From: an uncultured Mycoplasmatota bacterium
GTDB lineage: Bacteria > Bacillota_I > Bacilli_A > RF39 > UBA660
DNA: 64,000 bases
Direction: 5' to 3'
Assembly (NCBI GenBank): GCA_946407055.1
Contig: CAMJMP010000001.1
Coordinates: forward strand, 6,847-70,846
Shown: piece after piece, positions 1 through 64,000 of the stretch
Position numbering within the stretch: the stretch's first letter is position 1
Layout of the letters: each line of letters begins with the position of its first letter
Position numbers and translations under genes: made by a program
The notes under the pieces: model-generated
Told to the model about the DNA's origin: nothing
The model's input: the letters and a program-made list of their open reading frames with translations, nothing else
Database searches by the model: none

Positions 1-1280
1 TGAATAATTTATTTGGTCCTATCAGTAGAGACGAGCGTCAAGCTCAATGTATTGAAAATTGGAAAAAATTTAAAGGTAAAGCTACAGTTGTAGGTGCTAC
101 TGGATTTGGAAAGACGAGAGTTGGCACAAATCTTATAGGAAAGGTATTAAAAATTAAACCTCAGTTTAGATTTTTAATTGTAGTTCCTACTACCACTTTA
201 AAAGAACAATGGGAAGGTATTCTTGACAATCTGGGATATGGATTAAATTGTTCTGTAGAAGTAGTCAATACTGTTGTATTACACGAAACAACATATACAT
301 GCGATCTATTAATATTGGATGAAATCCATAGATTCGCGTCCGATTTATTTCAACAAGTTTTCAGTAAGGTCAAATATAAATTAATATTAGGTCTTACTGC
401 AACTATAGAAAGATTAGATGGTAAAGAAGCAATCATTAAACAATATTGTCCTGTATGTGATGAAATTCCATTGGAAGAATGTGAGTTTAATGGTTGGATT
501 TCTAAGTATAAAGAATATCAAGTATTGATTGACGTAGATGATATACAAACTTATAAGAACTTAAATAAAGAGTTCAATGAACATTTTGGTTTCTTTAATT
601 ATGACTTTGGATTAGTTATGTCTATGGTAGGTCCGAAAGGATATTTAACAAGAATTGCCTATAGAGATAGATTATGTCCAAATGGAACACAAGAAGAGAA
701 ATCAGCTACTCTTAAATCGATTATCTACCATTCTACTGCTTTTATGAGAGCATTACAAGGTAGAAAAGCGTTTATTAATAATCATCCTAAAAAGATTGAA
801 GTTGCAAGAAAAATTATTCAATCTCGTCCTTATGCTAAAATAATTACCTTTTCTAATAATATTAAAATGGCAGAAGCCATTGGAATAGGTAAAGTTTACA
901 GTGGAAAGGACTCTAAAAAGAAAGGAAGAGCTACTTTAGAAGAATTAGAAAGTGGGGATATACAAGTTATTAACACTATTGCAAAAGCAAATGAAGGTTT
1001 AAATATTCCAGATTTGTCGATAGCAATAATGTTAGGAATTGATTCTTCTAAAATTAAAGCAGTTCAAAGAGTAGGAAGAGTTTGTAGAGCACAAGAAAAT
1101 AAGCAAGCTGAAATCTTTAACTTAGTTATAAATGATACAGCTGAAACAGAATGGTTTAGAAAAGCACATTCTAAATCTCAATACATAACTATTGATGAGA
1201 CAGGGTTAGAAGCAGTTCTTAATTATGAAGAACCTAAACCGTATAAAAAGAAAATACAAAAATTAACTTTTAGATTTTAA
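1..1280 (+). CDS. Superfamily 2 DEAD/DEAH-type helicase (5' end truncated by the window edge)
   Basis: The frame is open from position 3. Walker A 'GATGFGKT', motif II 'LDEIH' and motif VI 'QRVGRVCR' are present in the translation. Confidence 0.8.
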   Translation, partial: NNLFGPISRDERQAQCIENWKKFKGKATVVGATGFGKTRVGTNLIGKVLKIKPQFRFLIVVPTTTLKEQWEGILDNLGYGLNCSVEVVNTVVLHETTYTCDLLILDEIHRFASDLFQQVFSKVKYKLILGLTATIERLDGKEAIIKQYCPVCDEIPLEECEFNGWISKYKEYQVLIDVDDIQTYKNLNKEFNEHFGFFNYDFGLVMSMVGPKGYLTRIAYRDRLCPNGTQEEKSATLKSIIYHSTAFMRALQGRKAFINNHPKKIEVARKIIQSRPYAKIITFSNNIKMAEAIGIGKVYSGKDSKKKGRATLEELESGDIQVINTIAKANEGLNIPDLSIAIMLGIDSSKIKAVQRVGRVCRAQENKQAEIFNLVINDTAETEWFRKAHSKSQYITIDETGLEAVLNYEEPKPYKKKIQKLTFRF

Positions 1281-1281
1281 A

Positions 1282-1479
1282 ATGACAGTAGAAAGAATGC
1301 TTGAATTGGTATTGCTTAATCAATTGAGTAATACTCTTGTAAAAATGTCTGATTATGAAGCAAATTGTTTTGTAAAAGAACATAATATAGACATGATTAA
1401 AGTAATAAGAAGAAGTACTGAACTTTCTAATGACTTTTATAAAGAATTTGCAAAGGATAACCCTTCGAAAGAAGTTTAA
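1282..1479 (+). CDS. Hypothetical small protein
   Basis: 65-aa ORF that starts 1 nt after the helicase stop. Confidence 0.35.
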   Translation: MTVERMLELVLLNQLSNTLVKMSDYEANCFVKEHNIDMIKVIRRSTELSNDFYKEFAKDNPSKEV

Positions 1480-1527
1480 ACGATTTGTAGCATAGATTAG
1501 TTCTTATAAACTAATTTTAACTACATA

Positions 1528-2148
1528 GTGCAAAAATTAAATTTTAATATTGACGAAGAATTAGCTCTTATTGAGAAATATGAGATAACACCAACCGAAA
1601 TGTTTGTAACAAGACTTTTACTTCTAGCACAAGAAAGCGATGAAGAAAAAGAATATCTTGTCAAATATTTAAGTATTCCAGAAGACGTAAGAGGAGATTT
1701 TAGAAACATATTAATTTCATTACAAAATAAAGGAATTATTTTAAAAAGTTATAACATTCCCAATAAAGGAGAATCACTTGATATTTACGAAATAGAGTTT
1801 AATAAGAATTTCTTAAAGAACTTTTACCGAGCGTCAGGAGATATGGGTGAAGAATTATTTGAACATTATCCACAATTTGCTAACATTAATGGTAATCTTG
1901 TAGGAATAAGAAATGTATCAAAGAAATTTATAGACCTTGAAGATGCTTGGCGTAAGTATGGTAAAATAATCAAGTGGAATCCTGAAACACACCGAGAAAT
2001 AATCGGTTTGTTAGATTGGGCAACAGAAAATAATATAGACATAAATAAATCGTTAGCGAACTTTATTTGTGATCACAGCTGGCTAGATTTACAGGCACTC
2101 CGTGACGGAGGAAATACAATTAATGTAAATAATGTCAGAATGTTATGA
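1528..2148 (+). CDS. Hypothetical protein
   Basis: 206-aa ORF whose end overlaps the next gene by 4 nt. Confidence 0.4.
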   Translation: MQKLNFNIDEELALIEKYEITPTEMFVTRLLLLAQESDEEKEYLVKYLSIPEDVRGDFRNILISLQNKGIILKSYNIPNKGESLDIYEIEFNKNFLKNFYRASGDMGEELFEHYPQFANINGNLVGIRNVSKKFIDLEDAWRKYGKIIKWNPETHREIIGLLDWATENNIDINKSLANFICDHSWLDLQALRDGGNTINVNNVRML

Positions 2149-3245
2149 TTAGTAATTCCTTATTAACACAAATCACAAACGGTAGAGATGGTTCGAATTG
2201 GGGATATACTATGGGATTACCAAAACTTGAAAATATTGTAGATGGTGTATGTAAACAAACATATACACTATTATTTGCAGGTTCAGGTTGTGGTAAATCA
2301 AATCTCATGATGTATGCTTATATTTATAGACCATTAATGGAACATATTGACGATGATGATTTCTTTGTTTATTTATTTTCATTAGAGATGAAAGCAGAAA
2401 TCATTCTTGCTAAACTTCTTTGTATTTACATATTTGAAAAGTATCACATTGAAATTTCTTTTAAAGAATTACTTTCTAAAAAGAGAAATTATAGACTTCC
2501 AGACGAATATTATAAAATAGTTTTAGAGTGTATGCCTTGGTTGAAAAAGGTAGAATCTAAACTTAAAATATTCGATAAAGGAGCTAATGCTGATACAATT
2601 TATGCTAAACTTAAAGAAGATTTAGAAGAAAAGGGTAAATTTGAAGAGCAAGGAACTCGTAAAATATATTATCCGAACAATCCAAATTTAACTTATTTGG
2701 TTGTTGTTGATCATATGGGATTACTTCGTACTAAAGCAGGAAGAACTAAAAAGCAAGAAATTGATTTATTATCAAATTACTTTGTTTATCTTCGTAATAC
2801 TTGTGGAATTAGTCCGCTTGCTATTATGCAATCTAATAGAGATCAATCTTCATCTGCAAGAAGACAATTAGGTATGTATTTGCCTCAAATGTCTGATGTT
2901 AAGGAAACTAATGTTCCGTATGAGGATTCTGATATTACATTAGCAATTTATAATCCTAATGTTGATAAATTGAAAACTCATAATAAATACGATATAGTAC
3001 AATTTGGCGATACATTTAGAAGTATTGTATGTATTAAAAATAGATATGGTGAATCTAATGTAGAAGACAGTTGTGCTTTCTATGGCAAATCTAATATCTG
3101 GGTAGAATTACCTAAACCAGAAGAAATATTTGACGTAGAAAAATATAAAACTCCAGATTGGCTTTGGAAAAAGCAAGAAATGCCAGATAATAATAGTGTT
3201 TTAGATGAGAATACAAATAATAAATCATTTAAATTTAACTTATAA
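2145..3245 (+). CDS. DnaB-like replicative helicase (RecA-fold C-terminal domain)
   Basis: Walker A 'AGSGCGKS', Walker B-like 'VVVDHMGLL', a 'QSNR' motif (like the DnaB H3 'QLNR') and 'PQMSDVKETN' (like DnaB H4 'PMLSDLRESG'). At 366 aa it lacks the DnaB N-terminal domain. Confidence 0.6.
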   Translation: MISNSLLTQITNGRDGSNWGYTMGLPKLENIVDGVCKQTYTLLFAGSGCGKSNLMMYAYIYRPLMEHIDDDDFFVYLFSLEMKAEIILAKLLCIYIFEKYHIEISFKELLSKKRNYRLPDEYYKIVLECMPWLKKVESKLKIFDKGANADTIYAKLKEDLEEKGKFEEQGTRKIYYPNNPNLTYLVVVDHMGLLRTKAGRTKKQEIDLLSNYFVYLRNTCGISPLAIMQSNRDQSSSARRQLGMYLPQMSDVKETNVPYEDSDITLAIYNPNVDKLKTHNKYDIVQFGDTFRSIVCIKNRYGESNVEDSCAFYGKSNIWVELPKPEEIFDVEKYKTPDWLWKKQEMPDNNSVLDENTNNKSFKFNL

Positions 3246-3247
3246 AT

Positions 3248-3724
3248 ATGGCAGAATTAATTGCAGTTGTAGGAGAAAGTGGCTCTGGTAAGACCACTAG
3301 TATTAGAAATCTTAATCCAGAAGAAACTTTTATAATATCAACTACTGGAAAACGTCCTGGAACAAAAGGAGCAAAGAAGAAATATCCTACATTTAAAATC
3401 GATCCTACAACAAAGGAGATTTCAGGTAATTTCTTCACAGCATCTAATGTTGATTATATTGGAAAGATGCTTAAATTAATCGACTCTAAACTTCCACACA
3501 TAAAGACTGTTATTATTGATGATTATCAGTATGTAATGGGCTTTGAAGCTATGGATAGAGCTGGTGATAAAGGATATGATAAGTTTACTCAAATGGCTCA
3601 ACATGCTTATCAAGTTATTAAGGATTCTATGAATCTTCGTGATGATTTGTATGTTGTTATTCTTACTCATAGTGAGAATACAGGTGATAAACTTAATCCT
3701 TATTATAAGATTAAGACTCAAGGT
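3248..3724 (+). CDS. Sak4-like / AAA_24 family recombination ATPase, exon 1 (the ORF runs to a stop at 3728-3730; the proposed 5' splice site is after 3724)
   Basis: N-terminal Walker A 'VGESGSGKTT' and Walker B-like 'VIIDDYQY'. At 160 aa the ORF is about 70 aa short of a full AAA_24 protein and ends just before the intron-like region. Confidence 0.55.
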
Positions 3725-4925
3725 AAATAATATTTTGCCAGTATAACCCCTAATTCGGCGAAATCTGAAGCACAAATCGTGAGATTAATTGTATGACAAT
3801 GCCGAGCCAAGCAAAAATAGAATTCTAGACTATTTTGGGCGCGTGTATCGACTAGTAGCGGATCGGCTACGTAGAAATTGAAGTAATTAATCAATTTTGA
3901 AATGGGGATGTAAATTTTATATATTTTAATTTGAGGTGTAAATTTTTTATATTATATTTGTTGTAATAAAATTATAATAATTATGAATATAAAAATTTAT
4001 ACTTTAAGTTCTACAAGAAATCCTGATAATATCAGGTATGTAGGTAAATCTAAACAAAAATTAACTAGAAGACTTTCGCAACATTTATTAGATGCTAAAC
4101 GTCATAAAATGAATAAAGATTTTAAAAACCATAATTATAATTGGATAAATAAAGAATTAGAAGATGGTTTTAAAATAATTATTCTTGAATTAGATTCAAT
4201 GGAATTTTCAGAAAATGAAGATTGGAAATGGTTAGAACAATATTGGATTTCTCAATTAAGAATTTGGGGATTTAATTTAACTAATCTTACAGATGGTGGT
4301 GATGGAAATCAAAACCAAAAATTTTCTAAAGAATCTATTGAAAAAAGAGCTTCTAAATTAAGAGGTAAACATCGTGATGAAATAACAAAAGAAAAAATTT
4401 CTAAAGGACTTCAAGGAATAAAACGTTCTGAAGAAACAAAACAGAAATTAAAAAATTCAATACGAAGTTTACAAGGAAAAAAGATTAAACAATTTGATAA
4501 AAAAGGTAATTTTATAAAAATTTGGGATTGTGCAGTAGATGCAGCTAATGAATTAAATATAGATAGAGCTAATATTAGTCATTGTTGTAATCATAAACCA
4601 AATCATAAAACAGCAGGTGGATTTATTTGGAGATTTGAAAATGATAACTTTGAAATAAATACATATACTGATAATAGTATAGTTCAATTAGATTTAAATA
4701 ATAATTTAATTGAAATTTTTAAAACTGCTGTTTTGGCAAGTACTAAAACAGGAATTAGTACTTGTAGTATATCAAATTGTTGTAATCATAAAATAAATGA
4801 TGTAAAAGGGTTTAAATTTATTAAATATAAAGAATTTATGAATACATAGTCAGTTCCCGTAGAAATACGGTAGGCATAAATTTGATAGTAATTATATCAA
4901 ATAAAAAATTTATGTAATTTTAACG
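3725..4925 (+). mobile_element. Group I intron (about 1.2 kb) carrying a GIY-YIG homing endonuclease ORF; boundaries inferred
   Basis: Structured GC-richer core elements 'AATTCGGCGAAATCTG', 'GCCGAGCCAAGC' and 'TAGACTA...GGGCGCG'. The exon ends in U at 3724, the intron ends in G at 4925, and splicing restores the frame: ...KIKTQG|KMIDNVITLEG. Confidence 0.55.
3983..4849 (+). CDS. GIY-YIG homing endonuclease (intron-encoded)
   Basis: 'KIYTL...RYVGKS...R...E...N' GIY-YIG core, NUMOD3-like K/R-rich repeats, and two 'SxCCNHK...GF.W' C-terminal DNA-binding modules. Confidence 0.85.
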   Translation: MNIKIYTLSSTRNPDNIRYVGKSKQKLTRRLSQHLLDAKRHKMNKDFKNHNYNWINKELEDGFKIIILELDSMEFSENEDWKWLEQYWISQLRIWGFNLTNLTDGGDGNQNQKFSKESIEKRASKLRGKHRDEITKEKISKGLQGIKRSEETKQKLKNSIRSLQGKKIKQFDKKGNFIKIWDCAVDAANELNIDRANISHCCNHKPNHKTAGGFIWRFENDNFEINTYTDNSIVQLDLNNNLIEIFKTAVLASTKTGISTCSISNCCNHKINDVKGFKFIKYKEFMNT

Positions 4926-5147
4926 AAAATGATTGATAACGTTATTACTCTTGAAGGTCTGTTTACATATGTTTTCTTTACTGAAGTAACACGTGATGAC
5001 GACGGTAATCCTAAATATATGTTTAAGACTAACTCAGATGGAACTTGTACAGCTAAGTCCCCAATGGGAATGTTTGAAGATCTACTTATTGATAATGATT
5101 TACAGAAAGTAATTTCAAGAATAGAGGAGTATGACAATGAAGATTAA
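4926..5147 (+). CDS. Sak4-like / AAA_24 ATPase, exon 2
   Basis: The frame opens at 4905 and no sensible independent start is needed. The translation 'ITLEGLFTYVFFTEV...' supplies the missing C-terminal part of exon 1. Confidence 0.5.
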   Translation, partial: KMIDNVITLEGLFTYVFFTEVTRDDDGNPKYMFKTNSDGTCTAKSPMGMFEDLLIDNDLQKVISRIEEYDNED

Positions 5148-5157
5148 TCTTATAAAA

Positions 5158-5745
5158 ATGGAAGTTTATTTCGATCCTGAGACCGACAGTTTTATGGCTG
5201 TCGATCCTGAAACAGGAGAATGTAGAGATCTAACAATCTCTAAAAAGAAATCTGCTACTAAGAAGAAAGAGTCAGCAGTTTCTGAGGATACTACAGCAAG
5301 GTTAATTCTAGAAACAAATAAATATACCATTACAACAGGAGCTGCCGAATTACTTGGTGTGTCACCTGATGATCGTATAGAAATTAAGTACGAGAAACAA
5401 GGTAATGTATTTGTTCCTATAATTGGATCTAACACTACATTTGGTACAAAAGCAGGAAATAAACTTTCTAAAAGTTTAACTGTTAGTTGTAGAGGTAAAG
5501 CAAATGAAGAATTGTCTCAATACGGTGATCAATTTACATTTGAACCTCATCCTTCTAAGTCAGGTTTATTTATCTTAGTTGGTAATAAACCTCGTCCTTC
5601 TGCTGTACCAGAGGTAAAGAGTGAAGTTGTAGAAATAGATGATGAAGATGAAGAGGAGGTTGACGAAGCATTAGTTGATCTACTCGACGAATCAAGTAAA
5701 GAAGATGAAAAAACTGAAGTTTTTAATTTTGAATTAACAATTTAA
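5158..5745 (+). CDS. Hypothetical protein with a highly acidic C-terminus
   Basis: ORF with an ATG at 5158 just after the upstream stop; acidic tail 'EIDDEDEEEVDE'. Confidence 0.4.
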   Translation: MEVYFDPETDSFMAVDPETGECRDLTISKKKSATKKKESAVSEDTTARLILETNKYTITTGAAELLGVSPDDRIEIKYEKQGNVFVPIIGSNTTFGTKAGNKLSKSLTVSCRGKANEELSQYGDQFTFEPHPSKSGLFILVGNKPRPSAVPEVKSEVVEIDDEDEEEVDEALVDLLDESSKEDEKTEVFNFELTI

Positions 5746-5755
5746 TTTTTGAAAA

Positions 5756-6451
5756 ATGAGTAACGGATTTAATTTTGGTGGTTTTGAAACAGTTAAGCCA
5801 ACAGCAGTTGGTGGTCCTCGTCCTTGGAATATCTATGAGAATGTAAAGTTTGGTGGAATTAGCGACGTTATTAAAGGTAAACGTCAAGACGGTTCTGAGT
5901 GGAGAGCTTGGGATTTCGTTTTCGAGTTCAAGGAGGGTAAGTATACCGAACGTTTCTTTGAACCTACTAATAACGATCGTAAATCATATAAGGATAAGAA
6001 CGGCGTAGAGCGTTGGATTCCATCTAATCATGAATCTAATCTTGTGTTTATTGCACAGGTTATTGCAGCATTTACATCAACAGGACTTGACATTCTTAAG
6101 AAGAATGGAAGTAAGATTGATAGTTATGACACACTTATTGGTCTCGTAAAGAAGATTCTTAACGAGAAGACTGATAAGTCTCCAAAGCTTAAGCTTGTTG
6201 GAAAGAACAATGATGGTAAGATTTTCTGTGGTCTTCCTGTTTATTGTAGAATCAGTAAGGACGGAAATCCTTATACTTCTGACACTTTCATTGGTGACGC
6301 TGTAGCTTTCTCTAATTATGAACTTGATGAGAAGAAGAAGTATGAAACAGCTGCTCCAACAAAGATGGCTGACACAGAAGCACCTTCAGATAGCAAATCT
6401 GATAAGGGATCAGAAAATGTAATTGATGATTTCGCAGGTCTGATGGATTAA
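5756..6451 (+). CDS. Putative single-stranded DNA-binding protein (highly expressed)
   Basis: GC-richer codon usage with optimal codons, an acidic C-terminal tail '...VIDDFAGLMD' typical of SSBs, a position next to primase and helicase genes, and a strong terminator downstream. Confidence 0.35.
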   Translation: MSNGFNFGGFETVKPTAVGGPRPWNIYENVKFGGISDVIKGKRQDGSEWRAWDFVFEFKEGKYTERFFEPTNNDRKSYKDKNGVERWIPSNHESNLVFIAQVIAAFTSTGLDILKKNGSKIDSYDTLIGLVKKILNEKTDKSPKLKLVGKNNDGKIFCGLPVYCRISKDGNPYTSDTFIGDAVAFSNYELDEKKKYETAAPTKMADTEAPSDSKSDKGSENVIDDFAGLMD

Positions 6452-6458
6452 CAACGTA

Positions 6459-6487
6459 AAACTTACCTTCGGGTAAGTTTTATTTTA
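6459..6487 (+). terminator. Rho-independent terminator
   Basis: Perfect hairpin AAACTTACC-TTCG-GGTAAGTTT followed by TATTTT. Confidence 0.7.
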
Positions 6488-6536
6488 ATTTCTCATTAAA
6501 ATAATTTATATTAGATAATATTAATTTATTTTAAAG

Positions 6537-7547
6537 ATGAAATTAAATTTTGAATTTGAACAAGAAATAACTAAAGAATTTCTTTTATCTAAGTTTAGCG
6601 AAGAAACTTATATGACACATTATTTGGGTATTCCTGTTAAAAAAGGATTATTCAGATCTCCTTTGAGGGGAGATAAAACTCCTACTTGTTCATTCTTTAG
6701 AAATAAATCTGGAGAACTTATCTTTAAGGATTTTAGTGGTGCTTTCTATGGTAATTTCGTTAATGTTGTAATGACTAAATACGAATGTAGTTATCATAAA
6801 GCATTAAAAATCATAGCTTCTGATTTTGGTTTAATTAAAACTTCTGTTAAAAAAGAAGAAATTAAAATCAAAGAAGTGCCTAAATTTGTAGATTCTGGAC
6901 AAGCAATTATCAATGTAGAAATACAAGATTTTACTGATACAGAACTCAAATGGTGGAAAAAATATGGAATAGACGAAAAAATACTTAAAAAGTTTAAAGT
7001 TTATTCTTGTAAAAACGTATGGTTAAATGGAAATAGGTTCGCGAGTTCATCAAGAACCAATATGATATTTGGCTATTACGGAAACATTAAAGATAAGGTT
7101 GAACTTTGGAGAATTTATTTCCCAAAACGAAAAGAATACAGGTTTCTAAGTAACTGGAACGCAAATAAAATTCAAGGTTTTGACCAACTTCCCAAAACAG
7201 GAAATACTCTTGTCATTACTAAATCTATGAAAGATGTAATGACATTATATTCTATAGGAATAACAGCAATTGCTCCTAATTCGGAAAATTTATTTATAAC
7301 TGATTCAGTATTAGAAAAACTTAAAGAACGTTTTACAAATATATACGTTCTTTATGATAATGACTTACCTGGAATTAGTAATATGAATAAAATTAAAAAG
7401 AAACATCCCGAATTAAAATATATTTGGATTCCAAGAGAATCTGGAGCAAAAGACATATCAGATCTTCGCAAATTATTAGGTAAAGAGAAATTCATAAGTT
7501 ATTTAAAAGAAAAATTATTATGGCTAAAAAGTAGGTGGTTGAATTAA
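6537..7547 (+). CDS. DnaG-type DNA primase (zinc-binding domain plus Toprim domain)
   Basis: Zn-ribbon-like 'GDKTPTCSFF...GAFYG' and Toprim motifs 'VITKSMKDV...' and 'YVLYDNDLPG'. Confidence 0.7.
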   Translation: MKLNFEFEQEITKEFLLSKFSEETYMTHYLGIPVKKGLFRSPLRGDKTPTCSFFRNKSGELIFKDFSGAFYGNFVNVVMTKYECSYHKALKIIASDFGLIKTSVKKEEIKIKEVPKFVDSGQAIINVEIQDFTDTELKWWKKYGIDEKILKKFKVYSCKNVWLNGNRFASSSRTNMIFGYYGNIKDKVELWRIYFPKRKEYRFLSNWNANKIQGFDQLPKTGNTLVITKSMKDVMTLYSIGITAIAPNSENLFITDSVLEKLKERFTNIYVLYDNDLPGISNMNKIKKKHPELKYIWIPRESGAKDISDLRKLLGKEKFISYLKEKLLWLKSRWLN

Positions 7548-8071
7548 ACACAGCTTGTAAAGCGATATTCAAAGACGGTCATACAGAAGAATTTAGTTCT
7601 GTAGAAGAAGCATCTGAAAAGACAGGTATTACCGTCAATTCTATAAAGATAAGAGCAAATCGAAAAGGTGCAGGTGGTAAAGATAAAACACAGTTTGAAT
7701 GGTTAGATGAACATACAAGAAGACATTATCAAGCTAAAAAGTCTAAGAACAAAGGTAGTACCTTTGAGTCTGAAATTGTTCATAAACTTCAAGATATAGG
7801 TTATCCAGGTTGTATAAGAGCAGCTGGAGAATCTAGGTCTACTGATAATAATAAGATTGATATTATAGACATGGAAGATGAACTTCCTGTAAATATTCAG
7901 TGTAAATATACAATGAATACTCCATCTTATTTTAGAATATCAGAAGAATGTTCAGATAAATCTAAACCATTTTGTCTTTTATGGAAAAAAGCTCCAGAAC
8001 CAGGAAGTATAAGTAAAGGTGCTGTTGCTATAATTCCACTTGACTATTTTTACGAATTAATTAAGAAATGA
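7535..8071 (+). CDS. Hypothetical protein with a possible N-terminal HTH motif (GTG start)
   Basis: ORF with a GTG start; the HTH-like stretch is 'SVEEASEKTGITVNSI'. Confidence 0.3.
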   Translation: MVELNTACKAIFKDGHTEEFSSVEEASEKTGITVNSIKIRANRKGAGGKDKTQFEWLDEHTRRHYQAKKSKNKGSTFESEIVHKLQDIGYPGCIRAAGESRSTDNNKIDIIDMEDELPVNIQCKYTMNTPSYFRISEECSDKSKPFCLLWKKAPEPGSISKGAVAIIPLDYFYELIKK

Positions 8072-8301
8072 ATACATATATTTGTCCTGTGGATGATTTG
8101 AGTCAAGATCGTCCGACTATCAAATATGTAATAGCTAATTCTTTAGCTGAAGCTGAAGAAAAATTCGAAGAACTTTTCAGAGAAGATTATGATTTTGGTA
8201 ATGTTTCTAGTTGGAGAGAACTTCGAGAAGAATTAAATAAACAAGATTTTAGTATTGGAGATATATACAATGGAGACGAATTTTCTTTCAACCCTTCCTG
8301 A
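8068..8301 (+). CDS. Hypothetical small acidic protein
   Basis: 77-aa ORF overlapping the upstream stop by 4 nt. Confidence 0.35.
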   Translation: MNTYICPVDDLSQDRPTIKYVIANSLAEAEEKFEELFREDYDFGNVSSWRELREELNKQDFSIGDIYNGDEFSFNPS

Positions 8302-8530
8302 GTTAATAATCGAGGAAAAAAATAGAAAAGTCATAAACTCAGATGATTTTTTAATAGGTTTTATTCTTACGGATAATCCTAAAGGATTGTTATTTTATAA
8401 TCCTCTAAGTGAACAATACGAATTTCACGATAACGATGGCAGATCTGATAATTCTTTTGATGATTACGATGACTTAATAGCCTTCGTTAAAACAAATTTT
8501 CCAAATATTAGAATGTATAAATATGAATAA
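8255..8530 (+). CDS. Hypothetical small protein
   Basis: 91-aa ORF that overlaps the upstream gene; the true start may be at 8270. Confidence 0.3.
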   Translation: MEIYTMETNFLSTLPELIIEEKNRKVINSDDFLIGFILTDNPKGLLFYNPLSEQYEFHDNDGRSDNSFDDYDDLIAFVKTNFPNIRMYKYE

Positions 8531-9032
8531 ACTACGAATAGGATTAGATATTGATGATACTATCGCTGGATTTTCACAAGGATATATTGAAAGATTTGGA
8601 AAGTTTCCAAAAGTTGATTGGGCAATTACAAGAAATGTAAATAATATTCTTATTAAAGAACGTGAGTTCTGGTTAGGATTGCCTCTTTTAAGAAAACCCG
8701 ATTTTGAGCCAAGACTTTATTGTAGTTGTAGAATTAACAATAAACGATGGACAAAACAATATCTCAATGATAGAGGTTTGCCTAAAAGCCCATTATATCA
8801 AATTCCTGGTTATCACTTAAGTAAGGCTGAAACAATTCGTGGAAAAGTTGATGTATTCATTGATGATTCCGTTAGAATTTTTGAAGACTTAAATAAGAAA
8901 GGAATCCCCTGTCTTTTAATTGATTCTGTTCAAAATAAGAATTATGAAACACCTTATCGCATATATTCTTTAAAGTATGCAGAAATTGAAGGTGTTTATA
9001 ATAAATTATTAACTGATAAGAATTTAGAATGA
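8523..9032 (+). CDS. HAD-superfamily 5'(3')-deoxyribonucleotidase-like hydrolase
   Basis: N-terminal 'IGLDIDDTIAGF' DxD HAD motif I, a size of 169 aa, and a later 'FIDD' acidic motif. Confidence 0.45.
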   Translation: MNKLRIGLDIDDTIAGFSQGYIERFGKFPKVDWAITRNVNNILIKEREFWLGLPLLRKPDFEPRLYCSCRINNKRWTKQYLNDRGLPKSPLYQIPGYHLSKAETIRGKVDVFIDDSVRIFEDLNKKGIPCLLIDSVQNKNYETPYRIYSLKYAEIEGVYNKLLTDKNLE

Positions 9033-10090
9033 ATTTAAACGATATTAAAATAACCCCATTACTTGATACTCTTCGTCTGCAAAAAATTTCGGACGAAGAG
9101 TATTTTAGTGAGGTATATAAAGACTATATAAGTAATTCAAGGCTTGGCTTTATAGATCCTACAAATGGAGGTTCCCCACAAAAATTCTTGGATGGATTTG
9201 CATCTAATAGAATATTTAGTGACAGTTTAACTTTGGGAACAGTTGTTCATGAACAAATTCTTCAACCTGATTTATTTGATATTTGTCCAGATTTAGACAG
9301 ACCTACTGCGAAAGTAGGTTTTGTAGCAGACGAAATTGCTAAGATTACAAAATCGGATGATGTATCAAATTTTACAAAAGAAGAATTTTTACAAGCCTGT
9401 TTAACTGTGGATTATTATAAAGGTAATCCGACAAATGAAAAACGCAAAGAAATACTTCCTAAAATTAAGAATTATCTAATAAAGTTGAATCAATTCTTAC
9501 AATATGATGATAGAAAGGTATCTACTTTCTTGGATTCAAAAACGTTAGATAAAGCTAAAAATTGTATTTCTGCTTTACAAAATAATAAAAAAGTCCAAGA
9601 GTTACTTCATCCTAAAGGATTACTTGAAGATCCGATTTCTGAATGTGAGCAAGCTATTTTACTTGATGTTAGGGTAGAAGCTGAAGGACTTGAACCTTTT
9701 ACAGTAAGATTAAAATCTAAAATTGATAATTATACTATTGATAAAGAATCAAATCTAATTACTGTAAATGATGTTAAAACAATTGGAAGAACACTCGACA
9801 ATTGCGATGACCAAATTATGAAATATCATTACTATAGAGAAATGTATATGTATTGTTACTTACTTTCTTTATGTGCTAAGAAGTTTTATAATTTAGAAAA
9901 ATGTAGTGTTAAAAGTAATTTCTTATGGGTTTCAACTATTCCAAATTATTATACAAAAGTAACTCCTATGACAAGAGAGTTATTTAAAATTGGAGCAAAG
10001 GAATTCAAAGATTTACTAAGAAGAGCTGCTATTACTTTATTTTATAAAGATGCTATAAAGGCAGAAACTTTCATAAATAGTGGTTTATGA
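9029..10090 (+). CDS. PD-(D/E)xK exonuclease (RecB/YqaJ/Cas4-like nuclease motifs)
   Basis: 'GTVVHE', 'KIDNYTID', 'VNDVKT' (DxK) and 'QIMKY' (QxxxY), in the order seen in RecB-family nucleases. Confidence 0.45.
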   Translation: MNLNDIKITPLLDTLRLQKISDEEYFSEVYKDYISNSRLGFIDPTNGGSPQKFLDGFASNRIFSDSLTLGTVVHEQILQPDLFDICPDLDRPTAKVGFVADEIAKITKSDDVSNFTKEEFLQACLTVDYYKGNPTNEKRKEILPKIKNYLIKLNQFLQYDDRKVSTFLDSKTLDKAKNCISALQNNKKVQELLHPKGLLEDPISECEQAILLDVRVEAEGLEPFTVRLKSKIDNYTIDKESNLITVNDVKTIGRTLDNCDDQIMKYHYYREMYMYCYLLSLCAKKFYNLEKCSVKSNFLWVSTIPNYYTKVTPMTRELFKIGAKEFKDLLRRAAITLFYKDAIKAETFINSGL

Positions 10091-10443
10091 GCAGTGATTT
10101 AGAAATTGAGGATTGGTATTCGTATAAACAATTATTACAAATCTATCATAAATTCTTTTCATTAGGATTTTTAGATACTGATTTTAAAACCAAAATGGCT
10201 TTAATTTCATTAATTTGTTATACGACACATAAATTAAAATCCAAAAAACCAGATATTACGCATTACCAAATCATTCAAAAATTGGCTGTAGGTAAAGGTA
10301 TTCCAGACAGATATTTAAAGGCTCTGGCGGTCGTTTGCGATGAATTTGGTTATGGATGTACGGAATTTCCAACTTTTGATTTAAATGAAAAAGAAATCTT
10401 AAATACCATTAAAGATATTTTTGATAAATTTGTTCCATTTTAA
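10087..10443 (+). CDS. Hypothetical protein
   Basis: 118-aa ORF overlapping the upstream stop by 4 nt. Confidence 0.35.
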   Translation: MSSDLEIEDWYSYKQLLQIYHKFFSLGFLDTDFKTKMALISLICYTTHKLKSKKPDITHYQIIQKLAVGKGIPDRYLKALAVVCDEFGYGCTEFPTFDLNEKEILNTIKDIFDKFVPF

Positions 10444-10551
10444 CAAAAATTAATATTTAAAATATTTGGAAATTTCAGAAAGCAGATGTATATTTGTATC
10501 AGCTTTTCGGGAAAAGAAAAGTTGAAAAAATCAAAAATTTATATTAAAATA

Positions 10552-10583
10552 TTTGTTAGTATAAAAATTAATATATATATTTG
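10552..10583 (+). promoter_or_regulatory. Putative Bacteroidota-type promoter (-33 TTTG, 20-nt spacer, -7 TATATTTG)
   Basis: TTTG at 10552-10555 and TAnnTTTG at 10576-10583, 58 nt upstream of the highly expressed gene at 10641. Confidence 0.35.
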
Positions 10584-10640
10584 ATTTAGAATTTTTAGAT
10601 CATGTTAATAAGAATAAATGTTTAATAAAAAAGTAAAATT

Positions 10641-11273
10641 ATGGCAGAGAAAATTTTAAATTTTGAGAAAGTAGAGTTTACAGCAGCTAATCTTGACGAG
10701 GCTAAGTCATTCGCACCATTTGGTATTCAGGGAAACGCAACACAGGCATATAAGAAGTGGCTTTCAGAGCAGACTGGTATTGTAACAGAGTCAGCTAAGA
10801 AGCAGTTCTTCCTTGATTATCTTAAGAAGAAAACTAAGAATGTTGAGGGTTCTGGTTATATCATTGTAGAGGAGTCTGCAATTGTTGACAAGCGTGAACG
10901 TCCTTACAAGAAAATTAACGTAAAGAACGAGAACGGTAAGCGTGAGTGGGTAACTAACTTCGACATCGTTGGTAAGGCATCTGGTAAGGTTTATGCTACT
11001 GTTACACTTGACGACGCAAAGAAATTCGCTAAGGTTACAGTTAAGAACGATGGTGAAAACAACGAAGCAGAGAAGGAAATCCGCGTTAAGAAAGCTGATG
11101 CTGATAAGGTAGCTAAGAAACTCTTCACTGATGGTGTAATCAAGGAAGATGTTGTTATTCTTTACAAGAAAGTAACACGTAATCCAGAGCAGGCTATTGC
11201 TGCTGTTTATGAGTATACTCCTTCTAAGAATACAAGACCTGGTAAGTATATCGCTTTTGGTATCAAGGCTTAA
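10641..11273 (+). CDS. Highly expressed lysine-rich protein of unknown function
   Basis: Markedly GC-richer optimal-codon usage, an isolated transcription unit with a promoter-like AT tract upstream and a strong terminator downstream. Confidence 0.5.
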   Translation: MAEKILNFEKVEFTAANLDEAKSFAPFGIQGNATQAYKKWLSEQTGIVTESAKKQFFLDYLKKKTKNVEGSGYIIVEESAIVDKRERPYKKINVKNENGKREWVTNFDIVGKASGKVYATVTLDDAKKFAKVTVKNDGENNEAEKEIRVKKADADKVAKKLFTDGVIKEDVVILYKKVTRNPEQAIAAVYEYTPSKNTRPGKYIAFGIKA

Positions 11274-11289
11274 TCTTTTTTAATATAAT

Positions 11290-11327
11290 AGGCGATGTTG
11301 AGAAATCAGCATCGCCTATTTTTTTAT
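11290..11327 (+). terminator. Rho-independent terminator
   Basis: Hairpin AGGCGATG-(12 nt loop)-CATCGCCT followed by a run of seven Ts. Confidence 0.7.
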
Positions 11328-11355
11328 TACAACACGAAAGTGAAACTAACGGCGG

Positions 11356-11949
11356 ATGCGTCAAATAAACACAATTACTAAAAATGTTACATTTATTCCC
11401 GTAAAAGGAACTGACTTTTATAATGATTTCTTTGATAAAGAAGGAAATGTAGAGGTTGAAAGTGTAATAGAATCAATCTATTGTAACTCCATCTTACGTT
11501 CTACAAGCGGAAAAACCGATGTTATTAAAAAGAGATTTTTAAAAGGAGTTACAGATGGATTAATTAGGTTTAAATTTGATGATGATAGCAAGTTTAAATT
11601 TTTCGGAATACAGGAATGTAAAAGGTCAATTAAACGAAATTCGGCAGCATATAAGTATCAAATAAATCAGGCTTTACTTTATTTTGTACAAATGATGCAA
11701 GAAAATTGTAAAGTTTTGATTATCAATTCTGTGAATTATTTCGATTATATTTTAATTGATGAAAACATAGACATCATTAATAAATTTAAACAAGATTTAA
11801 AAGATTTATTAAAATTAGAATCTCCAAGTAAAGCGTGTAAAAAGTGTAACTTTATAAATTTACATGATTTAAACATTCATACTTGTGATGTACCTAATAA
11901 AGTTGAGATAGATAAAATAATGTTAAATATTTATAGAAACTGCATATGA
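11356..11949 (+). CDS. Hypothetical protein (possible nuclease: 'ECK...QALLY')
   Basis: 197-aa ORF with weak ExK and QxxxY-like motifs. Confidence 0.3.
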   Translation: MRQINTITKNVTFIPVKGTDFYNDFFDKEGNVEVESVIESIYCNSILRSTSGKTDVIKKRFLKGVTDGLIRFKFDDDSKFKFFGIQECKRSIKRNSAAYKYQINQALLYFVQMMQENCKVLIINSVNYFDYILIDENIDIINKFKQDLKDLLKLESPSKACKKCNFINLHDLNIHTCDVPNKVEIDKIMLNIYRNCI

Positions 11950-12338
11950 ACACACTTGAAAAAATTTATAATAAAGCAATGAAGCAATTTGGTATTTTAT
12001 CTCTTAAAGAAACACAAAGTATTGTAAAGAAGAAGTTTGGAAATGTTGCTAATGAAATTCCAGATGAACAACTTTATAAAGTATCTACCAAGTTTACTTG
12101 GATTACAGACTTAAGTTTCATTGATAATATTACTAACCTTATCCGTCACAATATTTATGAATATGTTGGACTTAAGTATGGTATTATAAATAAGAACTAC
12201 AAACTTGATTTTGTCGATGAAAGTGGTGCTTATTTAATTTCACCAGAAGATTATATAAAGGCAACATCAAAGACTATCTCATTTGGTGGAGAAGATTATA
12301 CATTTAATTACTGTGTACCTGAAGGTGAGGTTTTCTAA
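11946..12338 (+). CDS. Hypothetical protein
   Basis: 130-aa ORF overlapping the upstream stop by 4 nt. Confidence 0.35.
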   Translation: MNTLEKIYNKAMKQFGILSLKETQSIVKKKFGNVANEIPDEQLYKVSTKFTWITDLSFIDNITNLIRHNIYEYVGLKYGIINKNYKLDFVDESGAYLISPEDYIKATSKTISFGGEDYTFNYCVPEGEVF

Positions 12339-13127
12339 TTGATTACTATGGAATTAAAACTTGAAGAATTACTAAAGGGTAAAGCAACTCGAATTAAGGA
12401 AAATGACTTTTTTCCAACTGCAGCTTATGTAGAACCATTTATAGAAAGAATGTCTAAATTCACTTCTGATTTTAGAATTGAGGCAAAACTCCCAGATCAA
12501 ATTACTAAGACTTCTAATGGAGATATTAATTATGATGATATTACCTATAATCGTGTTTGGATTCAAGCAGTGATGCCTGAAGAATATGCTTTTGACAATC
12601 ACGATGAAGTTGTTGGTATGGTATATGGTTTAGATTGTCGCAAACCAATTGTAAAGTTATACAGAGGTGGTCTTAATAGAGCTTGTACTAATCTTTGTGT
12701 ATTCGATCCTTCTTTTCTACATATTCAAGAAATTGAAGCAGAAAAGCCATTTAATTATAAACCTATTCGTCAAATGATGGAGCAAACTTGTGACCTTAAA
12801 GCATGGCTTAATAAACTTCACACTACTTCATTTGCTACTGATTATGTTTCAATAAATGAATCACTTGGCGAGTGGATTCGTAATTCTATTGCTCTATCTT
12901 ACGATAACGGATTTGGAAAAGTTAAATTAAGTGCGACAAATATAATTGATACATATAAAGATCTTTTTGAGAAAAAAGATTCGCCTTATTATGTCGGTGA
13001 AGGAAACGATACTACAATGTTTAATGTATATAATGCATTTACCCAACAAATCACTGACGATAAACGAGATATTATGAATAAAGTAGAGAAAACTTTACTT
13101 ATTAAAGATATTCTTGGTTCCTTCTAA
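12339..13127 (+). CDS. Hypothetical protein
   Basis: 262-aa ORF. Confidence 0.4.
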   Translation: MITMELKLEELLKGKATRIKENDFFPTAAYVEPFIERMSKFTSDFRIEAKLPDQITKTSNGDINYDDITYNRVWIQAVMPEEYAFDNHDEVVGMVYGLDCRKPIVKLYRGGLNRACTNLCVFDPSFLHIQEIEAEKPFNYKPIRQMMEQTCDLKAWLNKLHTTSFATDYVSINESLGEWIRNSIALSYDNGFGKVKLSATNIIDTYKDLFEKKDSPYYVGEGNDTTMFNVYNAFTQQITDDKRDIMNKVEKTLLIKDILGSF

Positions 13128-13187
13128 AATAATTTGTTTAAGTGAGAATTAATGTGTATATTAGTTTTCACTTAAATATAAAAAATA

Positions 13188-15341
13188 ATGGATATAAAAG
13201 TAATTAACAAATGCGGTATTTTAGAAGATTTCGATCCACAGAGAATTGCAACTGCAATTCGAAAGAGTGCTAGTCGAGTGTTTGTGGATCTTACTGATGA
13301 CGATTGTAAAAAAGTATCAGATTACGTATATTCTACTTTAACTGAGAATGTTCCAGTTAAAACACTTCATAATATAGTAGAATGTGCATTAGATCATTGT
13401 GGTTTTAATTCAGTTGCAGAATCTTATCGTAGTTATCGTAACTATAAAACTGATATTAAAGAAATTTGGGAAGCGGTAATTAATAAAGAAATAGAATTAG
13501 ATTCTCAACCAGATCATTCTAATGCTAATTGTAATTCACAGTTAGTATCTACTAAAGGTATTCTTACTTATGGTGAGTTCCTTAAAGAATCTTATATGAG
13601 ATTCTTCTTAACACCAGAAGAAAGAAAAGCTGTAAATGAAGGATTTATTTACCCACATGATATGAAAGACCGATATAGAACATATAATTGTTGTTTATTA
13701 AATGTTGGTCGTATTATGAAAGGTGGATTTACTCTTGAAAATATGCCTTATACAGAACCAGGCAGTGTAGCTGCTGCGATAGCAGTTGCATCTGATATTA
13801 TAAGCGTTACTGCAGGAAATCAATATGGTGGTCTTACTTGGCCTCAAGTTGATGAGGATTTATCTTATTACTGTCAAAAATCATATAATTTTTATATTAA
13901 AGAATATAGTAATATTATAGGAGATGCTGGTTGTGGTGTAGACCCTCGTAAAGCAGATGACTATGCTTATAAAAAAGTAAAGAGAGAAATACAGCAAGGT
14001 TATCAAGGTATCGAACATACATTTAACAGTGTTTCATCTTGTAGAGGTGATTTTCCATTTATTAGTTTTAGTTTTGGTAACGGAACTGACAGATGGTCTA
14101 AACTTGTAAGTCAAACTATTCTTGAAACAAGAATGGGTGGTCAAGGTAAACCTGGTGGTAAAACACCTGTATTATTCCCTAAACTTATCTTTACTTATAG
14201 AGATGAGATACACGGAAAAGGTGGTATATCTGAAGATTTATTTGATTTAGCTGCTAAATGTTCTAAAGATACAATGTATCCTGATTTCTTAAGTCTTGAT
14301 GCTGGTTATGTTGGTAATATGTATAAGAAGACAGGCAAGATTATAACCATGATGGGTTGTAGAGCGTGTCTATCTCCTGATTATAATGAAGATGGAGAAC
14401 TTCTTATAAACAGATGTAATATGGGAGTTATTTCTCTCAATTTACCTATGTTCTATCAAAAGGCTAAATTAGAAAACAAAACTTTTTATGAAGTATTTGA
14501 TTATTACTTTGAATTAGCAAGACAAATTAATCTTAGAACTATTGAATATCTGAAAAGAAAACTTAAAGGAGCAAGTAGTCCACTTGCATTTATGGAAGGT
14601 GGATTTGATGATGGTTATGTTGGACCAAATGATTCTGTAGCTCCAATTCTTAAACATTCAACTATAAGTTTCGGTTATGGTGGTCTTAGTGAATTACAAA
14701 CTTTATATAATAAGGATCATAACATTGAAACTCATTACTATGAAGATTGTAATTTTGCTAAAGAAGTAATGACTTATTTTAATGATAAAGTAGAAGAAAT
14801 TAAGAAATCTGACAATGTACTTTATGCAATTTATGGAACTCCAGGTGAATCTTGGCTTCCACGTGCTTGTGATCAATTTGTTGAAATGTATGGACAAATT
14901 GAAGGAGTAACAGAAAAAGGTTTCTTCTCTAATTCATTCCATATTAACGTTGATGAAGACGTAACACCTATTGAGAAGATTAATTTTGAAAATCAATTCT
15001 TCCCATTATCTAAAGGTGGTTCAATTTGTCACGTTAAAATTCCTTCTATTTCTGATGAAATGTTAGAAGGTGTTAAAGCCATTATTCGTCATGCTATGAA
15101 AATTGGTAACTATCAATCTGTAAATCACGCAGCTAATAGATGTACTGATTGCGGACACCATTGGATTGGTGATGATAGTATGCCTTATGAACAGAACTAT
15201 AGATGTCCTGTTTGTGGTAGTATGAACACTGTCGGAATTCGTAGAATGAATGGTTATCTTGGATATTCTAAAACAATACTCGGAGTTAATAAATTTAACA
15301 AAGGTAAAATTAAAGAATTTAAACTAAGAAAAAATCTATAA
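13188..15341 (+). CDS. nrdD: Anaerobic ribonucleoside-triphosphate reductase (class III)
   Basis: N-terminal ATP-cone-like segment, C-terminal zinc ribbon 'CTDCGH...CPVCGS', and the glycyl-radical motif 'RRMNGYLGY'. Confidence 0.85.
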   Translation: MDIKVINKCGILEDFDPQRIATAIRKSASRVFVDLTDDDCKKVSDYVYSTLTENVPVKTLHNIVECALDHCGFNSVAESYRSYRNYKTDIKEIWEAVINKEIELDSQPDHSNANCNSQLVSTKGILTYGEFLKESYMRFFLTPEERKAVNEGFIYPHDMKDRYRTYNCCLLNVGRIMKGGFTLENMPYTEPGSVAAAIAVASDIISVTAGNQYGGLTWPQVDEDLSYYCQKSYNFYIKEYSNIIGDAGCGVDPRKADDYAYKKVKREIQQGYQGIEHTFNSVSSCRGDFPFISFSFGNGTDRWSKLVSQTILETRMGGQGKPGGKTPVLFPKLIFTYRDEIHGKGGISEDLFDLAAKCSKDTMYPDFLSLDAGYVGNMYKKTGKIITMMGCRACLSPDYNEDGELLINRCNMGVISLNLPMFYQKAKLENKTFYEVFDYYFELARQINLRTIEYLKRKLKGASSPLAFMEGGFDDGYVGPNDSVAPILKHSTISFGYGGLSELQTLYNKDHNIETHYYEDCNFAKEVMTYFNDKVEEIKKSDNVLYAIYGTPGESWLPRACDQFVEMYGQIEGVTEKGFFSNSFHINVDEDVTPIEKINFENQFFPLSKGGSICHVKIPSISDEMLEGVKAIIRHAMKIGNYQSVNHAANRCTDCGHHWIGDDSMPYEQNYRCPVCGSMNTVGIRRMNGYLGYSKTILGVNKFNKGKIKEFKLRKNL

Positions 15342-15541
15342 TGAAAAAATATACAGTAAGATTTTTGGTACAAGCTAAAATATTAGATTGTATAACAGCA
15401 GAAGTAGAAACAGAATCTGAAGATGAAATTTTAGACGAATTAAAGGATGGTAACTATAAAATATTGGATAGTTATGACTCTGATTATTCTTCAGATCCTG
15501 AATCAATTACTAGTTTTGAATTTTTAAGCGACATTAAGTAA
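15341..15541 (+). CDS. Hypothetical small acidic protein
   Basis: 66-aa ORF overlapping the nrdD stop (ATGA). Confidence 0.35.
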   Translation: MKKYTVRFLVQAKILDCITAEVETESEDEILDELKDGNYKILDSYDSDYSSDPESITSFEFLSDIK

Positions 15542-15993
15542 TGGATAAAAGAGAATTTTTATATAATAGACTTGGTTGGAATTACGAAGACGCCATTTCT
15601 ACATGGGAAATTTATAAATGGTTTCTAGACTATTGTGATTTAACTATGATTAATTTCGATGAAGAAGATTTTGAAAACGAAATTATTTATAATCTTAATG
15701 ATCTAGAACAAATAATTGGAGAAATTATTTGTGAATATTTTGAAGATGGTAATGCGTTTGATGATAAACTAGTAGATAATGATTTCTATGAAGATTTAGA
15801 TTGTCATTATTTTATTACACTTTATTCTCCAAACGTTATTAAAATAGATTTTTCAGAATTATTTAGCGAAGTAATAGACTTTGCTGGATCATATAATATA
15901 GAAGTTCCAAAAATTAAAGAGAATGGAAAAGTACTTTTAAGTATTTTAGATAAGTTAAATCAGAAATATCCTTTTAAATTTACACATCCTTAA
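15541..15993 (+). CDS. Hypothetical acidic protein
   Basis: 150-aa ORF. Confidence 0.4.
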   Translation: MDKREFLYNRLGWNYEDAISTWEIYKWFLDYCDLTMINFDEEDFENEIIYNLNDLEQIIGEIICEYFEDGNAFDDKLVDNDFYEDLDCHYFITLYSPNVIKIDFSELFSEVIDFAGSYNIEVPKIKENGKVLLSILDKLNQKYPFKFTHP

Positions 15994-15997
15994 TAAT

Positions 15998-16162
15998 ATG
16001 AAAAAGTACAATAAACCTACAATGAAAGTACATACTTGTGCTTTATCAAATGAAGTATTAAGATGCTGTTGCTGTGGAAGTGGATGTTGTGGTGGACGTT
16101 ATGGAAGAGCAAAAGCAATAGATTCTGATTTCGAGGATACAAACTTGATTAATAATGAGTAA
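15998..16162 (+). CDS. Cysteine-rich small protein (54 aa, 'RCCCCGSGCCGG')
   Basis: ORF not in the supplied track because it is under 60 aa; cysteine cluster; overlaps the next gene. Confidence 0.3.
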   Translation: MKKYNKPTMKVHTCALSNEVLRCCCCGSGCCGGRYGRAKAIDSDFEDTNLINNE

Positions 16163-16358
16163 CAATAATAAAAATCTAATTAAAGGTGGTATTGCTTTTT
16201 TAGGTATATTTCTAATTCTAATTGGAACTATGTTTGAATTGCCTGCAATAAAATGGAGTTTAATTGGAGTTGGAGTTTTAGCAAATTTATGGTTTGGCTA
16301 TCATGTATTTACTGATAATCCTACTAAAGACGATCCTACTGCAAGTAAAGAATCTTAA
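16155..16358 (+). CDS. Small membrane protein (two predicted transmembrane helices)
   Basis: Hydrophobic segments 'IAFLGIFLILIGTMF' and 'LIGVGVLANLWFGY'. Confidence 0.4.
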   Translation: MSNNNKNLIKGGIAFLGIFLILIGTMFELPAIKWSLIGVGVLANLWFGYHVFTDNPTKDDPTASKES

Positions 16359-16360
16359 AA

Positions 16361-16855
16361 ATGATTATACATATTTACGATGATGATTTATTAAATGGAG
16401 ATGGCATCCGTGAAGTGGTTTTCCTTCAGGGGTGCCATCATCATTGTAAAGGATGTTTTAATTCTGAGACTTGGGAATTTAAAGTTCCAAGTTTTGATGA
16501 CGAACTCAAAGATGCAGAAAAATTAATGCATCTTGAGAATAAACTAAAGGAAGATTACATTGCTGGAGTTACAATAAGTGGAGGTGATCCATTAGCTCCA
16601 GAAAATGTAAAACAAACTAGCTTAATTGTTGATCTTGCTAAAAAATATAATAAAACTGTATGGATATATACAGGATATTTATATGAGGATTTAATAAATA
16701 AATATTATATTTTATTAAGTAATGTTGATGTATTATGTGATGGTCCTTTTATAGAAGAATTAAAATCTCCTAATAAACCTTGGGTTGGAAGTTCCAATCA
16801 AAGAGTGATAGATGTTCAAAAATCAATAAAACAAGGTACTGTAGTATTAAAATGA
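16361..16855 (+). CDS. nrdG: Anaerobic ribonucleotide reductase activating protein (radical SAM)
   Basis: 'FLQGCHHHCKGCFNSETW', 'SGGDPLAPENV', 'WIYTGY' and 'WVGSSNQRV' all align with conserved NrdG blocks. Confidence 0.85.
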   Translation: MIIHIYDDDLLNGDGIREVVFLQGCHHHCKGCFNSETWEFKVPSFDDELKDAEKLMHLENKLKEDYIAGVTISGGDPLAPENVKQTSLIVDLAKKYNKTVWIYTGYLYEDLINKYYILLSNVDVLCDGPFIEELKSPNKPWVGSSNQRVIDVQKSIKQGTVVLK

Positions 16856-17169
16856 AAGAAGAGTCTTTATCAAAAGAGTTAGATCGTAAAAGAACTGAAC
16901 TTTCCGATTATTTTAAAAGTTTAGATCTTGAAGATAGAACTATGATCTATAAGAAAGCACGAGAACTTTATGAAACTGAAGAACTTCAAGAAGCTTTTGT
17001 TAAAGGATATGAATATTCTTCAGAACAACCTTCTGCTCGTGTAATTCATACAGTAGCAATGTATGTATTTGATTATATTAAGAGTAAAGCAAATTACATC
17101 AATATAATTAAAAAGATATATCAGTTATATAGAGAATATTTACCAACTTTGAAGAAAGATGAAAAATAA
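16852..17169 (+). CDS. Hypothetical protein
   Basis: ORF with an ATG at 16852 overlapping the nrdG stop. Confidence 0.35.
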   Translation: MKEESLSKELDRKRTELSDYFKSLDLEDRTMIYKKARELYETEELQEAFVKGYEYSSEQPSARVIHTVAMYVFDYIKSKANYINIIKKIYQLYREYLPTLKKDEK

Positions 17170-17290
17170 ATACGGAACTTGTTGTTGCTGTGGCAAACCT
17201 CTTACAAAAGAGGATAAGTTTTATTATGATTTAGATAGTTATTGTATTGATTGTGCAATACGTGACGGAATTAGAATTTCAAAAGATTAA
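17159..17290 (+). CDS. Small zinc-ribbon protein (43 aa, 'TCCCCGKP...CIDC')
   Basis: Short ORF below the track cutoff; Cys motifs; shares the 'CCCCG' motif with the ORF at 15998. Confidence 0.3.
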   Translation: MKNKYGTCCCCGKPLTKEDKFYYDLDSYCIDCAIRDGIRISKD

Positions 17291-17293
17291 ATT

Positions 17294-17893
17294 ATGAAAC
17301 ATATTATTATTGTTGATTGTCAAGAGGATTTTTGCAATCCAGAAGGTGCACTTTATGTAAAAGGTGCTGAAGTAGCAGTTGAGAACATTAAAAAGTATCT
17401 TGAATCATTAAAAGATGAAAAGGATACTGTAAATGTTATATTTACAGTGGATTGGCATCCTCTTACTCATTGTTCTTTTAAAGAGAATGGTGGTCAGTGG
17501 CCTGTTCATTGTGTTAAATATACAAAAGGTTCTAATATTGTAGAACCTTTGATAAAAGCAGCATATTCAATACAGAAATATCCTGAAATCATCAAGAAGG
17601 GTTCTGATGAAAACAAGGAAGAATATGGAGCATTTGCACACTTTATCAATGAATTTTTATCTAATGGTGAAGTTGAATTCAAAGTAAACGGTGATAATTT
17701 TGATTATATAAGTTTCTATAGAGAAGACGATGAATTTATCATTTGTGGTGTAGCAGGTGATTATTGTGTTTATGAAACATATAAGAATCTTAAATGTATT
17801 GGTATGAATATAACTCCATATTATGATGGTATCGCTTTCATTGGTGAGAAATTTGATTTTGAAAAGCAATTTGAACTTGAATCTGAAGAATAA
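17294..17893 (+). CDS. pncA: Nicotinamidase / isochorismatase-family hydrolase
   Basis: 'IIVDCQEDFCNPEGAL', 'DWHPLTHCSF', 'WPVHCV' and 'ICGVAGDYCV' align with PncA catalytic and metal-binding blocks. Confidence 0.7.
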   Translation: MKHIIIVDCQEDFCNPEGALYVKGAEVAVENIKKYLESLKDEKDTVNVIFTVDWHPLTHCSFKENGGQWPVHCVKYTKGSNIVEPLIKAAYSIQKYPEIIKKGSDENKEEYGAFAHFINEFLSNGEVEFKVNGDNFDYISFYREDDEFIICGVAGDYCVYETYKNLKCIGMNITPYYDGIAFIGEKFDFEKQFELESEE

Positions 17894-18477
17894 TGAAAAA
17901 TCAACCTTGTTATGATATAGAAGGCAATCCAATAGGATGGCTTTCTCGTTCTGTTTGTGTAGTAACTCTTATTGTTGCTAAAGTAAAAGGTAAATACTAT
18001 GTTCTTGCATCACAAAGAGGTAAAGGAACTCCAGATCCAGAATTTGTTGGATCTTGGAACTTATGTTGTGGTTATCTTGATTATAATGAAACATTAAGAC
18101 ACGCTGCAACTCGTGAATTATTTGAAGAAACAGGTGTTATTGTTAAACCTGATAATTTAGTATTTTATAAAATCAATGATGATCCTTTTGGCGATAAACG
18201 TCAAAATATAACATTTAGATATTTCTATTTGTTAAAACGTGATTATCTTCCTACTACAACTAATTCTTATAGTGAAACAGATGAAGTTGAAAAAATTGAA
18301 TGGATTCCTATTGAAAAGATTAATAACTTTAAATGGGCATTTAATCATAAGGAATTGGTTAATGAAATGCTAGATTATTATATATTTAAAAATAATCTTT
18401 CTTTATGGCAACGCATAAGTACAAAGGTAAAGAATATGAAATCCAAACTGGTAAAAAAGGTGGTCAGTTCTTTGTAG
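17893..18477 (+). CDS. Nudix hydrolase
   Basis: Nudix box 'LRHAATRELFEETGV'. Confidence 0.75.
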   Translation: MKNQPCYDIEGNPIGWLSRSVCVVTLIVAKVKGKYYVLASQRGKGTPDPEFVGSWNLCCGYLDYNETLRHAATRELFEETGVIVKPDNLVFYKINDDPFGDKRQNITFRYFYLLKRDYLPTTTNSYSETDEVEKIEWIPIEKINNFKWAFNHKELVNEMLDYYIFKNNLSLWQRISTKVKNMKSKLVKKVVSSL

Positions 18478-18749
18478 ATGATGAAGGCAAAAAGCATTAT
18501 CTAAAATCAGCTACACCTACAGTTAAAAAGAAAAAGAAGTCTACAGAAGCTATTAAAAAAGAAGAAGAATTTAAGGACTTCTTAAAAAGATACATTTGTT
18601 ATTATAGGAAAGTAGATGATAATGGAGAAATAATTGATGATTTCAAAGAATGGACTGATGCTAATTCGTATGATGAAGCACAAAGACATTTTGAAAATGA
18701 ATATCGTCATGATCCAAGTATTAAAATCGACTTAATAATGAGAGAATGA
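18405..18749 (+). CDS. Hypothetical lysine-rich protein
   Basis: 114-aa ORF overlapping the end of the Nudix gene. Confidence 0.3.
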   Translation: MATHKYKGKEYEIQTGKKGGQFFVDDEGKKHYLKSATPTVKKKKKSTEAIKKEEEFKDFLKRYICYYRKVDDNGEIIDDFKEWTDANSYDEAQRHFENEYRHDPSIKIDLIMRE

Positions 18750-18815
18750 ATACATTCGCTTGTATACTATTTATTATGTTAATAATCGGATTCCTTGGGT
18801 TCGGTTATTATTTAA

Positions 18816-19076
18816 TTGATAAATCAAATGAAAATTTACCTAATTCATAATTTTGATGATATTCCATCTGAAGTACTTGAATATGAACCTATCATTATTA
18901 ATGAGGGTAATTTCAAGGAAAAGAAAGATGCATATAAAATTAAAGGTAGATTTGCTGCAAGAAAAACTCCTTTTATTGGTATTATCGATGATGATAATAA
19001 CCTAATAAAAGGATTTTATTCTGAAGCTAGTAGTAATGTTTTTAAAGATTTCTTAGAATATGAGAAACAGAAATGA
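18816..19076 (+). CDS. Hypothetical protein
   Basis: 86-aa ORF. Confidence 0.35.
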   Translation: MINQMKIYLIHNFDDIPSEVLEYEPIIINEGNFKEKKDAYKIKGRFAARKTPFIGIIDDDNNLIKGFYSEASSNVFKDFLEYEKQK

Positions 19077-19491
19077 GAAAATCCCAGGAATTACAAGCCT
19101 TCCGAAAAACATTTATGAACTTCTTAAACTTAAACTAACACCTGAAAACGAACTTGAAAATTTAGTTAAAGATCCAAAATTAATTGAAGGAATTAAAAAT
19201 TCTAAATCTGGTTGGATTAAGATTAAGAAAATTTCTAATAATATTGGATATTTATTTACAAATGAATCAGTATCTGGTTGGTTTGCAATATTAACAAAAG
19301 GAATGTCTTTACACTTGGGAGATGATTCACAGTTCTATTATACTTCTAACATTGTAGATATAGATTGGGATAAGAAACTATTTTTAACATTAAATTCTAT
19401 TTATTCATTTGAAATAACAGAATATGATGCTAAAGATATGATAGATGCTATTGAAGAACTATTCTCATCAAACGAAAATGCTGAAAGTTAA
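19060..19491 (+). CDS. Hypothetical protein
   Basis: 143-aa ORF. Confidence 0.35.
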
Positions 19492-19915
19492 TATAATTAA
19501 TAAATCTAATTACGATCTTCCTAAATATGCTACTCCACAAAGTGCAGGTATGGATCTTCGTGCAAACATTGAAGAAGATTTAATATTATTTCCTCGTGAA
19601 AGAAAACTTGTTTCTACAGGATTATATATACAACTTCCTGTTGGTTATGAAGCACAAATAAGACCTCGTAGTGGACTTGCACTAAAATATGGAATTACTG
19701 TACTTAATTCTCCTGGCACTATAGACGCTGATTATCGTGGAGAAATCATGGTATTGCTTATTAATCAAGGTGATGCTGCTTATACAATAGTTCCTGGAGA
19801 GCGTATTGCCCAAATGGTCATTGCTAAGCATGAACAAGTCGAATGGATTATTGCTGGAAGTTTAGATGAAACAGAACGTGGTGAAGGTGGATTTGGACAC
19901 ACTAAAAAGGATTAA
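19478..19915 (+). CDS. dut: dUTP diphosphatase
   Basis: dUTPase motifs 'AGMDLRA', 'RPRSGLA', '[10 protein letters not shown]' and 'RGEGGFG'; start set at the ATG at 19478. Confidence 0.85.
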
Positions 19916-19917
19916 AT

Positions 19918-20226
19918 ATGGAAGAAATAAAGTTATGGGCAATTAGAGCTAAAGCACCAGTTGCAAGTGATGCAAGTTTACTTTTCGGTGCATATTCTAA
20001 AACTAATCCTGAAAAATCAGATTGGTTCAATGGTGATATAATAGAGGAAATCTGTTGTGATTTATATGATAGTTTTGGAAATTTAGTAGAAGATATATAC
20101 GAGGACGAAGATGAGGACGATAGATTCGATATATTTATGCAAGATGTTTCATTTGAAATATATCCCGCAGAGGATGAAAGTGGAATGTCCGAAATAATCT
20201 ATGATGAAAGGTCTGAAGAGGATTAA
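19918..20226 (+). CDS. Hypothetical highly acidic protein
   Basis: 102-aa ORF. Confidence 0.35.
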   Translation: MEEIKLWAIRAKAPVASDASLLFGAYSKTNPEKSDWFNGDIIEEICCDLYDSFGNLVEDIYEDEDEDDRFDIFMQDVSFEIYPAEDESGMSEIIYDERSEED

Positions 20227-20638
20227 AAAGTATATTCATTTTGGATACTTATATTTAAAATATAGAGGATTCAAAAAGAATAAACAAAGAATGTCACGAT
20301 GTGAAGCTATGATTAAATCGTTTCTTTCACATAGTGACGTTCTGTTTAAATCTCAATATCATATAAAACTCCCACGTGGTATTAGAAAAACTAACAATGC
20401 TTATATAGATTTTATGGTTTTTAAAGATAATAAGAGAATTGCAATTGAATATAATGGTGAACAACATTATAAATTCTCTAATTATTTTCATAAAACATAT
20501 GACAAGTATTTAGAACAGCGTAAACGTGATATTGCTGTTATGGATTGGTGTAATAAACGTAATATTACGTTTTTAGAAATACCTTATACTTGGACAGATG
20601 ACGAAATTATTTCTAAAATTAAAGAAGTCATTGAATGA
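20201..20638 (+). CDS. DUF559/Vsr-like PD-(D/E)xK endonuclease-domain protein
   Basis: 'IDFMVF...IAIEYNGEQHY' matches the DUF559 core (IAIExDG..H). Confidence 0.45.
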   Translation: MMKGLKRIKKYIHFGYLYLKYRGFKKNKQRMSRCEAMIKSFLSHSDVLFKSQYHIKLPRGIRKTNNAYIDFMVFKDNKRIAIEYNGEQHYKFSNYFHKTYDKYLEQRKRDIAVMDWCNKRNITFLEIPYTWTDDEIISKIKEVIE

Positions 20639-21819
20639 ATACACTTATTACTAAAGACGCTAAAGGTAAAATTAGAGTTGCTGAATTTGAAAAAACCCTA
20701 TTGGATGATGGAAGTTATTTAATTACAAGAGTAACATATCAATATGGAGGAAAACGAACTCAGCAACCAGACATTATAATTTCTGAAGGAAAAGCTAAGA
20801 GAACTGTTAGTGAACAGGCTGAACTTAAATTTAATTCTTTAATTAAAGAAAAACTTGATAAAGGATATAAACCAATTGATAATCCTATTGATACTTATAC
20901 TTCTGAAGAATTAAATAGTATAGTAGGAGAAATTGTAACTGACTCTAACGGTTTTGCTAAACATATGTTAGCTAAACAAGCTGATAAAGTTTCCGATAGA
21001 ACAATTAATAAACCTGAATTTTGGTATGCTAGTCGTAAAATAGATGGTGTACGTTGTTCATTCTATTGGAAAGACGGAGAAATTCATACAGCATCTCGTG
21101 GAGGTGGTCATTATGATTATTCTACTTATCAATTAAGAACTAATCCAGAATTTATTGAGTTCTTTAAAAATAATCCAAATATTATACTTGATGGAGAACT
21201 TTACAAACATGGAAAATCTTTACAACAAATTTCGGGAGCTGCACGAATGGAGAAAACTGCTGATGGTTGCGACTGGCTCGAATATTACATTTATGATGTC
21301 ATGGAACCAAAACCTTTCTCCGAGCGACTTCAAACACTCAATAGAATCAGCCTCGAACTCAATTTGGGATTTGATCCAAACAGGGTCTGGTCCGATAACG
21401 ATTTACGCGTACAAATGGTTCCGCAAGAAAAGGTTTCTGGCAAAGAGAATATTATCGCGCTCCATGATAAATATGTTGCAGAAGGTTGGGAAGGATGTGT
21501 TGTTCGAGATCCTAAAGGATTATATAAGAATGGTGGACGTGGATCTGAAATGATTAAGTTCAAAATGTATCAAGATGCAGAGTTTGAAATCACAGGTATA
21601 TCTGAAGGACTTAGAGATGAAGATATGTGTTTTACATTAAAAACTGCTGATGGAATTGAATTTAAAGCTAAGCCAATGGGTTCTCGTGAACTTAAAGACC
21701 AATATCGTAAAGACCTCGATGAACTTATAGGTAAAATGGCTACTGTTAAATTCTTCTATTATAGTGATGATGGAACACCATTACAACCTGTATTAAAAGC
21801 AATTAGAGACTATGAGTAA
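20635..21819 (+). CDS. ATP-dependent DNA ligase
   Basis: Motif I 'SRKIDGVR' with the adenylated lysine, motif III 'ILDGELY', motif IV 'EGCVVRDP' and motif V 'IKFK'. Confidence 0.8.
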   Translation: MNTLITKDAKGKIRVAEFEKTLLDDGSYLITRVTYQYGGKRTQQPDIIISEGKAKRTVSEQAELKFNSLIKEKLDKGYKPIDNPIDTYTSEELNSIVGEIVTDSNGFAKHMLAKQADKVSDRTINKPEFWYASRKIDGVRCSFYWKDGEIHTASRGGGHYDYSTYQLRTNPEFIEFFKNNPNIILDGELYKHGKSLQQISGAARMEKTADGCDWLEYYIYDVMEPKPFSERLQTLNRISLELNLGFDPNRVWSDNDLRVQMVPQEKVSGKENIIALHDKYVAEGWEGCVVRDPKGLYKNGGRGSEMIKFKMYQDAEFEITGISEGLRDEDMCFTLKTADGIEFKAKPMGSRELKDQYRKDLDELIGKMATVKFFYYSDDGTPLQPVLKAIRDYE

Positions 21820-22018
21820 ATATCAAGTTGAAGTACATCATATAATACATAGTTATGATTACTATGAAATAGAAGCAGAATCTCCAAAAGAAGCTCGTGA
21901 TAAAGTAAATGACGGTGATGGTGAATATATGTTTTCAAATACAGAACCAGATTGGGGAGACGCCACAGAAGCGTATGTTACAGGTGTTTTTAATGAAGAA
22001 GGAGACCAAGTTTTATGA
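21812..22018 (+). CDS. Hypothetical small acidic protein
   Basis: 68-aa ORF. Confidence 0.35.
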   Translation: MSKYQVEVHHIIHSYDYYEIEAESPKEARDKVNDGDGEYMFSNTEPDWGDATEAYVTGVFNEEGDQVL

Positions 22019-22410
22019 TCGATGAAATTGAATTTTTAAAGCCTTATAAAGAACGTCTTTCTAATTTGAGAGAAGATCTTAAAAAAGAAGTCCAACAACT
22101 AATAGATGAAAAGAAAATAAATTATGAACAAGCTATTAGAATATTTGAAGATTCCAAACTATTTGAAATAGAAGGTTTTATAATGACTAATAGAATTTTT
22201 GATGTATACACTGATTACATTAGTGGGTCTTGGGTTAATAGATGTGAAACAATTTATTTTTCACAAATTAGTGATTGGATAAATGAAGATTATGAAGGTT
22301 GTATAACAGAAATATGTAAAGAAAAAGGTGTTACTAAAGAAGATCTTCAGAAAGAAATATATGACACAATCATAAGTGATAATATTATTGGATTTATATA
22401 CGATTGGTAA
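22015..22410 (+). CDS. Hypothetical protein
   Basis: 131-aa ORF. Confidence 0.35.
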   Translation: MIDEIEFLKPYKERLSNLREDLKKEVQQLIDEKKINYEQAIRIFEDSKLFEIEGFIMTNRIFDVYTDYISGSWVNRCETIYFSQISDWINEDYEGCITEICKEKGVTKEDLQKEIYDTIISDNIIGFIYDW

Positions 22411-22414
22411 AATT

Positions 22415-22627
22415 ATGAAATATCAAATTTTATTTAATGCTACTGATAAAGTAATAAACCTTATGACCGCTACAGTTGATGCTGATTCTGTAAGAGAAGC
22501 AGAAAGTAAATTTTATTGTGGCGATTACTATAATGAAAGAATAATAAAGGAAGTAGATAGGGAACCAGAAGATGAAGATGATCTTATTTCTATAACTGAT
22601 TGTAGAGGTAAAACTGTTGAAATGTAA
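22415..22627 (+). CDS. Hypothetical small protein
   Basis: ORF with an ATG at 22415 after the upstream stop. Confidence 0.3.
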   Translation: MKYQILFNATDKVINLMTATVDADSVREAESKFYCGDYYNERIIKEVDREPEDEDDLISITDCRGKTVEM

Positions 22628-22638
22628 TTTTATTTACA

Positions 22639-22914
22639 ATGGAACTAAAAGAAATAAATGAAATTACAACTAAGGCTATTGAAACTTATGGTCAAGAACC
22701 TCAAATTTGGATGACTATAGAAGAAATGTCTGAATTAGGTAATGCTCTTGCTAAATATCGTAGAGATAGAGTAACCAAATCAGATATTTGTGAAGAAATA
22801 GCTGATGTTTTAATCATGTGTATTCAAATGTCTAAAATATTTGGAGAAGATTGTGTTAAACAAATGTTTGAAGACAAATTAATAAGATTAAAAGAAAGAC
22901 TCGGTTATGTATAA
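22639..22914 (+). CDS. MazG-like nucleotide pyrophosphohydrolase
   Basis: 'EEMSELGNAL...EEIADVLIMCIQ' EExxE/EExxD signature of the MazG/HisE fold; 91 aa. Confidence 0.5.
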   Translation: MELKEINEITTKAIETYGQEPQIWMTIEEMSELGNALAKYRRDRVTKSDICEEIADVLIMCIQMSKIFGEDCVKQMFEDKLIRLKERLGYV

Positions 22915-23248
22915 ATATTTATTTATAATTGAAATCTATCCAGATGATTATATCGATATAGATCGTTACGCTTTAGCTCTTGACTTGAATCCTAATGCTA
23001 ATTGGGCACTTGAAGATGAAGCTCAAACTAAAGTTGAAGAAAACAAATCTTTATTTGAAAAATTACGTAAAGATTATGTTGCTAAACATTGGGAAGATTA
23101 TAGAGAATATGCTATAGAAAATAAATTCTTTAATAATACATTAATAAATGATTTTATTAAAACAATATCTGTTTATGCAACTCTCGTAAATCCTAATGAT
23201 AACGAAATGATAGATACTTATAATAATTTACCTCAAATTGAAGTTTAA
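22907..23248 (+). CDS. Hypothetical protein, paralog 1 of a tandem pair
   Basis: Shares 'LF(I/L)IE(I/V)Y(P/S)DD' and 'ATLV(N/D)(P/K)ND...L(P/T)QI' with the next gene. Confidence 0.4.
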   Translation: MYKYLFIIEIYPDDYIDIDRYALALDLNPNANWALEDEAQTKVEENKSLFEKLRKDYVAKHWEDYREYAIENKFFNNTLINDFIKTISVYATLVNPNDNEMIDTYNNLPQIEV

Positions 23249-23580
23249 TGGAAGAGCATTTATTCTTAATCGAAGTTTATTCTGATGATAGAGAAGTTGA
23301 TTCTTATGCACTAAAAACAAATTTAACATTAAATTCTAAAAATCCAGAAGAGGAAGTTGAGGATTTAATTTTAAGTAGTGATGTTTGGTATAGATTATAT
23401 GATCTATATGTAGGTAGTTGGGGATCTGATAATTTAGCTGAAGGATGTTCTGAAGATGATGATTTTCCTGAATATGACAAAGAATGGGAAGCTTTGATTG
23501 GACCTCATGCGACTTTAGTTGATAAGAACGATAAAGCAATGGTAGATTATTTAAACAAACTAACACAAATTAAGTTATAA
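23248..23580 (+). CDS. Hypothetical protein, paralog 2 of a tandem pair
   Basis: See the previous entry. Confidence 0.4.
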   Translation: MEEHLFLIEVYSDDREVDSYALKTNLTLNSKNPEEEVEDLILSSDVWYRLYDLYVGSWGSDNLAEGCSEDDDFPEYDKEWEALIGPHATLVDKNDKAMVDYLNKLTQIKL

Positions 23581-23582
23581 TT

Positions 23583-23774
23583 ATGTTATACGAAGTAAGT
23601 GTAGAAACAAGAGGTGAATGGGTAGAGAAAACTAGCTATTTAGTAGAAGCTGAAAGTGAAGAAGAAGCTTTGGATAAATACTATAACGGAGATGTAGATG
23701 AAACAGATAGCCACCGTGACGAGTGGGAAAATTGGACATCTGAACCTGACGTTGTAGCGTGTGAAAACGAATAA
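23583..23774 (+). CDS. Hypothetical small acidic protein
   Basis: 63-aa ORF. Confidence 0.35.
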   Translation: MLYEVSVETRGEWVEKTSYLVEAESEEEALDKYYNGDVDETDSHRDEWENWTSEPDVVACENE

Positions 23775-24697
23775 TGAAACCATTTAAAATAACTCAGTCT
23801 ATTACTAATAAAGATGATATATCTATTAAAAATTATTTTAGAGATATATCTAAAATACCTTTATTAACGAAAGAAGAAGAGTTAGAATTAGGTTATATAA
23901 TTCAAAATAACCTTAAGAAATTAAATAATTCAGAAGAATTATCTTTACAAGAAAAACGATTAACTGAAATAGAAATTAATAAAGCAGTTAATAAACTTGT
24001 AAGTGCTAATTTAAAATTTGTTATTTCTGTAGCAAAACAGTATTGTAATCAAGGTTTACCTTTCATTGATTTAGTAAATGAAGGTAATCTTGGTATGATA
24101 CAAGCAGCTAAAAAGTTCGATCCTAATAAAGGATATAAATTTATAAGTTATGCAGTATGGTGGATTAGACAATTCATAATGCAAGCGATAGCTTTAAAAA
24201 GTAGAACTATTAAAACACCTGTAAATCAATCTGCTTCTTTATCTAAACTTAATAACGCAGTTAATAAGTTCGAACAATTAAATGGAATTAAACCTTCTTA
24301 TGAAGAATTATCTAAATTAACAGGAATATCGGTTGAAAAAATAAACAAGATTTATAGTTATAATTCAAGCTGTATTTCTGTTGATACTCCATTTACTACA
24401 GAAGAAGACTCTGGTTGTTTACTTGATGTTGTTAGAAATCCAAATTGTGAAGATTCTGATAAAAATCTAATGGATTCTTCTTTAAAACAAGATATAAATA
24501 GAGTTTTAGATAAGTTATCTCCTCGCGAAAAAGTAATATTACAAATGTTTTTCGGAATAGATTGTGATGCAATGCAGTTAGATCAAATAGCTCCTAAGTT
24601 CGGAGTTACATCAGAGAGAATAAGACAGATTAAAGATAAAGCAATAGAACAGATTATTGTAAAATATAAATCTATCTTAAAAACATATATTATATGA
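23774..24697 (+). CDS. Sigma-70 family RNA polymerase sigma factor (RpoD-like, lacks region 1.1)
   Basis: Region 2 'IDLVNEGNLGMIQAAKKFDPNKGYKFISYAVWWIRQ' and region 4.2 'LDQIAPKFGVTSERIRQIKDKA'. Confidence 0.85.
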   Translation: MKPFKITQSITNKDDISIKNYFRDISKIPLLTKEEELELGYIIQNNLKKLNNSEELSLQEKRLTEIEINKAVNKLVSANLKFVISVAKQYCNQGLPFIDLVNEGNLGMIQAAKKFDPNKGYKFISYAVWWIRQFIMQAIALKSRTIKTPVNQSASLSKLNNAVNKFEQLNGIKPSYEELSKLTGISVEKINKIYSYNSSCISVDTPFTTEEDSGCLLDVVRNPNCEDSDKNLMDSSLKQDINRVLDKLSPREKVILQMFFGIDCDAMQLDQIAPKFGVTSERIRQIKDKAIEQIIVKYKSILKTYII

Positions 24698-24933
24698 GTG
24701 ATAATGTAAATCATCCTTCACATTATGCATCTGGTAGTATTGAATGTATTGATGCTATGATTGCTGCATATGGTTTAAAAGCAGTAATGGATTTTTGTAA
24801 ATGTAATGCTTTTAAATATCAATGGAGATTTGAAAATAAAAACGGAGAAGAAGATCTCAAGAAAGCTCAATGGTATCAAAATAAATATATTGAACTTAAA
24901 CATATTGAACTTAAAGAAACTGCGTTGAAATGA
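24694..24933 (+). CDS. Hypothetical small cysteine-containing protein
   Basis: 79-aa ORF. Confidence 0.35.
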   Translation: MSDNVNHPSHYASGSIECIDAMIAAYGLKAVMDFCKCNAFKYQWRFENKNGEEDLKKAQWYQNKYIELKHIELKETALK

Positions 24934-25897
24934 TATTAGAAGTATACGATTTAGAATGTTTAGCTAATGTTTTTACGTATACAGGTTATGCTCCAAAAAC
25001 TAAAGAATGGTTTCAATTTGTAATTTGTAATTGGCGAAATGACTATGATAAATTAATTGAGCATTTAAAAAGAGACAAACTTATTATGGTAGGATTTAAT
25101 AACGAGAGTTATGATTATCCATTATTACATCATGTGATTAAACATTATGACGAATACAAAAAATTAAGTGGAAATATTGTTGCTCAAAAATTATATAATA
25201 AATCTCAAGAAATAATAAATCAACAATTCAGTGCAATTGCTGATAAGAATAAATTTATTCCTCAAATTGATTTGTTTAGAATATGGCATTATAATAATGC
25301 TGCACGTTCTACCTCATTGAAGGATCTTGAGATTTGTATGAGAATGGAAAATGTGGAAGAAATGCCTATACACCATACTCATTGGTGTAAACCAGGTGAC
25401 GAAATATGTATTTTGGATTACAATAAAAACGATGTTTGGGCAACTTATTTATTTTTAAATGTAACTTTAGGTCGAACTGATTATTCAATCTATAAAGGAA
25501 AGAATAAAATTGAACTTAGAGAGAAAATTAATAAAAAATTCAATGTTAATGTTATAAACATGGGTGACGTTCCTATGGGAGAGGAATTAATGCTTACTTT
25601 GTATTCAAGAAAAGTAGGTATTCCAAAGTACGTTATCAAACAACGTGGAGGAACTCACCGTTCTACAATAAACTTAAAAGATTGTATTCCATATTGGTGT
25701 AAAATTGAATCTCCAGAGTTTAAAAACTTTTTAAATCAAATTCAAAATAAAACAATTAGAGGAGTTAAAGGAGAATTTCAATATTCTGTAATATTCCATA
25801 ATTATAAATTTGATTTTGGTCTTGGAGGAAGTCATGGATGTTGTGAACCTAAAGTATGGGAATCCAATAAAGATTGGGTAATTGTAGACTATGATGT
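24930..25897 (+). CDS. Family B DNA polymerase, exon 1 (N-terminal and 3'-5' exonuclease domain; 3' boundary approximate)
   Basis: Exo I 'YDLECL', Exo II 'FNNESYDYPLL' and Exo III 'YNKNDVWATY'. The ORF stops at 25919 with no polymerase domain. Confidence 0.6.
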
Positions 25898-26251
25898 TGG
25901 ATTAAAGTGGTCCAACTAAAATGGAAATAAATTGCGGGGAGTCCCTTAGAGACTTAATCACGGCACTAAATAGTAATATATTAGGTAGCAGTAAAGTTAA
26001 CGCTTTACGGATCGTAAAAGCATTAAGTATTGGGTAATCACATCAAAACGCAGCCAAGCTTCCAATTTTTGGAAGAAGGTTCAACGACTATCCTTTTTAG
26101 GAGTAGGGTACAACTGATAACTGTATCCGAAAAATTTCCAAAATTATTTGGATATAACCTTAATTTTAAAAGGTAAATTCGCAAATAATTTGTGATATAG
26201 TCTGAACTAATAGGGAAAACCTATTGACTTATATACAATCATTTATCTTAG
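25898..26251 (+). mobile_element. ORF-less group I intron in the DNA polymerase gene (boundaries approximate)
   Basis: 'AAATTGCGGGGAGTCCC' (compare Tetrahymena 'AAAUUGCGGGAAAGGGGUC'), 'ACGCAGCCAAGC', 'GTTCAACGACTATCC', and 'GATATAGTCTGAAC' followed by a P9-like hairpin. No ORF is present. Confidence 0.6.
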
Positions 26252-27224
26252 TATATATAACACAATTACACTATATCCTAGTATAAGTAAATCTCTTAAA
26301 TTATATCCTGAACATCTTGGTCCTGTATTCAATGAACAATATATAGGGTTTATTGATACTAGATTAAATGAAAAACATAAAGCAAAAGAATTAAGGGATA
26401 ATGTTCTTATTGAAGGATATAAACTTATTCTTAATGGAACATACGGTAAAAGTAAGGAAGAAACTTCTTTCTTATACGATCCATTGTATACATTTAAAAC
26501 AACAGTAGCAGGTCAATTATTTATTTGTATGTGGGCTGAACGTTGGGTTAAAGTTTGTCCACGATTAAAGTTCATACAAACAAATACTGATGGTCAAACT
26601 ATTTATATTCCTCGTGAAGATATAGATAAGATACGTGCTGTAAACGAACAACTTACAGCAGAAACAGGTCTTACTATTGAAGAAGTTGTCTATAAAAAGA
26701 TGATAGTGCGTGATGTGAATAATTACATCGGCGTTTATGAGGATAATGAAAAAGACCACGAACACATTAAGCTAAAAGGTGATTATGAAGTTGATAAAGA
26801 ATTCCATAAAGACCCTTCTATGCGTATTGTGCCTTTTGCTGTTAAAAACTATTTTGTATATGGAATTCCTGTAGAAGAAACCATTAAAAATCATAAAAAT
26901 ATATTTGATTTCTGTCTAAGATTAAAAACTAATGCAAAAAGTACTCCTTATTTTAGACATCTTAACGAAAATTCTGAAATCGTAAATGATAAACTTGATA
27001 GAACAACTCGTTATTATGTTTCTAATAGAGGTGGAAACTTGTATAAAGATTTTGGAGATAGACAAACTGGTGTAAACGTAGGATTTTCAGTTACAATTTT
27101 TAATCAATATGTTGAAAAACCTTTCGAGGAATACGACATTGATTATAGATTTTATATTGTTGAAGCTAAAAAATTAATAACTTCAATAGAAACAAAACAA
27201 TTAACTTTATTCGATTTATTTTAA
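26252..27224 (+). CDS. Family B DNA polymerase, exon 2 (palm and thumb; 5' boundary approximate)
   Basis: The frame is open from 26214 with no start codon until a TTG at 26484. It encodes motif A-like 'TLYPSI', motif B 'KLILNGTYGK' and motif C-like 'TNTDGQ'. Confidence 0.55.
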
Positions 27225-27227
27225 ATT

Positions 27228-27455
27228 ATGGCAATTTTTAGTAATTCAAAACAAACTTTTGCAGAAAAATTTGAGAACATCAAGAGTGTATTCACAACAG
27301 CTTACGAACAGGCTAAGGCTCTTAAAGAGGAAATGACAGCTGAAGTAAATAGTAAGAAAATTGAAATTGAAGTACTTCAAAATGAGATTCAAAAGACTCA
27401 GCATACTATAGATGATGCTTCAAACTTCATGGAGAAAATTGAAGATTTCATTTAA
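27228..27455 (+). CDS. Hypothetical small coiled-coil protein
   Basis: 75-aa ORF. Confidence 0.35.
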   Translation: MAIFSNSKQTFAEKFENIKSVFTTAYEQAKALKEEMTAEVNSKKIEIEVLQNEIQKTQHTIDDASNFMEKIEDFI

Positions 27456-27457
27456 AA

Positions 27458-27673
27458 ATGCGTGCGATTAGTGTTTTAGAAGGAACGTATCCAAATGAAT
27501 CAATAGATGAAGAGGAATTTGTTAAAAAACATTTATCTGTTGATGAAATTTTAGAAAGATGTAAAAAGATATTAACTCCGTTAGCTAAAAATGATGGAGA
27601 TATAAAATATTTATTATCTGAAATATCTCATTGGGAGTACGCAGACTTAGAATTAATTGATTGGGATGAATAA
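27458..27673 (+). CDS. Hypothetical small protein
   Basis: 71-aa ORF. Confidence 0.35.
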   Translation: MRAISVLEGTYPNESIDEEEFVKKHLSVDEILERCKKILTPLAKNDGDIKYLLSEISHWEYADLELIDWDE

Positions 27674-27914
27674 AATAATAGGAACAGTTGTGGCAATTAT
27701 ACTATTAATAGTATTGATTGCTGCAACTCCAGCATGGCATAAACCTAAAACGATAGTTGTTAAATTCGCTAATACTAGAGATACAGTAGCGGTTATTAGA
27801 AACGTGAAATCTCTTATAGAAAGAAACGATAGTTTAATTTTAATTGATACTAAAGATAAAAAGAAAGTGTTTTATCCAAATGATTCTTACTTTTGGGTAT
27901 ACAAGTTTGATTAA
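27657..27914 (+). CDS. Small membrane protein
   Basis: N-terminal transmembrane helix 'IIGTVVAIILLIVLIAA'. Confidence 0.35.
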   Translation: MIGMNKIIGTVVAIILLIVLIAATPAWHKPKTIVVKFANTRDTVAVIRNVKSLIERNDSLILIDTKDKKKVFYPNDSYFWVYKFD

Positions 27915-27916
27915 AT

Positions 27917-28810
27917 ATGAAAACATTAAAAGATTATGCTGATTTTCTTTATAAAAATGGATATAAAGAGAATTTTGCACCATATACATTTTGTGATGAT
28001 GAATTAGAGATAGTAGAATTTATAAAAAATAATTATCATATAAATTTATATGTTATAAAAACAGAAGAATTTTCTGATTATTTAGCTTCTCTTCCATTAG
28101 GAACGGAATATGAACTTAAATATGAAAATTATATTGTAAAATCAGCATTTATTGAATCTCCAATTTGTAATATACCTGACTTTCTAACTGGAGAGGTTGA
28201 AGGAATACAATTGGATTTAAAATCAAATGATTATAACAAACATACACTAGATTTGTTTGAATTATGTATTGGTTTTCAGAAAACAAATTTGCTTGAACAT
28301 GAATTATTTATAATGTCACGTAGACAAGAACATTTAATTTGGGCAAAAGATAATTTGATTCCTGTTCTTGAAAAGCATGACTATTATATTACTTTCGATT
28401 CATATTTCGATGTTAAAAAAGAAAGATGTTCTTCTAATATGAGCATAGAATTTAAACATCCTAATAATGCAGAAGTTGTTTTTGAAATTGATTGTTTAAC
28501 AGGTGAACCTATCATTTGGTCTAATATTAATTCAGGTACTTTTACTGATTTAGCTAATAAGATTTATGGCAAGAATAAAGAAGATGTATATAATATCTTA
28601 TTAGAAGAAGTGTGGAAGAAAGATGACCTTAAATTTGGTTACATATATAATAATGATCCACATGAAACAATAGATACTTGGAGAGAAGTTTATTCTTTAA
28701 TGGATTGTTTACATTATAAAGAAATACGTGATATAAACTTCGATATTATTCCTAAACGATATAATCATTTAGTTGAAGAATATAATAAATTATTAAATAA
28801 AGAAAAATGA
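27917..28810 (+). CDS. Hypothetical protein
   Basis: 297-aa ORF overlapping thyX by 4 nt. Confidence 0.4.
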   Translation: MKTLKDYADFLYKNGYKENFAPYTFCDDELEIVEFIKNNYHINLYVIKTEEFSDYLASLPLGTEYELKYENYIVKSAFIESPICNIPDFLTGEVEGIQLDLKSNDYNKHTLDLFELCIGFQKTNLLEHELFIMSRRQEHLIWAKDNLIPVLEKHDYYITFDSYFDVKKERCSSNMSIEFKHPNNAEVVFEIDCLTGEPIIWSNINSGTFTDLANKIYGKNKEDVYNILLEEVWKKDDLKFGYIYNNDPHETIDTWREVYSLMDCLHYKEIRDINFDIIPKRYNHLVEEYNKLLNKEK

Positions 28811-29886
28811 AATTAGTAAAACAGTCTTACGAAATATTAGAACAAGAAATTCCTGTTCATAAGCTGGATGATTATTCAGGTTATCATTTCAGAGAACAAT
28901 ATCTTGAAAATATGTATAAGCATATTGAAAGATGTGGAAGAACTTGTTATAAATCTGAGAATAAAATAACACCAGATAGTTCTAAAAAGTTTGTAGATGG
29001 ACTTATTAAGTCTAAGCATTTAAGTGTTCTTGAACATGGAACTATTTATTTGTATATTCCAGTAAATCCTTACGATTCCGATTTAGTTTATCATGTTAGA
29101 AACGAATATGTAGAAAATCCTTATTCTAAAGCTATATATGTTGGACTTGATGATGATGAACCACCTTATCGTGATATTTTAGGAAATCCTGCACACGGTG
29201 ATATGCAATATGTTATTACTACTAATTTTAGAGTATTAGTAGAAAATGATTGGCTTGATGATTTGAAATATCTTTGTGAGCCAACTAAATATCATGAGTT
29301 AAGACATACTGTACTTCTTCATTCTTGTATCCATACTTATAAGGATTTAACAAGACATAGAAAAATGAGTTTCAGTATCGAAAGCACACGTTATTGTAAC
29401 TATTCTAAAACTGATAAGTTTGGAGAAATGAAGTTTGTTCTTCCACCTTGGATTAAAGAAAAACCAACTTGTAATTGGGAACATCCTCAAAAGTTACATC
29501 AACCTCTTAGAAAAGAAGGAGAACCTCTAAATGATTTTGGAAGAGTTTGGTATGAACTTTGTATGGAAGATGTAGAAAGAAATTGGGATACAGACGAATT
29601 TAAGTTAATAACAAAATGGAATTCTGCTGATTTTTATTGTCATGGGTTAAAATGTGCGGAAGATAGTTATAATCTTCTTATAGAATTAGGTTGGCAACCT
29701 CAACAAGCAGCAGAAGTTCTTCCACAATCTACAGCTGCTGATGTAATTATGTCAGGATTTGATGAAGATTGGAAATTTGTATTTGATCTTAGATCTGATA
29801 CTGCTTTAACAGGAAAGCCTCATCCTCTTGTAGAAGAAATTATGACTCCACTTCGTGATGAATTTAAAGCAAATAATTGGATATGA
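28807..29886 (+). CDS. thyX: Flavin-dependent thymidylate synthase
   Basis: ThyX signature 'RHRKMSFSIESTRY' (RHR-x7-S). Confidence 0.75.
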   Translation: MKLVKQSYEILEQEIPVHKLDDYSGYHFREQYLENMYKHIERCGRTCYKSENKITPDSSKKFVDGLIKSKHLSVLEHGTIYLYIPVNPYDSDLVYHVRNEYVENPYSKAIYVGLDDDEPPYRDILGNPAHGDMQYVITTNFRVLVENDWLDDLKYLCEPTKYHELRHTVLLHSCIHTYKDLTRHRKMSFSIESTRYCNYSKTDKFGEMKFVLPPWIKEKPTCNWEHPQKLHQPLRKEGEPLNDFGRVWYELCMEDVERNWDTDEFKLITKWNSADFYCHGLKCAEDSYNLLIELGWQPQQAAEVLPQSTAADVIMSGFDEDWKFVFDLRSDTALTGKPHPLVEEIMTPLRDEFKANNWI

Positions 29887-30125
29887 TAGCATTAACTATA
29901 ATTGTAATTTGTCTTTTAATAATTGTAATTGCATTAAGTAAAAGTGTAGATGATCTTAGAAATGATATAGATTTATTAGAACTAAAACTTAATGACAAGA
30001 GCACTGAACTCCTTAAACTAAAGAGTGATTTTTTTACACATTTAAAAGAATATGAAAATCACAAACATGAGTATAAGTTTAAAGATGGAATTTTATATAT
30101 ACAAAAACCAATTGAACAAGAATAA
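29877..30125 (+). CDS. Small membrane protein
   Basis: N-terminal transmembrane helix 'IALTIIVICLLIIVIAL'. Confidence 0.35.
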   Translation: MDMIALTIIVICLLIIVIALSKSVDDLRNDIDLLELKLNDKSTELLKLKSDFFTHLKEYENHKHEYKFKDGILYIQKPIEQE

Positions 30126-30213
30126 TTATGGATATATTAGGACTAAGTATTTGCACAGCTTGTGTAATTTGTTTATTTGTTTGGGTATACTATTGTCATA
30201 AAAACGCTTAATT

Positions 30214-30492
30214 ATGGATACACTTGATAAAATAAAGTGGATTTCACGACATCAAGAAATTAACCCACGATTATCCGAAATACACGAATTTGTTCCGACA
30301 TATTCTGATCTTTGGTATGATCTTTTTTATGTTGAATGGAATGAACTATGTTTATATCCATATCTTGCATACCACGCTTTATGTCATTTAGAAGAAATAG
30401 AATCTGAAGAAGAGAAGAACAAAATATATGAATTGTTTGATAAGATCTATTTAGATGTTTGTAACGGATATTGGGGATTCTTTTATAAATAA
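30214..30492 (+). CDS. Hypothetical protein
   Basis: 92-aa ORF. Confidence 0.35.
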   Translation: MDTLDKIKWISRHQEINPRLSEIHEFVPTYSDLWYDLFYVEWNELCLYPYLAYHALCHLEEIESEEEKNKIYELFDKIYLDVCNGYWGFFYK

Positions 30493-30493
30493 T

Positions 30494-30673
30494 ATGAAAA
30501 TAATAATTGATACAACACATAATCATGATATTATAGTAGAAGAACGCATAAATCCTTGTGAATCTTCATATACTATAGAATCTGATTCTGCTAAAATAAC
30601 AATTGGTAGTGAAATTGATGTTAGAGAACTTGTAAAATCTCTAACATTTTTAATAAATAGATTTGATGAATAA
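30494..30673 (+). CDS. Hypothetical small protein
   Basis: ORF with an ATG at 30494. Confidence 0.3.
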   Translation: MKIIIDTTHNHDIIVEERINPCESSYTIESDSAKITIGSEIDVRELVKSLTFLINRFDE

Positions 30674-30674
30674 G

Positions 30675-30860
30675 ATGAAAATATTTTTGATTAACGTTTT
30701 ATTTCTTATATTTGGAATATATTTTAGTATTATATCATTATTTATTATATTAGGTAAATGGTTATTACAATTTATTCCAGAATCATGGGAAATTCCAGAA
30801 GACGAACCTTGGAAAATTAATCTTAAATTAGCTGATTTTGTTGAAAATGAAATTAAATAA
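30675..30860 (+). CDS. Small membrane protein
   Basis: ATG at 30675; transmembrane helix 'IFLINVLFLIFGIYFSIISLFIIL'. Confidence 0.3.
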   Translation: MKIFLINVLFLIFGIYFSIISLFIILGKWLLQFIPESWEIPEDEPWKINLKLADFVENEIK

Positions 30861-31482
30861 TTTAATAAATGATTTTGGTGATGGATCAAATGTATATTTT
30901 ACATCTGATACACACTTTGGTCATAAATCTATAATAGAATGTACCCATAGACCGTTTTCAAATACTGTTGAAATGGATACAGCAATAATTGCATTGTGGA
31001 ATGAGACAGTAGGACCTAATGATATTATATTTCATTTAGGTGACTTTTGTTGGAATGGTGCACAAAAGTGGGTAGAAATTCTTAAACAGTTAAATGGAGT
31101 AAAATATTTAATTGTCGGAAATCACGATGTAAAACGTTTGAAAGGAAATGTTTTACAATATTTTGAAGATATTAAATATCAAACGACTCTTTTAATAGAC
31201 GATTGGCATTTATATCTTAATCACTATCCTTTTCTTTGTTTTGGTGGAACATATCGTAAAGGTGCAAAAGTAGCACAAGCATTTGGTCATGTTCATTATG
31301 AAAAACTAAGTCAAGGATTAGATGTAGATAGACTTAATTATCTATTTCCAGCACAATATGATGTTGGTGTAGATAATAATTATTTCTGTCCAATTAGTTG
31401 GAAAGAATTAAAAGATAAATTCGAAAAGCAAATTAATGCTGATTGTAACATGAGGCATTATAAACCTTTAGAATTTGAATGA
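30847..31482 (+). CDS. Calcineurin-like metallophosphoesterase
   Basis: 'YFTSDTHFGH', 'HLGDF' and 'GNHD' metal-binding motifs. Confidence 0.6.
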   Translation: MKLNNLINDFGDGSNVYFTSDTHFGHKSIIECTHRPFSNTVEMDTAIIALWNETVGPNDIIFHLGDFCWNGAQKWVEILKQLNGVKYLIVGNHDVKRLKGNVLQYFEDIKYQTTLLIDDWHLYLNHYPFLCFGGTYRKGAKVAQAFGHVHYEKLSQGLDVDRLNYLFPAQYDVGVDNNYFCPISWKELKDKFEKQINADCNMRHYKPLEFE

Positions 31483-31506
31483 TATATAGACGTTATCAAT
31501 ATTGGG

Positions 31507-31541
31507 GTCCAGGCGCTAAAATCGCCTGGACTTCTTGGTTT
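31507..31541 (+). terminator. Putative terminator hairpin
   Basis: GTCCAGGCG-CTAAAAT-CGCCTGGAC followed by TTCTTGGTTT. Confidence 0.5.
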
Positions 31542-31624
31542 AAATACGATACTAAGAAATCTTTAGATGAATTAAGAAAACAAAAACCTGTTTTTAAAAA
31601 TCTTTTGGAAGAATATAAAGAAAT

Positions 31625-32221
31625 ATGATTGAATTTAGATTAAATTTTTATATTAAATCTCTTTTAGCGGGTGTATTAATTGGATTAGGAGATATTATTT
31701 ATGTAGTATCTGAAAATCATATACTCGGTGCATTTTTATTTTCACTCGGACTTTTAACAATTCTTATTAAAGAATATCCTCTTTATACAGGAAGGGTGGG
31801 GTACATAAAAAATTACGATGATTTTGTAGATTGTTCACCAATGATTCTTTTCAATTTCATTGGTATAGCTTTAGTGTGCGGTTTTGCTAATATTACTAAT
31901 CTTGATTTATCTGCGGTAAATATGATAGTTAGTAATAAGCTACATCAAGAATGGTATAGTACTCTATTCTTATCATGGGGATGTGGAGCAATGATGTATT
32001 TTGCAGTAAATGGATGGAAGAAAACAGGAAATCCAATTGCAGTTATCATGCCTATTATGTTCTTCATACTTTGTGGCTTTGAGCATTGTATTGCTGATTA
32101 TGGATATTTTATGATGTATAAGTTCAAAGAAGCTATAGATTTTGATTATCATGCTGGAATGTTTATTTTAATAGCAATTGTAGGTAATGCTTTAGGAAGT
32201 TTAACATTTAGTAAAATTTAA
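31625..32221 (+). CDS. Formate/nitrite transporter (FNT) family channel protein
   Basis: 'SLGLLTIL...LYTG', 'ILCGFEHCIADY' (compare the FocA signature 'ASGFEHSIANM') and 'IVGNALGSL' (compare 'IGNIIGG'); multiple transmembrane helices. Confidence 0.55.
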   Translation: MIEFRLNFYIKSLLAGVLIGLGDIIYVVSENHILGAFLFSLGLLTILIKEYPLYTGRVGYIKNYDDFVDCSPMILFNFIGIALVCGFANITNLDLSAVNMIVSNKLHQEWYSTLFLSWGCGAMMYFAVNGWKKTGNPIAVIMPIMFFILCGFEHCIADYGYFMMYKFKEAIDFDYHAGMFILIAIVGNALGSLTFSKI

Positions 32222-32224
32222 TAA

Positions 32225-32737
32225 ATGGATATTGCAAATAAAAACGTACTATTTTTCGACCTTGATGGAACAATAATAAATACTATATCTGGAAAGACAT
32301 TTCCAGCTGGTGTTTGGGATATGGAAATTGATCTTAGAGTATTAAGTACATTAGACAAACTTAAACCAGAATATATATTTATTGTATCAAATCAAGGAGG
32401 AATCGAAAAAGGATTTGTAAATCGAAAATCTTTTGCTGCTAAATTTGAATATGTAAAGCAAGCAATTTTTGATTATTTAGGTGATACTAATATAATCGTA
32501 GATGGTATGTATTGTACCAATGATGATAAAGCTAATGAATACAGAAAACCTAATATAGCAATGCTTGAAACATTACTTAGAAAATATAGCATTTTAAATA
32601 CTAAAGAAACAATGCTAATGGTAGGTGATGCTTCGGGTAAACCTGGGGATTTTTCAGATTCTGATAAGAAGACTGCCAAAAATTTCGGTATAGATTATCT
32701 CGATGTAGAAGATTTTATTTCTTTATTTAATAATTAA
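32225..32737 (+). CDS. HAD-IIIA family phosphatase (polynucleotide 3'-phosphatase / GmhB-like)
   Basis: 'VLFFDLDGTIINT' motif I, 'VSNQGGIEKGF' motif II (compare 'TNQSGIGRG') and 'MVGDASGK' motif III/IV. Confidence 0.55.
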   Translation: MDIANKNVLFFDLDGTIINTISGKTFPAGVWDMEIDLRVLSTLDKLKPEYIFIVSNQGGIEKGFVNRKSFAAKFEYVKQAIFDYLGDTNIIVDGMYCTNDDKANEYRKPNIAMLETLLRKYSILNTKETMLMVGDASGKPGDFSDSDKKTAKNFGIDYLDVEDFISLFNN

Positions 32738-32743
32738 AATTTT

Positions 32744-33190
32744 ATGAAGTATATTGGTATTAAAATAATAGACGCTGTTCCTATGACAGCAGAAGAAGCA
32801 ATTAGACGTGGTTATTATCAAATAAATGGTAATAAAGGTGACGGTTATGAAATAACTTATGAAGAAGGATATAAGTATTGGTTTCCTAAAGAAATATTTG
32901 AGGAACATTATCATGAAATCAAAAACAAAGAACTTGCAGAAACTGCTAAGTTAATGGTTTCTTCTGATTATAAAGAGAGATTTAGAGCTGAGTGTATTCA
33001 ACTCGAGAATCGTTATGAAGGTCTTAAGAAAATGGTTGAAAGTTGGGATAATGGTACATTACCTTTTACTCCTACTTGTCCTAGAGAAATTTACGACGAG
33101 CAACTTGCAGCTATGAGAGCTTATATGAAAGTTCTTACTGAGCGTGCTCATATAGAAAATATACCTATATATAATGAAAATACTATTTAA
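32744..33190 (+). CDS. Hypothetical protein
   Basis: 148-aa ORF. Confidence 0.4.
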   Translation: MKYIGIKIIDAVPMTAEEAIRRGYYQINGNKGDGYEITYEEGYKYWFPKEIFEEHYHEIKNKELAETAKLMVSSDYKERFRAECIQLENRYEGLKKMVESWDNGTLPFTPTCPREIYDEQLAAMRAYMKVLTERAHIENIPIYNENTI

Positions 33191-33425
33191 TATCATAAAA
33201 ATAATACATAGATTATTGTATTGTTTAATATTACCTGTAGGTTTCTTTTTATTAGTTCTTTCACATATTCTATATTATTGTATAATCATATTTGTTCCAA
33301 TTATTGTTTATATAATTAAAGGTGATTTTAATATAGATTGTATACATGATACAGAAGATGAAGACCATATAATTAATAAAATATTTACTAAACTTTATAA
33401 TTTTATTTACCCTAATTATGACTGA
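33174..33425 (+). CDS. Small membrane protein
   Basis: Two hydrophobic helices. Confidence 0.3.
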   Translation: MKILFNIIKIIHRLLYCLILPVGFFLLVLSHILYYCIIIFVPIIVYIIKGDFNIDCIHDTEDEDHIINKIFTKLYNFIYPNYD

Positions 33426-33705
33426 AACAAATTATTACAAAAAGCAAAACACTGTAACAGAGGAAGACGTAAAGGCAAATATGCAGGATGTATATTGCAC
33501 AACATTAAAGCCATTTGATAAGCCTGTTACTTTCGTAGAAGTACGAATGAAGAATGGATTTACAGTTAGAGAATCAACAACTTGTGTTGATCCAAATAAT
33601 TATAATGAAGAGATTGGTAAAGAAATTTGTTTGAAGAGAATCGAAGATAAGATTTGGTTACTTCTTGGATACGCTTTACAGGAAAAACTTTATCAAAATA
33701 TGTAA
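33418..33705 (+). CDS. Hypothetical protein
   Basis: 95-aa ORF. Confidence 0.35.
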   Translation: MTETNYYKKQNTVTEEDVKANMQDVYCTTLKPFDKPVTFVEVRMKNGFTVRESTTCVDPNNYNEEIGKEICLKRIEDKIWLLLGYALQEKLYQNM

Positions 33706-33706
33706 T

Positions 33707-34156
33707 ATGGAAAAAGTAGTAAAAGAAAATCAAATAACTACAACTGTTAAAGAAACAGTATATGTAGCATATGACAATACCGAGTTTGGTACAGAAGCAG
33801 ATTGTAAAAGATACGAAAATGCTTGTAAACTTGTAGTCATTAATAAGTTAGAGCCTTGTACTATCAAGACTCTTGACTATGATCCTTTTGGCGAATGTGA
33901 TGATGTATTTTGTAAAATCGTATCTCCTAAAACAGATGAAGATATTGATAATCTAAATATAATCAATGGTATTTGCAATCGTGCATCTACATTACGTTTT
34001 ACACCAAAAGATTTAGGAAAACTTATTTTCGTATATTATCGAATTGATAATGAGGTTGATTGTTTATGGTTTCAACATATAAGTAATATTGTAGAAACAA
34101 ATACCGATAAGAAATTTGAGGTAGTTGAAACCGATTATGACGATGATATACTTTAA
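33707..34156 (+). CDS. Hypothetical protein
   Basis: ORF with an ATG at 33707. Confidence 0.35.
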   Translation: MEKVVKENQITTTVKETVYVAYDNTEFGTEADCKRYENACKLVVINKLEPCTIKTLDYDPFGECDDVFCKIVSPKTDEDIDNLNIINGICNRASTLRFTPKDLGKLIFVYYRIDNEVDCLWFQHISNIVETNTDKKFEVVETDYDDDIL

Positions 34157-34171
34157 TTAAATAATAGATTT

Positions 34172-35068
34172 ATGAATATTTATAAAAACGGAAATTATAC
34201 AGTTGTAATTCTTCAAGATGGAACTAAAATAAGAAAGACAAATGATGATGAATTTATTCCTTCATTTGCTGAAAATTGTGATGTAAAAATTACAGATAAG
34301 TGTTCAATTGGATGTCCTTGGTGTTATGAAGGATGTACTAAGGAAGGTAAACATGGTGATTTATTTAAGTATAAATTTATTGAAACACTACATCCTTATA
34401 CCGAAATGGCACTTAATGGAAATGATTTAAATCATCCACAACTTGAAGAGTTCCTTAATTTCCTTAAAACTAAAAAAGTATTTGCAAATATTACTGTTCA
34501 TCAAAAGCAGTTTATAAATAATTACGATTTTATTAAAAGGCTTATTGATAACAAATTAATTTACGGTATTGGTATTTCTTATAATCATTATAATCAAGAT
34601 TTTATTGATAAGATTAAAGAAATACCAAATGCTGTACTTCACACTATTAATGGTATTCTTTCTGAAGATGATATAAACAAGCTGAAAGGAAACAACCTTA
34701 AAGTTCTTGTACTTGGATATAAATATCTTCAAAGAGGAATATCATATAGTGATGATAACCAATATATTATTGATAAGAATTGGAAGTATCTTAAAGAAGA
34801 ACTTCCAAAGATTATTGCTAATAATTATTTTCAACTTATTTCATTCGATAATCTTTCTCTAAATCAACTTGATGTTAAAAGACTTCTTAGTGATAAAGAA
34901 TGGGAAGAGTTCTACATGGGTGATGATGGTAAATACACTTTTTATATAGATATGGTAAAAGGTGAGTTTTCTAAAAATTCTATTGCTTCTGAAAGATACC
35001 CTATTGGAGATAAGACTATTGATGAAATGTTTAAATTTATTACATCTAAAAATGAAGTTACAAATTAG
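34172..35068 (+). CDS. Radical SAM domain protein
   Basis: 'DKCSIGCPWCYEG' CxxxCxxC cluster near the N-terminus; 298 aa; no additional C-terminal Cys clusters, so no SPASM domain; translationally coupled to the next gene. Confidence 0.5.
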   Translation: MNIYKNGNYTVVILQDGTKIRKTNDDEFIPSFAENCDVKITDKCSIGCPWCYEGCTKEGKHGDLFKYKFIETLHPYTEMALNGNDLNHPQLEEFLNFLKTKKVFANITVHQKQFINNYDFIKRLIDNKLIYGIGISYNHYNQDFIDKIKEIPNAVLHTINGILSEDDINKLKGNNLKVLVLGYKYLQRGISYSDDNQYIIDKNWKYLKEELPKIIANNYFQLISFDNLSLNQLDVKRLLSDKEWEEFYMGDDGKYTFYIDMVKGEFSKNSIASERYPIGDKTIDEMFKFITSKNEVTN

Positions 35069-35594
35069 ACCTAGAATATTTGAAACGAATTCAAGTTCTA
35101 CACATTCTTTAACTTGTTGTGAATCTAATAAGATTGAAGATACAATTAAGCATATATTTTGGAAGAATATTGATGAATCTGAATTTGATTATGGACTCAA
35201 TTTTGATGATTATAATAACATTGTAGTTGTTGAAGGTCTTGACCTTCCTTCTGGATATGAAGAATCTAGTGTGTATATCATATTTATGAATTGGGAAGCT
35301 AAAGTACAAGTTTTACTTAATTATCTTTTTAATAATCTTCATCCAAATGATGCACTCATAGAAGATGTTAAAGATATAATTCTTTCTGAACTTAAACGTC
35401 GAGGACATGAAAATATAACAGATGTTATTATTGATGAAGAATCTATAAAAAATAAGGGAACTTGGTTTGAATGTGACAAGATCAATATGAAGAATTTTAT
35501 TGATGTTTTTAAAACATATATCACAGGAGAAAATAGTTTAATCTATTCTGATGAAGCTTATTCTTCTGATGGTATGAAAATTTTAATTTATTAA
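35052..35594 (+). CDS. Paralog 1 of the 'QIRxxLFETNSSSxHS' family
   Basis: N-terminus 'MKLQIRPRIFETNSSSTHSLT'; overlaps the radical SAM gene by 17 nt; shares C-terminal '(L/M)NYLF' with paralogs 3 and 4. Confidence 0.5.
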   Translation: MKLQIRPRIFETNSSSTHSLTCCESNKIEDTIKHIFWKNIDESEFDYGLNFDDYNNIVVVEGLDLPSGYEESSVYIIFMNWEAKVQVLLNYLFNNLHPNDALIEDVKDIILSELKRRGHENITDVIIDEESIKNKGTWFECDKINMKNFIDVFKTYITGENSLIYSDEAYSSDGMKILIY

Positions 35595-35596
35595 TT

Positions 35597-35878
35597 ATGA
35601 AAGTACAAATTAGACATGGTCTTTTTGAAACAAATTCATCTTCTGTGCACAGTTTAACTATTGTGCCAGAAAGTGAAATTGATAAATGGAGAGAAGGAAA
35701 GCTTTTCTATAGTTATGACGAAGATCGACTAATTCCTATTTCAGAAATAGAGAATTATGATCCAGATTGGATATCAAATTTTGAAGATTTTGGTGATGAA
35801 TATGAAACCTTCTTTGAAAAGTATACTTCTCCATCTGGTGATAAAATAGTAGCATTTGGTTATTACGGACACGATTAA
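35597..35878 (+). CDS. Paralog 2 of the 'QIRxxLFETNSSSxHS' family
   Basis: N-terminus 'MKVQIRHGLFETNSSSVHSLT'. Confidence 0.5.
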   Translation: MKVQIRHGLFETNSSSVHSLTIVPESEIDKWREGKLFYSYDEDRLIPISEIENYDPDWISNFEDFGDEYETFFEKYTSPSGDKIVAFGYYGHD

Positions 35879-35879
35879 T

Positions 35880-36362
35880 ATGAAAGTACAAATAAGACGA
35901 GGTCTTTTCGAGACCAATTCAAGTTCAGTACATACTCTTGTTATTGGAAATCATGGACAAAATATTTACGAGGATCTTCCCAAAGAAATAAAATTTGAAC
36001 TGGAACCAATTGATTATTGTTCTCCTGATACTGTACAAAAGAAAGCTAATTTCCTTTATAGGCAAATAATAGCTTTTTCTGATGATACAGTAGAAGACAT
36101 GAATAAAATCAAAAAGTATCTTCAAGAATTTAATATAAAGTGTATCTTTACTAATCCTCTTGAATATCCTTTCTTTAGAGATGTTATTAACGATATATAT
36201 GATATATCAGATTTTCTAATTGATATTCTTGAGAATAGTACAACACTAATGAACTATCTTTTCAGTGAAGATTCATACATTGGTTGTTACGATAACAATT
36301 ATTGGGAAGAGCAAATAGTAAAGCCAACAAATTTAATAAAGTTTAATATTGAAGACGTATGA
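35880..36362 (+). CDS. Paralog 3 of the 'QIRxxLFETNSSSxHS' family
   Basis: N-terminus 'MKVQIRRGLFETNSSSVHTLV'. Confidence 0.5.
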   Translation: MKVQIRRGLFETNSSSVHTLVIGNHGQNIYEDLPKEIKFELEPIDYCSPDTVQKKANFLYRQIIAFSDDTVEDMNKIKKYLQEFNIKCIFTNPLEYPFFRDVINDIYDISDFLIDILENSTTLMNYLFSEDSYIGCYDNNYWEEQIVKPTNLIKFNIEDV

Positions 36363-36844
36363 AACAACAAATTAGACGTAATCTCTTTGAAACTAATTCA
36401 AGTTCTGTACATAGTATTGTAATTACTAAAGAACCATTAAGTAATATTCCAAAAAGTTTATGTATAGTAAGGAAGGAATTTGGATGGGAAAATAGAATAT
36501 ATCATGATATTGAGGATAGAGTATCATATCTTTATACAGGTATACTTGAATGTTTTAAAAACGATGAACAAGAAAGATATATCAATAAACTAATTAAGTT
36601 TCTTGAAAAACTTGGAGTGGAAGTAGAAATTGATCATGATAATGATAGTGATTGGTATGGAATTGATCATGTTTATGAACTTATAGACTTTATAAAAGAT
36701 ATTTTCAATGATGAAGATTATCTTTTTAACTATCTATTTTCACCTACATCGTATATAATGACAGGAAATGATAATGAAGATCCTAATCCTTATGATGATG
36801 AAGTACCAGATAATACAATTTATCATTATATAAAAAGTAATTAA
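36359..36844 (+). CDS. Paralog 4 of the 'QIRxxLFETNSSSxHS' family
   Basis: N-terminus 'MKQQIRRNLFETNSSSVHSIV'; its start overlaps the paralog 3 stop (ATGA). Confidence 0.5.
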   Translation: MKQQIRRNLFETNSSSVHSIVITKEPLSNIPKSLCIVRKEFGWENRIYHDIEDRVSYLYTGILECFKNDEQERYINKLIKFLEKLGVEVEIDHDNDSDWYGIDHVYELIDFIKDIFNDEDYLFNYLFSPTSYIMTGNDNEDPNPYDDEVPDNTIYHYIKSN

Positions 36845-36846
36845 TT

Positions 36847-37179
36847 ATGGGAGAAAAGAAATTATATCAAGTATTTAGAATTGACATATGTTTCACATCA
36901 TATGCAATTGATTATGTATTTGTTGGAGGCGAGTCTGCAGAGGATATAAGAAATCATTTTAAAGACGTATTCTCAGACGAAAAGATTGAAGTTTGTGAAT
37001 ATACTAAAGACGAATATCCTGATAATGAAATAGGAGATATTGTATATGAACCACAATATACAGATGATGAAATTGAAGAAATTTTTAGTTCTTCACAATT
37101 TCCTCGTATTGCTCCAGTAAAGGATCTTTATACTACAACACCTTATTGTATTTTAGACTCTATTGCTTATTACGAATAA
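36847..37179 (+). CDS. Hypothetical acidic protein
   Basis: 110-aa ORF. Confidence 0.35.
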   Translation: MGEKKLYQVFRIDICFTSYAIDYVFVGGESAEDIRNHFKDVFSDEKIEVCEYTKDEYPDNEIGDIVYEPQYTDDEIEEIFSSSQFPRIAPVKDLYTTTPYCILDSIAYYE

Positions 37180-37181
37180 AT

Positions 37182-37928
37182 ATGGCATACTTTTATGAAT
37201 CTCATGAACATACTGCCAAAATGGAAGAGTTGTTCAGTAAAGAAATTAAAAATTGTATTAATAATACAAGTGTATATCGTGTTATGTCGGATTTTAATCC
37301 GACTAACATAGATATTACAGTAGAAGCTTTAACAACATCTGATGCAATTACTAAATACAAAGATTCAAAAAGACTTTGTTGTTTAAATTTTGCTTCTTTC
37401 CGACATCCTGGAGGTAGTTTTGGTTATAAAGAAGTACATCTTGCACAAGAAGAATGGATTTGTAAAGATTCATTCCTTTACAACATATTAAAGGAATTTA
37501 AAAACGAATATGTTAAAAATAGTTTTTGTAATAATTATGATTTATACGAAAACTTTGCATTATATTCTCCAGACGTTGTTTTTGTAGACACAGAATACAA
37601 TCCAATTGCTAAGTGTGATGTTCTTACTTGTGCTGCACCTAACGCTAAGGTTGCTCGTAAAAACTATAATGTAGATACTAAAGATATTGAACACGCAATG
37701 CGTCAACGTATTGATTTTGTTCTATCAACAGCAAAAGCACAAGGAGTTAAGACTTTCATTCTTGGAGCTTTTGGTTGTGGAGTATTTGAAAATGATCCTA
37801 CTTTTGTATCACAGACTTTTAAACATTTGTTAGATACCAAGGATTACGGTTTTGAAAAAATTATTTTCGCTATTCCAGGTGGTCCTAATCTTAAAGCTTT
37901 TCAAAAAACATTTTATACAAAATATTAA
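37182..37928 (+). CDS. Macrodomain-fold PARG-like (DUF2263/TIGR02452-like) ADP-ribose-processing protein
   Basis: 'HPGGSFGYKEVHLAQEE' matches the bacterial PARG signature GGG-x6-8-QEE, and the 'ILGAFGCGVFENDP' diphosphate-binding loop is present; start set at the ATG at 37182. Confidence 0.55.
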   Translation: MAYFYESHEHTAKMEELFSKEIKNCINNTSVYRVMSDFNPTNIDITVEALTTSDAITKYKDSKRLCCLNFASFRHPGGSFGYKEVHLAQEEWICKDSFLYNILKEFKNEYVKNSFCNNYDLYENFALYSPDVVFVDTEYNPIAKCDVLTCAAPNAKVARKNYNVDTKDIEHAMRQRIDFVLSTAKAQGVKTFILGAFGCGVFENDPTFVSQTFKHLLDTKDYGFEKIIFAIPGGPNLKAFQKTFYTKY

Positions 37929-37937
37929 TATTAATAT

Positions 37938-37977
37938 CCCTTCCTTGTTTGAACAAGGAAGGGTAAATATTTTAAAA
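37938..37977 (+). terminator. Rho-independent terminator
   Basis: CCCTTCCTTG-TTTGAA-CAAGGAAGGG followed by TAAATATTTT. Confidence 0.6.
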
Positions 37978-37978
37978 T

Positions 37979-38161
37979 ATGGAAAAAGATTATGTTAGTT
38001 TCGAAATAGCTAAATTAATTAAAGAAAAAACAGACTTTAATATACCAATTGAATGTAGACCTTTACTCCCGTGGTTTTTTTGTATGTATGATGAAGATGG
38101 AAAATTCTGTATAGGTTGGTTAAGCGGTAGTGGTTTAGCATCAGGTTGGAAAAGATTTTAA
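37979..38161 (+). CDS. Hypothetical small protein
   Basis: 60-aa ORF. Confidence 0.3.
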   Translation: MEKDYVSFEIAKLIKEKTDFNIPIECRPLLPWFFCMYDEDGKFCIGWLSGSGLASGWKRF

Positions 38162-38636
38162 TTTGATTTTGATACAGATATAGTATCAAAGATAATCATT
38201 CAGTTTTTATCGAAACAAAAGCAAAAAAATATGTCAGGATTTGACGGTAGTACAGCTAACGGATTTGTTATGAGAGCAATTCCAGAAACATTTTCAAATC
38301 TCAGAGATGGAATCCAAAATCCATTTTATGGTATTGTTAGTTTTAAAGCATTTACTTGTTTTTATTCAAAATAATATGATATTTAATCATATAATTACAT
38401 CTATTCCAATAGAATTAGTTCCAGAAATACCCCTATCACCATCAAATATTGAAAATTTTAAATATAGAATAATATACTTAAATTATGACACCAGAAGATT
38501 TAACACAATTTTTAAAAGAAAACCTAAAAATAGACGTTTGGAGTGAATACGATGATGAACATGGTTTACAAAAAATTAATGTAGGCTTATACTTAGGTAA
38601 TGAAAAAATTAGTACATCATGTAGTTATTTATAGTT

Positions 38637-38969
38637 ATGATTGATTTTGAAACTCTTGGATATAAAAATGTAACAAAAGATAATCCAATTCGTTTTTCAG
38701 AATGTCTTGGTGAATTTTTTGAAAGTGTTTATCCTTATGATAAAAGATATTATAGAAAAGATGGATGCATAGAAATAGAATTAAAAGTAGGAAATCATTA
38801 TGATTTGTATTTTATTTCTGGCATTTGTTATTATCCTAAAGGATGGCAAAAATTTGAAATTATTAATCCAGAAAAACATATTATTGAATATCTTAATAAA
38901 ACTCTTGATACAATAAAACATAAAATAGCAAATAATTTAGAACATTATGGATTACGAACAGAGATATAA
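38637..38969 (+). CDS. Hypothetical protein
   Basis: 110-aa ORF. Confidence 0.35.
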   Translation: MIDFETLGYKNVTKDNPIRFSECLGEFFESVYPYDKRYYRKDGCIEIELKVGNHYDLYFISGICYYPKGWQKFEIINPEKHIIEYLNKTLDTIKHKIANNLEHYGLRTEI

Positions 38970-39732
38970 AGAGGCTTTAGATGAGGCTAAAGCAATTCAT
39001 AAAGCTATAAAACAAGACTTAAAGCCAGTTATAGAACAAATCTTTCCTGAACTTAAAGAGTCAGATGATGAGAGGATAAGGAAAGCAATAATTTGTGGAA
39101 TGAATGCTTTAAAAAAGGGCAATAAAATATACTTTGCTGACATCTATATTGATGATATTCTTGCTTGGCTTGAAAAGCAAGGTGAGCAGAAGTCTGCCAA
39201 TAAGGTTGAGCCAAAGTTCAAGGAGGGTGATTGGGTTGTGTTTAATGGTCTCACCCTTTATATAAATGAAGTTGTAAAAGGGTATTATAGAACAATATCT
39301 AAAAGTGGTACACCTAATAGTTATGATTGGAATATTGATAATGCAGCAAGACTTTGGACAATTAAAGATGCAAAAGATGGTGATGTGCTTTTTCATTCAG
39401 ATTCTGCTTCCAATGGAATTTTTATATTTAAAGAATTATTAAAATATGAATTTGGTGAAAAAGTAATATGTTATTGTGATTACGATTCTGAAGACCATTT
39501 TTGTTTAGGTGAACATCATACTTGTTGCTGGGCAGATGCTAAAATTCTTCATCCAGCCACTAAAGAACAGCGTGAAACTCTCTTTGAAAAAATGAAATTA
39601 GAGGGTTACAGATGGGATGAAGATGAAAAGAAAGTAATAAGATTTGAAAGATTTGTTAGAAGAGAAGAAAGTGATTTTGCTTTTAAAGAAGATGAAAATG
39701 GAGTCATAAAATTTGTTCACGAGAAAAATTAA
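38947..39732 (+). CDS. Member 1 of a three-gene paralog family ('IFPELKE..DE.IRK / WLEKQG / KPKFK.GDW / ATKEQR..LF')
   Basis: Shares four collinear motif blocks with the genes at 41992 and 42919. Confidence 0.45.
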   Translation: MDYEQRYKEALDEAKAIHKAIKQDLKPVIEQIFPELKESDDERIRKAIICGMNALKKGNKIYFADIYIDDILAWLEKQGEQKSANKVEPKFKEGDWVVFNGLTLYINEVVKGYYRTISKSGTPNSYDWNIDNAARLWTIKDAKDGDVLFHSDSASNGIFIFKELLKYEFGEKVICYCDYDSEDHFCLGEHHTCCWADAKILHPATKEQRETLFEKMKLEGYRWDEDEKKVIRFERFVRREESDFAFKEDENGVIKFVHEKN

Positions 39733-39734
39733 TT

Positions 39735-40001
39735 ATGGAAACAATATTAATTACATTTAGTATATTAATAATAACATTTATTGTTGGAGGTATTATTTGG
39801 GCAAACATAGCAGAACGTAGACATTTTAATAATGGTATTTGTCCTTGTTGTGGACAACCTCTAAGATGTTTTGATATGGACTCGCAAGGCGGCTATTTAT
39901 GGAAGTGTGATAATTGTGGTTATTTTACCTCTACGAGTTGGATAAAACATAAAAATGTTAAAATACAAAGGAAACGACAAATTAATTATGGCACACTGTA
40001 A
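39735..40001 (+). CDS. Small membrane-anchored zinc-ribbon protein
   Basis: N-terminal transmembrane helix followed by 'CPCCGQ...CDNCGY'. Confidence 0.35.
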   Translation: METILITFSILIITFIVGGIIWANIAERRHFNNGICPCCGQPLRCFDMDSQGGYLWKCDNCGYFTSTSWIKHKNVKIQRKRQINYGTL

Positions 40002-40404
40002 TTTATTATTTGTTGGTAAAATATCAGATCTTCAAAGAATATTTGATAATGCTCCAGATAGTTCTTCTGAGACAGCAGCAGAAATAACAATCGGTGCTGA
40101 TTATGTAGATTGGGAAGATGAATATTGGGGTAGTGGCGAATTTACTAAGTTTACTAAAAAAACTAAAGGGATCTGTCATTTAAATTATAATGATGTCATT
40201 GAAGGACATTGGTATGATTGTTATGACGTCAGAGATCCTAATCATTATGGCAGTTTTGATTGTCTTAATTGTCCCGATTATGAACCTTATGAAGAAGGAA
40301 TAAAATGGGAAGAGAGAGAAAAAAGAAATAAAGCTAGAGCTATAGAAGCAATAAAGAAATTACCTGATGATACAGTATTTTTCTTTGCAGATAGTCATTG
40401 GTAA
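39988..40404 (+). CDS. Hypothetical protein
   Basis: ORF with an ATG at 39988. Confidence 0.35.
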   Translation: MAHCNLLFVGKISDLQRIFDNAPDSSSETAAEITIGADYVDWEDEYWGSGEFTKFTKKTKGICHLNYNDVIEGHWYDCYDVRDPNHYGSFDCLNCPDYEPYEEGIKWEEREKRNKARAIEAIKKLPDDTVFFFADSHW

Positions 40405-40418
40405 TAAATAGAAAATAT

Positions 40419-40823
40419 ATGAAAGTAACAGAATTAATGATAGGCGATTACGTCAAATATCAAGGATATAATTATATTATTGAAGAAATTTCTACAAAAG
40501 GTTGGATACATCTTATTCATCCAGAAGTAAAAGTAAGAGTAAATATGACGAGTGATTATATAATTGACTTGTTAGAACCTATTCCAATTACTCCCGAGAT
40601 ACTTAAAGCAAATGGATTTGAACAAAGTATGGATGATGAAGATAAATATTATTTTGAAGATAGTAGTATTATCTTTAAACATAATGATAAATATCTGTTT
40701 AGTGCTTCTATAAACGGAAGTAAAGGTATGTTATATCTCTGTGCAAATTACGTGCATGAATTACAACATGCACTTAAAATATGTGGTCTTAATGAGTTAG
40801 CTGATAATTTAAAATTGAAATAA
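40419..40823 (+). CDS. Hypothetical protein
   Basis: ORF with an ATG at 40419. Confidence 0.35.
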   Translation: MKVTELMIGDYVKYQGYNYIIEEISTKGWIHLIHPEVKVRVNMTSDYIIDLLEPIPITPEILKANGFEQSMDDEDKYYFEDSSIIFKHNDKYLFSASINGSKGMLYLCANYVHELQHALKICGLNELADNLKLK

Positions 40824-40824
40824 T

Positions 40825-41250
40825 ATGAAAAAGCTTATAGACTATCTTCTTTTAAAAATAATATTACGCCAAAGAATGGTAAATATTAAGGAAATGATGG
40901 ACTTATCAGAAGTAACAGACGTATACGCTAAATATGTTTGTAAAATGCACAATAGGTCAAAGTGGTGGATGGGAGAATTGACAACTTTCTATGTTGAAAT
41001 TGGTCAATCTTTTATGAATGGATATATCAAAGCACTTCATGATAATGGTTTAGAGTTCAAAAATGGACTTGTCAAAAAAAGAGATATTACTCATGATATG
41101 CCCATTGGAGCACTCAAATATTATCGTGAAGATGCAATTGAAGAAACAAAAAATAAAGCTGCTGATATACTTCAAAAAGTATTAGAGAAATATGAAACCT
41201 CAAAAACTAATATAGCAACTATTGTTAGCGATTTTAAAAAAGCATTGTAA
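40825..41250 (+). CDS. Hypothetical protein
   Basis: 141-aa ORF. Confidence 0.35.
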   Translation: MKKLIDYLLLKIILRQRMVNIKEMMDLSEVTDVYAKYVCKMHNRSKWWMGELTTFYVEIGQSFMNGYIKALHDNGLEFKNGLVKKRDITHDMPIGALKYYREDAIEETKNKAADILQKVLEKYETSKTNIATIVSDFKKAL

Positions 41251-41253
41251 AAC

Positions 41254-41772
41254 ATGGAACATATTATAATAAGATGTAAACATTGCAAAAAAGAATATAT
41301 TTATTGCACATACGGTAATGGACCTGAATATGGCACAGAAGAAGGTTGTTCAAAAGAATATTGTGCTGAATGTCAACAAGCTATTGATAATGCATTAGCT
41401 AATATTCCTGTTAAGTTTAAACCTATTAAAGTAGAAATAACTGATGAAAAAGAGAAAAAGAAAATCTTAAGTCAGTTAGATGATATTAAAACAAAAGCAG
41501 AAAAAAAGGATGTATTTCATGTAATTAGGTTAAATTGGGGTTCATCGAACTATGATAATATAGACATATATACTTATAATTCAAAAACGTATTATGTAGA
41601 ATATAATGATGATACACCTAATGATAAGCATCTTTTAATTGAAATGGAATACGATATTACAGCAGAAAAAGTAACTTCAAAGTTGTGGAAAACAACTCAT
41701 AAAAATTCTTTTCAGCATGGACGTAATATTGTTAATGAATTAAAGCATTTGAAAAATAAACATGGATTATAA
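41254..41772 (+). CDS. Hypothetical protein with an N-terminal Cys-rich zinc-binding motif
   Basis: 'CKHCKK...CAECQQ'. Confidence 0.35.
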   Translation: MEHIIIRCKHCKKEYIYCTYGNGPEYGTEEGCSKEYCAECQQAIDNALANIPVKFKPIKVEITDEKEKKKILSQLDDIKTKAEKKDVFHVIRLNWGSSNYDNIDIYTYNSKTYYVEYNDDTPNDKHLLIEMEYDITAEKVTSKLWKTTHKNSFQHGRNIVNELKHLKNKHGL

Positions 41773-41983
41773 AAATATAGAAATGTGGTTTGCTCGTAGC
41801 ACTGAATATAATTTTTTATATGTGTTCATTGCTAAACCAACTTACAATGAAGAATATGGTGTATGGGAAGACCTTGAATCCGAAAATGGATATGAACCAC
41901 TCTGTCTATATGACAAGTGTTATCTTGATATTACTTTTGAAAATTCTCCAATGAAAGTTTCTGATTATTTTAAATATAAATAA
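41762..41983 (+). CDS. Hypothetical small protein
   Basis: 73-aa ORF. Confidence 0.3.
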   Translation: MDYKNIEMWFARSTEYNFLYVFIAKPTYNEEYGVWEDLESENGYEPLCLYDKCYLDITFENSPMKVSDYFKYK

Positions 41984-41991
41984 ATAAAATT

Positions 41992-42915
41992 ATGAGCGAA
42001 TTTAGTATAGAAGAAAAAGCAAATGCATATAATGTTGCTCTTAAAAAAGCGAAGACACTATTATCTAAATGTAAATGCGATAGAAATAAAACAACAATGA
42101 TTTATCGTGCTGAAGATATAGAGTCTATTTTTCCAGAATTGAAAGAATTTAGTGATGAAGAAATAAAGAAATGGCTTATTAGATATTTTCAAGAGTATAA
42201 ATCAATTGGTATTATAGAAGAATTTGGTAATGGATTAAAAGTTACTGATGTTATTTCTTGGCTTGAAAAGCAAAATGAATCATCTATTAAATGGAATAAA
42301 AATACTCCAGGAAATAAACCATCAATATATCATTCTATTCTTATGAAAACTACTCATGGTATCGCTGAAGGAGAATGGAGAGGTGAATGTTGGTGTCAAT
42401 ATAGATGGTCAACAAATCATATAAAAGATAGTGATGTTTTAGCATGGATGGAATTATCTGATTTAGATAAATCATTTGATAAAATTAAACCAAAGTTTAA
42501 AATTGGTGATTGGATTAGTAACGGTGCTTGTACTTGGAGAATAGATTTAATAGAAGACGATCTATATTGTAGTAATTGTGATAAATTCACTTGTGAAGGA
42601 GATATTAAATCTATTGATGAACAATATCATCTTTGGACTATTGAAGATGCTAAAGATGGTGATATACTTGTTACAGAAAATGAAAAACCTTTCATCTTTA
42701 AAGGTTTGGATATAAGTCATTCAGATAAACCTATTGCATACGGTGGAATAGTTGATAGTGGTTATTTCACTCCTAGTAGTAATAATTGTACTAATAGATG
42801 GACTGATGGAAATGCATATCCAGCAACCAAAGAACAACGTGATCTTTTATTTAAAGAAATAAAAAAAGCAGGGTATAAATGGAATAAAAATAAAAAGGAA
42901 TTAAAAAGATTATAA
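41992..42915 (+). CDS. Member 2 of the three-gene paralog family
   Basis: 'IFPELKEFSDEEIKK', 'WLEKQNESS', 'KPKFKIGDW', 'HLWTIEDAKDGDIL' and 'YPATKEQRDLLFKEIKKAGYKW'. Confidence 0.45.
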   Translation: MSEFSIEEKANAYNVALKKAKTLLSKCKCDRNKTTMIYRAEDIESIFPELKEFSDEEIKKWLIRYFQEYKSIGIIEEFGNGLKVTDVISWLEKQNESSIKWNKNTPGNKPSIYHSILMKTTHGIAEGEWRGECWCQYRWSTNHIKDSDVLAWMELSDLDKSFDKIKPKFKIGDWISNGACTWRIDLIEDDLYCSNCDKFTCEGDIKSIDEQYHLWTIEDAKDGDILVTENEKPFIFKGLDISHSDKPIAYGGIVDSGYFTPSSNNCTNRWTDGNAYPATKEQRDLLFKEIKKAGYKWNKNKKELKRL

Positions 42916-42918
42916 ATT

Positions 42919-43833
42919 ATGAGTGAACTTACTATAGAGCAAAAAGCTAAACTTTATGATGAAGTTGTTGAAAGAGCTAAGAAATGGTATAATGCACCAA
43001 ATGTAGATAAAATACCTACTTTTGGTAACAAGATTATTGAAGACATATTCCCTGAACTCAAAGAGCCAGAGGATGAACAAATAAGGAAAGAACTTATTGA
43101 TTATCTGAAAGAACGTAAGAGTGGTGAGAGTTATGGTCAGTATGTCCTAAGATATGACCGTTGGATTAATTGGATTGAAAAGCAAGGACAATCGAAGAAA
43201 ATTTCTATTTGGAAACATTGGAAAAATGGTATTGCTGGAAACGGAGACGGTAAACTTATCTTTTTAATAAAAAGTGGTCCTACATATAGTTTAAGTTCAT
43301 GTCTTAGCTTTGAATGTGATTATATAGAACTTTCGGAATTGGATAGCCTTATGCTTGAAAAGCAAGATAATGCTAATGAAGAATATTGGAGAGGTTACAG
43401 AGAGGGTAAGCAAGAAGTTCTTGATAAATATTCTGAACTTGAAAAACAAATTGTACAAAATATTAATATACCTTGGCATGATGTAAACGAAGAACCAGAA
43501 GAACATCGTGAACTTTTTTGTGAATGGAAAGGTTATGCTGATAGTATATGGCACGATGTTGCTTTTTATCATCCAAGTAATAAAACATTTTGGAATGGAG
43601 AGGATCAAATAGAAAATGTTGTTAAATGGGCTTATATAGATGAAATGCTCGAAGAACAACCTCAATCACAGATTAAACCAAAATTTAAAGCTGGTGATAC
43701 TATTCAATGTGTTTCCGATGAAACAGACAAACGTACAATAGCTAGCTCTATATGTACAGGTATATGTGAGACTTGCACATTAAATCCCTGTCCTAATTGG
43801 GAAGATATAAACTGTGCAGCCGCAGGTAGATGA
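42919..43833 (+). CDS. Member 3 of the three-gene paralog family
   Basis: 'IFPELKEPEDEQIRK', 'WIEKQGQSKK' and 'KPKFKAGDT'; the C-terminus has diverged. Confidence 0.45.
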   Translation: MSELTIEQKAKLYDEVVERAKKWYNAPNVDKIPTFGNKIIEDIFPELKEPEDEQIRKELIDYLKERKSGESYGQYVLRYDRWINWIEKQGQSKKISIWKHWKNGIAGNGDGKLIFLIKSGPTYSLSSCLSFECDYIELSELDSLMLEKQDNANEEYWRGYREGKQEVLDKYSELEKQIVQNINIPWHDVNEEPEEHRELFCEWKGYADSIWHDVAFYHPSNKTFWNGEDQIENVVKWAYIDEMLEEQPQSQIKPKFKAGDTIQCVSDETDKRTIASSICTGICETCTLNPCPNWEDINCAAAGR

Positions 43834-43921
43834 TAGAGATCAATGTTAAGTATGACAGAGGAAGAAAAGCAATTGAAGTAATAGAAGGGATGTATAATTC
43901 ATAACTATAGGAGAAAGCAAA

Positions 43922-44410
43922 ATGGAAGCATGGTTAACATATGAAAAAGGTAAGTTTTATTTATGCAGAGATATAATGCTTACTAAAAAAGGTTGGGAAG
44001 GTGAAGGTGTAATGGCTGTTTTGTCTAAAGAAGATCTTCCAAAAGATTACACACCTCAAGAAAATCCTGTTGCATTTGAAATTCAACTTCAACCGAGAAG
44101 AAAAGAATTGATAAAATATGATCCTTCACACATAGATAATGAATGGGAATCAAAATCAAAGTCATATAAATATACTGCTAAAAGCTTAGATGATATAATT
44201 CCTTTTGGAAAATATAAAGGTTATACTCTTAAAGCAGTTTTTAATAAAGGTGATTGGAGATATATTCGATGGTTAAATGATGAACATATTGTATATTATC
44301 CTAGTGATCTAAGAGGTAAAATAAAACAAACTATATATCTAATGGCAAATTACGATTATCCAAATCCTTATTATTTTGATTATGTGATTGATAGTAACTA
44401 TTATGATTAA
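43922..44410 (+). CDS. Hypothetical protein (one of the few genes here with a strong Shine-Dalgarno, AGGAGA)
   Basis: 162-aa ORF with AGGAGAAAGCAAA upstream of the ATG. Confidence 0.4.
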   Translation: MEAWLTYEKGKFYLCRDIMLTKKGWEGEGVMAVLSKEDLPKDYTPQENPVAFEIQLQPRRKELIKYDPSHIDNEWESKSKSYKYTAKSLDDIIPFGKYKGYTLKAVFNKGDWRYIRWLNDEHIVYYPSDLRGKIKQTIYLMANYDYPNPYYFDYVIDSNYYD

Positions 44411-44819
44411 TAAAAAAGAAAAATTTTATATATTATATTTTTCAGTATTTCTCATTGCATTACTTGTTTTTATTTTAGGAACTATTTTTAAACCTCGTGA
44501 TGTATTAATGAGAGAAACTAATGATTATCTTTACTATAAAGAATATACTTTATTCGGTTTAGATTCTGCTTGTTATAAATATCACAAACCTATTGAATAT
44601 GATGGTGTAGTTTTTGATAAATCTAGATCGTCTCATTTTGTAGGTGTCGTTGGTAAAGGAGGTCATTGTGTTACTACATATAAAACAACTGTTAGTTATA
44701 ACGGAAAAACATATACATACGAAGGTCTATGGGTATATGATCATTATAATAAAGGAGATAAAGTAATTATTACAGAAACTTTTTATCCTAAATATAAAAT
44801 TGATTTTAGACATAAATGA
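44403..44819 (+). CDS. Hypothetical membrane-anchored protein
   Basis: ATG at 44403; N-terminal transmembrane helix. Confidence 0.35.
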   Translation: MINKKEKFYILYFSVFLIALLVFILGTIFKPRDVLMRETNDYLYYKEYTLFGLDSACYKYHKPIEYDGVVFDKSRSSHFVGVVGKGGHCVTTYKTTVSYNGKTYTYEGLWVYDHYNKGDKVIITETFYPKYKIDFRHK

Positions 44820-45214
44820 CACAAGAAGATAAAAAACTATTGTTCAAAGACCTTTCAGCAAGATTGCCATATCATGTAAGAGTAAAAGTTTGGCTTAAAG
44901 ATGGAACAACAGAAGAAGGTGCATTAGATTTAGAGCACAATTATGCTGATGTTTTAAGAGATACATTTTATTATAATAAAATTGTTGATATTAAGCCATA
45001 TCTCCGTCCGATGTCAAACATGACTGAGGAAGAGGATAAGGAATATGGTCTTTTATGTTTTGACGTATCTTATTATGACAAAGATACACCAAAGTGTAGT
45101 TTTAAGTTGATAAAATGGTTACTTGAAAAGCATTTTGACTTCTTAGAATTAATACCGAAAGGTCTTGCAATTGAAGTTACTAAAGAAAATAATCCGTATA
45201 AAATAATAAACTAA
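44816..45214 (+). CDS. Hypothetical protein
   Basis: 132-aa ORF. Confidence 0.35.
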   Translation: MTQEDKKLLFKDLSARLPYHVRVKVWLKDGTTEEGALDLEHNYADVLRDTFYYNKIVDIKPYLRPMSNMTEEEDKEYGLLCFDVSYYDKDTPKCSFKLIKWLLEKHFDFLELIPKGLAIEVTKENNPYKIIN

Positions 45215-45216
45215 AT

Positions 45217-45399
45217 ATGGCACAGTACATAGACAAATCTGATTTAATTACAGAAATAGAGCAAAGAATTAGTGAAAACAACGAAAAGGCAGTATCCTAT
45301 TCAAGTAATTCAGAGCATGATTATTTATACAGATTTGAAAATAAAATTTATGAAAGTTTACTTTCTTTCATTAAAAAACTTGAAGTGAAAGAAATATGA
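45217..45399 (+). CDS. Hypothetical small protein
   Basis: 60-aa ORF. Confidence 0.3.
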   Translation: MAQYIDKSDLITEIEQRISENNEKAVSYSSNSEHDYLYRFENKIYESLLSFIKKLEVKEI

Positions 45400-45520
45400 G
45401 TTACACACCTGAATTAAATAAACCATGCACAAGAAATTGTAAAGAATGTGTTTATATTAACTTGTGTATTAATAAAGAATCTGAAAATTATTATATTAAA
45501 TACAATCAAGACTTAAAATT

Positions 45521-45916
45521 ATGAATAAAGTATTTTTAGGAGGTACTTGTAATGAAAGTACTTGGAGAAATGAACTAATTCCATTGTTAAAAATTGATTA
45601 TTTTAATCCTGTTGTAGAAGATTGGACACCAGAATGTCAAGCAGAAGAGGAATATCAAAAGAATGAAGAATGTAATTATCATCTTTATGTTATTACTCCG
45701 AAAATGACAGGAGTATTTTCTATTGCAGAAGTAATAGAGTCTGCTATTACAAGAAATGATAAAGCTATATTTTGTATTATTCTTAAAGATGGAGACCTTG
45801 AATTTACTAAAGAACAAATTAAGTCACTAAATGCTGTTGGTAATATGGTTAAGAAGTATAACGGCATTTGGTGTCAATCTTTAGAAGAAATAGCAAACTA
45901 TTTAAATAATATCTAA
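45521..45916 (+). CDS. Nucleoside 2-deoxyribosyltransferase-like (Rossmann-like) protein
   Basis: N-terminal 'KVFLGGTCNESTWR..LIPLL' resembles the NDT/DNPH1-family nucleotide-binding loop. Confidence 0.35.
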   Translation: MNKVFLGGTCNESTWRNELIPLLKIDYFNPVVEDWTPECQAEEEYQKNEECNYHLYVITPKMTGVFSIAEVIESAITRNDKAIFCIILKDGDLEFTKEQIKSLNAVGNMVKKYNGIWCQSLEEIANYLNNI

Positions 45917-45918
45917 TT

Positions 45919-46275
45919 ATGAGAATTTATACTTTACCAAAACAAGCTAAAAGACTTATAAAAGCAGGAATTGATGAAAATACTGCTGATATGAGATTTA
46001 ATATGTGGGATGTAGCCTATGTTAGATATAATGAACCAATAGATGAATATCATACAGCTTGTTGGAGTCTTATGGGATTACTTAATATTTTGCATGACTA
46101 CACTTTGCAAACCACTACAAATGGAAAAGTATTTGTAGTTTGTGATAATGAGAAGCCTATAATTTCAGGTATCTACAAGAATCCTGTTGATGCTTGTGTA
46201 GATGCAATAATTAAACGTCAAAAAATTCAAAATGAAAGCGTACACAGACATAGAACAGAGTCAAAAACTCGCTGA
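45919..46275 (+). CDS. Hypothetical protein
   Basis: 118-aa ORF. Confidence 0.35.
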   Translation: MRIYTLPKQAKRLIKAGIDENTADMRFNMWDVAYVRYNEPIDEYHTACWSLMGLLNILHDYTLQTTTNGKVFVVCDNEKPIISGIYKNPVDACVDAIIKRQKIQNESVHRHRTESKTR

Positions 46276-46564
46276 AATACTACCAAAAGAAACTGCTGAT
46301 TTCCATTTTAAATATTATTCAGTTCTTGAAGGTTGGTGTGATATTCCTCATTATGGAACAGTATCACATATTAAAGACCTTCCTTGTTGGAGTTTAGCAG
46401 CACTGATTGAAGCTTTACCAAAAATATATGAGTTAAAACCACTAATAGATTTAGAAGGAAATTCTATTATGTATAGTGGTCTTTATATTGATGTATCAGC
46501 AGATAACCTTATTGATTCTTGTGTAGAAATGATTGTTAAATTACATGAACTTAAAGTGCTATAA
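46232..46564 (+). CDS. Hypothetical protein
   Basis: 110-aa ORF overlapping the upstream gene. Confidence 0.3.
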   Translation: MKAYTDIEQSQKLAEILPKETADFHFKYYSVLEGWCDIPHYGTVSHIKDLPCWSLAALIEALPKIYELKPLIDLEGNSIMYSGLYIDVSADNLIDSCVEMIVKLHELKVL

Positions 46565-46718
46565 TTATGGAAAATAAAGAAAAAATAAGTGAAATCATTC
46601 AGCAATGTTTTGATATGATAGGTAAATCTCTTTCCGACTCAATAGCTCATGCTATAAGTGAAGGCTATAAATTAGGTTGGGAAGAAGGTTATAAAAATTC
46701 AACAATATTTAAATAATT

Positions 46719-48092
46719 ATGGATCCAATAGTAATACAAGGAAAATATACTAAAGCAGAAATATACGCAAAAACTATAGAAGATGGTGTATATTCTCAAA
46801 TATATGATATAATCAATTGTCCAGCTTTCAAAGATAAAAAAGTAGTCCTTATGCCAGATGTTCATGTTGGAGCATCTGGTCCTTGTGGACTATGTGCTGA
46901 AATTGGTGACTGGATTTGTCCAGAACACGTTGGTGTTGATATAGGTTGTACTGTATCAATGATGGTTCTTAATAAAAAGATACCTGTTGAAAAATATGCT
47001 GAAATAGAGCATAAAATTAAAAAAGAAATCCCAATGGGTACTAATATTAGAGATATTTCTATTTTTAAAGCAAATAGAATACTTTCTAATTATTTACAAG
47101 AAAAGGATTTCTATAAATTTTTATCAACAAATTTCAATATATATCGTCAGTATTGGCCTGAAATGCTTAATGATTTGCCAACAACTGTAACAGAAGAGTG
47201 GATTTCATCACAACTTAAACGTCTTGGTATGGATGAAGGTGTGTTTTATAAATCTCTCGGAACTATAGGCGGTGGTAATCATTTCATTGAATATGATGAA
47301 TCTGACGATACTGAATATTCTTCTGCTATAACTCTTCATTTTGGTTCAAGAAACTTTGGAGTTAAGATTTGTAAGTATTGGACTGCAAAAGCAGGAAAAG
47401 GTGTTGATAAATCAAAACTAAAAGAAATTACTAAAAACTTCAAAGAAGAGTATAAGAAAACACATTCTGATATGAAGGACTTTCAATCAGCTTTATCAGA
47501 GGTTATAGAACAAGAAAAAGCTAAACTTATTCCTGGTTATTTAACAGGAGAAAATATGAAAGGCTATCTAATAGATATGTGTTTCGGACAACTTTATGCT
47601 TTATATAATCATAGAGTTGTACAAAATATCATAAGTGGAATTTTATATAAATATGATATTAAAGTAAAGGAAATTGTACATACATCGCATAATTTTATTG
47701 ATTTGGAAGATCATATTCTTAGAAAGTCTGCAATTAGTGCAAAATTCAGAGAACCTATGATTGTTCCATTTAATATGAGAGATGGTGTTGCAATATGTAT
47801 TGGAGTTGGAAACGATAATTGGTTAAATTCTTGTGCTCATGGAGCTGGACGTAAAATGTCTCGATCTAAAGCAAAAGAAACATTATCAATGGAAGAGTTT
47901 AAGAATACTATGTCAAACATATATTCTACTTCTGTCAGTGAAAATACCATTGATGAATCTCCTATGGCATATAAAGACTCTGAAGAAATACAAGAAATTA
48001 TACAAGATACTTGTGTAATTAAATGTAGATTATTTCCTAAAATTAGTATTAAATGTGATGAGGCTCCTTTAGAACCTTGGAAAAATAAGTAA
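46719..48092 (+). CDS. rtcB: RtcB-family RNA 3'-phosphate/5'-OH ligase
   Basis: 'LMPDVHVGASGPCG' metal-binding N-terminal motif and 'NSCAHGAGRKMSR' RtcB signature; 457 aa. Confidence 0.75.
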   Translation: MDPIVIQGKYTKAEIYAKTIEDGVYSQIYDIINCPAFKDKKVVLMPDVHVGASGPCGLCAEIGDWICPEHVGVDIGCTVSMMVLNKKIPVEKYAEIEHKIKKEIPMGTNIRDISIFKANRILSNYLQEKDFYKFLSTNFNIYRQYWPEMLNDLPTTVTEEWISSQLKRLGMDEGVFYKSLGTIGGGNHFIEYDESDDTEYSSAITLHFGSRNFGVKICKYWTAKAGKGVDKSKLKEITKNFKEEYKKTHSDMKDFQSALSEVIEQEKAKLIPGYLTGENMKGYLIDMCFGQLYALYNHRVVQNIISGILYKYDIKVKEIVHTSHNFIDLEDHILRKSAISAKFREPMIVPFNMRDGVAICIGVGNDNWLNSCAHGAGRKMSRSKAKETLSMEEFKNTMSNIYSTSVSENTIDESPMAYKDSEEIQEIIQDTCVIKCRLFPKISIKCDEAPLEPWKNK

Positions 48093-48096
48093 TGTT

Positions 48097-48507
48097 ATGT
48101 GTTTAACAAGATCAAACATGAATTGTGGTCCTAGATATGCAACTGAGGACATAATTTGTTATAAGATATTATATAAATTTAATAAAGGTATATATTGTTC
48201 TCCTTATATGAAGTTTCCATATAAGTTAAATGAACGTATATCATCTGATTTTAGTTTTGTATCTCTTCCTCCAGTAAAGATGTCTCCACAAAAAGAATAT
48301 AAGTTTATTAGAATTTTAACATATTTTAGACAAGTAAACAAAGGTTTACATTCGTTTAAATATTTAATAGATGCTAATAAATTTAATAATCGTTTTCTGG
48401 GAGGGACAGTTATGAAATGTATAATACCAAAAGGAAGTTGGTATTATGAAGGAAGAGGTGATGAATTAGTTTCTGATAATATAATAATAATTGAAGAAAG
48501 TAAATGA
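48097..48507 (+). CDS. Hypothetical protein
   Basis: 136-aa ORF. Confidence 0.35.
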   Translation: MCLTRSNMNCGPRYATEDIICYKILYKFNKGIYCSPYMKFPYKLNERISSDFSFVSLPPVKMSPQKEYKFIRILTYFRQVNKGLHSFKYLIDANKFNNRFLGGTVMKCIIPKGSWYYEGRGDELVSDNIIIIEESK

Positions 48508-49187
48508 AAATATTAATAACAAGTGATTTACATGGTTTTCTTCCATATATTGATCAACCAGCAGATTTATTATTAATCTGTGGTGATATTGTTCCGTTAT
48601 CTGTTCAATCAAACGGACATAAATCAAAAGTTTGGTTTAGAGATGTATTTAAAAAATGGGCAGAAGAACTTCCTGTAGACAAAGTAATATTTATTGCAGG
48701 AAATCATGATTGGTTTCCTTATTGGGATGAAGGAACAAAATTAAGAAATCTATTTCCACATGATTCTAAAGTTACATATATTCAAGATGAACTTTATGAA
48801 TATAAAGGAATTAAAATATATGGAACTCCTTGGTGTAAACAATTTTATAATTGGGCATTTAATCTTAATGAAGAAGGATTGAAAGAAAAATATTCTCAAA
48901 TTCCAGAAGGTATAGATATATTAATTACGCATGATGCTCCAAATCAAAATGAAGTTGGAATGATTCACGATGGAATATATAAAGGAGAAGATGCAAGTAA
49001 TTATATTCTTACTGATATAATTAAACAGAAAGCTCCAAAATATTGTTTCTGTGGACATATTCATTCTGGAAATCATCTTTCAAAAGAAATAGATGGAATT
49101 ACATTTGCAAATTGTTCTTATGTAAATGAACAATATGTACCTGTTAATGATTTACATATTTTATATATAGATGACAAAGACGCTTAG
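48504..49187 (+). CDS. Calcineurin-like metallophosphoesterase
   Basis: 'ILITSDLHGF', 'GDIVP', 'GNHDW' and 'GHIHSG'. Confidence 0.6.
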   Translation: MKILITSDLHGFLPYIDQPADLLLICGDIVPLSVQSNGHKSKVWFRDVFKKWAEELPVDKVIFIAGNHDWFPYWDEGTKLRNLFPHDSKVTYIQDELYEYKGIKIYGTPWCKQFYNWAFNLNEEGLKEKYSQIPEGIDILITHDAPNQNEVGMIHDGIYKGEDASNYILTDIIKQKAPKYCFCGHIHSGNHLSKEIDGITFANCSYVNEQYVPVNDLHILYIDDKDA

Positions 49188-49318
49188 AAATTATTTAGAA
49201 TGGAGATTTAGGAATAATAACATTCCAAAGTATTACAAATATTGTAATGATTGGATTGAAAACATTCCTAAATCTCAGTTATGGTATTACGAGATCGAAA
49301 TGTATCATTTAATAAACA

Positions 49319-49588
49319 ATGGAATTTATGGATAAATTTGTATATGTATTCACAACAAATTGGGAACTTAACGATGGTCCCTGCCATGAAATAACAGGAA
49401 TATTCGATTCTTTTGACAAAGCTGTTAATAAATATCAAGAAATACTTCAAGAAGATTTATCTGAAGCTGTTAAATTTGATTATGATGAAAGTCTCCAGAA
49501 AAATGAAGATTATTTAAATCATTATATTGATGAGCCTAATGGATATAGATATATAGAATATAATATAGAAAAAGTAAAAGTAGAATAA
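49319..49588 (+). CDS. Hypothetical protein
   Basis: 89-aa ORF. Confidence 0.35.
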   Translation: MEFMDKFVYVFTTNWELNDGPCHEITGIFDSFDKAVNKYQEILQEDLSEAVKFDYDESLQKNEDYLNHYIDEPNGYRYIEYNIEKVKVE

Positions 49589-49589
49589 T

Positions 49590-49775
49590 ATGCTACAAGA
49601 AATAATATTTATATTTGACTATTCAACAGGTACTGTTTTTAAACATTACTTAACTAAAAAAGAATCTTTACTTCAAGGAGATGAAATTTTTGAAGAAATA
49701 TGTGAAAAACAAGACATTCATTCAAATGATTGTTATTATATGATTACTACAGATGATGAAATTATAACCATTTAA
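49590..49775 (+). CDS. Hypothetical small protein
   Basis: 61-aa ORF. Confidence 0.3.
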   Translation: MLQEIIFIFDYSTGTVFKHYLTKKESLLQGDEIFEEICEKQDIHSNDCYYMITTDDEIITI

Positions 49776-49787
49776 TATTTAAAAATT

Positions 49788-50228
49788 ATGATAAACATTG
49801 ATGAACTTATAAAAGACGCACTGAAGAGTAAAGACGCTGATAAGCTTAAGGCTTACAGAAATTTAAAGGCTAAGATTATGGAGTATAAGACAGCTAAAAA
49901 TGCTAAACCTTATAATAATCAAGCTGAAATTCAAATCATTAAGAAAATGTGCGATTCTCTTAAAGAGTCCGAAAATAACTATAAAAAGGCGAATAGACAG
50001 GACTTATTTGACGAGTGTATAGTTGAAAGGAGAATACTAGAAAATTTCCTCCCAGTGGCTGCTAGTGCCGAAGAAATCGAATTAGCAGTTAGGGAGTCCG
50101 AACATTTTGTAGATGGAAAAATAAATAAAAAATCAATGGGTTTAGTAATTAAAGAAATTAAATCAAAATTTGATTTTGTAGATGGAAAATTAGTATCAGA
50201 AATTGTTAAGAAGTTTATAAATGATTGA
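49788..50228 (+). CDS. GatB/YqeY-domain protein
   Basis: 'LIKDALKSKDADKLKAYRNLKAKI' matches the YqeY N-terminal helix pattern (L..alKaKd..rl...R.l.a.i); 146 aa. Confidence 0.45.
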   Translation: MINIDELIKDALKSKDADKLKAYRNLKAKIMEYKTAKNAKPYNNQAEIQIIKKMCDSLKESENNYKKANRQDLFDECIVERRILENFLPVAASAEEIELAVRESEHFVDGKINKKSMGLVIKEIKSKFDFVDGKLVSEIVKKFIND

Positions 50229-51255
50229 TATTGAAGGACTTAAAAAACTTATATTAAGTATTTATACTGACAAAGATTTAGTACGCATGGATGGCGATCA
50301 ACAAGACGACTATATCTTTGGAAAGTTTTATAATACAATTCCATTTTATTTTAATTACCATCCGACGAATGATAATTTTGATTATTGTAATCCATTTCCG
50401 CATAAAGAAGATTATGATCCAAAACAATCATTCTTTAAACTTGTAGAAGAATTTAAAGAAGACGGTTATCTTTTCAATTCTGATTTATATACAGAATATG
50501 GAGTTTTATCTCCGTATTCTCAAATAAAACTTACAAGTAAAGTAATTCCAGAAAGAATAAAGAAATGTTTAGTCTTAAAGGAACACAAAATTGAAAATAT
50601 CTCAAAAGCAATTGTAATTGAGAATGGAGAGATTGAAACACGAACTATAAATATTGAAAGAATTACTGATGAAGCTCTTATTAATTATAATGAAGATCTT
50701 CCTGTAGAAAAATTTGATAATTTCATAGAATCTGATAAATCTGGAATTGCTTTGATGCATGGTATTCCTGGTTCTGGTAAATCTTATTTTCTTAGGTATC
50801 TTATAAATAAACATAGAGATAAAAACTTTATTTATTTCGATAAGACCTTACTTGGTGATTCTACATCAGTAAAGTTTAATAGGTTTTTGGACTATAATAA
50901 AAATTCTATTTTAATATTAGAAGATTGTGAACAATTAATTAAGTCAAGAAATTTATCTAATAATTACTTTATTCACACGCTTCTTAATATCTCTGATGGA
51001 TTAGATGGAGACGATTTAAACATCAAATTTATTTTAACTTTTAATACTGATTACAGTAATATTGATACAGCATTAACTCGTAAAGGTAGACTTAGATTAA
51101 GATATGAATTTAAGAAACTTACAATAGATAGAGTTAAAACTTTATTTGAAAAGTTTAATATAAACGATACTCCTAAACCTATGGCTCTTTGTGATATTTA
51201 TAACTATTTCGAAGAAACAGGTGCTGAAGATAATCGTAAGAAGTTAGGATTTTAA
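50221..51255 (+). CDS. AAA-family ATPase
   Basis: Walker A 'GIPGSGKS', Walker B 'ILILED', second region of homology 'DTALTRKGRL'. Confidence 0.65.
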   Translation: MIDIEGLKKLILSIYTDKDLVRMDGDQQDDYIFGKFYNTIPFYFNYHPTNDNFDYCNPFPHKEDYDPKQSFFKLVEEFKEDGYLFNSDLYTEYGVLSPYSQIKLTSKVIPERIKKCLVLKEHKIENISKAIVIENGEIETRTINIERITDEALINYNEDLPVEKFDNFIESDKSGIALMHGIPGSGKSYFLRYLINKHRDKNFIYFDKTLLGDSTSVKFNRFLDYNKNSILILEDCEQLIKSRNLSNNYFIHTLLNISDGLDGDDLNIKFILTFNTDYSNIDTALTRKGRLRLRYEFKKLTIDRVKTLFEKFNINDTPKPMALCDIYNYFEETGAEDNRKKLGF

Positions 51256-51375
51256 TTATGGAATTTTTAATTCAATCTTCTGTTCCAGAATCTTATAAAC
51301 AAATTCTAAAAGATTTAGATATTCCTCCTTTAGTAGGAACAATTACTGTTAAATTTTTAAATTCTTGGTATTAAT

Positions 51376-51807
51376 ATGTATATAGCTAGTGGAACCTATA
51401 ATTGGGCTGACGAAATGGATATTCCTTATGTAATTATACTCACTGATGTTCAATATAAAAATTATCTTAAATTTAAAGAAAAATTTCCAGATTTTGTAGC
51501 AATTCATATTTGTTGTGGAACTAATCAAGATACAGATATATCTGTAGACGATTTTAGATTCCAGGAAATTGGTAAAGAATATGTTAGAGTAATTAAAAAG
51601 TATATGCCTACTTGGAAATTAGAACTTGATTTACTTGAAAAAATAGAAGAATATGTAGAAAGAGAATATGAAGGATTTTCTGATATTCTTTTACCTTGTA
51701 CATTATTTGATTTACCTGAAGATCTATTTGCTAGATATTTAGATTTAATCTTAGAATACGATAAAGAAAGAGATGAATTAAGAATTGACGATTACGGAAA
51801 GAAATAA
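51376..51807 (+). CDS. Hypothetical protein
   Basis: 143-aa ORF; last gene on the + strand. Confidence 0.35.
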   Translation: MYIASGTYNWADEMDIPYVIILTDVQYKNYLKFKEKFPDFVAIHICCGTNQDTDISVDDFRFQEIGKEYVRVIKKYMPTWKLELDLLEKIEEYVEREYEGFSDILLPCTLFDLPEDLFARYLDLILEYDKERDELRIDDYGKK

Positions 51808-51813
51808 TACACA

Positions 51814-51863
51814 AAGGGCGACTTGATTGGATAAACTCCAGTCAGGTCGCCCTTATTTTTTTA
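51814..51863. terminator. Terminator shared by both strands, between the convergent + and minus gene blocks
   Basis: AAGGGCGAC...GTCGCCCTT stem followed by ATTTTTTT; also the 3' end of the minus-strand gene 51861-56660. Confidence 0.6.
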
Positions 51864-54800
51864 CTCTTGTGAATTAACTTTAAGTGTATGGAATACAGGT
51901 TTAAATTGGTTGAATAAGGCATTTGATTTACCAATTGTGGTATAAATGCTTTGATCTCCGAATATTGTTTCGTGAACATTACTATATTGTTTTCCTAAAT
52001 ATTCGAAAGCAAACGGTGTCCAACTAACAGCTGGATCTCCAATAGTATCTATAAAGTTAAAATCTAAGAATGAATTTTTAACAGATTTAATTGCTATATT
52101 ATATGCTGATAATTTAAGTGCATCACCCATATCGGTTTCACTTGAATTTTTCTTTTCATCATCATAAGCTCCTGCTAATGCTGCAGCTATGATGTTTCCA
52201 ACAAGCATAAACATTATTAAATCATAACCTAATTGTTTCATATTAGAACGATATGCAGTACGTAAATTTAAATCTTCATTATACCACATATTTCTCCATC
52301 CATCTGAGATTCCATCGTTTTTCATACTACCTAATAAAGTATATATAGTAGAAACAATTCCTTCTTTCCAATTACCTTCCCAACGAACAACTTGTTCAGT
52401 TGAAGCATTTTCATCTCCTTCTTTTACAGGAGGTTCATTAAATAATATGTTGCCTTCTGCATCTTTTTGATAATAATATTTTATAGTATTACCACTTTCA
52501 TCTTTTTCAGTATAAGGAACCCAACGTCCTTCAAGTTTTACACCACCATGTGCAAGATATTGATTCTTTTTACCAGACCAGAATGTTTTAAACTGCATGA
52601 ATAATGAACCCCAAAGTGTTGATTGAATCATAGATTTCTTTTCATGTGAATAATAACCATAAAGTGTATCACCTAAAGATTTCATTGATTCTGACTCTAA
52701 GTTTGTATAAGCACGAGGTAGTTTTGTTTTCTCTGATAAATCAAATTTAAACTTACTACCATCTGGATTTAAAGCATTTTCTTTTTCAAATTGTCTTGCA
52801 GCTGCAATGTAAAGCATTTTAGCTTTTTCATATTCAGCTGGGTTAGATCTATCATCATCAAAAAATGCTTTATATCTCTTATCTAAAGCACAATCATATT
52901 CAAGTACTCCTTTACTATTAATTTTATGTGCTTCATAAGAACCTTCATTAATCATCTTAGCAACAAAGATTGTCATTCTGTTATAATAGTCTGGACGTGA
53001 TGCAAATTTAAATAAGAAGTTATTGAAATTAAATATACCGTTTTGGTCAGTCTTTATTTTATCAATATATGTATTCATATCCATATCATTGACACCATAA
53101 AGTCTATTAAACTCTTCAATTATTGTTGGTTTATCTGTATAGGCTTGTGGATTAGTTAATTCTCCATAAACTATTTTAGCTGCCTCTAACATATTAGATA
53201 ATGTAAAAGCATCAGTTCCATCTGGCTTACGGATTATTAATGATATGTCTTGCCATATACCTTGTATTGTCTGATAAATTGCTTGAACAGGAGATAAGCC
53301 AAGAACTAATTTAGATGCTGCTTGTTTGATTTTATTTAAAAATGCAACAGCAGGTCTATACTTTTCTGGAATAATTGATTCATTTTTAATCTTATTTTTA
53401 ACATAATTTTCAAGATATTCAAGGTCGTTTTTGAAACCTTCCTCTACATTTTGATTAAAACCTTGAACTGTAAGATTAATCATAGATGCTTTAATCATAG
53501 GGAACACTTCATTTACACGATTTTTCATATCATATGCAAAAGTATGTTTTAAGAAAAGTGTTTCAAGATTAAGTTCATATCTTTTACGAGCTAATATCTT
53601 ATCACGAAGTTTTCCTTCTCCGTAATCAAAATAATTAGTCATTTCAAATAAAGACTCAGAACTTTTATATTCTTGTTGTAATTTATCATCAAAAATTCCT
53701 TCAACAGATGCTTTTGCTCTTCTCCAAGCCTCTTTTGGTAACCAACCTTTAAGTCTATCTTTAAATGCTGCAAGAAGTCCATCTTTTGCAGAAATTACAG
53801 AAGTGTCTCCTTCACAAAGAGGTATTCTATAATATTTAGGATTATTCTTTTCGTATCCTCTATTTTCATTTATTATAGGAAGAACATATTGTAAAAATTC
53901 TTTTTCTTCTGGTAATAAACTATCATCTGTATCAGGATCTTTAAAATACACTTCTCCATCTTTATCAAATTCATACATATTAATGTATAAAGATGCTTGA
54001 TTACCTGTTGTATTTTCTTTAAGCCATCCAAAGTTTTTACGTTTTTTTAATTTTTCTACTAATTCGCGCATTTTAGCAGCAGGTTCTTGTATATCAGCGC
54101 GTACGTTTTGATAAGCTTCTGTTACTAATTTTGTTACAGAATTAAGTGTTTCAGATGATAAGTTACCAGGGTTATCAATCATATTACCACTAAGTCCTTC
54201 TTTATGAACCATTAATGATTGACACCAGTTTTCATGGTCATGTAATTGTTGTTTAAAGTTAATACCTTTAAGTTCAGCAATAGCAAGTAAACATTGATTG
54301 TATAATGCTACATGATCTTTAGATAATTGGTCTTGATTAGTAGTATAATTCTTTAAGATTTTACCTTTATCGGTTGTTTCAAGTTTTTTAATAATATCTT
54401 GAAGTGCTGATATTTTTTCATCTATAGAAGCATTACTTTCTATAGCAGTATCTAAAGCACTTTGACAACTCTTAAAATCTTTAAATTTAGAATATTCTTC
54501 TAACTCAGTTTTAACCATTATATCAGAAAGCATTGTTTTAGCTAATTGAACTTTAGCTGCCATTTTAATTTCTCCAGATTTGAAATTATTTCCTATAGAA
54601 ATTTTGCCTTCTGTACCACTTACTGTTTCTAATTCATTAAATGTATCAAATAGTTCTTTATTAGAACCAGCTTGAATACCTACACCTAATTGAGGATCGG
54701 CAACAAATACGTCACCTACACAAGCATTTTCTTTATCAATTAATTTATTTAACTGATTAATTGCAAGCATTGCTTCAATAAGTTCTATATTACCATATGT

Positions 54801-56660
54801 TGCTTGCATCATCATAGAGTCTGGATTTGATTTAAAATACAAATCTGATTTAAAACAACCACCTAATGTAGTTCTTCCGTTGCCAAAATTAAATTGTCGT
54901 TTTAAGTTTTGTGTAGATATTTTTACAAAATTATATTGTCTATTTCTTGCATTAAATAATGTTATAATACCTAATGCTTCAAGTGGCTTAAATGCTTCGC
55001 CTTCACAAACTTGCCAATTTTTATTAGCGTATCTATCCATTATACGAGCAAACCAGTCTTGACCAATATTATCAGTAAATTCAATACCTTCTACTGTTTC
55101 ATGTTCAATAGCAGTTTTAAGATGTCTTTTAATATTTTGTGTTAATTTATCACGAAATTTAGGTCTATCTTTTAACCACTTTTCTACTTTTTTAACAAGT
55201 TCATCTTCAGCATTAGGAAGTGAAGCATCGACTTTTATTTCTTCTGCATTTTTCTTTCTTGCTCCTTTCGGAACGAATACTAAATTACCTGCTTCATCTG
55301 GTTCAAATGCGTTAGCTTCCTCACATAATTTTTTAGCATCCTCATAACTATACGTTTTAAATTGTGAATAATTCTTGAACCATTTACCCATAGTATCTTG
55401 AACGTTTTGTAAGAAATCATCTGTTGATAATTCAGGTTGATATTGATAATCAATTACTTCATTAAGTTTTGTTTCAATATTATCGTCCAAAATTCTATTA
55501 GTAATATCTTCAAATACATTGTTTCTTAAATTAAATCCTGTAAATGTATATTTATCATCATCTTCATATTGAAAGTCAGCAATTTGTATAGGAACAATTA
55601 AATATTTTGTTTTATTAATATTTATTCCAGCTTTTGCAAGAAGACGTCCATATACAGCTGTTTGATAAGTATATGCTAATTTCTTAGCAGAATTGAAGTG
55701 ATCGTAATCGTGAATAGATGTTTTATAATCTACAATTTGAGGATTTCCTTCTTTGTCAATAACAAGTAAGTCAATGATACCCATTACTGTATCAACACCA
55801 TTTGCAACATTAGTATCTATTTTACCTGTTATTTTAAACTCAGGGTAAAAAAGACAATCATCTCCAAATTTATTAATAACAGCTTGTTCAATTTCTTTAC
55901 ACTTATTAAGTGCTTGTATAAACTGAGCATCTGTCATTAAATCATTAAATTTAATTGAACTTCCGTCTTTTCTTTTATATGTTAATGAAGATAATTTATT
56001 TCTAAATTCATTTAAAACATTAGGATCATTTTTAAGAGCGTCTTTCATGTAAACAATATTATCATCAGTAGATGATTCATGTTTACTAAAATATAATTCA
56101 AGAACAGAGTGAGTAGCATCACCAATTAATGCTTGATGTTCCCATTTGTTTTCTATTAAACCTCTTAAACGATCTTGTTGATGGGTATCTGAAACTTTAG
56201 GCATATTATTAACATCCCAACCTTCAACTTGTGAGAATAATTCTTTTTCAGCATCATTAAATTCACCTTTTGCCCAATCACCAAATCTTCCTTTAGTTCT
56301 ATCGTTTGTTCCCCAATAATTATCAGGTATAAATTCAGGGAAAAGAAGTTCATCATCTTCAGTTTTAAATCCAGATAAGAATCTATTTACACCAATATAA
56401 GGTGCTCGGAAATTATAAGAGTCTCTTTCGTCTCCAATGAATCTATTATTACGAGCATAATCCCATTCAGCTTCTAATTTCTCAGATTTTTCAGATTCTT
56501 TTTGTAATATATCTAAAACAACTGCTTGATGTGTATTAATCTGGAATACTATATCACCAAGAGATTTTCTTAAATAATTCTTTGCTAATAAAAAATCATC
56601 TAATTCAATTTCAGAATTAAATTGATGTCCGTCTAATAAATATACACAATTCATGAACAA
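51861..56660 (-). CDS. Giant protein (1599 aa) with an embedded RecB-family PD-(D/E)xK nuclease motif
   Basis: 'MGIIDLLVID...QIVDYKTS...YQTAVY' (hhhD / DYKT / QxxxY) at about aa 290-345, which is about 55625-55780; the rest is unassigned. Confidence 0.5.
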   Translation of the reverse strand: MFMNCVYLLDGHQFNSEIELDDFLLAKNYLRKSLGDIVFQINTHQAVVLDILQKESEKSEKLEAEWDYARNNRFIGDERDSYNFRAPYIGVNRFLSGFKTEDDELLFPEFIPDNYWGTNDRTKGRFGDWAKGEFNDAEKELFSQVEGWDVNNMPKVSDTHQQDRLRGLIENKWEHQALIGDATHSVLELYFSKHESSTDDNIVYMKDALKNDPNVLNEFRNKLSSLTYKRKDGSSIKFNDLMTDAQFIQALNKCKEIEQAVINKFGDDCLFYPEFKITGKIDTNVANGVDTVMGIIDLLVIDKEGNPQIVDYKTSIHDYDHFNSAKKLAYTYQTAVYGRLLAKAGININKTKYLIVPIQIADFQYEDDDKYTFTGFNLRNNVFEDITNRILDDNIETKLNEVIDYQYQPELSTDDFLQNVQDTMGKWFKNYSQFKTYSYEDAKKLCEEANAFEPDEAGNLVFVPKGARKKNAEEIKVDASLPNAEDELVKKVEKWLKDRPKFRDKLTQNIKRHLKTAIEHETVEGIEFTDNIGQDWFARIMDRYANKNWQVCEGEAFKPLEALGIITLFNARNRQYNFVKISTQNLKRQFNFGNGRTTLGGCFKSDLYFKSNPDSMMMQATYGNIELIEAMLAINQLNKLIDKENACVGDVFVADPQLGVGIQAGSNKELFDTFNELETVSGTEGKISIGNNFKSGEIKMAAKVQLAKTMLSDIMVKTELEEYSKFKDFKSCQSALDTAIESNASIDEKISALQDIIKKLETTDKGKILKNYTTNQDQLSKDHVALYNQCLLAIAELKGINFKQQLHDHENWCQSLMVHKEGLSGNMIDNPGNLSSETLNSVTKLVTEAYQNVRADIQEPAAKMRELVEKLKKRKNFGWLKENTTGNQASLYINMYEFDKDGEVYFKDPDTDDSLLPEEKEFLQYVLPIINENRGYEKNNPKYYRIPLCEGDTSVISAKDGLLAAFKDRLKGWLPKEAWRRAKASVEGIFDDKLQQEYKSSESLFEMTNYFDYGEGKLRDKILARKRYELNLETLFLKHTFAYDMKNRVNEVFPMIKASMINLTVQGFNQNVEEGFKNDLEYLENYVKNKIKNESIIPEKYRPAVAFLNKIKQAASKLVLGLSPVQAIYQTIQGIWQDISLIIRKPDGTDAFTLSNMLEAAKIVYGELTNPQAYTDKPTIIEEFNRLYGVNDMDMNTYIDKIKTDQNGIFNFNNFLFKFASRPDYYNRMTIFVAKMINEGSYEAHKINSKGVLEYDCALDKRYKAFFDDDRSNPAEYEKAKMLYIAAARQFEKENALNPDGSKFKFDLSEKTKLPRAYTNLESESMKSLGDTLYGYYSHEKKSMIQSTLWGSLFMQFKTFWSGKKNQYLAHGGVKLEGRWVPYTEKDESGNTIKYYYQKDAEGNILFNEPPVKEGDENASTEQVVRWEGNWKEGIVSTIYTLLGSMKNDGISDGWRNMWYNEDLNLRTAYRSNMKQLGYDLIMFMLVGNIIAAALAGAYDDEKKNSSETDMGDALKLSAYNIAIKSVKNSFLDFNFIDTIGDPAVSWTPFAFEYLGKQYSNVHETIFGDQSIYTTIGKSNALFNQFKPVFHTLKVNSQE

Positions 56661-57709
56661 AATTCCTCCAATTTACCCTCTCTCATTAAAGCAGCTTTAG
56701 TATTCATTTCAATACGATGTAAACTGTTATCATCAAGAGATCCTTTAAATTTATTAACTAATAATGAAGAATTTACTTTCTTTGCTAAATCTTTAAGTGA
56801 CATAAATCCTAATTCTGATGTATTAACAGAATTAACACTACTGTTTCCCATTAAGACAGAATCAAATACACGATTTAAATCATAAAATAAATTATATCTA
56901 TCTGATTCATTTAAATCATTAAGTTTAGAAGGAAATCCAGTTAAATATTTAGAAAACTCTTCAACAAGTATTTCTTCATTTATATCATTTCTAGTTCTAT
57001 CTTTAAATTGCTCTATTAAAAGAGGATAATCTTCAAAATTTTGTGTTTTATCCAATAACGATTGATATAATTGAGGATTAGTAAAACGAATTGATCCTAA
57101 AAATAAATGCATCATTTCATGTAAAGGAGCATCTACATTAGCAACATCTGTATTAATATAAATATTTCCATTATATACAAAAGCTGATGTATTTTTAGCA
57201 TCAGGAACTAATCCGTTCCATTCTTCTGTCATTAATTCAGCAATACTAGTTGGAATAATATTAATTCCATATAGTCTTGCTAATTTATCTATAGTTTGAT
57301 TTAATAAAGCAGTACTATTTATATTATCATCCATTTCTATAACTTCTTTTTCTTTAATATTATAGATGGATGGTCTATGTTCTATTTCTACATGAGCAGA
57401 TGTTTTTAATGGAACAAGAGTTATTTCCAAATCTCTAAATTCATCATTAAGTGCTACATTTGCTTCTTCTATATTATCAGTACCTGTCACTTCTAAAATA
57501 TTATTTATTTTAGCAGAAGTTCCTGTCATTTTAAGTGCGTCTTTTAGATAAGGTTCAGAATTACTATTTCGTAATTCATCAAGATATGGAAATCTATCAT
57601 ATTTATCTAAAAACATTCTACATTGTGCTTGTAATTCAAAATCAGAGAGTCCAGACTTCGACTTTAAAGTCTGGAACTCTACTGAATTAATATTTATACA
57701 TGATGCCAT
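56651..57709 (-). CDS. Putative zinc metallopeptidase-like protein (HExxH)
   Basis: 'APLHEMMHLFLG' HExxH motif; overlaps the downstream giant gene by 10 nt. Confidence 0.4.
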   Translation of the reverse strand: MASCININSVEFQTLKSKSGLSDFELQAQCRMFLDKYDRFPYLDELRNSNSEPYLKDALKMTGTSAKINNILEVTGTDNIEEANVALNDEFRDLEITLVPLKTSAHVEIEHRPSIYNIKEKEVIEMDDNINSTALLNQTIDKLARLYGINIIPTSIAELMTEEWNGLVPDAKNTSAFVYNGNIYINTDVANVDAPLHEMMHLFLGSIRFTNPQLYQSLLDKTQNFEDYPLLIEQFKDRTRNDINEEILVEEFSKYLTGFPSKLNDLNESDRYNLFYDLNRVFDSVLMGNSSVNSVNTSELGFMSLKDLAKKVNSSLLVNKFKGSLDDNSLHRIEMNTKAALMREGKLEEFCS

Positions 57710-57834
57710 TTCTTAAAAAGGTCTTAACACGTTCTTAATTCCTCCATTAATGCTTGTTCATATAATGAAGCGTAATAATCTAAATCTGCTACTGTTTTAC
57801 CATCTATTTCCTTAGTAGGCATTTTACTCAAATA

Positions 57835-60800
57835 CTATGGATATTTTGTTAATAAATCATGTTTTATTCCAATTTCTTCAAGAGACTTAACATCCCAATC
57901 AATAGGATTAAATCTAACTTCTCCAACAACATGATCTTCAATACGTATTGTTTCCTTTCTAGTTTCGTTTTCAACAGATAAAAGCCTATCACTAGGAACC
58001 ATGTAATAATTACTTACATCTATATTTCTAATGATTAAATTTACTTTTTTAGCATATCCATTTATAGCACCCATAGATTTTTGTATTCTATACCAAGCTG
58101 TTGCAGGTGGTATGTTTTCACTTGCTGCTAAAGCTTCAATATCTTCTCTATAAAATCTACTATTTAATTTTTCCCAAAGTTCAGTGTGAAGTGTTTCAGG
58201 ATCTTGTGTATAAATGTATCTACCTGTTGCTGCATAAGGATTTTGAACTTTAAGTATATATGGGAAAAGTTCAAGTTGATCAAGTGGAACTTTTTCATCA
58301 AAAGATGACTCAAATTTATGAAAATCTGATAATTTATATTGAGGATTATCATGTAGATTTTCAAAAATTGGCATTAATGATTGTTGTCCTTGCTTACCGT
58401 AATGAGCAATTAATCCATAATAATAGAATAAATCAACTAATGGAATATTTTGTCCATTAAGATTATATGAATATCCTTGAAGTTTATTAAATTCTGATTT
58501 ATAACTATTAAATACACCTCTTTCTTCATCAGAAGAAGGTAACATATTAATAGGAAGTGTGTAGTTAATAATAGGATTGTGAGTAACTGTGTTTGTTAAT
58601 ATTGAAACTGTTAACGCTTTAATAAATCTGTTATCAGAAATATTTTTAGTAGTTCCATTTTCTCCAAGTGAACCTTTTTGTAAATTAGGTATAATTATAT
58701 TTTCCATAATATACTTAAATGAAGCATCACCAGAAGCAGTTCCTAATTTAATTTCACATTCTTCATCTATTAATTTTCCATTAGCTATACTTTTTATACC
58801 TTTTGGTATTTTAATAGATGGAAGATTTCTTAACATCCATTTACGTCTTACATAATCAGAATAATAATTAGCAATTCCTTTGAATAAATCTTGTTTATCT
58901 TTACTTGTATTTCCAACTAAACCTTCTTCTAATAAATATGTTCCTATTTCAACAGTGGTTTTAAACTTATTACTTGTTTCTAAACTTGATTTATATGCTA
59001 CAACTAAAGATTGTAAATAACCAGAAAAATGAGGAACTGTGAATACTGCATCTAAAACATTAACAGATGCTTTTACGTTATCATAGTTTTCAATACATTG
59101 ATTTCTGTATTCTTCATCAGTATAGAATCGAACAAGATCGAAAGCCTCATATCCATTTTCTGCCTTTTTTGGAACATCTTTATTTTCTAATAGACTTAAT
59201 CTAACAGCTATTCTATGATTTGCATCTATTATAGCTTGATTTCTATTTCTAATTACATTTTCTAAATCAATTACTTTTGAAATTATTTCTTCTGGTTTTG
59301 TAGGTAAACCTTTATTAAGACCAAATATTTGTCCTAATATTTTTAATTCCTCAGCACCTTCAGAAAGTGTTTTTAATGAATTATAAGTCCATTCATTTTC
59401 TTTAACTATATTTACTTGTCTTATATACTCTTCTAATTCATCAATAAGTTGATTATATTTTTGTTTATCTTCAACGGCTACTTCTTTTGTAGTATTTCCG
59501 TATTTATATAATCCTTTTAATGATTCGAGTATTTCAATTTTATCATATAGATTTATTGATTTATCCCAAGCAAATTTAGCAAATAAATAATAAGGAGACA
59601 AATTTTGTACTCCATATTTCAATCCTAAAGATTTAGATAAGTATTCAATATAATTTGGAACTACTTTGTTGTTTACAATTTTAGTTTCATCATATTTACT
59701 TAGCGTATCACGAGGACCTGTTTCAAGATAATCGAAAACTTTTGATATAGAGAATATACCTTTTTCTCCTGTGAATACGTTACTCTTTGTAAGATCTGTT
59801 AATAATAAACCAACATCAGAAGTCATGATTTTAGATACTGATTCTATATCCATTCCAATAGAAACACCAAAAACATACATTCCTAATGTCTTAATGCCTG
59901 CGTTTAATTTACTTAACTGTAACTCTTTAGCATTATCAGTAGCAAGTGAAAGTAAAGCAGACAAATCTAGAGCCGCATCAGAATCATCATAAGTTTCAGA
60001 TAATGTATCATATAATTCAGATCCTATCTTAGGATTTATATTAGCGAAATATTTATAAATTCTAGCTCCTTTTTCACCAGGAACATAGATTTTTATTTCT
60101 TTATTTCTTCCTAATGCAATTCTATCCTTTTGTTTTCTAATTGCTTCACGTTCTTCATCGGTTCCTATTACAGGTCTATTAACAACATAATTGAAATATT
60201 CTGTTAATCCGAAGAAAGTTTTCATACCAACGGCACAGATACTAATACCATCTTTACCAACTTGGTTATCTTCGATAGATTCTGCTTTATTAAATACATT
60301 ACCAGGTGTACGTTCATTAATAAGTTTACCAACTTTAAAGTTCTTAGTAATATTTTTAACAGGACCCGTCATAGCATCTACAGAAGATTGTGCTTGAGTA
60401 AGATTTGCAGCTGTATCAATAATCTTATACATCTTATACATAGAATAATTTTTAGCAATAGAAATTAATTTATTATTACTTACATTACTAAGATAATTAT
60501 TATGTTCATTAATTATTGATGTAAATTCTTCTGTAAAATTACACTTCTTCATTCTTAAAGCCTTAGATAATCTTTCATTTAATTTATCATTTAATTGATA
60601 AAGTCCATTTTCATTAACTTCTTTAATAAATTCAGATAATAAAGTTAAATTAGGATTTTGTTTTAAGTAAATATGTGAAGTGTTTTTTCTTGTTCTAAAA
60701 TTAAATAAATCAGAATATTTATTAATTAAATTGCCAAAGTAGTTTAGAGCATCAGAATTAAATTCTGCTTTTTCATCATCTGTTGCGTCTTCTGATATAT

Positions 60801-60858
60801 CTTTAAGTTCTACATTCTTTCCAGTTGGGAAAGGTAGTTTCATAGAATCGTTAATATT
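57835..60858 (-). CDS. Giant intron-split gene, exon 2 (1002-aa ORF plus about 5 upstream codons); function unknown
   Basis: The frame is open 6 codons upstream of the ATG at 60843. It joins exon 1 (62045 and beyond) if the intron is removed. Confidence 0.45.
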   Translation of the reverse strand, partial: NINDSMKLPFPTGKNVELKDISEDATDDEKAEFNSDALNYFGNLINKYSDLFNFRTRKNTSHIYLKQNPNLTLLSEFIKEVNENGLYQLNDKLNERLSKALRMKKCNFTEEFTSIINEHNNYLSNVSNNKLISIAKNYSMYKMYKIIDTAANLTQAQSSVDAMTGPVKNITKNFKVGKLINERTPGNVFNKAESIEDNQVGKDGISICAVGMKTFFGLTEYFNYVVNRPVIGTDEEREAIRKQKDRIALGRNKEIKIYVPGEKGARIYKYFANINPKIGSELYDTLSETYDDSDAALDLSALLSLATDNAKELQLSKLNAGIKTLGMYVFGVSIGMDIESVSKIMTSDVGLLLTDLTKSNVFTGEKGIFSISKVFDYLETGPRDTLSKYDETKIVNNKVVPNYIEYLSKSLGLKYGVQNLSPYYLFAKFAWDKSINLYDKIEILESLKGLYKYGNTTKEVAVEDKQKYNQLIDELEEYIRQVNIVKENEWTYNSLKTLSEGAEELKILGQIFGLNKGLPTKPEEIISKVIDLENVIRNRNQAIIDANHRIAVRLSLLENKDVPKKAENGYEAFDLVRFYTDEEYRNQCIENYDNVKASVNVLDAVFTVPHFSGYLQSLVVAYKSSLETSNKFKTTVEIGTYLLEEGLVGNTSKDKQDLFKGIANYYSDYVRRKWMLRNLPSIKIPKGIKSIANGKLIDEECEIKLGTASGDASFKYIMENIIIPNLQKGSLGENGTTKNISDNRFIKALTVSILTNTVTHNPIINYTLPINMLPSSDEERGVFNSYKSEFNKLQGYSYNLNGQNIPLVDLFYYYGLIAHYGKQGQQSLMPIFENLHDNPQYKLSDFHKFESSFDEKVPLDQLELFPYILKVQNPYAATGRYIYTQDPETLHTELWEKLNSRFYREDIEALAASENIPPATAWYRIQKSMGAINGYAKKVNLIIRNIDVSNYYMVPSDRLLSVENETRKETIRIEDHVVGEVRFNPIDWDVKSLEEIGIKHDLLTKYP

Positions 60859-62044
60859 CTATAAAGAACTTAAATCTGCATAAGGAGACCAAAGTGGAAG
60901 TCTACCGCTCTTATCAATATCATATGCTGCAATAGATACAGCATCAATATCCGTTTACCATATATTTTTCAATATATGACTGACTATATCTTCATATAAT
61001 TAATTTCCAATTATATGTCTCGCGCTTCGAAAGTTATCAGTTTTCTGATAAGCAATAAATTCTTCTTTTGTAAAGTTATCTCTAATTTTATATAATAAAG
61101 ATGGAACTTGTTCTACATATGGTTTAATTATATTTACGAAATTTATGCAATCTTGTTCAGATGATGTTGCTAAAGAATATGTATTTTTTCCTTCTTTAAA
61201 AGGTCTAAAGTTAATATTCCAAATTTCTTTAAAATATGTAATCATCATATTAATTGTTTCTTCATCTACACAAGTAGCAATTTTACAAGTATGTTGTATA
61301 GAACTACGTTGAATAGAAGTATTAACATTAATACATCCATCATCCATATACCATATAGCTAATCCTAACGGATTTAACCAATTTAATAAATTTCTAGTAA
61401 AAGTTTTCTTTGGTTTATAAACACTTCTTCTTAATGCTTTAATTGTAGGATTTGTTTTTATTCTAACATATAAAACTTTGTTTCCTAAATTATATCCACA
61501 TTTAGATATATATTCTTTTAAACCACCATGTTCAAAACCATATTTTTCTAATAATTTAATTTTCCATTCTAAAAATTCTCGTTGAGATTCTGAATGTGAT
61601 AATTTATAATCTGGATGATTTGTGATTGTTCCATCTCCAATTAACATTGAAATTAATAGAGATTTTTGTTCTTTAGTAAGTTTTCTTTTAATTTTTCTTG
61701 CCATTTCATTTAAATTTTAATATTAAACTTAAATGAAAGCTCTCTACTCCCTTTTGGGATAGTCGATGAACTTTCATCCTTATACAAAATAAAAATATAA
61801 AATTTTGCATCAATTTACAAGTCTTATATTTAATTTTTGCATCTAGGATGCTTAGCTGCGGATTGTCCAATTCTTTTCTTTTTTACTATACCTTTATTAG
61901 TTAAATAAAGCCTTTATGTATATTTCTATCATAAATTAGTAGAAAAGACTCTAAGGAGTTTCCCGTCAGTTCACGAGATTTAATGACTACAACGATTTAT
62001 GAATTAATTCAAAGGTTCGTATGTCAATTTCGGACTGAAATTCA
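60859..62044 (-). mobile_element. Group I intron carrying a LAGLIDADG homing endonuclease ORF (boundaries inferred)
   Basis: On the minus strand: 'CCGCAGCTAAGCATCC', 'GTTCATCGACTATCCC' and 'AAGATATAGTCAGTC' (compare Tetrahymena 'AAGAUAUAGUCGGAC'). The exon ends in U (..GACTAT|) and the intron ends in G (..TATAG|). Confidence 0.55.
61000..61704 (-). CDS. LAGLIDADG homing endonuclease
   Basis: Two LAGLIDADG motifs, 'LLISMLIGDGTI' and 'LAIWYMDDGC'. Confidence 0.8.
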   Translation of the reverse strand: MARKIKRKLTKEQKSLLISMLIGDGTITNHPDYKLSHSESQREFLEWKIKLLEKYGFEHGGLKEYISKCGYNLGNKVLYVRIKTNPTIKALRRSVYKPKKTFTRNLLNWLNPLGLAIWYMDDGCINVNTSIQRSSIQHTCKIATCVDEETINMMITYFKEIWNINFRPFKEGKNTYSLATSSEQDCINFVNIIKPYVEQVPSLLYKIRDNFTKEEFIAYQKTDNFRSARHIIGN

Positions 62045-64000
62045 ATAGTCAGAACCTTGTAACCAAATCTGTGCTGTAGATACGAAAGCAGTATTAATAT
62101 TTGGGTTATCAAATGCTACAATCTTCATAGGCATGAATGATTGCATTGATTGAGAAGGTGTACGAGAAGCAACTGTTTCTAATGATTTTAAGAAAGAAGA
62201 ATGCATTTCTCTACCTAAAGTTTTTAAATAGTTAGCAAGAGGATGATCATTATCACTATCAATGTCTATAATATCATCAATTTTACTATTTTGTTCTTTA
62301 ATGATTTGAGTATTTAATTTAGTTAAAGCCTCTTCATCCCAAATATCAGAATCTTCTACAGTACCTTGAGTTAAGAATTGATAAAATCTGTTTGCTGATT
62401 TATTTTTACTTACTTTAAATAATTCAGCAGATGTAAATTCAGGATCAGATGTTTCTGAAATTTTAGCTGTTGTATAATTTAAGTGATTAACATAAAAACC
62501 AGGGTTCTTAGTGTAAATTATTTCATTACCTAAGCTATCAATATAGATTTTATCTTCTTGACTTGATAACGAATGTATTTGATTTCCATCTGAATCAATT
62601 CTGTATAAGTTTCCATTTTCTGAAAATTTATCAATTTTTAATTCAGTTAAACCATTTATTTGTTCTGGATATGTTGCAATATAATAATGATTTAGTTTTC
62701 CTGTAAACTTATTTTTACTACCATTTAATAAAGCAATACTATAATTACTTTCATCAGCAGTAGGTTTAATGTTATTAATCAACTTATAAGTAAAGAAATC
62801 TGGATCATTAGCTATATCAGTTAATTGATCATATTGATCAAGTCCAAACTCATTAATAAATATTTTAGGAAGAATTAATTCGTAAGGTTTTGACTTAATA
62901 CTTGTTTTATTAACTAAGACTTCTTGTCCATCAATTAAGACTGTTTGTTTATCAGTAAAATCGTTTCCGTTTTCTGATAAAACTAAGTTATCTTGTCTAA
63001 CAAGTTTACGTAGATATTTCTCTAATTGTTTATAATCAAATTCTCCATTAGGTAAAAGATGTTCATAGTTATGTTTAAATACAGAATAAAGTTCTTGTTG
63101 TTTAAGGAAATCCTTTTCATCAAGTATTTCTTTTAAATCAAACAATGCTCTAACAGAGTCTAAATCCCATAATGAATAATCATAACTATTTTCTCCAATA
63201 TTACCTTTAAATAATACATCATAGTTTCCTAATTCGTGACCTACTGTAAGGTCTTGAACTATAGAAGTATAACCTCCTTGTAATATACGTCTTTTTATAT
63301 CACTACGTTGTCTTGGAGTTTTAATCTGTACAGATTTTCCATCAATTATATAAGTTTTACCTATTTCTAAATAATTGAAGTTTATATTTTGTACAGGTTG
63401 TCCGTTTTCGTCAAGTGTTGTTTCAAGTACAACAGGTGCATTTTGTTGTATTGCTTGAAGATATTCTTCAGCAGATATTCCGTCTTCGTTATATTCTAAT
63501 TGTTCATACTTTACATCAATGTATCTAATTGAACCATCTGGGTTTGTTCCCTTTGGTATAGTATACATTTGCATAATATTATACGATGGAGTAAGAACTG
63601 ATAAGATTCCTGGAATTTTCATTTTAATACCAGAATTTGTTAAGAATACAGAAACTGTTGATAAGAATTTAGCATATACAGCAGGATTATCTTTTGGAAG
63701 TTTCTCTAAGAAATCCTCAGTTTTTAATTTTTGTCCTGTTTTAACTTTATCAATTAATTCAGATGCGAAAACAGAAAGTAAATCATTTTCACTCATTGAT
63801 TGTCTTGCTAATGCTTTAACAACTGTATTAACAGTAGCTTCAACAATTGCTTTTTGAGTGTCAACATTTTCATCATTAATATACTCTTTAATTGGTTCAA
63901 GTAATTCACTTGTTCCTATATCAGTAAGTGTTCTTAATGCTCTATACATTTCCATAGAATCATCAAGAGAGAATCCTTTATGTGCACAAGCATTCATAAC
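62045..64000 (-). CDS. Giant intron-split gene, exon 1 (more than 651 aa; continues past the window edge)
   Basis: The ORF is open to the window end ('...VMNACAHKG'). Its stop at 62042-62044 lies just inside the predicted intron. Confidence 0.45.

Follow-up and report, generated by a model that had tools for sequence, protein, structure and literature searches.

A stand-alone RtcB-family RNA ligase gene in an uncatalogued gut phage: plausible repair of host tRNAs or, as a serious rival, of ribosomes

Introduction

Why would a phage carry an RNA ligase of the RtcB family, and which RNAs of its host would that enzyme mend? The question is raised by a gene in the 64-kb window (the whole stretch of DNA analysed here), for which a preliminary description had proposed that the phage repairs host tRNAs cut by anticodon nucleases during abortive infection. 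RtcB1 of E. coli mends colicin-cut tRNAs, and RtcB2 of E. coli, the partner of PrfH, mends colicin-E3-cut 16S rRNA and not tRNA (PMC9304027). Phage RtcB was already proposed as a ligase for cleaved tRNAs in 2021 (PMC7824862). In the literature that we searched, phage RtcBs appeared solely in genome announcements and comparative genomics, and none had been studied by experiment.

Results

A full-length RtcB with an intact active site

The gene under study is the following:

46719..48092, plus strand: rtcB, RtcB-family 3'-phosphate/5'-hydroxyl RNA ligase, 457 aa (ATG-to-stop ORF, Pfam, PHROG, AF2 model, Foldseek)

The full-length RtcB that had been reported was borne out: an open reading frame occupies exactly these positions and contains both of the motifs quoted for it, MPDVHVG at residues 45-51 and SCAHGAGR at residues 371-378. 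Its start codon agrees with that of homologues, whose N-terminus reads MIELxGKYT. The protein matched Pfam PF01139 with E=9e-55 and 187 bits (gathering score 27) over profile positions 5-425 of 426, PHROG 1075 ("tRNA splicing ligase") with 325 bits and E=2e-96, and E. coli K-12 RtcB in BLASTP with E=9e-38 and 28% identity over nearly the full length; judged at the level of sequence, all these matches are far above chance. The AF2 model (pLDDT 84, pTM 0.85) was compared with the PDB using Foldseek. The results showed that the top 16 matches were all RtcB structures (E 1e-12 to 2e-20, TM 0.54-0.65), of which 8odp, 4dwq and 1uc2 were the best (TM 0.60-0.65), and that the first match after these 16 had E=0.02. 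The Pfam score above threshold, the fold, the binuclear metal site, the His nucleophile and the guanine-specific Glu/Lys pair together assign the protein to the RtcB family. It scored far under the cutoff of every curated NCBIfam RtcB subfamily model, so that a substrate is not transferable from a characterised orthologue.

The active-site motifs, and an insert lying between two metal ligands, are encoded as follows:

46938..46949, plus strand: DIGC motif, D74-I-G-C77, the Mn2 ligand Asp and the metal-bridging Cys (E. coli D75/C78, P. horikoshii D95/C98), from alignment to E. coli RtcB and HMMER alignment to P. horikoshii chains
47277..47291, plus strand: GNHFIE motif, codons for N187-H188-F-I-E191, from alignments to E. 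coli and P. horikoshii RtcB
47337..47351, plus strand: H207-F-G-S-R211, with H207 as Mn1 ligand (E. coli H185), from alignment to E. coli RtcB
47382..47534, plus strand: charged helical insert, residues 222-272, between the Mn1 ligands H207 and H324, from alignment, model and composition
47688..47693, plus strand: H324-N325, the Mn1 ligand (E. coli H281, P. horikoshii H329) and the GTP gamma-phosphate contact (P. horikoshii N330), from alignment
47838..47852, plus strand: H374-G-A-G-R378, with H374 as predicted guanylylated nucleophile (E. coli H337, P. horikoshii H404), from alignments

The alignments further identify N187 as a contact of the 5'-OH and GTP, H188 as an Mn2 ligand and E191 as the guanine-specific Glu (P. 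horikoshii N202/H203/E206), and R211 as a binder of the 5'-OH strand (E. coli R189, P. horikoshii R238). These roles are taken from published work on the DIGC Asp and Cys, the equivalents of H324 and N325 and the His nucleophile of HGAGR (PMC9745838), on the GNHFIE residues (PMC9745838, PMC8051266) and on the equivalents of H207 and R211 (PMC8051266). The binuclear metal site is complete, with C77, D74, H188, H207 and H324 aligned to C98, D95, H203, H234 and H329 of P. horikoshii RtcB, and K445 falls at the position of the conserved C-terminal Lys that makes up the guanine-specific pair with E191. Within the clade of the window RtcB the DIGC motif is invariant, as are the metal ligands, the His nucleophile, the 5'-OH-strand Asn and Arg, E191 and K445. 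From these residues, the enzyme looks catalytically competent.

E. coli RtcB1, encoded in the RtcR-regulated rtcBA operon, has the same two-Mn site, His nucleophile, 5'-OH-strand contacts and guanine contacts, whereas the window RtcB has extra segments at about residues 110-160 and 222-272. The archease-associated RtcBs of archaea and metazoans (P. horikoshii, human RTCB) likewise share its fold and active site, but are only about 16% identical to it. The insert at residues 222-272 contains 12 K/R and 9 D/E in 51 aa, and the AF2 model places helices at residues 212-226, 231-248 and 255-268 of this region. Phage-type and Firmicutes-type RtcBs have this insert, whereas E. coli RtcB1, E. coli RtcB2 and the PrfH-coupled RtcBs of Bacteroidales lack it.

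A phage locus in which RtcB stands alone

The window encodes a DnaB-like helicase, a primase, NrdD, ThyX, a dUTPase, a sigma factor, homing endonucleases and N4 gp49-family genes, densely packed on the same strand. The primase is nearest to those of ~120-kb gut phages and of crAss-like or Bacteroides (Bacteroidota) phages. Megablast of the region at 44-52 kb against GenBank phages returned no match, which rules out a near-identical known phage. The genome is that of an uncatalogued large low-GC gut phage, and its host is probably a member of Bacteroidota. The genes and signals that bear on the function of rtcB are listed below:

20635-21819, strand not given: ATP-dependent ligase, best classified as a DNA ligase (DNA_ligase_A_M 71 bits vs RNA_ligase 35 bits)
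32225-32737, strand not given: ORF with PNK3P/HAD polynucleotide 3'-phosphatase domain (82 bits), 14 kb from rtcB
48097..48507, plus strand: ORF of 136 aa, PHROG 13450 (unknown function), starting 4 nt after the rtcB stop and overlapping the next gene by 4 nt
48504..49187, plus strand: calcineurin-like metallophosphoesterase, 227 aa (Pfam Metallophos 49 bits, PHROG 1649)
49788..50228, plus strand: YqeY-domain protein, 146 aa (Pfam YqeY 85 bits), 1.7 kb downstream of rtcB
51814..51854, plus strand: strong hairpin terminator, an 18-bp stem followed by a T-run, closing the plus-strand early/middle block that contains rtcB

The ligase gene sits among replication and nucleotide-metabolism genes of the early/middle type, and we infer that it would be expressed at the same stage. 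At ~52 kb the sign of the GC skew flips, marking the switch to minus-strand genes. The promoter scan gave 58 candidates, not above the 66 expected from shuffling. Because of the 4-nt gap after rtcB and the 4-nt overlap with the following gene, the 136-aa ORF is probably co-transcribed with rtcB. It was rejected as an RtcB cofactor or archease analogue, having no Pfam match, a PHROG of unknown function and no homologue in any of the 167 RtcB loci compared; a 135-aa gene in the corresponding place after rtcB of Phocaeicola phage PV4-TP1 is not homologous to it (E=10).

The search for genes or RNAs that would tie the ligase to a known repair pathway gave negative results. The 64-kb window contains no tRNA or tmRNA gene, no Rfam family at gathering score, and no structured RNA, intron or tRNA-like element. 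RtcA, archease, polynucleotide kinase, Rnl-type RNA ligases and CCA-adding enzyme were all absent from the Pfam and PHROG matches of essentially all window ORFs of at least 89 aa. The Pfam scans of window ORFs showed neither an RtcA nor an RtcR domain, so the locus is not an RtcB1-type rtcBA operon, and none of the scanned ORFs carries the archease domain expected beside an archease-assisted RtcB. A PrfH profile search over all stop-to-stop ORFs of the window, which is a part of a genome expected to exceed 100 kb, gave a best E=0.14 and revealed no PrfH operon. RtcB thus stands alone in the window. To our knowledge, the tRNA introns of bacteria and phages are self-splicing, which argues against a tRNA-intron-splicing role for this enzyme.

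Two genes of the window had been put forward as possible companions of the ligase, and both exist. The HAD gene at 32225 does encode a 3'-phosphatase domain like that of T4 Pnkp, but it lies far from rtcB and has no kinase partner; the adjacent ORF (32744-33190), tried as a T4-like Pnkp kinase, is a crAss001_48-family protein. A 3'-phosphatase would moreover destroy the 3'-phosphate substrate of RtcB and not aid the ligase. The YqeY gene at 49788 encodes a domain of unknown function and is only loosely tied to rtcB by its location; elsewhere the two co-occur in a single locus (L001), 8 kb apart, and the association is weak. T4, which sets Pnkp and Rnl1 against PrrC, follows the same proposed logic of a phage undoing nuclease damage to the translation apparatus. 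However, T4 combines kinase/phosphatase healing with an ATP-dependent ligase, whereas RtcB joins 3'-phosphate and 5'-OH ends directly with GTP; the enzymes are unrelated, and the window yielded neither a kinase nor an Rnl-type ligase.

To examine the neighbourhood more widely, ORFs within 4 kb of RtcB at the 167 loci, representing 102 RtcB groups at 80% identity, were clustered all against all. No neighbour family was present in more than 9 of the 102 groups, which rules out a fixed RtcB operon and agrees with a function that a single gene can carry out by itself. Window ORFs fell into only two of the families, that of the metallophosphoesterase and one of small proteins. The metallophosphoesterase is a possible accessory of RtcB; its relatives occur near RtcB in four other loci (L009, L154, L093 and L113), with an opposite-strand gene between the two in L093 and L113.

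Relatives of the ligase and a possible role in ribosome repair

RtcB homologues were found in 642 of 50,697 GenBank phage records and in at least 586 IMG/VR stretches. Those catalogued under PHROG 1075 (among them the RtcBs of mycobacteriophages, Bacillus Bcp1-like phages, C. difficile phiCD211, Phocaeicola phage PV4-TP1 and Bacteroides LoVEphage) belong to the same family as the window RtcB and align with it over nearly the full length. Like it, they are encoded by stand-alone early/middle genes without RtcA, archease or PrfH, and the LoVEphage type also has the helical insert that lies between the Mn1 ligands. They differ from it in clade and have non-homologous downstream genes, and none is more than 40% identical to it. 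Its own clade comprises many sequences at 59-69% identity and one at 98%, all on metagenomic phage-like contigs of 100-435 kb. Among 185,579 species-representative genomes the best match reached 41% identity, and the GC content of rtcB (0.300) is near that of the genome (0.286), which together rule out a recent host origin. Separately, genuine PrfH-RtcB modules were observed on jumbo-phage contigs, beside terminase and PhuZ-like tubulin.

The closest cellular relatives, seven Bacteroidales loci at 37-41% identity (L090-L093, L095, L096 and L113), are all PrfH-coupled, and they open a second reading, in which the window RtcB mends breaks in the decoding centre of 16S rRNA, or elsewhere in rRNA, like the PrfH-coupled RtcB2. 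The cutters would be colicin-E3-like, CdiA-like or other rRNases, and the ligase would act in the absence of PrfH or rely on one encoded by the host or in another part of the phage genome. We regard this reading as somewhat unlikely, and evidence bears on it from both sides. In six of the seven relatives RtcB has a PrfH-like, GGQ-bearing ORF at a distance of 3-72 nt, and in L095 the distance is 1.8 kb. A PrfH gene is also carried by L009, whose RtcB is 59% identical to the window RtcB and falls into its clade (bootstrap 99-100%); the order there is metallophosphoesterase - x - RtcB - HAD - PrfH. On the curated PrfH equivalog model, the three loci examined, L009, L090 and L091, scored 183-218 bits against a cutoff of 166.65. 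A metallophosphoesterase of the window type was present in 3 of 8 PrfH-RtcB loci and in 1 of 158 others (Fisher p=3e-4), two of the three (L093 and L113, both Bacteroidales) being close relatives. PrfH-RtcB modules on real jumbo-phage contigs point in the same direction, and RtcB2 alone is sufficient to mend cut 30S and 70S particles and is protective when overexpressed (PMC13166195).

The phylogenetic evidence is divided. In neighbour-joining trees, the Bacteroidales RtcB-PrfH pairs are the best-supported sister groups of the window clade, but with weak to moderate bootstrap values of 76% and 57% on two different alignments; pairing with the LoVEphage type instead received 0%. The Bacteroidales proteins share with the window RtcB the segment FYKFL...WPEML...QLKRL (residues ~125-170). 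The indel character conflicts with this union, as the insert at residues 222-272 is common to PrfH-less phage and Firmicutes types and missing in the PrfH-coupled RtcBs of Bacteroidales, which also differ in their length (~400 aa), their GC content (0.42-0.55) and a PrfH gene 3 nt downstream. Compared with the RtcB2-PrfH module of E. coli (PMC9304027, PMC13166195), the window has a ligase of the same family, with relatives that are likewise PrfH-coupled, but no PrfH-like ORF. Membership in E. coli RtcB2 was ruled out, with 26% identity and grouping in 0 of 100 bootstraps; the reference was the intact locus H47 of strain RM10466, the locus H46 being a pseudogene. On TIGR03073, the model of the PrfH-coupled subfamily, the window RtcB scored 78.4 bits against a cutoff of 271.8. 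The PrfH-coupled RtcBs of Bacteroidales and L009 also failed this model (66-83 bits), which implies that the model is narrower than the biology. Finally, PrfH is found at only 8 of the 167 RtcB loci and is essentially absent from GenBank phages, and the RtcBs beside which it occurs come from several unrelated lineages, so that linkage in relatives predicts function poorly.

Discussion

Our preferred reading, to which we give a probability of about 0.5, is that rtcB encodes an active stand-alone RNA ligase that re-seals cut host translation RNAs, with the tRNA anticodon loop as the default substrate. By homology to the E. coli and P. horikoshii enzymes, two Mn2+ ions would be held by D74, C77, H188, H207 and H324, and H374 would attack GTP to form RtcB-His-GMP. 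A 2',3'-cyclic phosphate end would be hydrolysed to a 3'-phosphate, onto which GMP would be moved to give RNA-3'pp5'G; the 5'-OH end, placed by N187 and R211, would then attack this intermediate and restore the phosphodiester. During infection, RtcB may in this way mend RNAs of the translation apparatus cut by metal-independent ribonucleases, and phage protein synthesis would go on. Candidate cutters are the nucleases of abortive-infection systems or toxins, and toxins of competitors. The preliminary description was right that RtcB chemistry, which uses 2',3'-cyclic phosphate or 3'-phosphate together with 5'-OH ends, fits the products of metal-independent RNases including anticodon nucleases. 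Of its claim that host tRNAs are repaired, what stands is the full-length, competent-looking RtcB in a phage genome; nothing specific to tRNA accompanies it in the window, where tRNA genes, Rfam families, RtcA and CCA-adding enzyme are all missing.

The tRNA-repair reading is plausible on the sequence evidence, and ribosome repair competes with it as a serious alternative. The fuller version of that rival, in which the window RtcB is a phage-borne enzyme that repairs 16S rRNA cut by rRNase toxins of the host or of competitors and is descended from a PrfH-coupled lineage of Bacteroidota, perhaps acting with the adjacent metallophosphoesterase and a PrfH from the host or the rest of the phage genome, seems to us unlikely.

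Other substrates are less probable still. They would include host or phage mRNAs cut by HEPN-type or mRNA-interferase toxins, phage RNAs processed or circularised by the ligase, and DNA whose 3'-phosphate ends are capped or sealed. Only three of the eight RtcB sequence clusters have known substrates (PMC9304027), and in vitro RtcB enzymes join both RNA and 5'-OH DNA, with no base-specific contacts (PMC8051266). The location of rtcB among DNA-metabolism genes, in a window that also encodes a 3'-phosphatase and an ATP-dependent ligase, is in line with a role on DNA, but no conserved partner hints at DNA repair, and the lack of structured RNAs, introns and tRNA-like elements in the window argues against RNA processing. 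We know of no RtcB for which a biological role on DNA has been established. That rtcB is an inactive or decaying passenger with no part in infection is highly improbable: as a single accessory gene without conserved neighbours it would suit such a reading in a nonspecific way, but the ORF is full-length, its catalytic residues are invariant across a clade with members at 59-69% and 98% identity, the AF2 model is confident and the GC content is near that of the genome.

The presence of RtcB in a phage is already known, and the window adds a divergent, phage-restricted clade and no new principle. The sole characterised PrfH-linked RtcB mends ribosomes and not tRNAs, and the nearest cellular relatives of the window RtcB are PrfH-linked. 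PrfH has been stated to occur only in bacteria (PMC9304027), a statement on which the PrfH-RtcB modules of jumbo phages bear. If the ribosome reading is true, ribosome repair would stand alongside tRNA repair as a phage counter-defence, and the jumbo-phage modules would represent that strategy in its complete form. The locus thereby raises the question of whether phages mend ribosomes besides, or in place of, tRNAs during infection.

An intact but divergent RtcB ligase

The rtcB gene runs from ATG to stop at positions 46719..48092 of the + strand and encodes 457 aa, as in the preliminary description, and both motifs that it had read in the product were located (MPDVHVG, residues 45-51; SCAHGAGR, residues 371-378). 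The product is a full-length RtcB as described there, with Pfam PF01139 aligned over profile positions 5-425 of 426 (E=9e-55, 187 bits; gathering score 27). It also matched PHROG 1075 'tRNA splicing ligase' with 325 bits and, in BLASTP, E. coli K-12 RtcB (NC_000913.3) over nearly the whole length (E=9e-38, 28% identity). By sequence, the evidence for membership of the RtcB family is overwhelming. The protein is nevertheless a divergent family member: all four NCBIfam RtcB subfamily models matched far under their cutoffs (e.g., 102 bits vs 407), among them the PrfH-coupled RtcB model TIGR03073 (78 bits vs 271.8).

For the residue check, the protein was aligned with 16 metagenomic relatives and E. 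coli RtcB, and the P. horikoshii (Pho) and T. thermophilus chains were compared by profile. The results showed that all residues with an experimentally defined role (PMC9745838, PMC8051266) are kept, and the alignments showed them to be invariant in its clade. The alignment predicts the following assignments:

D74, H188: Mn2 ligands, with C77 bridging
H207, H324: Mn1 ligands
H374, in HGAGR: guanylylated nucleophile
N187: contact to the 5'-OH and GTP
N325: contact to the gamma-phosphate
R211 (Eco R189 / Pho R238): holds the 5'-OH strand
E191: guanine-specific
K445: C-terminal lysine

The alignment was used to build an AlphaFold2 model, which was confident (pLDDT 84.4, pTM 0.85). In a Foldseek search of the PDB, its top 16 matches were RtcB structures (E 1e-12 to 2e-20, TM 0.54-0.65), and no non-RtcB structure fell below E=0.02. 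The kept catalytic residues together with the confidently modelled RtcB fold support well the inference that the enzyme is competent.

Genomic context of rtcB

The window has a GC content of ~29%. A long block of + strand genes spans 1-51.8 kb and is followed by converging - strand genes; GC skew switches sign at the terminator between them.

51814-51854: strong hairpin terminator between the + block and the - strand genes
+ block, replication and recombination: helicases, primase, DnaB-like protein, RecE-like exonuclease
+ block, nucleotide metabolism and ligase: NrdD with activase, dUTPase, ThyX, ATP-dependent ligase
+ block, others: DNA-polymerase fragment, two homing endonucleases, crAss001_48-family domain, isochorismatase/NUDIX pair, two metallophosphoesterases, PARG, N4 gp49-family protein

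The window had no DNA-level match among GenBank phages, its primase is 54-57% identical to those of unannotated ~120-kb human-gut phage genomes and ~35% identical to those of crAss-like, Bacteroides and Flavobacterium phages, and no Shine-Dalgarno sequence precedes rtcB. Taken together, we infer from these features that the window belongs to an uncatalogued large gut phage. Its host is probably a member of the Bacteroidota.

Individual genes, some of them named above, were observed as follows:

315-1280 (+): helicase, its match confined to the interior of the profile
3983-4849 (+), 7535-8071 (+), 61000-61704 (-): homing endonucleases (HNH type, weak NUMOD-like match and LAGLIDADG type), among replication genes and large minus-strand genes
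17294-17893 and 17893-18477 (+): adjacent isochorismatase/nicotinamidase-like and NUDIX genes
23774-24697 (+): full-length phage-encoded sigma-70 family factor (regions 1.2, 2, 3, 4)
24930-25919 (+): DNA polymerase, 329 aa, its match restricted to positions 56-357 of the 663 in a PHROG profile
31625-32221 (+): formate/nitrite transporter-family membrane-channel gene (Form_Nir_trans, 60 bits), 198 aa, directly upstream of a PNK3P phosphatase
33418-33705 (+): N4 gp49/Sf6 gp66-family protein (83 bits)
37146-37928 (+): microbial-type PARG, an ADP-ribose glycohydrolase (72 bits)
38947-39732 and 42919-43833 (+); 45919-46275 and 46232-46564 (+): two small paralogous uncharacterised families just upstream of rtcB, also present in distantly related RtcB-carrying phage contigs (L001, L002/L003)
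45521-45916 (+): nucleoside 2-deoxyribosyltransferase-like protein, encoded 0.8 kb before rtcB (45 bits)
51861-56660 (-): 1599 aa, with a PD-(D/E)XK nuclease domain
57835-60843 (-): 1002 aa, with one 24%-identity match in an unannotated 117-kb gut phage
62042-63997 (-): 651 aa; these three very large proteins have almost no database matches

The partial polymerase and helicase matches suggest split or interrupted genes, though for the helicase the edge of the window or the start codon chosen may also account for the truncation. PARG and the isochorismatase/NUDIX pair are a candidate set for NAD+/ADP-ribose counter-defence or salvage.

No second recognisable RNA-repair gene in the window

No tRNA or tmRNA gene and no Rfam family was found in the window, whose 64 kb are all of this genome that was available. 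Across essentially all its ORFs of at least 89 aa, there was no domain match to RtcA, RtcR, archease, polynucleotide kinase, Rnl-type RNA ligase, CCA-adding enzyme or a release factor, and the best hit of the PrfH profile in the window reached only E 0.14. rtcB is its sole recognisable RNA-repair gene.

The preliminary description had named two possible accessory genes. Its HAD 3'-phosphatase was recovered as a PNK3P-type ORF (32225-32737, 82 bits), between the formate/nitrite-transporter-like ORF and a crAss001_48-family ORF, but the gene lies 14 kb upstream of rtcB with no kinase. A 3'-phosphatase also strips the very group that RtcB requires; a better fit is that it cleans 3' ends for the ATP-dependent ligase of DNA type (20635-21819). 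The uncharacterised YqeY gene is likewise real (49788-50228, +), and among the related loci only L001 has it again, at 8 kb from RtcB.

rtcB begins 2 nt past the preceding gene. A 136-aa ORF of no assigned function begins 4 nt past rtcB and is overlapped by 4 nt by a gene for a 227-aa calcineurin-like metallophosphoesterase. To compare neighbourhoods, 80 IMG/VR and 80 GTDB-genome loci were picked by RtcB profile, and all genes within 4 kb of RtcB were clustered over 102 RtcB groups. No neighbour family was common to more than 9 of these groups, indicating that there is no fixed RtcB operon. The gene downstream of rtcB in phage PV4-TP1 proved unrelated to the one in the window. L001 and L006, the closest of the long relatives, encode past RtcB a protein of ~190-200 aa that weakly matches dual-specificity phosphatases (DSPc), directly in L006 (3913-4479) and after one gene in L001 (11879-12493), at a position similar to that of the metallophosphoesterase in the window; different phosphoesterase families thus recur beside this RtcB clade.

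A phage-restricted clade with PrfH-coupled relatives

RtcB homologues were detected by tblastn in 642 of 50,697 GenBank phage records, including mycobacteriophages, Bacillus, Listeria, Clostridioides, Caulobacter and Halorubrum phages and a 735-kb uncultured phage; their usual annotation is 'tRNA splicing ligase'. The best of them (Bacteroides LoVEphage, Phocaeicola phage PV4-TP1) are only 40% identical to the window RtcB. In metagenomes, a single sequence matched at 98%; the next matches form a large clade, 59-69% identical, whose phage-like contigs (100-435 kb) are densely packed with small ORFs lacking Pfam matches. The clade is phage-restricted.

Among 185,579 species-representative genomes, the best matches were only 37-41% identical and all from Bacteroidales (L090-L093, L095, L096, L113). 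A ~200-aa GGQ protein lies 3-72 nt from RtcB in six of these seven loci and 1.8 kb away in L095. The three GGQ proteins tested with the equivalog model TIGR03072 (L009, L090, L091) are bona fide PrfH (183-218 bits vs cutoff 166.65), 34-41% identical to E. coli PrfH. The RtcB of L009 is 59% identical to that of the window and falls in the same clade (bootstrap 99-100%), in the gene order metallophosphoesterase - x - RtcB - HAD - PrfH. L009 has small acidic ORFs and shares a 109-aa ORF with two jumbo-phage contigs (L010, L012), which suggests that it is itself phage DNA.

A PrfH-profile scan of IMG/VR, whose 'viral' calls may contain host flanks, revealed PrfH immediately beside RtcB, at 0-15 nt, in contigs 160-292 kb long (GC 0.28-0.36; L179/L181, L180/L192, L184/L185, L203), and next to it also in L175, L178 and L187. 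Viral hallmarks were checked in two of them: a T4-type large terminase lies 116 nt upstream in L179, and a tubulin/PhuZ-like gene nearby in L203. Complete PrfH-RtcB modules of the ribosome rescue-and-repair type are present on jumbo-phage contigs. Their RtcBs span several lineages (best matches 33-55% identical to the Firmicutes-type L098 and 72% to L090; L183, 57% to EcRtcB2), so linkage to PrfH is evolutionarily labile and only weakly predicts the substrate of any single RtcB. In three further phage-like contexts (L173, L174, L177; GC 0.26-0.33), PrfH is 42-52% identical to that of L009 and no RtcB was found in the retrieved flanks, even by tblastn, so in phages PrfH and RtcB need not be linked. 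GenBank phages almost entirely lack PrfH, with two full-length matches, both on ~5-kb fragments. PrfH has been reported only in bacteria (PMC9304027), and we found no mention of phage PrfH in the literature searched.

Possible substrates

The window rtcB is full-length, has an intact active site, stands alone and belongs to a phage-restricted clade, in a novel large gut phage. The enzyme is predicted to be active and expressed with the early/middle genes; during infection, it would re-seal translation RNAs broken to 2',3'>P and 5'-OH ends. The default substrate of both the preliminary description and the literature is tRNA, to which we assign a probability of about 0.5; that phage RtcB counters RNase effectors by re-ligating cleaved tRNAs was stated in a 2021 jumbo-phage survey (PMC7824862), and our literature search returned no experimental work on a phage RtcB.

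Repair of 16S rRNA in the ribosome is a less probable, tentative alternative. The PrfH linkage of the relatives matters here because E. coli RtcB1 mends cut tRNAs, whereas PrfH-coupled RtcB2 does not mend tRNAs but acts on 30S subunits cut by colicin E3, which it repairs (PMC9304027); RtcB2 is by itself enough when abundant (PMC13166195). The link of the window RtcB to PrfH-coupled RtcBs is only moderate. In NJ trees with simple distances, its clade grouped with L095 and five Bacteroidales PrfH-coupled RtcBs at 76% bootstrap in one alignment and at 57% in an L-INS-i alignment including E. coli RtcB2, which was the outgroup (26% identity); pairing with the LoVEphage type instead received 0%. 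This grouping conflicts with an indel character, since a charged helical insert (residues 222-272) is also found in LoVEphage-type and Firmicutes-type PrfH-less RtcBs and is missing from the Bacteroidales PrfH-coupled ones. A segment at residues ~125-170 unites all Bacteroidota-associated RtcB groups. The window-type metallophosphoesterase occurs at 3 of 8 PrfH loci vs 1 of 158 others (p=3e-4), a count in which L093 and L113 are near-duplicates with an intervening opposite-strand gene.

Other substrates are unlikely, and an inactive passenger gene, given the kept catalytic residues, is very improbable. By itself, the window RtcB is an ordinary finding; the possible tie to PrfH-type ribosome repair is the only angle that raises its interest, and it is directly testable.

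Follow-up and report, generated by a model that had tools for sequence, protein, structure and literature searches.

We found here that a 1597-aa protein with a RecB-type nuclease domain and a 352-aa HExxH protein, encoded side by side in the 64,000-nt stretch of DNA that was analysed (the window), probably represent a cargo protein headed by a nuclease, which is packaged in virions and co-injected, and its detached peptidase module. The larger protein is best read as the form that large-genome (Zeta-type) crAss-like phages have of a conserved crassvirus protein whose gene comes right after that of the virion RNA polymerase (vRNAP), namely gp65 of phi14:2 and gp49 of crAss001. Domain identities, conservation, synteny, gene fusions and similarity of predicted structures point to this reading, and from them we infer virion packaging, injection and the two enzyme activities with their substrates.

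The source contig (181 kb) looks like a crAss-like (Zeta-type) phage, because it combines this size with a vRNAP giant whose DYDID motif is split by an intron, the same traits that were described for Zeta-group crAss-like phages (Yutin 2021, PMC7886860). The giant exceeds 2120 aa, and its motif is interrupted by a LAGLIDADG group I intron: exon 1 can be read from the sequence to end at 62045 (...QGSDY), exon 2 occupies 60951-60859 (DIDAVS...SSL, then TAG), and an intronless relative reads QGSDLDIDAVSLASF. The match of the intron to Rfam Intron_gpI reaches 27 bits, under the gathering score. The following 1002-aa ORF has no significant family in PHROGs or NCBIfam, and its residues 2-903 align with residues 1990-2878 of a 3320-aa giant (BLASTP E = 2e-98). 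The minus-strand order is thus vRNAP, 1002-aa ORF, HExxH protein, nuclease giant and block end, with the pair directly downstream of the intron-split vRNAP gene and closing that operon; gene maps of distant relatives keep the order vRNAP, (1002-aa ORF), HExxH protein, nuclease giant, block end. The initial annotation had placed the giant gene at the start of the minus-strand block. It is in fact the last gene there, and we take the operon to end at this point because the gene is followed by a hairpin facing the convergent plus-strand block (Table 1). One terminator-type hairpin site was found where 0.2 are expected, and from its place between convergent genes it would act on the minus strand too. 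The convergent replication block encodes helicases, a primase, a ligase and nucleotide-metabolism proteins of its own.

Table 1. Coordinates (window numbering) of the features discussed in the text.
Feature	Position	Strand	Basis or remark
Hairpin terminator	51814..51854	.	18-bp stem, 9 GC pairs, T-run on plus strand
CDS of 1597-aa putative cargo protein	51861..56654	-	Stop 51861-51863, start ATG at 56654; ORF list
Mostly alpha-helical region, aa 430-1597	51864..55367	-	AF2 model and BFVD matches
Single strongly hydrophobic helix, aa 1479-1497 (LIMFMLVGNIIAAALAGAY)	52164..52220	-	Kyte-Doolittle
RecB-type PD-(D/E)xK nuclease domain, aa 171-429	55368..56144	-	Pfam PF12705 and invariant residues
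Conserved N-terminal region, aa 1-170	56145..56654	-	Invariant residues in family alignment
CDS of 352-aa HExxH protein	56651..57709	-	ORF, family alignment and AF2 secondary structure
1002-aa ORF	57835..60843	-	Matches the vRNAP polypeptide part after the catalytic motif; fused to RNAP in relatives
Virion RNA polymerase gene	60859..64000	-	5' end beyond window
Group I intron with LAGLIDADG ORF	60952-62044	-	LAGLIDADG_2, E = 1e-21

Both ORFs of the pair lie on the minus strand, as had been described from the ORF list. The larger had been read as 1599 aa from a TTG at 56660, with a 10-nt overlap of the two genes. The likelier start is the ATG at 56654, since an identical database cluster (P0001, on a 181,348-bp contig) is 1597 aa long and the family N-terminus reads MxCxY. 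Given this start the two genes share a 4-nt ATGA, by which they are probably translationally coupled. The 1597-aa protein has more than 225 full-length homologues, and a profile of its C-terminal module matches 901 clusters at 50% identity; in the GenBank phage collection, matches are limited to three unannotated 'Bacteriophage sp.' gut contigs. It has no significant PHROGs or NCBIfam family, and searches of PDB sequences with both proteins (phmmer and profile) returned only noise (E >= 0.019; 40S S21, TFIIS, Rop, 2dla). The first 170 residues follow the family consensus MxCxYxYKGHxFNSELELDDFLL...PPYIGVNKFLSG, with C3, F12, E15, L18, F21, L22, G33, D34, G88 and V89 invariant in an alignment of 29 homologues. 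Judged from these sequence comparisons, its gene belongs to the conserved core of the whole phage clade and is not a fast-turnover accessory.

In the giant, Pfam PF12705 (PDDEXK_1) spans aa 171-429 (E = 6.3e-9; 36.6 bits against a curated cut-off of 22), and the same match is precomputed for nearly all homologues of the 1597-aa protein. The strings GIIDLLVID, IVDYKTS and YQTAVY, picked out earlier as a RecB-family triad, are present in the ORF, and the catalytic core D295, D309-x-K311, Q331-xxx-Y335 is encoded at 55650-55781. Together with G178, H182 and E272, these five residues do not vary among 29 full-length homologues (37-72% identity). Of 122 divergent representatives drawn from clusters at 50% identity, 121 retain D295, 117 K311, 112 Y335, 111 Q331 and 107 D309. 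The catalytic and GxxxH/E motif residues are each retained in 88-99% of these representatives; the domain itself is retained in 122 of 127 full-length representatives. The profile score and the invariance among homologues together show that the triad is no chance motif match, and the RecB-family call made in the initial annotation was right: the motif does align to a PD-(D/E)xK profile. The N-terminal third contains a complete RecB-type nuclease site that is predicted to be catalytically competent. The domain resembles RecB, AddB and Cas4 (PF12705) in scoring above the profile threshold and in having all of the GxxxH, E, hhhD, DxK and QxxxY elements. It differs from them in that the 1597-aa protein is without a helicase partner domain, has no CRISPR context and embeds the nuclease in a virion-type protein. 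A reading as a Cas4-like or AddB iron-sulfur nuclease was rejected because the four 4Fe-4S-ligating cysteines are not found in the family, where the sole invariant cysteine is C3 and the in-domain cysteines 252 and 267 are not conserved.

The 352-aa protein consists of an N-terminal domain (aa 1-115), a linker and a zincin-like domain (aa ~130-352). The HEMMH that had been noticed in this upstream gene is residues 197-201 (57107-57121) and forms an invariant HExxH: P195, H197, E198, H201, D242, E245 and E246 (the last two encoded at 56972-56977) do not vary in 28 homologues. In the AF2 secondary structure, a helix (132-147) and three strands (151-154, 176-179 and 182-186) precede the HExxH helix (196-210), and the glutamates lie on the following helix (240-257). 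The protein thus has the HExxH helix with a Glu on the next helix, as judged from invariant residues and predicted helices, and the helix and three-stranded sheet that precede it in the zincin core, as judged from element order and not from 3-D geometry; the core definition is that of Iyer 2017 (PMC5512222). None of the 28 members has a Pfam match, the 352-aa protein has none in PHROG, NCBIfam or PDB sequences either, and the best Foldseek match of the AF2 model in the PDB has E = 0.32, with the zincin protease BlaR1 at E = 1.2. The 352-aa protein is probably a zincin-like metallopeptidase, a prediction for which the motifs and the order of secondary-structure elements are the sole basis. Of the 120 HExxH homologues listed, 9 have an inserted ART-PolyVal domain (PF18760, E = 5e-17), which fits the logic of polyvalent injected effectors.

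The two modules are joined in some genomes. One homologue (P0272) is an in-frame fusion in which aa 1-345 correspond to the whole HExxH protein (hhalign E = 3e-60), a second (P0268) is likewise a genuine in-frame fusion of HExxH protein and nuclease giant, and a third (P0323) carries a gp65-like HExxH domain (BLASTP E = 0.003), then the nuclease, then the C-terminal module. That the fusions are gene-calling artefacts of TAG-to-Gln recoding was considered and rejected, since the junction is without any stop. Depending on the relative, the HExxH module is separate, fused, or carries an ADP-ribosyltransferase insert.

The remainder of the giant probably links it to known virion proteins. The AF2 model of aa 430-1597 (pLDDT 80.3, pTM 0.79) has no PDB match at E < 0.3 by Foldseek, and neither AF2 model matches phi14:2 gp66, the T7 or N4 ejection proteins or known zincins in the PDB. 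Among the BFVD models, that is, model against model, it matches the crAss-like cr111_1 'putative RNA-polymerase subunit' (E = 3.2e-9, TMq 0.42), phi14:2 S0A048 (E = 1.9e-8, prob 1.00, TMq 0.43) and a phi17:2 protein (E = 2.7e-6); weak matches include 'large polyvalent protein-associated domain' proteins (E about 0.03) and a T7-like 'internal core protein' (E = 0.05). S0A048 is phi14:2 gp65 (GenBank Phi14:2_gp076), a 1421-aa protein with HEIMH at residue 245; gp65 and its orthologues have a zincin-like domain (preprint 10.1101/2020.03.07.982082). The sequence signal is weak: a profile-profile comparison with crAss001 gp49 (1349 aa) is collinear over 321 columns (E = 0.006) at an hhalign probability of just 6%, single-sequence comparison with gp49 and gp076 gave no significant match, and when the family profile was aligned by hhalign to individual sequences of crAss001 and phi14:2, only the gp47 nuclease core was convincing. 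We therefore base homology of the module on predicted-structure matches (TM 0.38-0.43) and synteny. This suggests a module common to crassvirus vRNAP-adjacent proteins, with modest TM-scores; its best-conserved part is aa 1000-1597 (51864-53657). Within it, the helix at aa 1479-1497 (Kyte-Doolittle mean 2.06 over 19 aa; runner-up segment 1.34) is hydrophobic family-wide and in the crAss001 gp49 alignment, and could be membrane-inserting or buried.

Phi14:2 gp076, crAss001 gp49 and the 1597-aa protein share further traits: each is encoded directly downstream of a DxDxD vRNAP gene (gp077 then gp076 in phi14:2; gp50 then gp49 in crAss001) as the last gene of its block, convergent with the replication block, and they have in common a similar predicted C-terminal helical fold of ~1100 aa with a hydrophobic helix close to its end, an M-x(1-3)-C start and association with an HExxH domain. 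Virion presence has been measured for the two known proteins, by the MS/MS verification noted in GenBank for gp076 and by mass spectrometry for gp49 (PMC10172136); for the 1597-aa protein it is predicted. The latter also differs in having the RecB-type domain and a 170-aa N-terminal region ahead of the shared module, and, compared with gp076, in that HExxH is found on a protein of its own, the 352-aa one, which belongs to another sequence family; as hhalign of that family against phi14:2 gp076 and against the gp49 family was not significant, we claim no sequence homology between the two zincin-like domains. A PD-(D/E)xK domain is not Pfam-detectable in gp076 or gp49, so the nuclease is best seen as an addition whose role is not transferable from them. 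PDDEXK domains in giants of crAss-like transcription blocks were already noted by Yutin 2021 (PMC7886860), and the 1597-aa protein thereby joins a known but functionally uncharacterised group. A related arrangement occurs in crAss001 gp47 (2341 aa), where residues 1777-1866 align with the D...DxK...QxxxY core (hhalign E = 8.8e-5) and HEAFH follows at residue 2157. In crAss001 both the domain order and the carrier protein differ, with the core near the C-terminus of a different giant encoded upstream of the polymerase block.

The pair also recalls the polyvalent proteins (Iyer 2017, PMC5512222), which are large late proteins combining zincin-like HExxH with other enzymatic domains, whose modules are likewise fused or split between genomes, and which include N4 vRNAP and thus the same association with a virion RNA polymerase; ART-PolyVal in relatives of the 352-aa protein adds to the likeness. 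The polymerase here is, however, a two-barrel enzyme unlike that of N4 or T7-like phages, Pfam gives no MPTase-PolyVal or LPD match in the pair, and the PD-(D/E)xK domain is atypical, since it is not among the usual polyvalent-protein domains in that survey. The initial annotation had proposed a large virion-delivered protein with nuclease or peptidase domains, by analogy with P1 DarB and ArdC-like proteins. The nuclease is borne out, and virion delivery is supported indirectly by mass spectrometry of gp076 and gp49, the C-module models and ART-PolyVal. DarB is a dyad of adenine methylase and SF2 helicase, and ArdC combines the ArdC-N ssDNA-binding domain with an MPTase; neither analogy holds, for no methylase, helicase or ArdC-N was found in either protein by Pfam (E up to 1). 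No known tail or tape-measure protein appeared among the Pfam, PHROGs, PDB or BFVD matches, and a tape-measure reading was rejected on that ground and because crAss-like phages are described as podoviruses (PMC10172136).

Several other functions can be envisaged for the pair. The nuclease might degrade host or competitor DNA while the peptidase and ADP-ribosyltransferase modify host proteins, as an injected anti-host or anti-defence set. This is unlikely but arguable: injected polyvalent proteins have zincin MPTase and ART as hub domains, N4 vRNAPs invariably come with fused MPTase domains (Iyer 2017, PMC5512222), and both the ART-PolyVal insert and the weak matches to polyvalent-associated proteins fit. 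However, an architecture and position fixed over hundreds of divergent clusters are unlike those of fast-evolving counter-defence genes, Pfam gave no match to DarB, ArdC or anti-restriction families, and PD-(D/E)xK would, as noted, be atypical of such proteins. Alternatively, the RecB-type domain might resect or nick entering phage DNA and thereby expose ssDNA for the co-injected vRNAP. The phi14:2 enzyme transcribes ssDNA and denatured DNA efficiently in vitro but dsDNA barely, and how its template becomes single-stranded in vivo is unexplained (preprint 10.1101/2020.03.07.982082). The nuclease shares the vRNAP operon and is strictly conserved, and gp47, another virion 'RNAP-associated' protein, also has a PD-(D/E)xK core. 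DNA ends or ssDNA are the typical substrates of RecB-type nucleases that have QxxxY, which also fits. We nevertheless regard such template preparation as decidedly unlikely, in that it is reached purely by inference, resection of the phage's own genome ends would be costly, and the phi14:2 polymerase works in vivo although Pfam detects no PD-(D/E)xK in gp076 or gp078, the two phi14:2 proteins scanned. That the nuclease is the missing factor for the vRNAP template and the zincin protein frees the polymerase by proteolysis from a self-inhibited packaged state is, as a combined proposal, quite improbable.

Recombination is a common role of RecB-family nucleases, and it had been suggested that the pair could be a replication or packaging nuclease. 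Absence from virions and a function in replication, recombination or packaging are nonetheless very improbable for a gene that sits in the vRNAP operon, on the strand opposite a replication block with its own enzymes and convergent to it, whose product is predicted to have about 1170 aa in common with MS-verified virion proteins and is fused in relatives to a peptidase module of the kind that packaged proteins typically have; the 1-3 PDDEXK nucleases of crAss-like phages do have differing roles (Yutin 2021, PMC7886860). At the other extreme, the protein could be a purely structural component of the ejection channel in which the nuclease and HExxH motifs are non-catalytic relics. The single hydrophobic helix, a long helical build that resembles no enzyme in the PDB and the weak similarity to a T7-like internal core protein agree with such a role, but both motifs keep all their catalytic residues with little or no variation across deep divergence, which argues for retained nuclease and peptidase chemistry and makes the idea scarcely credible.

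If the pair is indeed co-injected cargo, the 1597-aa protein would be a late product that is loaded into the capsid and enters the cell with the DNA or just ahead of it, expelled alongside the vRNAP. The C-terminal module of ~1170 aa would probably serve packaging, ejection or polymerase association, and the RecB-type domain would deliver cleavage of DNA ends or ssDNA as soon as infection begins. The 352-aa protein would be the detached counterpart of the zincin-like domain at the N-terminus of phi14:2 gp65 and would probably process or activate cargo proteins; its homologues in some relatives may also deliver an ADP-ribosyltransferase.

Crassviruses are the most abundant human gut phages. The locus described here reveals no new kind of system, and it bears on the three 'RNAP-associated' cargo proteins that are still in need of investigation (2026 N4 paper, PMC13434306): in the large-genome clade, a RecB-type nuclease that is fully conserved forms part of the protein encoded beside the polymerase gene.

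The RecB-like strings that the initial annotation picked out in the large minus-strand protein are real and significant: residues 171-429 match the Pfam nuclease family PF12705 (PDDEXK_1) at 36.6 bits, against a cut-off of 22 (E = 6.3e-9). The reading frame had been counted from a TTG as 1599 aa, but an identical database cluster is 1597 aa long and the family N-terminus in the alignment of homologues is MxCxY, so the real start is the ATG at 56654. The gene does overlap its upstream neighbour as claimed, although to a smaller extent, with the upstream stop and this ATG sharing the sequence ATGA. Residues G178, H182, E272, D295, D309, K311, Q331 and Y335 are invariant in 29 full-length homologues (37-72% identity). 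Among full-length representatives clustered at 50% identity, the nuclease domain is kept in 122 of 127, and these 122 retain D295 in 121 cases, K311 in 117, Y335 in 112, Q331 in 111 and D309 in 107. The domain does not have the four-cysteine cluster seen in Cas4 and AddB.

The rest of the protein links it to virion proteins of crAss-like phages. A structure model of residues 430-1597 (the C-module), built from a 40-sequence alignment, is confident (pLDDT 80.3, pTM 0.79). It consists mostly of helices, with a single beta-hairpin block, and its sole strongly hydrophobic helix spans residues 1479-1497. The model found no match in the PDB (best E = 0.56). Among predicted viral structures, it matched the crAss-like cr111_1 'putative RNA-polymerase subunit' (E = 3.2e-9, TMq 0.42), S0A048 of Cellulophaga phage phi14:2 (E = 1.9e-8, TMq 0.43), a structural protein of phi17:2 (E = 2.7e-6), and crAss-like proteins named 'PD-(D/E)XK endonuclease-like' and 'Exonuclease'. 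S0A048 is GenBank Phi14:2_gp076, which is 1421 aa long and carries a structural-protein annotation based on MS/MS. Its gene lies directly downstream of the RNA polymerase gp077 (2180 aa, DFDID at 1361) and is the final one ahead of the convergent replication block, the same genomic position as that of the 1597-aa protein gene. By position it matches the protein numbered 'gp65' by Drobysheva et al., who reported that gp65 is in virions and has a zincin-like protease domain with a possible role in polymerase activation (preprint 10.1101/2020.03.07.982082); gp076 has HEIMH at residue 245. The layout is the same in crAss001, where gp50 (DFDVD) is followed by gp49, which is found in virions (PMC10172136). 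Sequence profiles align residues 1060-1499 of our protein with gp49 880-1235 weakly but collinearly (E = 0.006), covering YGYYSHEKKS versus HGIYNKADRS, a WxEG motif and the hydrophobic helix. A profile of residues 1000-1597 had 901 cluster matches with E no higher than 1e-3; in the best 150 of these, nearly all proteins have 1450-1700 aa and carry the module C-terminally.

The protein encoded directly upstream has 352 aa. Across 28 homologues P195, H197, E198, H201, D242, E245 and E246 are invariant. Its AlphaFold2 model (pLDDT 79.5) has a well-predicted N-domain (residues 1-115), followed by a helix (132-147), three strands, the HExxH helix (196-210) and a helix at 240-257 that carries E245 and E246, which is the element order of the zincin-like MPTase core in Iyer et al. 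2017 (PMC5512222). Profile and fold searches gave no tie to a known zincin family, and there is no significant similarity to the N-terminus of phi14:2 gp076; we therefore call the protein zincin-like by motif and topology only. The cargo-type proteins compared here share an M-x(1-3)-C start (MNC, MASC, MAKKC, MSC) whose cysteine is invariant inside each family, and the C-terminal residue of the 352-aa protein is also an invariant Cys (..EE[FY]C). These cysteines could mark the proteins for packaging or processing, or bind a metal.

In distant relatives the order of virion RNA polymerase (vRNAP), (1002-aa part), HExxH protein, nuclease giant and block end is kept, with stop and start codons overlapping between genes. 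The modules are also found fused. In a 2006-aa homologue (P0272), residues 1-345 are the whole HExxH protein (hhalign E = 3e-60) and the frame runs on, without any stop, into the giant's N-terminal motif; P0268 (1931 aa) is arranged likewise. A third homologue, P0323 (1836 aa; start MGC), carries in order the family N-terminus, an HExxH domain of another type, the nuclease and the C-module, and its HExxH domain resembles that of phi14:2 gp076 (BLASTP E = 0.003). An ART-PolyVal ADP-ribosyltransferase domain (PF18760; E down to 5e-17) is present in 9 of 120 HExxH-protein homologues among the matches listed, inserted exactly in the linker joining N-domain and HExxH domain, and one such gene occupies the operon position of the HExxH gene. 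In crAss001 gp47, an MS-verified virion protein whose sole annotation is 'putative RNA-polymerase subunit', we observed a PD-(D/E)xK core at residues 1777-1866 (GEVDIL...IYDVKTS...QLSAY) and HEAFH at 2157, about 300 residues further on; Pfam detected neither.

The sequence of the window (GC about 29%) also forms part of a metagenomic contig of 181,348 bp (ERZ12289767 NODE_68). One block of genes on the plus strand reaches to 51.8 kb, and another on the minus strand lies past that point. The former is a replication and nucleotide-metabolism block encoding a helicase, DnaB, a Toprim primase, NrdD, a ligase, Thy1 and the plus-strand products in the table. Its sigma factor suggests that host RNA polymerase is redirected for part of the programme, RtcB hints that tRNA or RNA damaged by host anticodon nucleases is repaired, and the hairpin between the convergent blocks is likely the terminator of both. 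Upstream of the pair lies a minus-strand gene of more than 2120 aa. Its reading frame ends in ...LQGSDY, after which comes an insert of 1093 nt that contains a LAGLIDADG ORF (Pfam E = 1e-21) and has a weak Rfam group I intron match. The frame picks up afterwards as DIDAVSIAAYDIDKSGR..., and a relative without the intron (L006) reads QGSDLDIDAVSLASF..DKSGR across the same site; the intron thus splits the DxDxD motif of a two-barrel RNA polymerase. The exon ends in T and the intron in G. Genome size, intron load, recoding and an in-ORF interrupted DxDxD have been described for Zeta-group crAss-like phages (Yutin et al. 2021, PMC7886860), and the size, introns, split motif and relatives' recoding seen here would place this phage, by these features, in that group. 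The 1002-aa ORF, itself TAG-terminated, begins 5 codons past the polymerase TAG in the same frame, and where relatives read TAG as Gln the two form a single polypeptide (3320 aa, L006). Here the polymerase may be truly split, or the TAG may be read through; the window holds no suppressor tRNA. Late genes of relatives (L004, L006, L010) contain dozens of in-frame TAG codons read as Gln (62 in the P0272 gene), whereas the window's copies have zero, and the genetic code therefore differs among close relatives of this gene family.

Features of the window around and ahead of the nuclease/HExxH pair
Feature	Position	Strand	Remarks
Sigma-70-family protein	23774-24697	+	regions 1.2, 2, 3, 4; Pfam E = 7e-18 (region 2); replication block
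RtcB RNA ligase	46719-48092	+	near end of plus block
Metallophosphatase	48504-49187	+	near end of plus block
YqeY/GatB-like protein	49788-50228	+	near end of plus block
AAA ATPase	50221-51255	+	closes plus block; end segment 46719-51255
Hairpin	51814-51854		perfect 18-bp stem, plus-strand T-run; between convergent gene blocks
Nuclease giant ORF	51861-56660	minus	as counted from TTG
HExxH protein ORF	56651-57709	minus
M-x(1-3)-C starts	56643-56654 and 57698-57709	minus	also crAss001 gp49 (L003), phi14:2 gp076 (L009)
TAG stop of polymerase frame	60859-60861	minus	30 codons past DxDxD motif
Group I intron with LAGLIDADG homing endonuclease	60952-62044	minus	exon 1 ...QGSDY, exon 2 DIDAVS...
LAGLIDADG ORF	61000-61704	minus	within intron of vRNAP gene

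The analysis establishes which domains are present, how far they are conserved, the synteny, the fusions and a resemblance in structure to virion proteins. Going beyond this, we propose that both proteins would be produced late, enclosed in the capsid and ejected together with DNA and polymerase. The C-module probably has a part in packaging, in ejection or in association with the polymerase, and the nuclease head would act on DNA as infection begins. The zincin module may process or activate cargo, a role that Drobysheva et al. suggested for gp65 and Iyer et al. for MPTase domains, among them the ones that are always fused to virion polymerases of the N4 type (PMC5512222). That the nuclease prepares a single-stranded template for the virion polymerase is an attractive idea, because the phi14:2 polymerase transcribes ssDNA and hardly dsDNA in vitro (preprint 10.1101/2020.03.07.982082), and one to which we give only a slim chance; host DNA as the target, or a counter-defence role, is about equally unproven.

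In the literature searched we found no description of the ART-PolyVal insert in this vRNAP operon or of the way in which the peptidase module is separate in some genomes and fused in others, which is no proof of novelty. PDDEXK domains in such transcription-block giants (Yutin et al. 2021, PMC7886860), the zincin domain carried by orthologues of gp65 and the fusibility of the three proteins (preprint 10.1101/2020.03.07.982082) are already published, and the present pair therefore belongs to a known, functionally uncharacterised class. It would not surprise a specialist, and it offers a useful experimental handle on these proteins.

Follow-up and report, generated by a model that had tools for sequence, protein, structure and literature searches.

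A putatively mobile group I intron within the catalytic motif of a predicted crAss-like virion RNA polymerase gene

The window, the whole 64,000-nucleotide stretch of DNA that was analysed, carries near its end two large minus-strand open reading frames (ORFs). The first, of 651 aa (62042-63997), extends past the window edge; the second, of 1002 aa (57835-60843), is separated from it by a 1198-nt spacer. The original prediction, a single giant minus-strand gene interrupted by a group I intron with a LAGLIDADG endonuclease inside, was borne out: homologs are uninterrupted, the RNA fold covaries, and the endonuclease matches a Pfam family. The sequence facts behind it (both ORFs, the spacer, the endonuclease, and the quoted core strings) are all present in the window. 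Its size of more than 1650 codons was right in pointing to a giant gene and wrong in scale, as the gene is about twice that, roughly 3264 codons. The full exon 1, read in an identical contig (L034), has 2189 codons, and the predicted spliced product is ~3264 aa. The features are as follows:

62045..64000, minus strand: exon 1 of the predicted RNA polymerase gene (3' part within the window); homologs uninterrupted across the exon end
62044-60952, minus strand: group I intron, 1093 nt, IA-like, with P7.1 and P7.2
61984..61990, minus strand: internal guide sequence GTAGTCA, pairing with exon-1 TGACTAT as P1
61955..61972, minus strand: P element (GAACTGACGGGAAACTCC); J3/4, P4 5' strand and P5 5' strand
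61855..61865, minus strand: Q element (CAATCCGCAGC); P4 3' strand
61757..61771, minus strand: R element (GTTCATCGACTATCC); J6/7 and P7 5' strand
61749-61758, minus strand: P7.1 hairpin CCCAAAAGGG, following the R element
61000..61704, minus strand: LAGLIDADG homing-endonuclease ORF, 234 aa, inside the P7.2 loop
60993-61017, minus strand: P8
60980..60992, minus strand: S element (AAGATATAGTCAG); J8/7 and P7 3' strand
60959-60978, minus strand: P9
57724..60951, minus strand: exon 2, 1075 codons plus TAA stop (57724-57726)
60859..60861, minus strand: in-frame TAG, exon 2 codon 31, where the close relatives L002 and L011 have CAA (Gln)
57835..57837, minus strand: in-frame TAG, exon 2 codon 1039, earlier taken as the stop of the 1002-aa ORF

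Exon 1 ends ...TGG TTA CAA GGT TCT GAC TAT (W L Q G S D Y). The 5' splice site had been placed after the U of ...GACTAT, and the homologs, which run uninterrupted from this exon end, agree. Exon 2 starts at 60951, directly after the terminal G of the intron at 60952, and opens with GAT ATT GAT (D I D), the remainder of the catalytic motif; the junction is ...WLQGSDY|DIDAVS.... Eleven uninterrupted homologous proteins have ...LQGSD[YFL]DIDAVS..., an uninterrupted QGSD[YL]DID is found in ~129 IMG/VR contigs, and an intron-less allele in L040 reads CAAGGTAGCGACTTT|GATATTGATGCTGTATC. By these homologs the frame continues as ...QGSDY|DIDAVSIAAYDIDKSGRLPLWSPYADLSSL(TAG)NINDSMK.... The first intron codon, TGA, is an in-frame stop in unspliced RNA, and the intron ends in ...GTAAACG; the terminal G (omega-G) lies directly 5' of exon 2 (...GTAAACG|GAT) and is a G in all copies examined. 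Third-codon-position divergence begins directly after ...AAACG|, i.e. at 60951, and the segment 60951-60862 holds 30 conserved codons and no start codon. The predicted ligated-exon RNA junction is GGTTCTGACTAT|GATATTGATGCT, and the predicted junction-spanning peptide is IWLQGSDYDIDAVSIAAYDIDK.

The conserved core P3-P9 is present, including the P3/P7 pseudoknot and the elements P, Q, R, and S; the three core strings quoted in the original prediction were located as Q, R, and S. P1 (UGACUAU/GUAGUCA) places a U.G wobble at the splice site that is invariant in 10/10 copies, and two of its positions show compensatory changes (e.g. exon GATTAT with guide GTAATC in MT835470). Among 10 distinct intron copies, 99.2% of cells were paired over the 74 pairs of P1, P3-P9, P7.1, and P7.2, with changes on both sides at 35 of them. 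Controls with slid partners were 35-44% paired with 4-9 double-change pairs, and none of 500 shuffles reached the observed values. P7 is invariant among the copies and thus uninformative by itself. The extra P7.1 (CCC/GGG) and P7.2 (GAGA/UUUC, with compensatory changes) between the P7 5' strand and the P3 3' strand are a feature of subgroup IA. Against Rfam Intron_gpI (RF00028), the window copy scored 27.3 bits (E 1.7e-4), below the 50-bit gathering cut-off, because the model cannot span the 0.7-kb ORF insertion; an ORF-less copy of the same intron in L006 scored 63 bits against this cut-off of 50 (E 2e-14). The results support a real ribozyme fold and no chance resemblance.

The endonuclease ORF is intact, with two motifs in one chain (..LIGDGTI.. 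and ..YMDDGCI..), and the final ~11 codons overlap the 3' strands of P7.2 and P3 and the 5' strand of P8. Residues 16-183 match Pfam LAGLIDADG_2 (PF03161; 78.1 bits, cut-off 25, E 1e-21), and the protein matches PHROG 11023 at E 2e-20. L006 and L014 lack the ORF, and L003 and L004 have it in decayed form, while the ORF-less copies retain the ribozyme; an intron at this fixed site thus occurs with, without, or with a decayed endonuclease gene. About 25 IMG/VR contigs of the family have the intron and about 129 lack it. The window intron is 75% identical to the copy in MT835470, where host proteins are 24-26% identical, and 97% identical to the copy in L002, where exon-2 proteins are only 50% identical; both comparisons and the patchy presence argue that the intron is mobile. 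If so, it moves between phages otherwise diverged almost beyond recognition, and would be a clean case of a homing element aimed at the most conserved DNA of an essential gene.

The host protein had been described as of unknown function and placed like a structural or ejection protein. Its motif, Foldseek, and BLASTP now identify the gene as that of a predicted crAss-like virion-packaged RNA polymerase of the phi14:2 gp66 type; the ejection guess came close, polymerases of this type being packaged in the virion. The intron lies inside the catalytic motif D-Y|D-I-D, between its codons 2 and 3, at the match to DFDID of gp66. The spliced motif would be DYDID, homologs have DFDID, DLDID, or DYDVD, and position 4 is I or V, as in all crAss-like polymerases. 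In pairwise BLASTP the junction segment matched gp66 residues 1314-1369, including DFDID (56 residues, E 5e-5). The best Foldseek match in the PDB was 6vr4_A (E 0.033); the AlphaFold model used is poor, the region around the catalytic motif included. Similarity to gp66 is weak outside the motif (hhalign E 0.005, probability 7%), and searches of PDB sequences gave no matches. Gene order in the window and L034 (a 3088-aa gene, the polymerase, a 352-aa gene, a 1599-aa PDDEXK protein, and plus-strand replication genes) follows the phi14:2 layout, a giant-gene block converging on a replication block, and the primase of the window is closest to crAss-like phages. The window is thus read as part of a crAss-like (Crassvirales) gut phage of ~180 kb, probably of the Zeta group.

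A full-length product of ~3264 aa would need three in-frame TAGs, two in exon 2 and one in exon 1, to be read as an amino acid, with glutamine the likeliest, as in related phages. At least five more lie in the giant gene upstream, which brings the giant genes of this genome to at least eight. Of the TAGs in the window, one is matched by CAA in L002 and the others sit at variable alignment positions. Homology runs on beyond both exon-2 TAGs; after the second, 36 more codons show homology to the P0001 C-terminus. Six assemblies with up to 49 differing positions in exon 2 all keep both TAGs, and synonymous changes among them exceed non-synonymous ones (22:18, 20:11, 28:20). In L003, L014, and L040, TAG stands at invariant glutamines, the Q of WLQGSDY and of PAQCMQSFM. 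Relatives thus read TAG as glutamine, which argues that the 1002-aa ORF is an annotation artefact, and glutamine is also the most likely reading here; the predicted sequence across the TAG at 60861-60859, if decoded, is ...YADLSSLQNINDSMK.... No suppressor tRNA (anticodon CUA) was detected in the 64-kb window or ~28 kb of flanks, together about half of the ~180-kb genome; only a tRNA-Gln(UUG) turned up, ~9.8 kb outside the start of the window. Suppressor tRNAs are found in only about 40% of TAG-recoded genomes in the literature.

The TAG at 60861-60859 could instead be a true stop in a spliced RNA, leaving the polymerase as two chains: a catalytic N-terminal chain of ~2219 aa, extending 30 residues past the motif, and a C-terminal chain from ATG 60843 of 1002 aa (1039 with read-through). 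That ATG lies five codons past the TAG, the plus-strand genes of the window do end in TAG, and polymerase protein boundaries are reported to differ among close relatives; such a split would also fit the missing suppressor tRNA in the available sequence. We nevertheless consider it improbable, as the closest relatives (L002 and L011) have CAA there in one continuous frame, the other in-frame TAGs of the giant genes would be left over, one TAG lies so near the real end of the gene that a split makes no sense, and relatives demonstrably use TAG for glutamine.

Less probable still is an unspliced arrangement of two independent genes that flank a free-standing homing-endonuclease gene. Automatic gene callers do report separate genes here in every assembly, and the window copy of the intron falls under the Rfam cut-off; yet the break falls within the catalytic motif, the conserved codons at the start of exon 2 have no start codon, the fold covaries even in P1 with the exon, many relatives have one uninterrupted ORF across the site, and the ribozyme outlasts its ORF. 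Slightly weaker again is a decaying pseudogene with a dead intron and nonsense mutations, to which the three in-frame TAGs and the 1.1 kb inserted into a catalytic motif might point: the same arrangement and TAGs recur in the six assemblies, which come from different samples, the excess of synonymous changes and the intact helices and endonuclease ORF contradict decay, conservation of the intron is higher still (1-7 differences over its 1093 nt among assemblies), and in crAss-like phages the early genes are transcribed by this polymerase. The 3' splice site first proposed, after ...TATAG at 60859 so that ...GSDY joins NINDSMKLPF directly from 60858, has next to no chance of being correct and is ruled out by homolog alignments: it is preceded by a G and was shifted to avoid the in-frame TAG (which is most likely decoded), but it lies 93 nt downstream of the exon 2 start shown by the homologs and deletes DIDAVSIAAYDIDKSGRLPLWSPYADLSSL, including two of the three catalytic aspartates, which all homologs conserve, and codon-like divergence already starts at 60951, with P9 and the terminal G directly before it in all copies.

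The explanation as a whole, a mobile group I intron in a crAss-like virion RNA polymerase gene that is spliced out while TAGs are decoded, is in our judgement highly probable. The proposed order of events is as follows: in the late transcript the ribozyme would fold, its guide GUAGUCA pairing with the exon-1 end UGACUAU; external guanosine would attack after U62045; and exon 1 would then be ligated to G60951, after the terminal G60952, restoring the motif ...WLQGSDYDIDAVS.... Translation of unspliced RNA would stop at the TGA that forms the first intron codon and give an enzyme without two of the three catalytic aspartates, and thus splicing would be needed for an active polymerase. During co-infection the endonuclease presumably cuts intron-less alleles at the conserved motif-coding DNA, and the intron would then be copied into them (homing). 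Three mis-called genes (651+ aa, 234 aa, and 1002 aa) would become one ~3264-aa polymerase and a mobile element, and the locus could serve as an annotation guide for a very abundant human-gut phage group.

The closest known protein, phi14:2 gp66 (PDB 6VR4, motif 1361-DFDID-1365), is likewise a giant virion-type protein with D[FY]D[IV]D preceded by R-x-P...IV; it shares the genome position of the window gene and is the top structural match. It differs in length (2180 aa against ~3264), its similarity is confined to the motif and one downstream DNAK[ED] segment, and its gene has no intron and uses the standard code. The T-even group IA introns (td, nrdB, sunY) and other phage polymerase introns resemble the window intron as predicted: they are self-splicing, have the extra P7.1/P7.2 and an endonuclease ORF looped out of the core, and interrupt a highly conserved catalytic part of a nucleic-acid enzyme. 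The endonucleases of the T4 introns are of the GIY-YIG or HNH type. By these general features, the window intron differs in its LAGLIDADG enzyme, in an ORF in P7.2 that overlaps P3 and P8, and in its RNA polymerase host.

For the TAG codons, the comparison is with gut phages that read TAG as glutamine (code 15; Borges et al. 2022 and Peters et al. 2022, both cited through PMC10136315). Such phages share with the window the confinement of in-frame TAGs to late virion-type genes, with early genes keeping TAG as a stop. The window phage differs in that no suppressor tRNA was located in the sequence read, and its TAG density is very low (3 in ~3264 codons, against 21 in ~1000 codons in L003).

An intron in a polymerase motif is not new in principle: Yutin et al. 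(2021; PMC7886860) had described such introns, and breaks of the DxDxD motif, in crAss-like phages, and the legend of their Fig. 3 places a LAGLIDADG intron-encoded protein within the transcription gene block. Phage group, gene block, endonuclease family, TAG/TGA recoding, and the DxDxD break of the polymerase are common to their account and ours. There, introns were found via protein domains, and the Zeta-group DxDxD breaks were left partly unexplained, with "unknown expression mechanisms". It is a rather improbable extension that these breaks represent this one intron family, often ORF-less and hidden from protein-domain searches, with splicing and amber suppression forming a two-step gate in the window phage. 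The gate would restrict active virion polymerase to late infection, and an unsuppressed TAG would give an alternative split form of 2219 aa plus about 1000 aa. Relative to the introns as that paper presents them, the present locus adds the exact junction, a covarying fold, ORF-less and ORF-decayed copies, and evidence of horizontal spread, and offers a concrete explanation for part of the published motif disruption, namely that a group I intron always sits at one site, separating codons 2 and 3 of D-x-D-x-D.

A giant minus-strand gene at the window's right end is interrupted by a group I intron. The original prediction of such an intron was confirmed by its core elements, a covarying fold and uninterrupted homologs. 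The reading frames on this strand are as follows:

62042-63997, minus strand: ORF of 651 aa, continuing beyond the window edge
61000-61704, minus strand: ORF of 234 aa, LAGLIDADG endonuclease with two motifs
57835-60843, minus strand: ORF of 1002 aa
56651-57709, minus strand: ORF of 352 aa, adjoining the polymerase gene, with a HEMMH zinc-protease motif
minus strand: PD-(D/E)XK protein of 1599 aa

The LAGLIDADG endonuclease predicted within the spacer was also recovered; the 234-aa ORF matched Pfam PF03161 at 78 bits, as well as PHROG 11023.

The splice junction was mapped by aligning the window with two relatives, the Logan contig L002 and the fecal phage contig MT835470. Divergence at every third position began after ...GGTAAACG, at window position 60951, and coding sequence therefore begins there. 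The 3' splice site proposed originally, 93 nt downstream of this start, was rejected on the basis of the same alignment. The joined translation reads ...WLQGSDY, followed across the junction by DIDAVSIAAYDIDKSG... Eleven database proteins were continuous across the junction; the original prediction's 5' splice site was upheld. The DNA of L040, an intron-less relative, was likewise continuous, with ...GGTAGCGACTTT followed directly by GATATTGATGCT... Intron-less alleles were not matched by an exact degenerate DNA pattern; a protein-pattern scan located them, with uninterrupted QGSD[YL]DID in approximately 129 IMG/VR contigs. The alternative of two independent genes was rejected because relatives read straight through the junction. 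Shifting either splice site by a single base destroyed the match, and the junction is therefore unique; with exon 2 starting at 60951, the intron thus spans 62044-60952 (1093 nt), with an in-frame TGA at its 5' end and a G at its 3' end. The predicted ligated-exon DNA joins CAAGGTTCTGACTAT to GATATTGATGCTGTATC, and the predicted junction-spanning peptide is IWLQGSDYDIDAVSIAAYDIDK. The window was 100% identical to ENA contig L034 across 12.3 kb, and in that contig exon 1 comprises 2189 codons; the spliced product would therefore be about 3264 aa, which replaces the earlier figure of more than 1650 codons.

The three RNA strings quoted in the original prediction were present and correspond to the classical group I core elements Q, R, and S; a match to AAGATATAGTC at 50308 was dismissed as chance. 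At the gathering threshold, Rfam yielded no matches on the window or on loci L001-L004. The window copy scored 27 bits (E 1.7e-4), under the threshold because the 0.7-kb ORF interrupts the core. The exact 22-nt core string retrieved 27 IMG/VR contigs of 30-185 kb, most of which hold the intron at the same site. Two intron copies among the relatives, in L006 (363 nt) and L014 (378 nt), lack an ORF, and the former reached 63 bits (E 2e-14), above the Rfam cut-off; the copies in L003 and L004 carry a decayed endonuclease ORF. Ten distinct copies were aligned and the fold written out on them; it comprised P1, P3, P4, P5, P5a-c, P6, P7, P7.1, P7.2, P8, and P9. Across these copies 99.2% of cells were paired, and both-sided changes were observed in 35 of the 74 pairs. 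None of 500 shuffles reached the observed pairing values, and slid-partner controls paired in just 35-44%. P1 shows covariation with the exon, the pairing being GACTAT/GTAGTC in the window and GATTAT/GTAATC in MT835470. With P7.1 and P7.2 present, the intron falls in subgroup IA. Within the P7.2 loop lies the endonuclease ORF, its 3' end overlapping P3 and P8.

Four IMG/VR contigs (L017, L024, L025, and L030) have an extra ORF in the 5' part of the same intron (...EADGSQHYDINNPNYSEYQKECDKIKDNWCKNHNIKLIRIPY...). This ORF is likely another nuclease, and the introns would then have two ORFs each. In another contig (L010, 173,865 bp), the LAGLIDADG ORF carries TGA at the position of the window's TGG (Trp, ..LLNWL..); this intron ORF thus seems adapted to a host phage in which TGA is recoded to Trp.

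The function of the gene, described originally as unknown, is indicated by the junction itself, which restores the D-Y-D-I-D motif of the crAss-like virion RNA polymerase. A virion-packaged RNA polymerase is common to all crAss-like phages, and its DFDxD motif has Ile or Val in the fourth position; in gp66, the enzyme of Cellulophaga phage phi14:2, the motif reads 1361-DFDID-1365, and none of its aspartates is dispensable. A 98-aa segment across the junction aligned by BLASTP with gp66 residues 1314-1369, motif included (E 5e-5), and hhalign of profile A3 against gp66 gave a weak match at the downstream DNAK[ED] segment. The AlphaFold model of P0022, an intron-less homolog, was rather poor (pLDDT <50 at residues 265-312, exactly around the motif). 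Its best Foldseek match among 350,000 PDB chains, 6vr4_A (gp66; E 0.033), is for that reason suggestive only. Neither exon was matched in PHROGs or Pfam, and three queries against PDB sequences (the junction segment, the spliced homolog at its full 3282 aa, and profile A3) returned no significant match. Overall, the original interpretation was partly supported: the intron and its 5' splice site stood, but the 3' splice site, gene size and function did not.

Exon 2 extends past two in-frame stop codons before it terminates, all on the minus strand:

60861-60859, minus strand: in-frame TAG in exon 2, homology continuing beyond
57837-57835, minus strand: in-frame TAG in exon 2, homology continuing beyond
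57726-57724, minus strand: TAA, the true stop, with the next gene 14 nt further

One more in-frame TAG occurs in exon 1. Decay of the gene to a pseudogene would also leave interrupted frames. Both exon-2 TAGs, however, were kept in six assemblies differing at up to 49 exon-2 positions, and synonymous codon changes among these assemblies exceeded non-synonymous ones; the TAGs are therefore neither sequencing errors nor decay, and the pseudogene reading was rejected. Relatives use TAG heavily (21 in the L003 homolog), including at invariant glutamines, the Q of WLQGSDY and that of PAQCMQSFM. The early, plus-strand genes of the window still terminate in TAG. This pattern of apparent TAG decoding matches the late-gene TAG-to-Gln recoding described for crAss-like phages. 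No suppressor tRNA was found in the window or in 29 loci.

Several further observations concern recoding. Beyond window position 64000, an upstream giant gene of 3088 aa (L034 1-3097) contains at least five in-frame TAGs in its last 1032 codons and is cut by standard-code callers into 2285, 487, and 201 aa in near-identical contigs; its TAG positions lie in regions too variable for an alignment with relatives to be informative. Four long ORFs of the early block end in TAG (4849, 18477, 35068, and 49187, plus strand) with a second, non-TAG stop 5-10 codons on, and such back-up stops would limit damage from amber suppression. The suppressor search yielded only a phage-encoded tRNA-Gln(UUG), at 200-272 of contig L041, some 9.8 kb outside window position 1; immediately past it there may be a cluster of tRNAs, which could include an amber suppressor. 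An IMG/VR scan with the tRNA-Gln sequence gave no matches.

Comparison of intron copies provided evidence of what would be a recent horizontal transfer. The introns of the window and L002 are 97% identical (ribozyme DNA 97.1%, endonuclease protein 97.0%), and their exon-2 proteins 50%; against MT835470, the intron is about 75% identical and the host proteins 24-26%. Among IMG/VR contigs of the family, the intron is present in roughly 25 and absent from about 129. The intron is flanked by DNA that encodes the catalytic motif and shows nucleotide-level conservation; such a flank is the usual kind of target for the homing predicted here.

Other insertions were observed. The DNA polymerase gene of the window holds a further group I intron, lacking an ORF, at approximately 25913-26230 on the plus strand (Rfam Intron_gpI, 21 bits, E 0.006), with P-, Q-, R-, and S-like elements AAATTGCGGGG, AAAACGCAGCC, GGTTCAACGACTATCC, and GTGATATAGTCTG; the phrog_1252 polymerase profile is split between ORFs 24930-25919 (profile positions 56-357) and 26484-27224 (426-654). 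An AAA_24-like gene (3248-5131, plus strand) consists of a 160-aa ORF followed by a 288-aa NUMOD1 ORF (3983-4849), and is a single 232-aa ORF (11721-12419) in relative L043; the locus looks like another mobile insertion with a homing endonuclease. Two IMG/VR contigs (L028 and L016) have the same 22-nt core string in other genes, and thus a related intron. The gene that it splits in L028 is family-B DNA-polymerase-like, with the break between ...FHFDVD and ...SYYPSIM, again at a catalytic aspartate motif.

The window shares the gene order of phi14:2, in which giant genes on the minus strand converge on a replication block on the plus strand. The plus-strand genes of the window encode an SNF2-type helicase, DnaB, DnaG primase, NrdD, ligase, DNA polymerase, Thy1, and an AAA+ ATPase, and the primase is nearest to those of crAss-like phages. 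The block also contains a sigma-factor-like ORF (23774-24697, plus strand; phrog_351, E 3e-65) and an RtcB RNA ligase (46719-48092, plus strand). The phage genome is about 180 kb (120-kb and 59-kb pieces in one sample, 181 kb in another), a size that fits the Zeta group. Yutin et al. [quoted passage not shown] The same authors reported that RNAP ORFs of the Zeta group are broken even within DxDxD, for which they suggested unknown expression mechanisms. A 2023 review restates these findings on introns and broken RNAP ORFs. With both already described, the locus belongs to a known kind. What is new here is the exact junction, the covariation-supported fold, the evidence of recent horizontal transfer, and the ORF-less intron copies, which protein-domain searches would miss.
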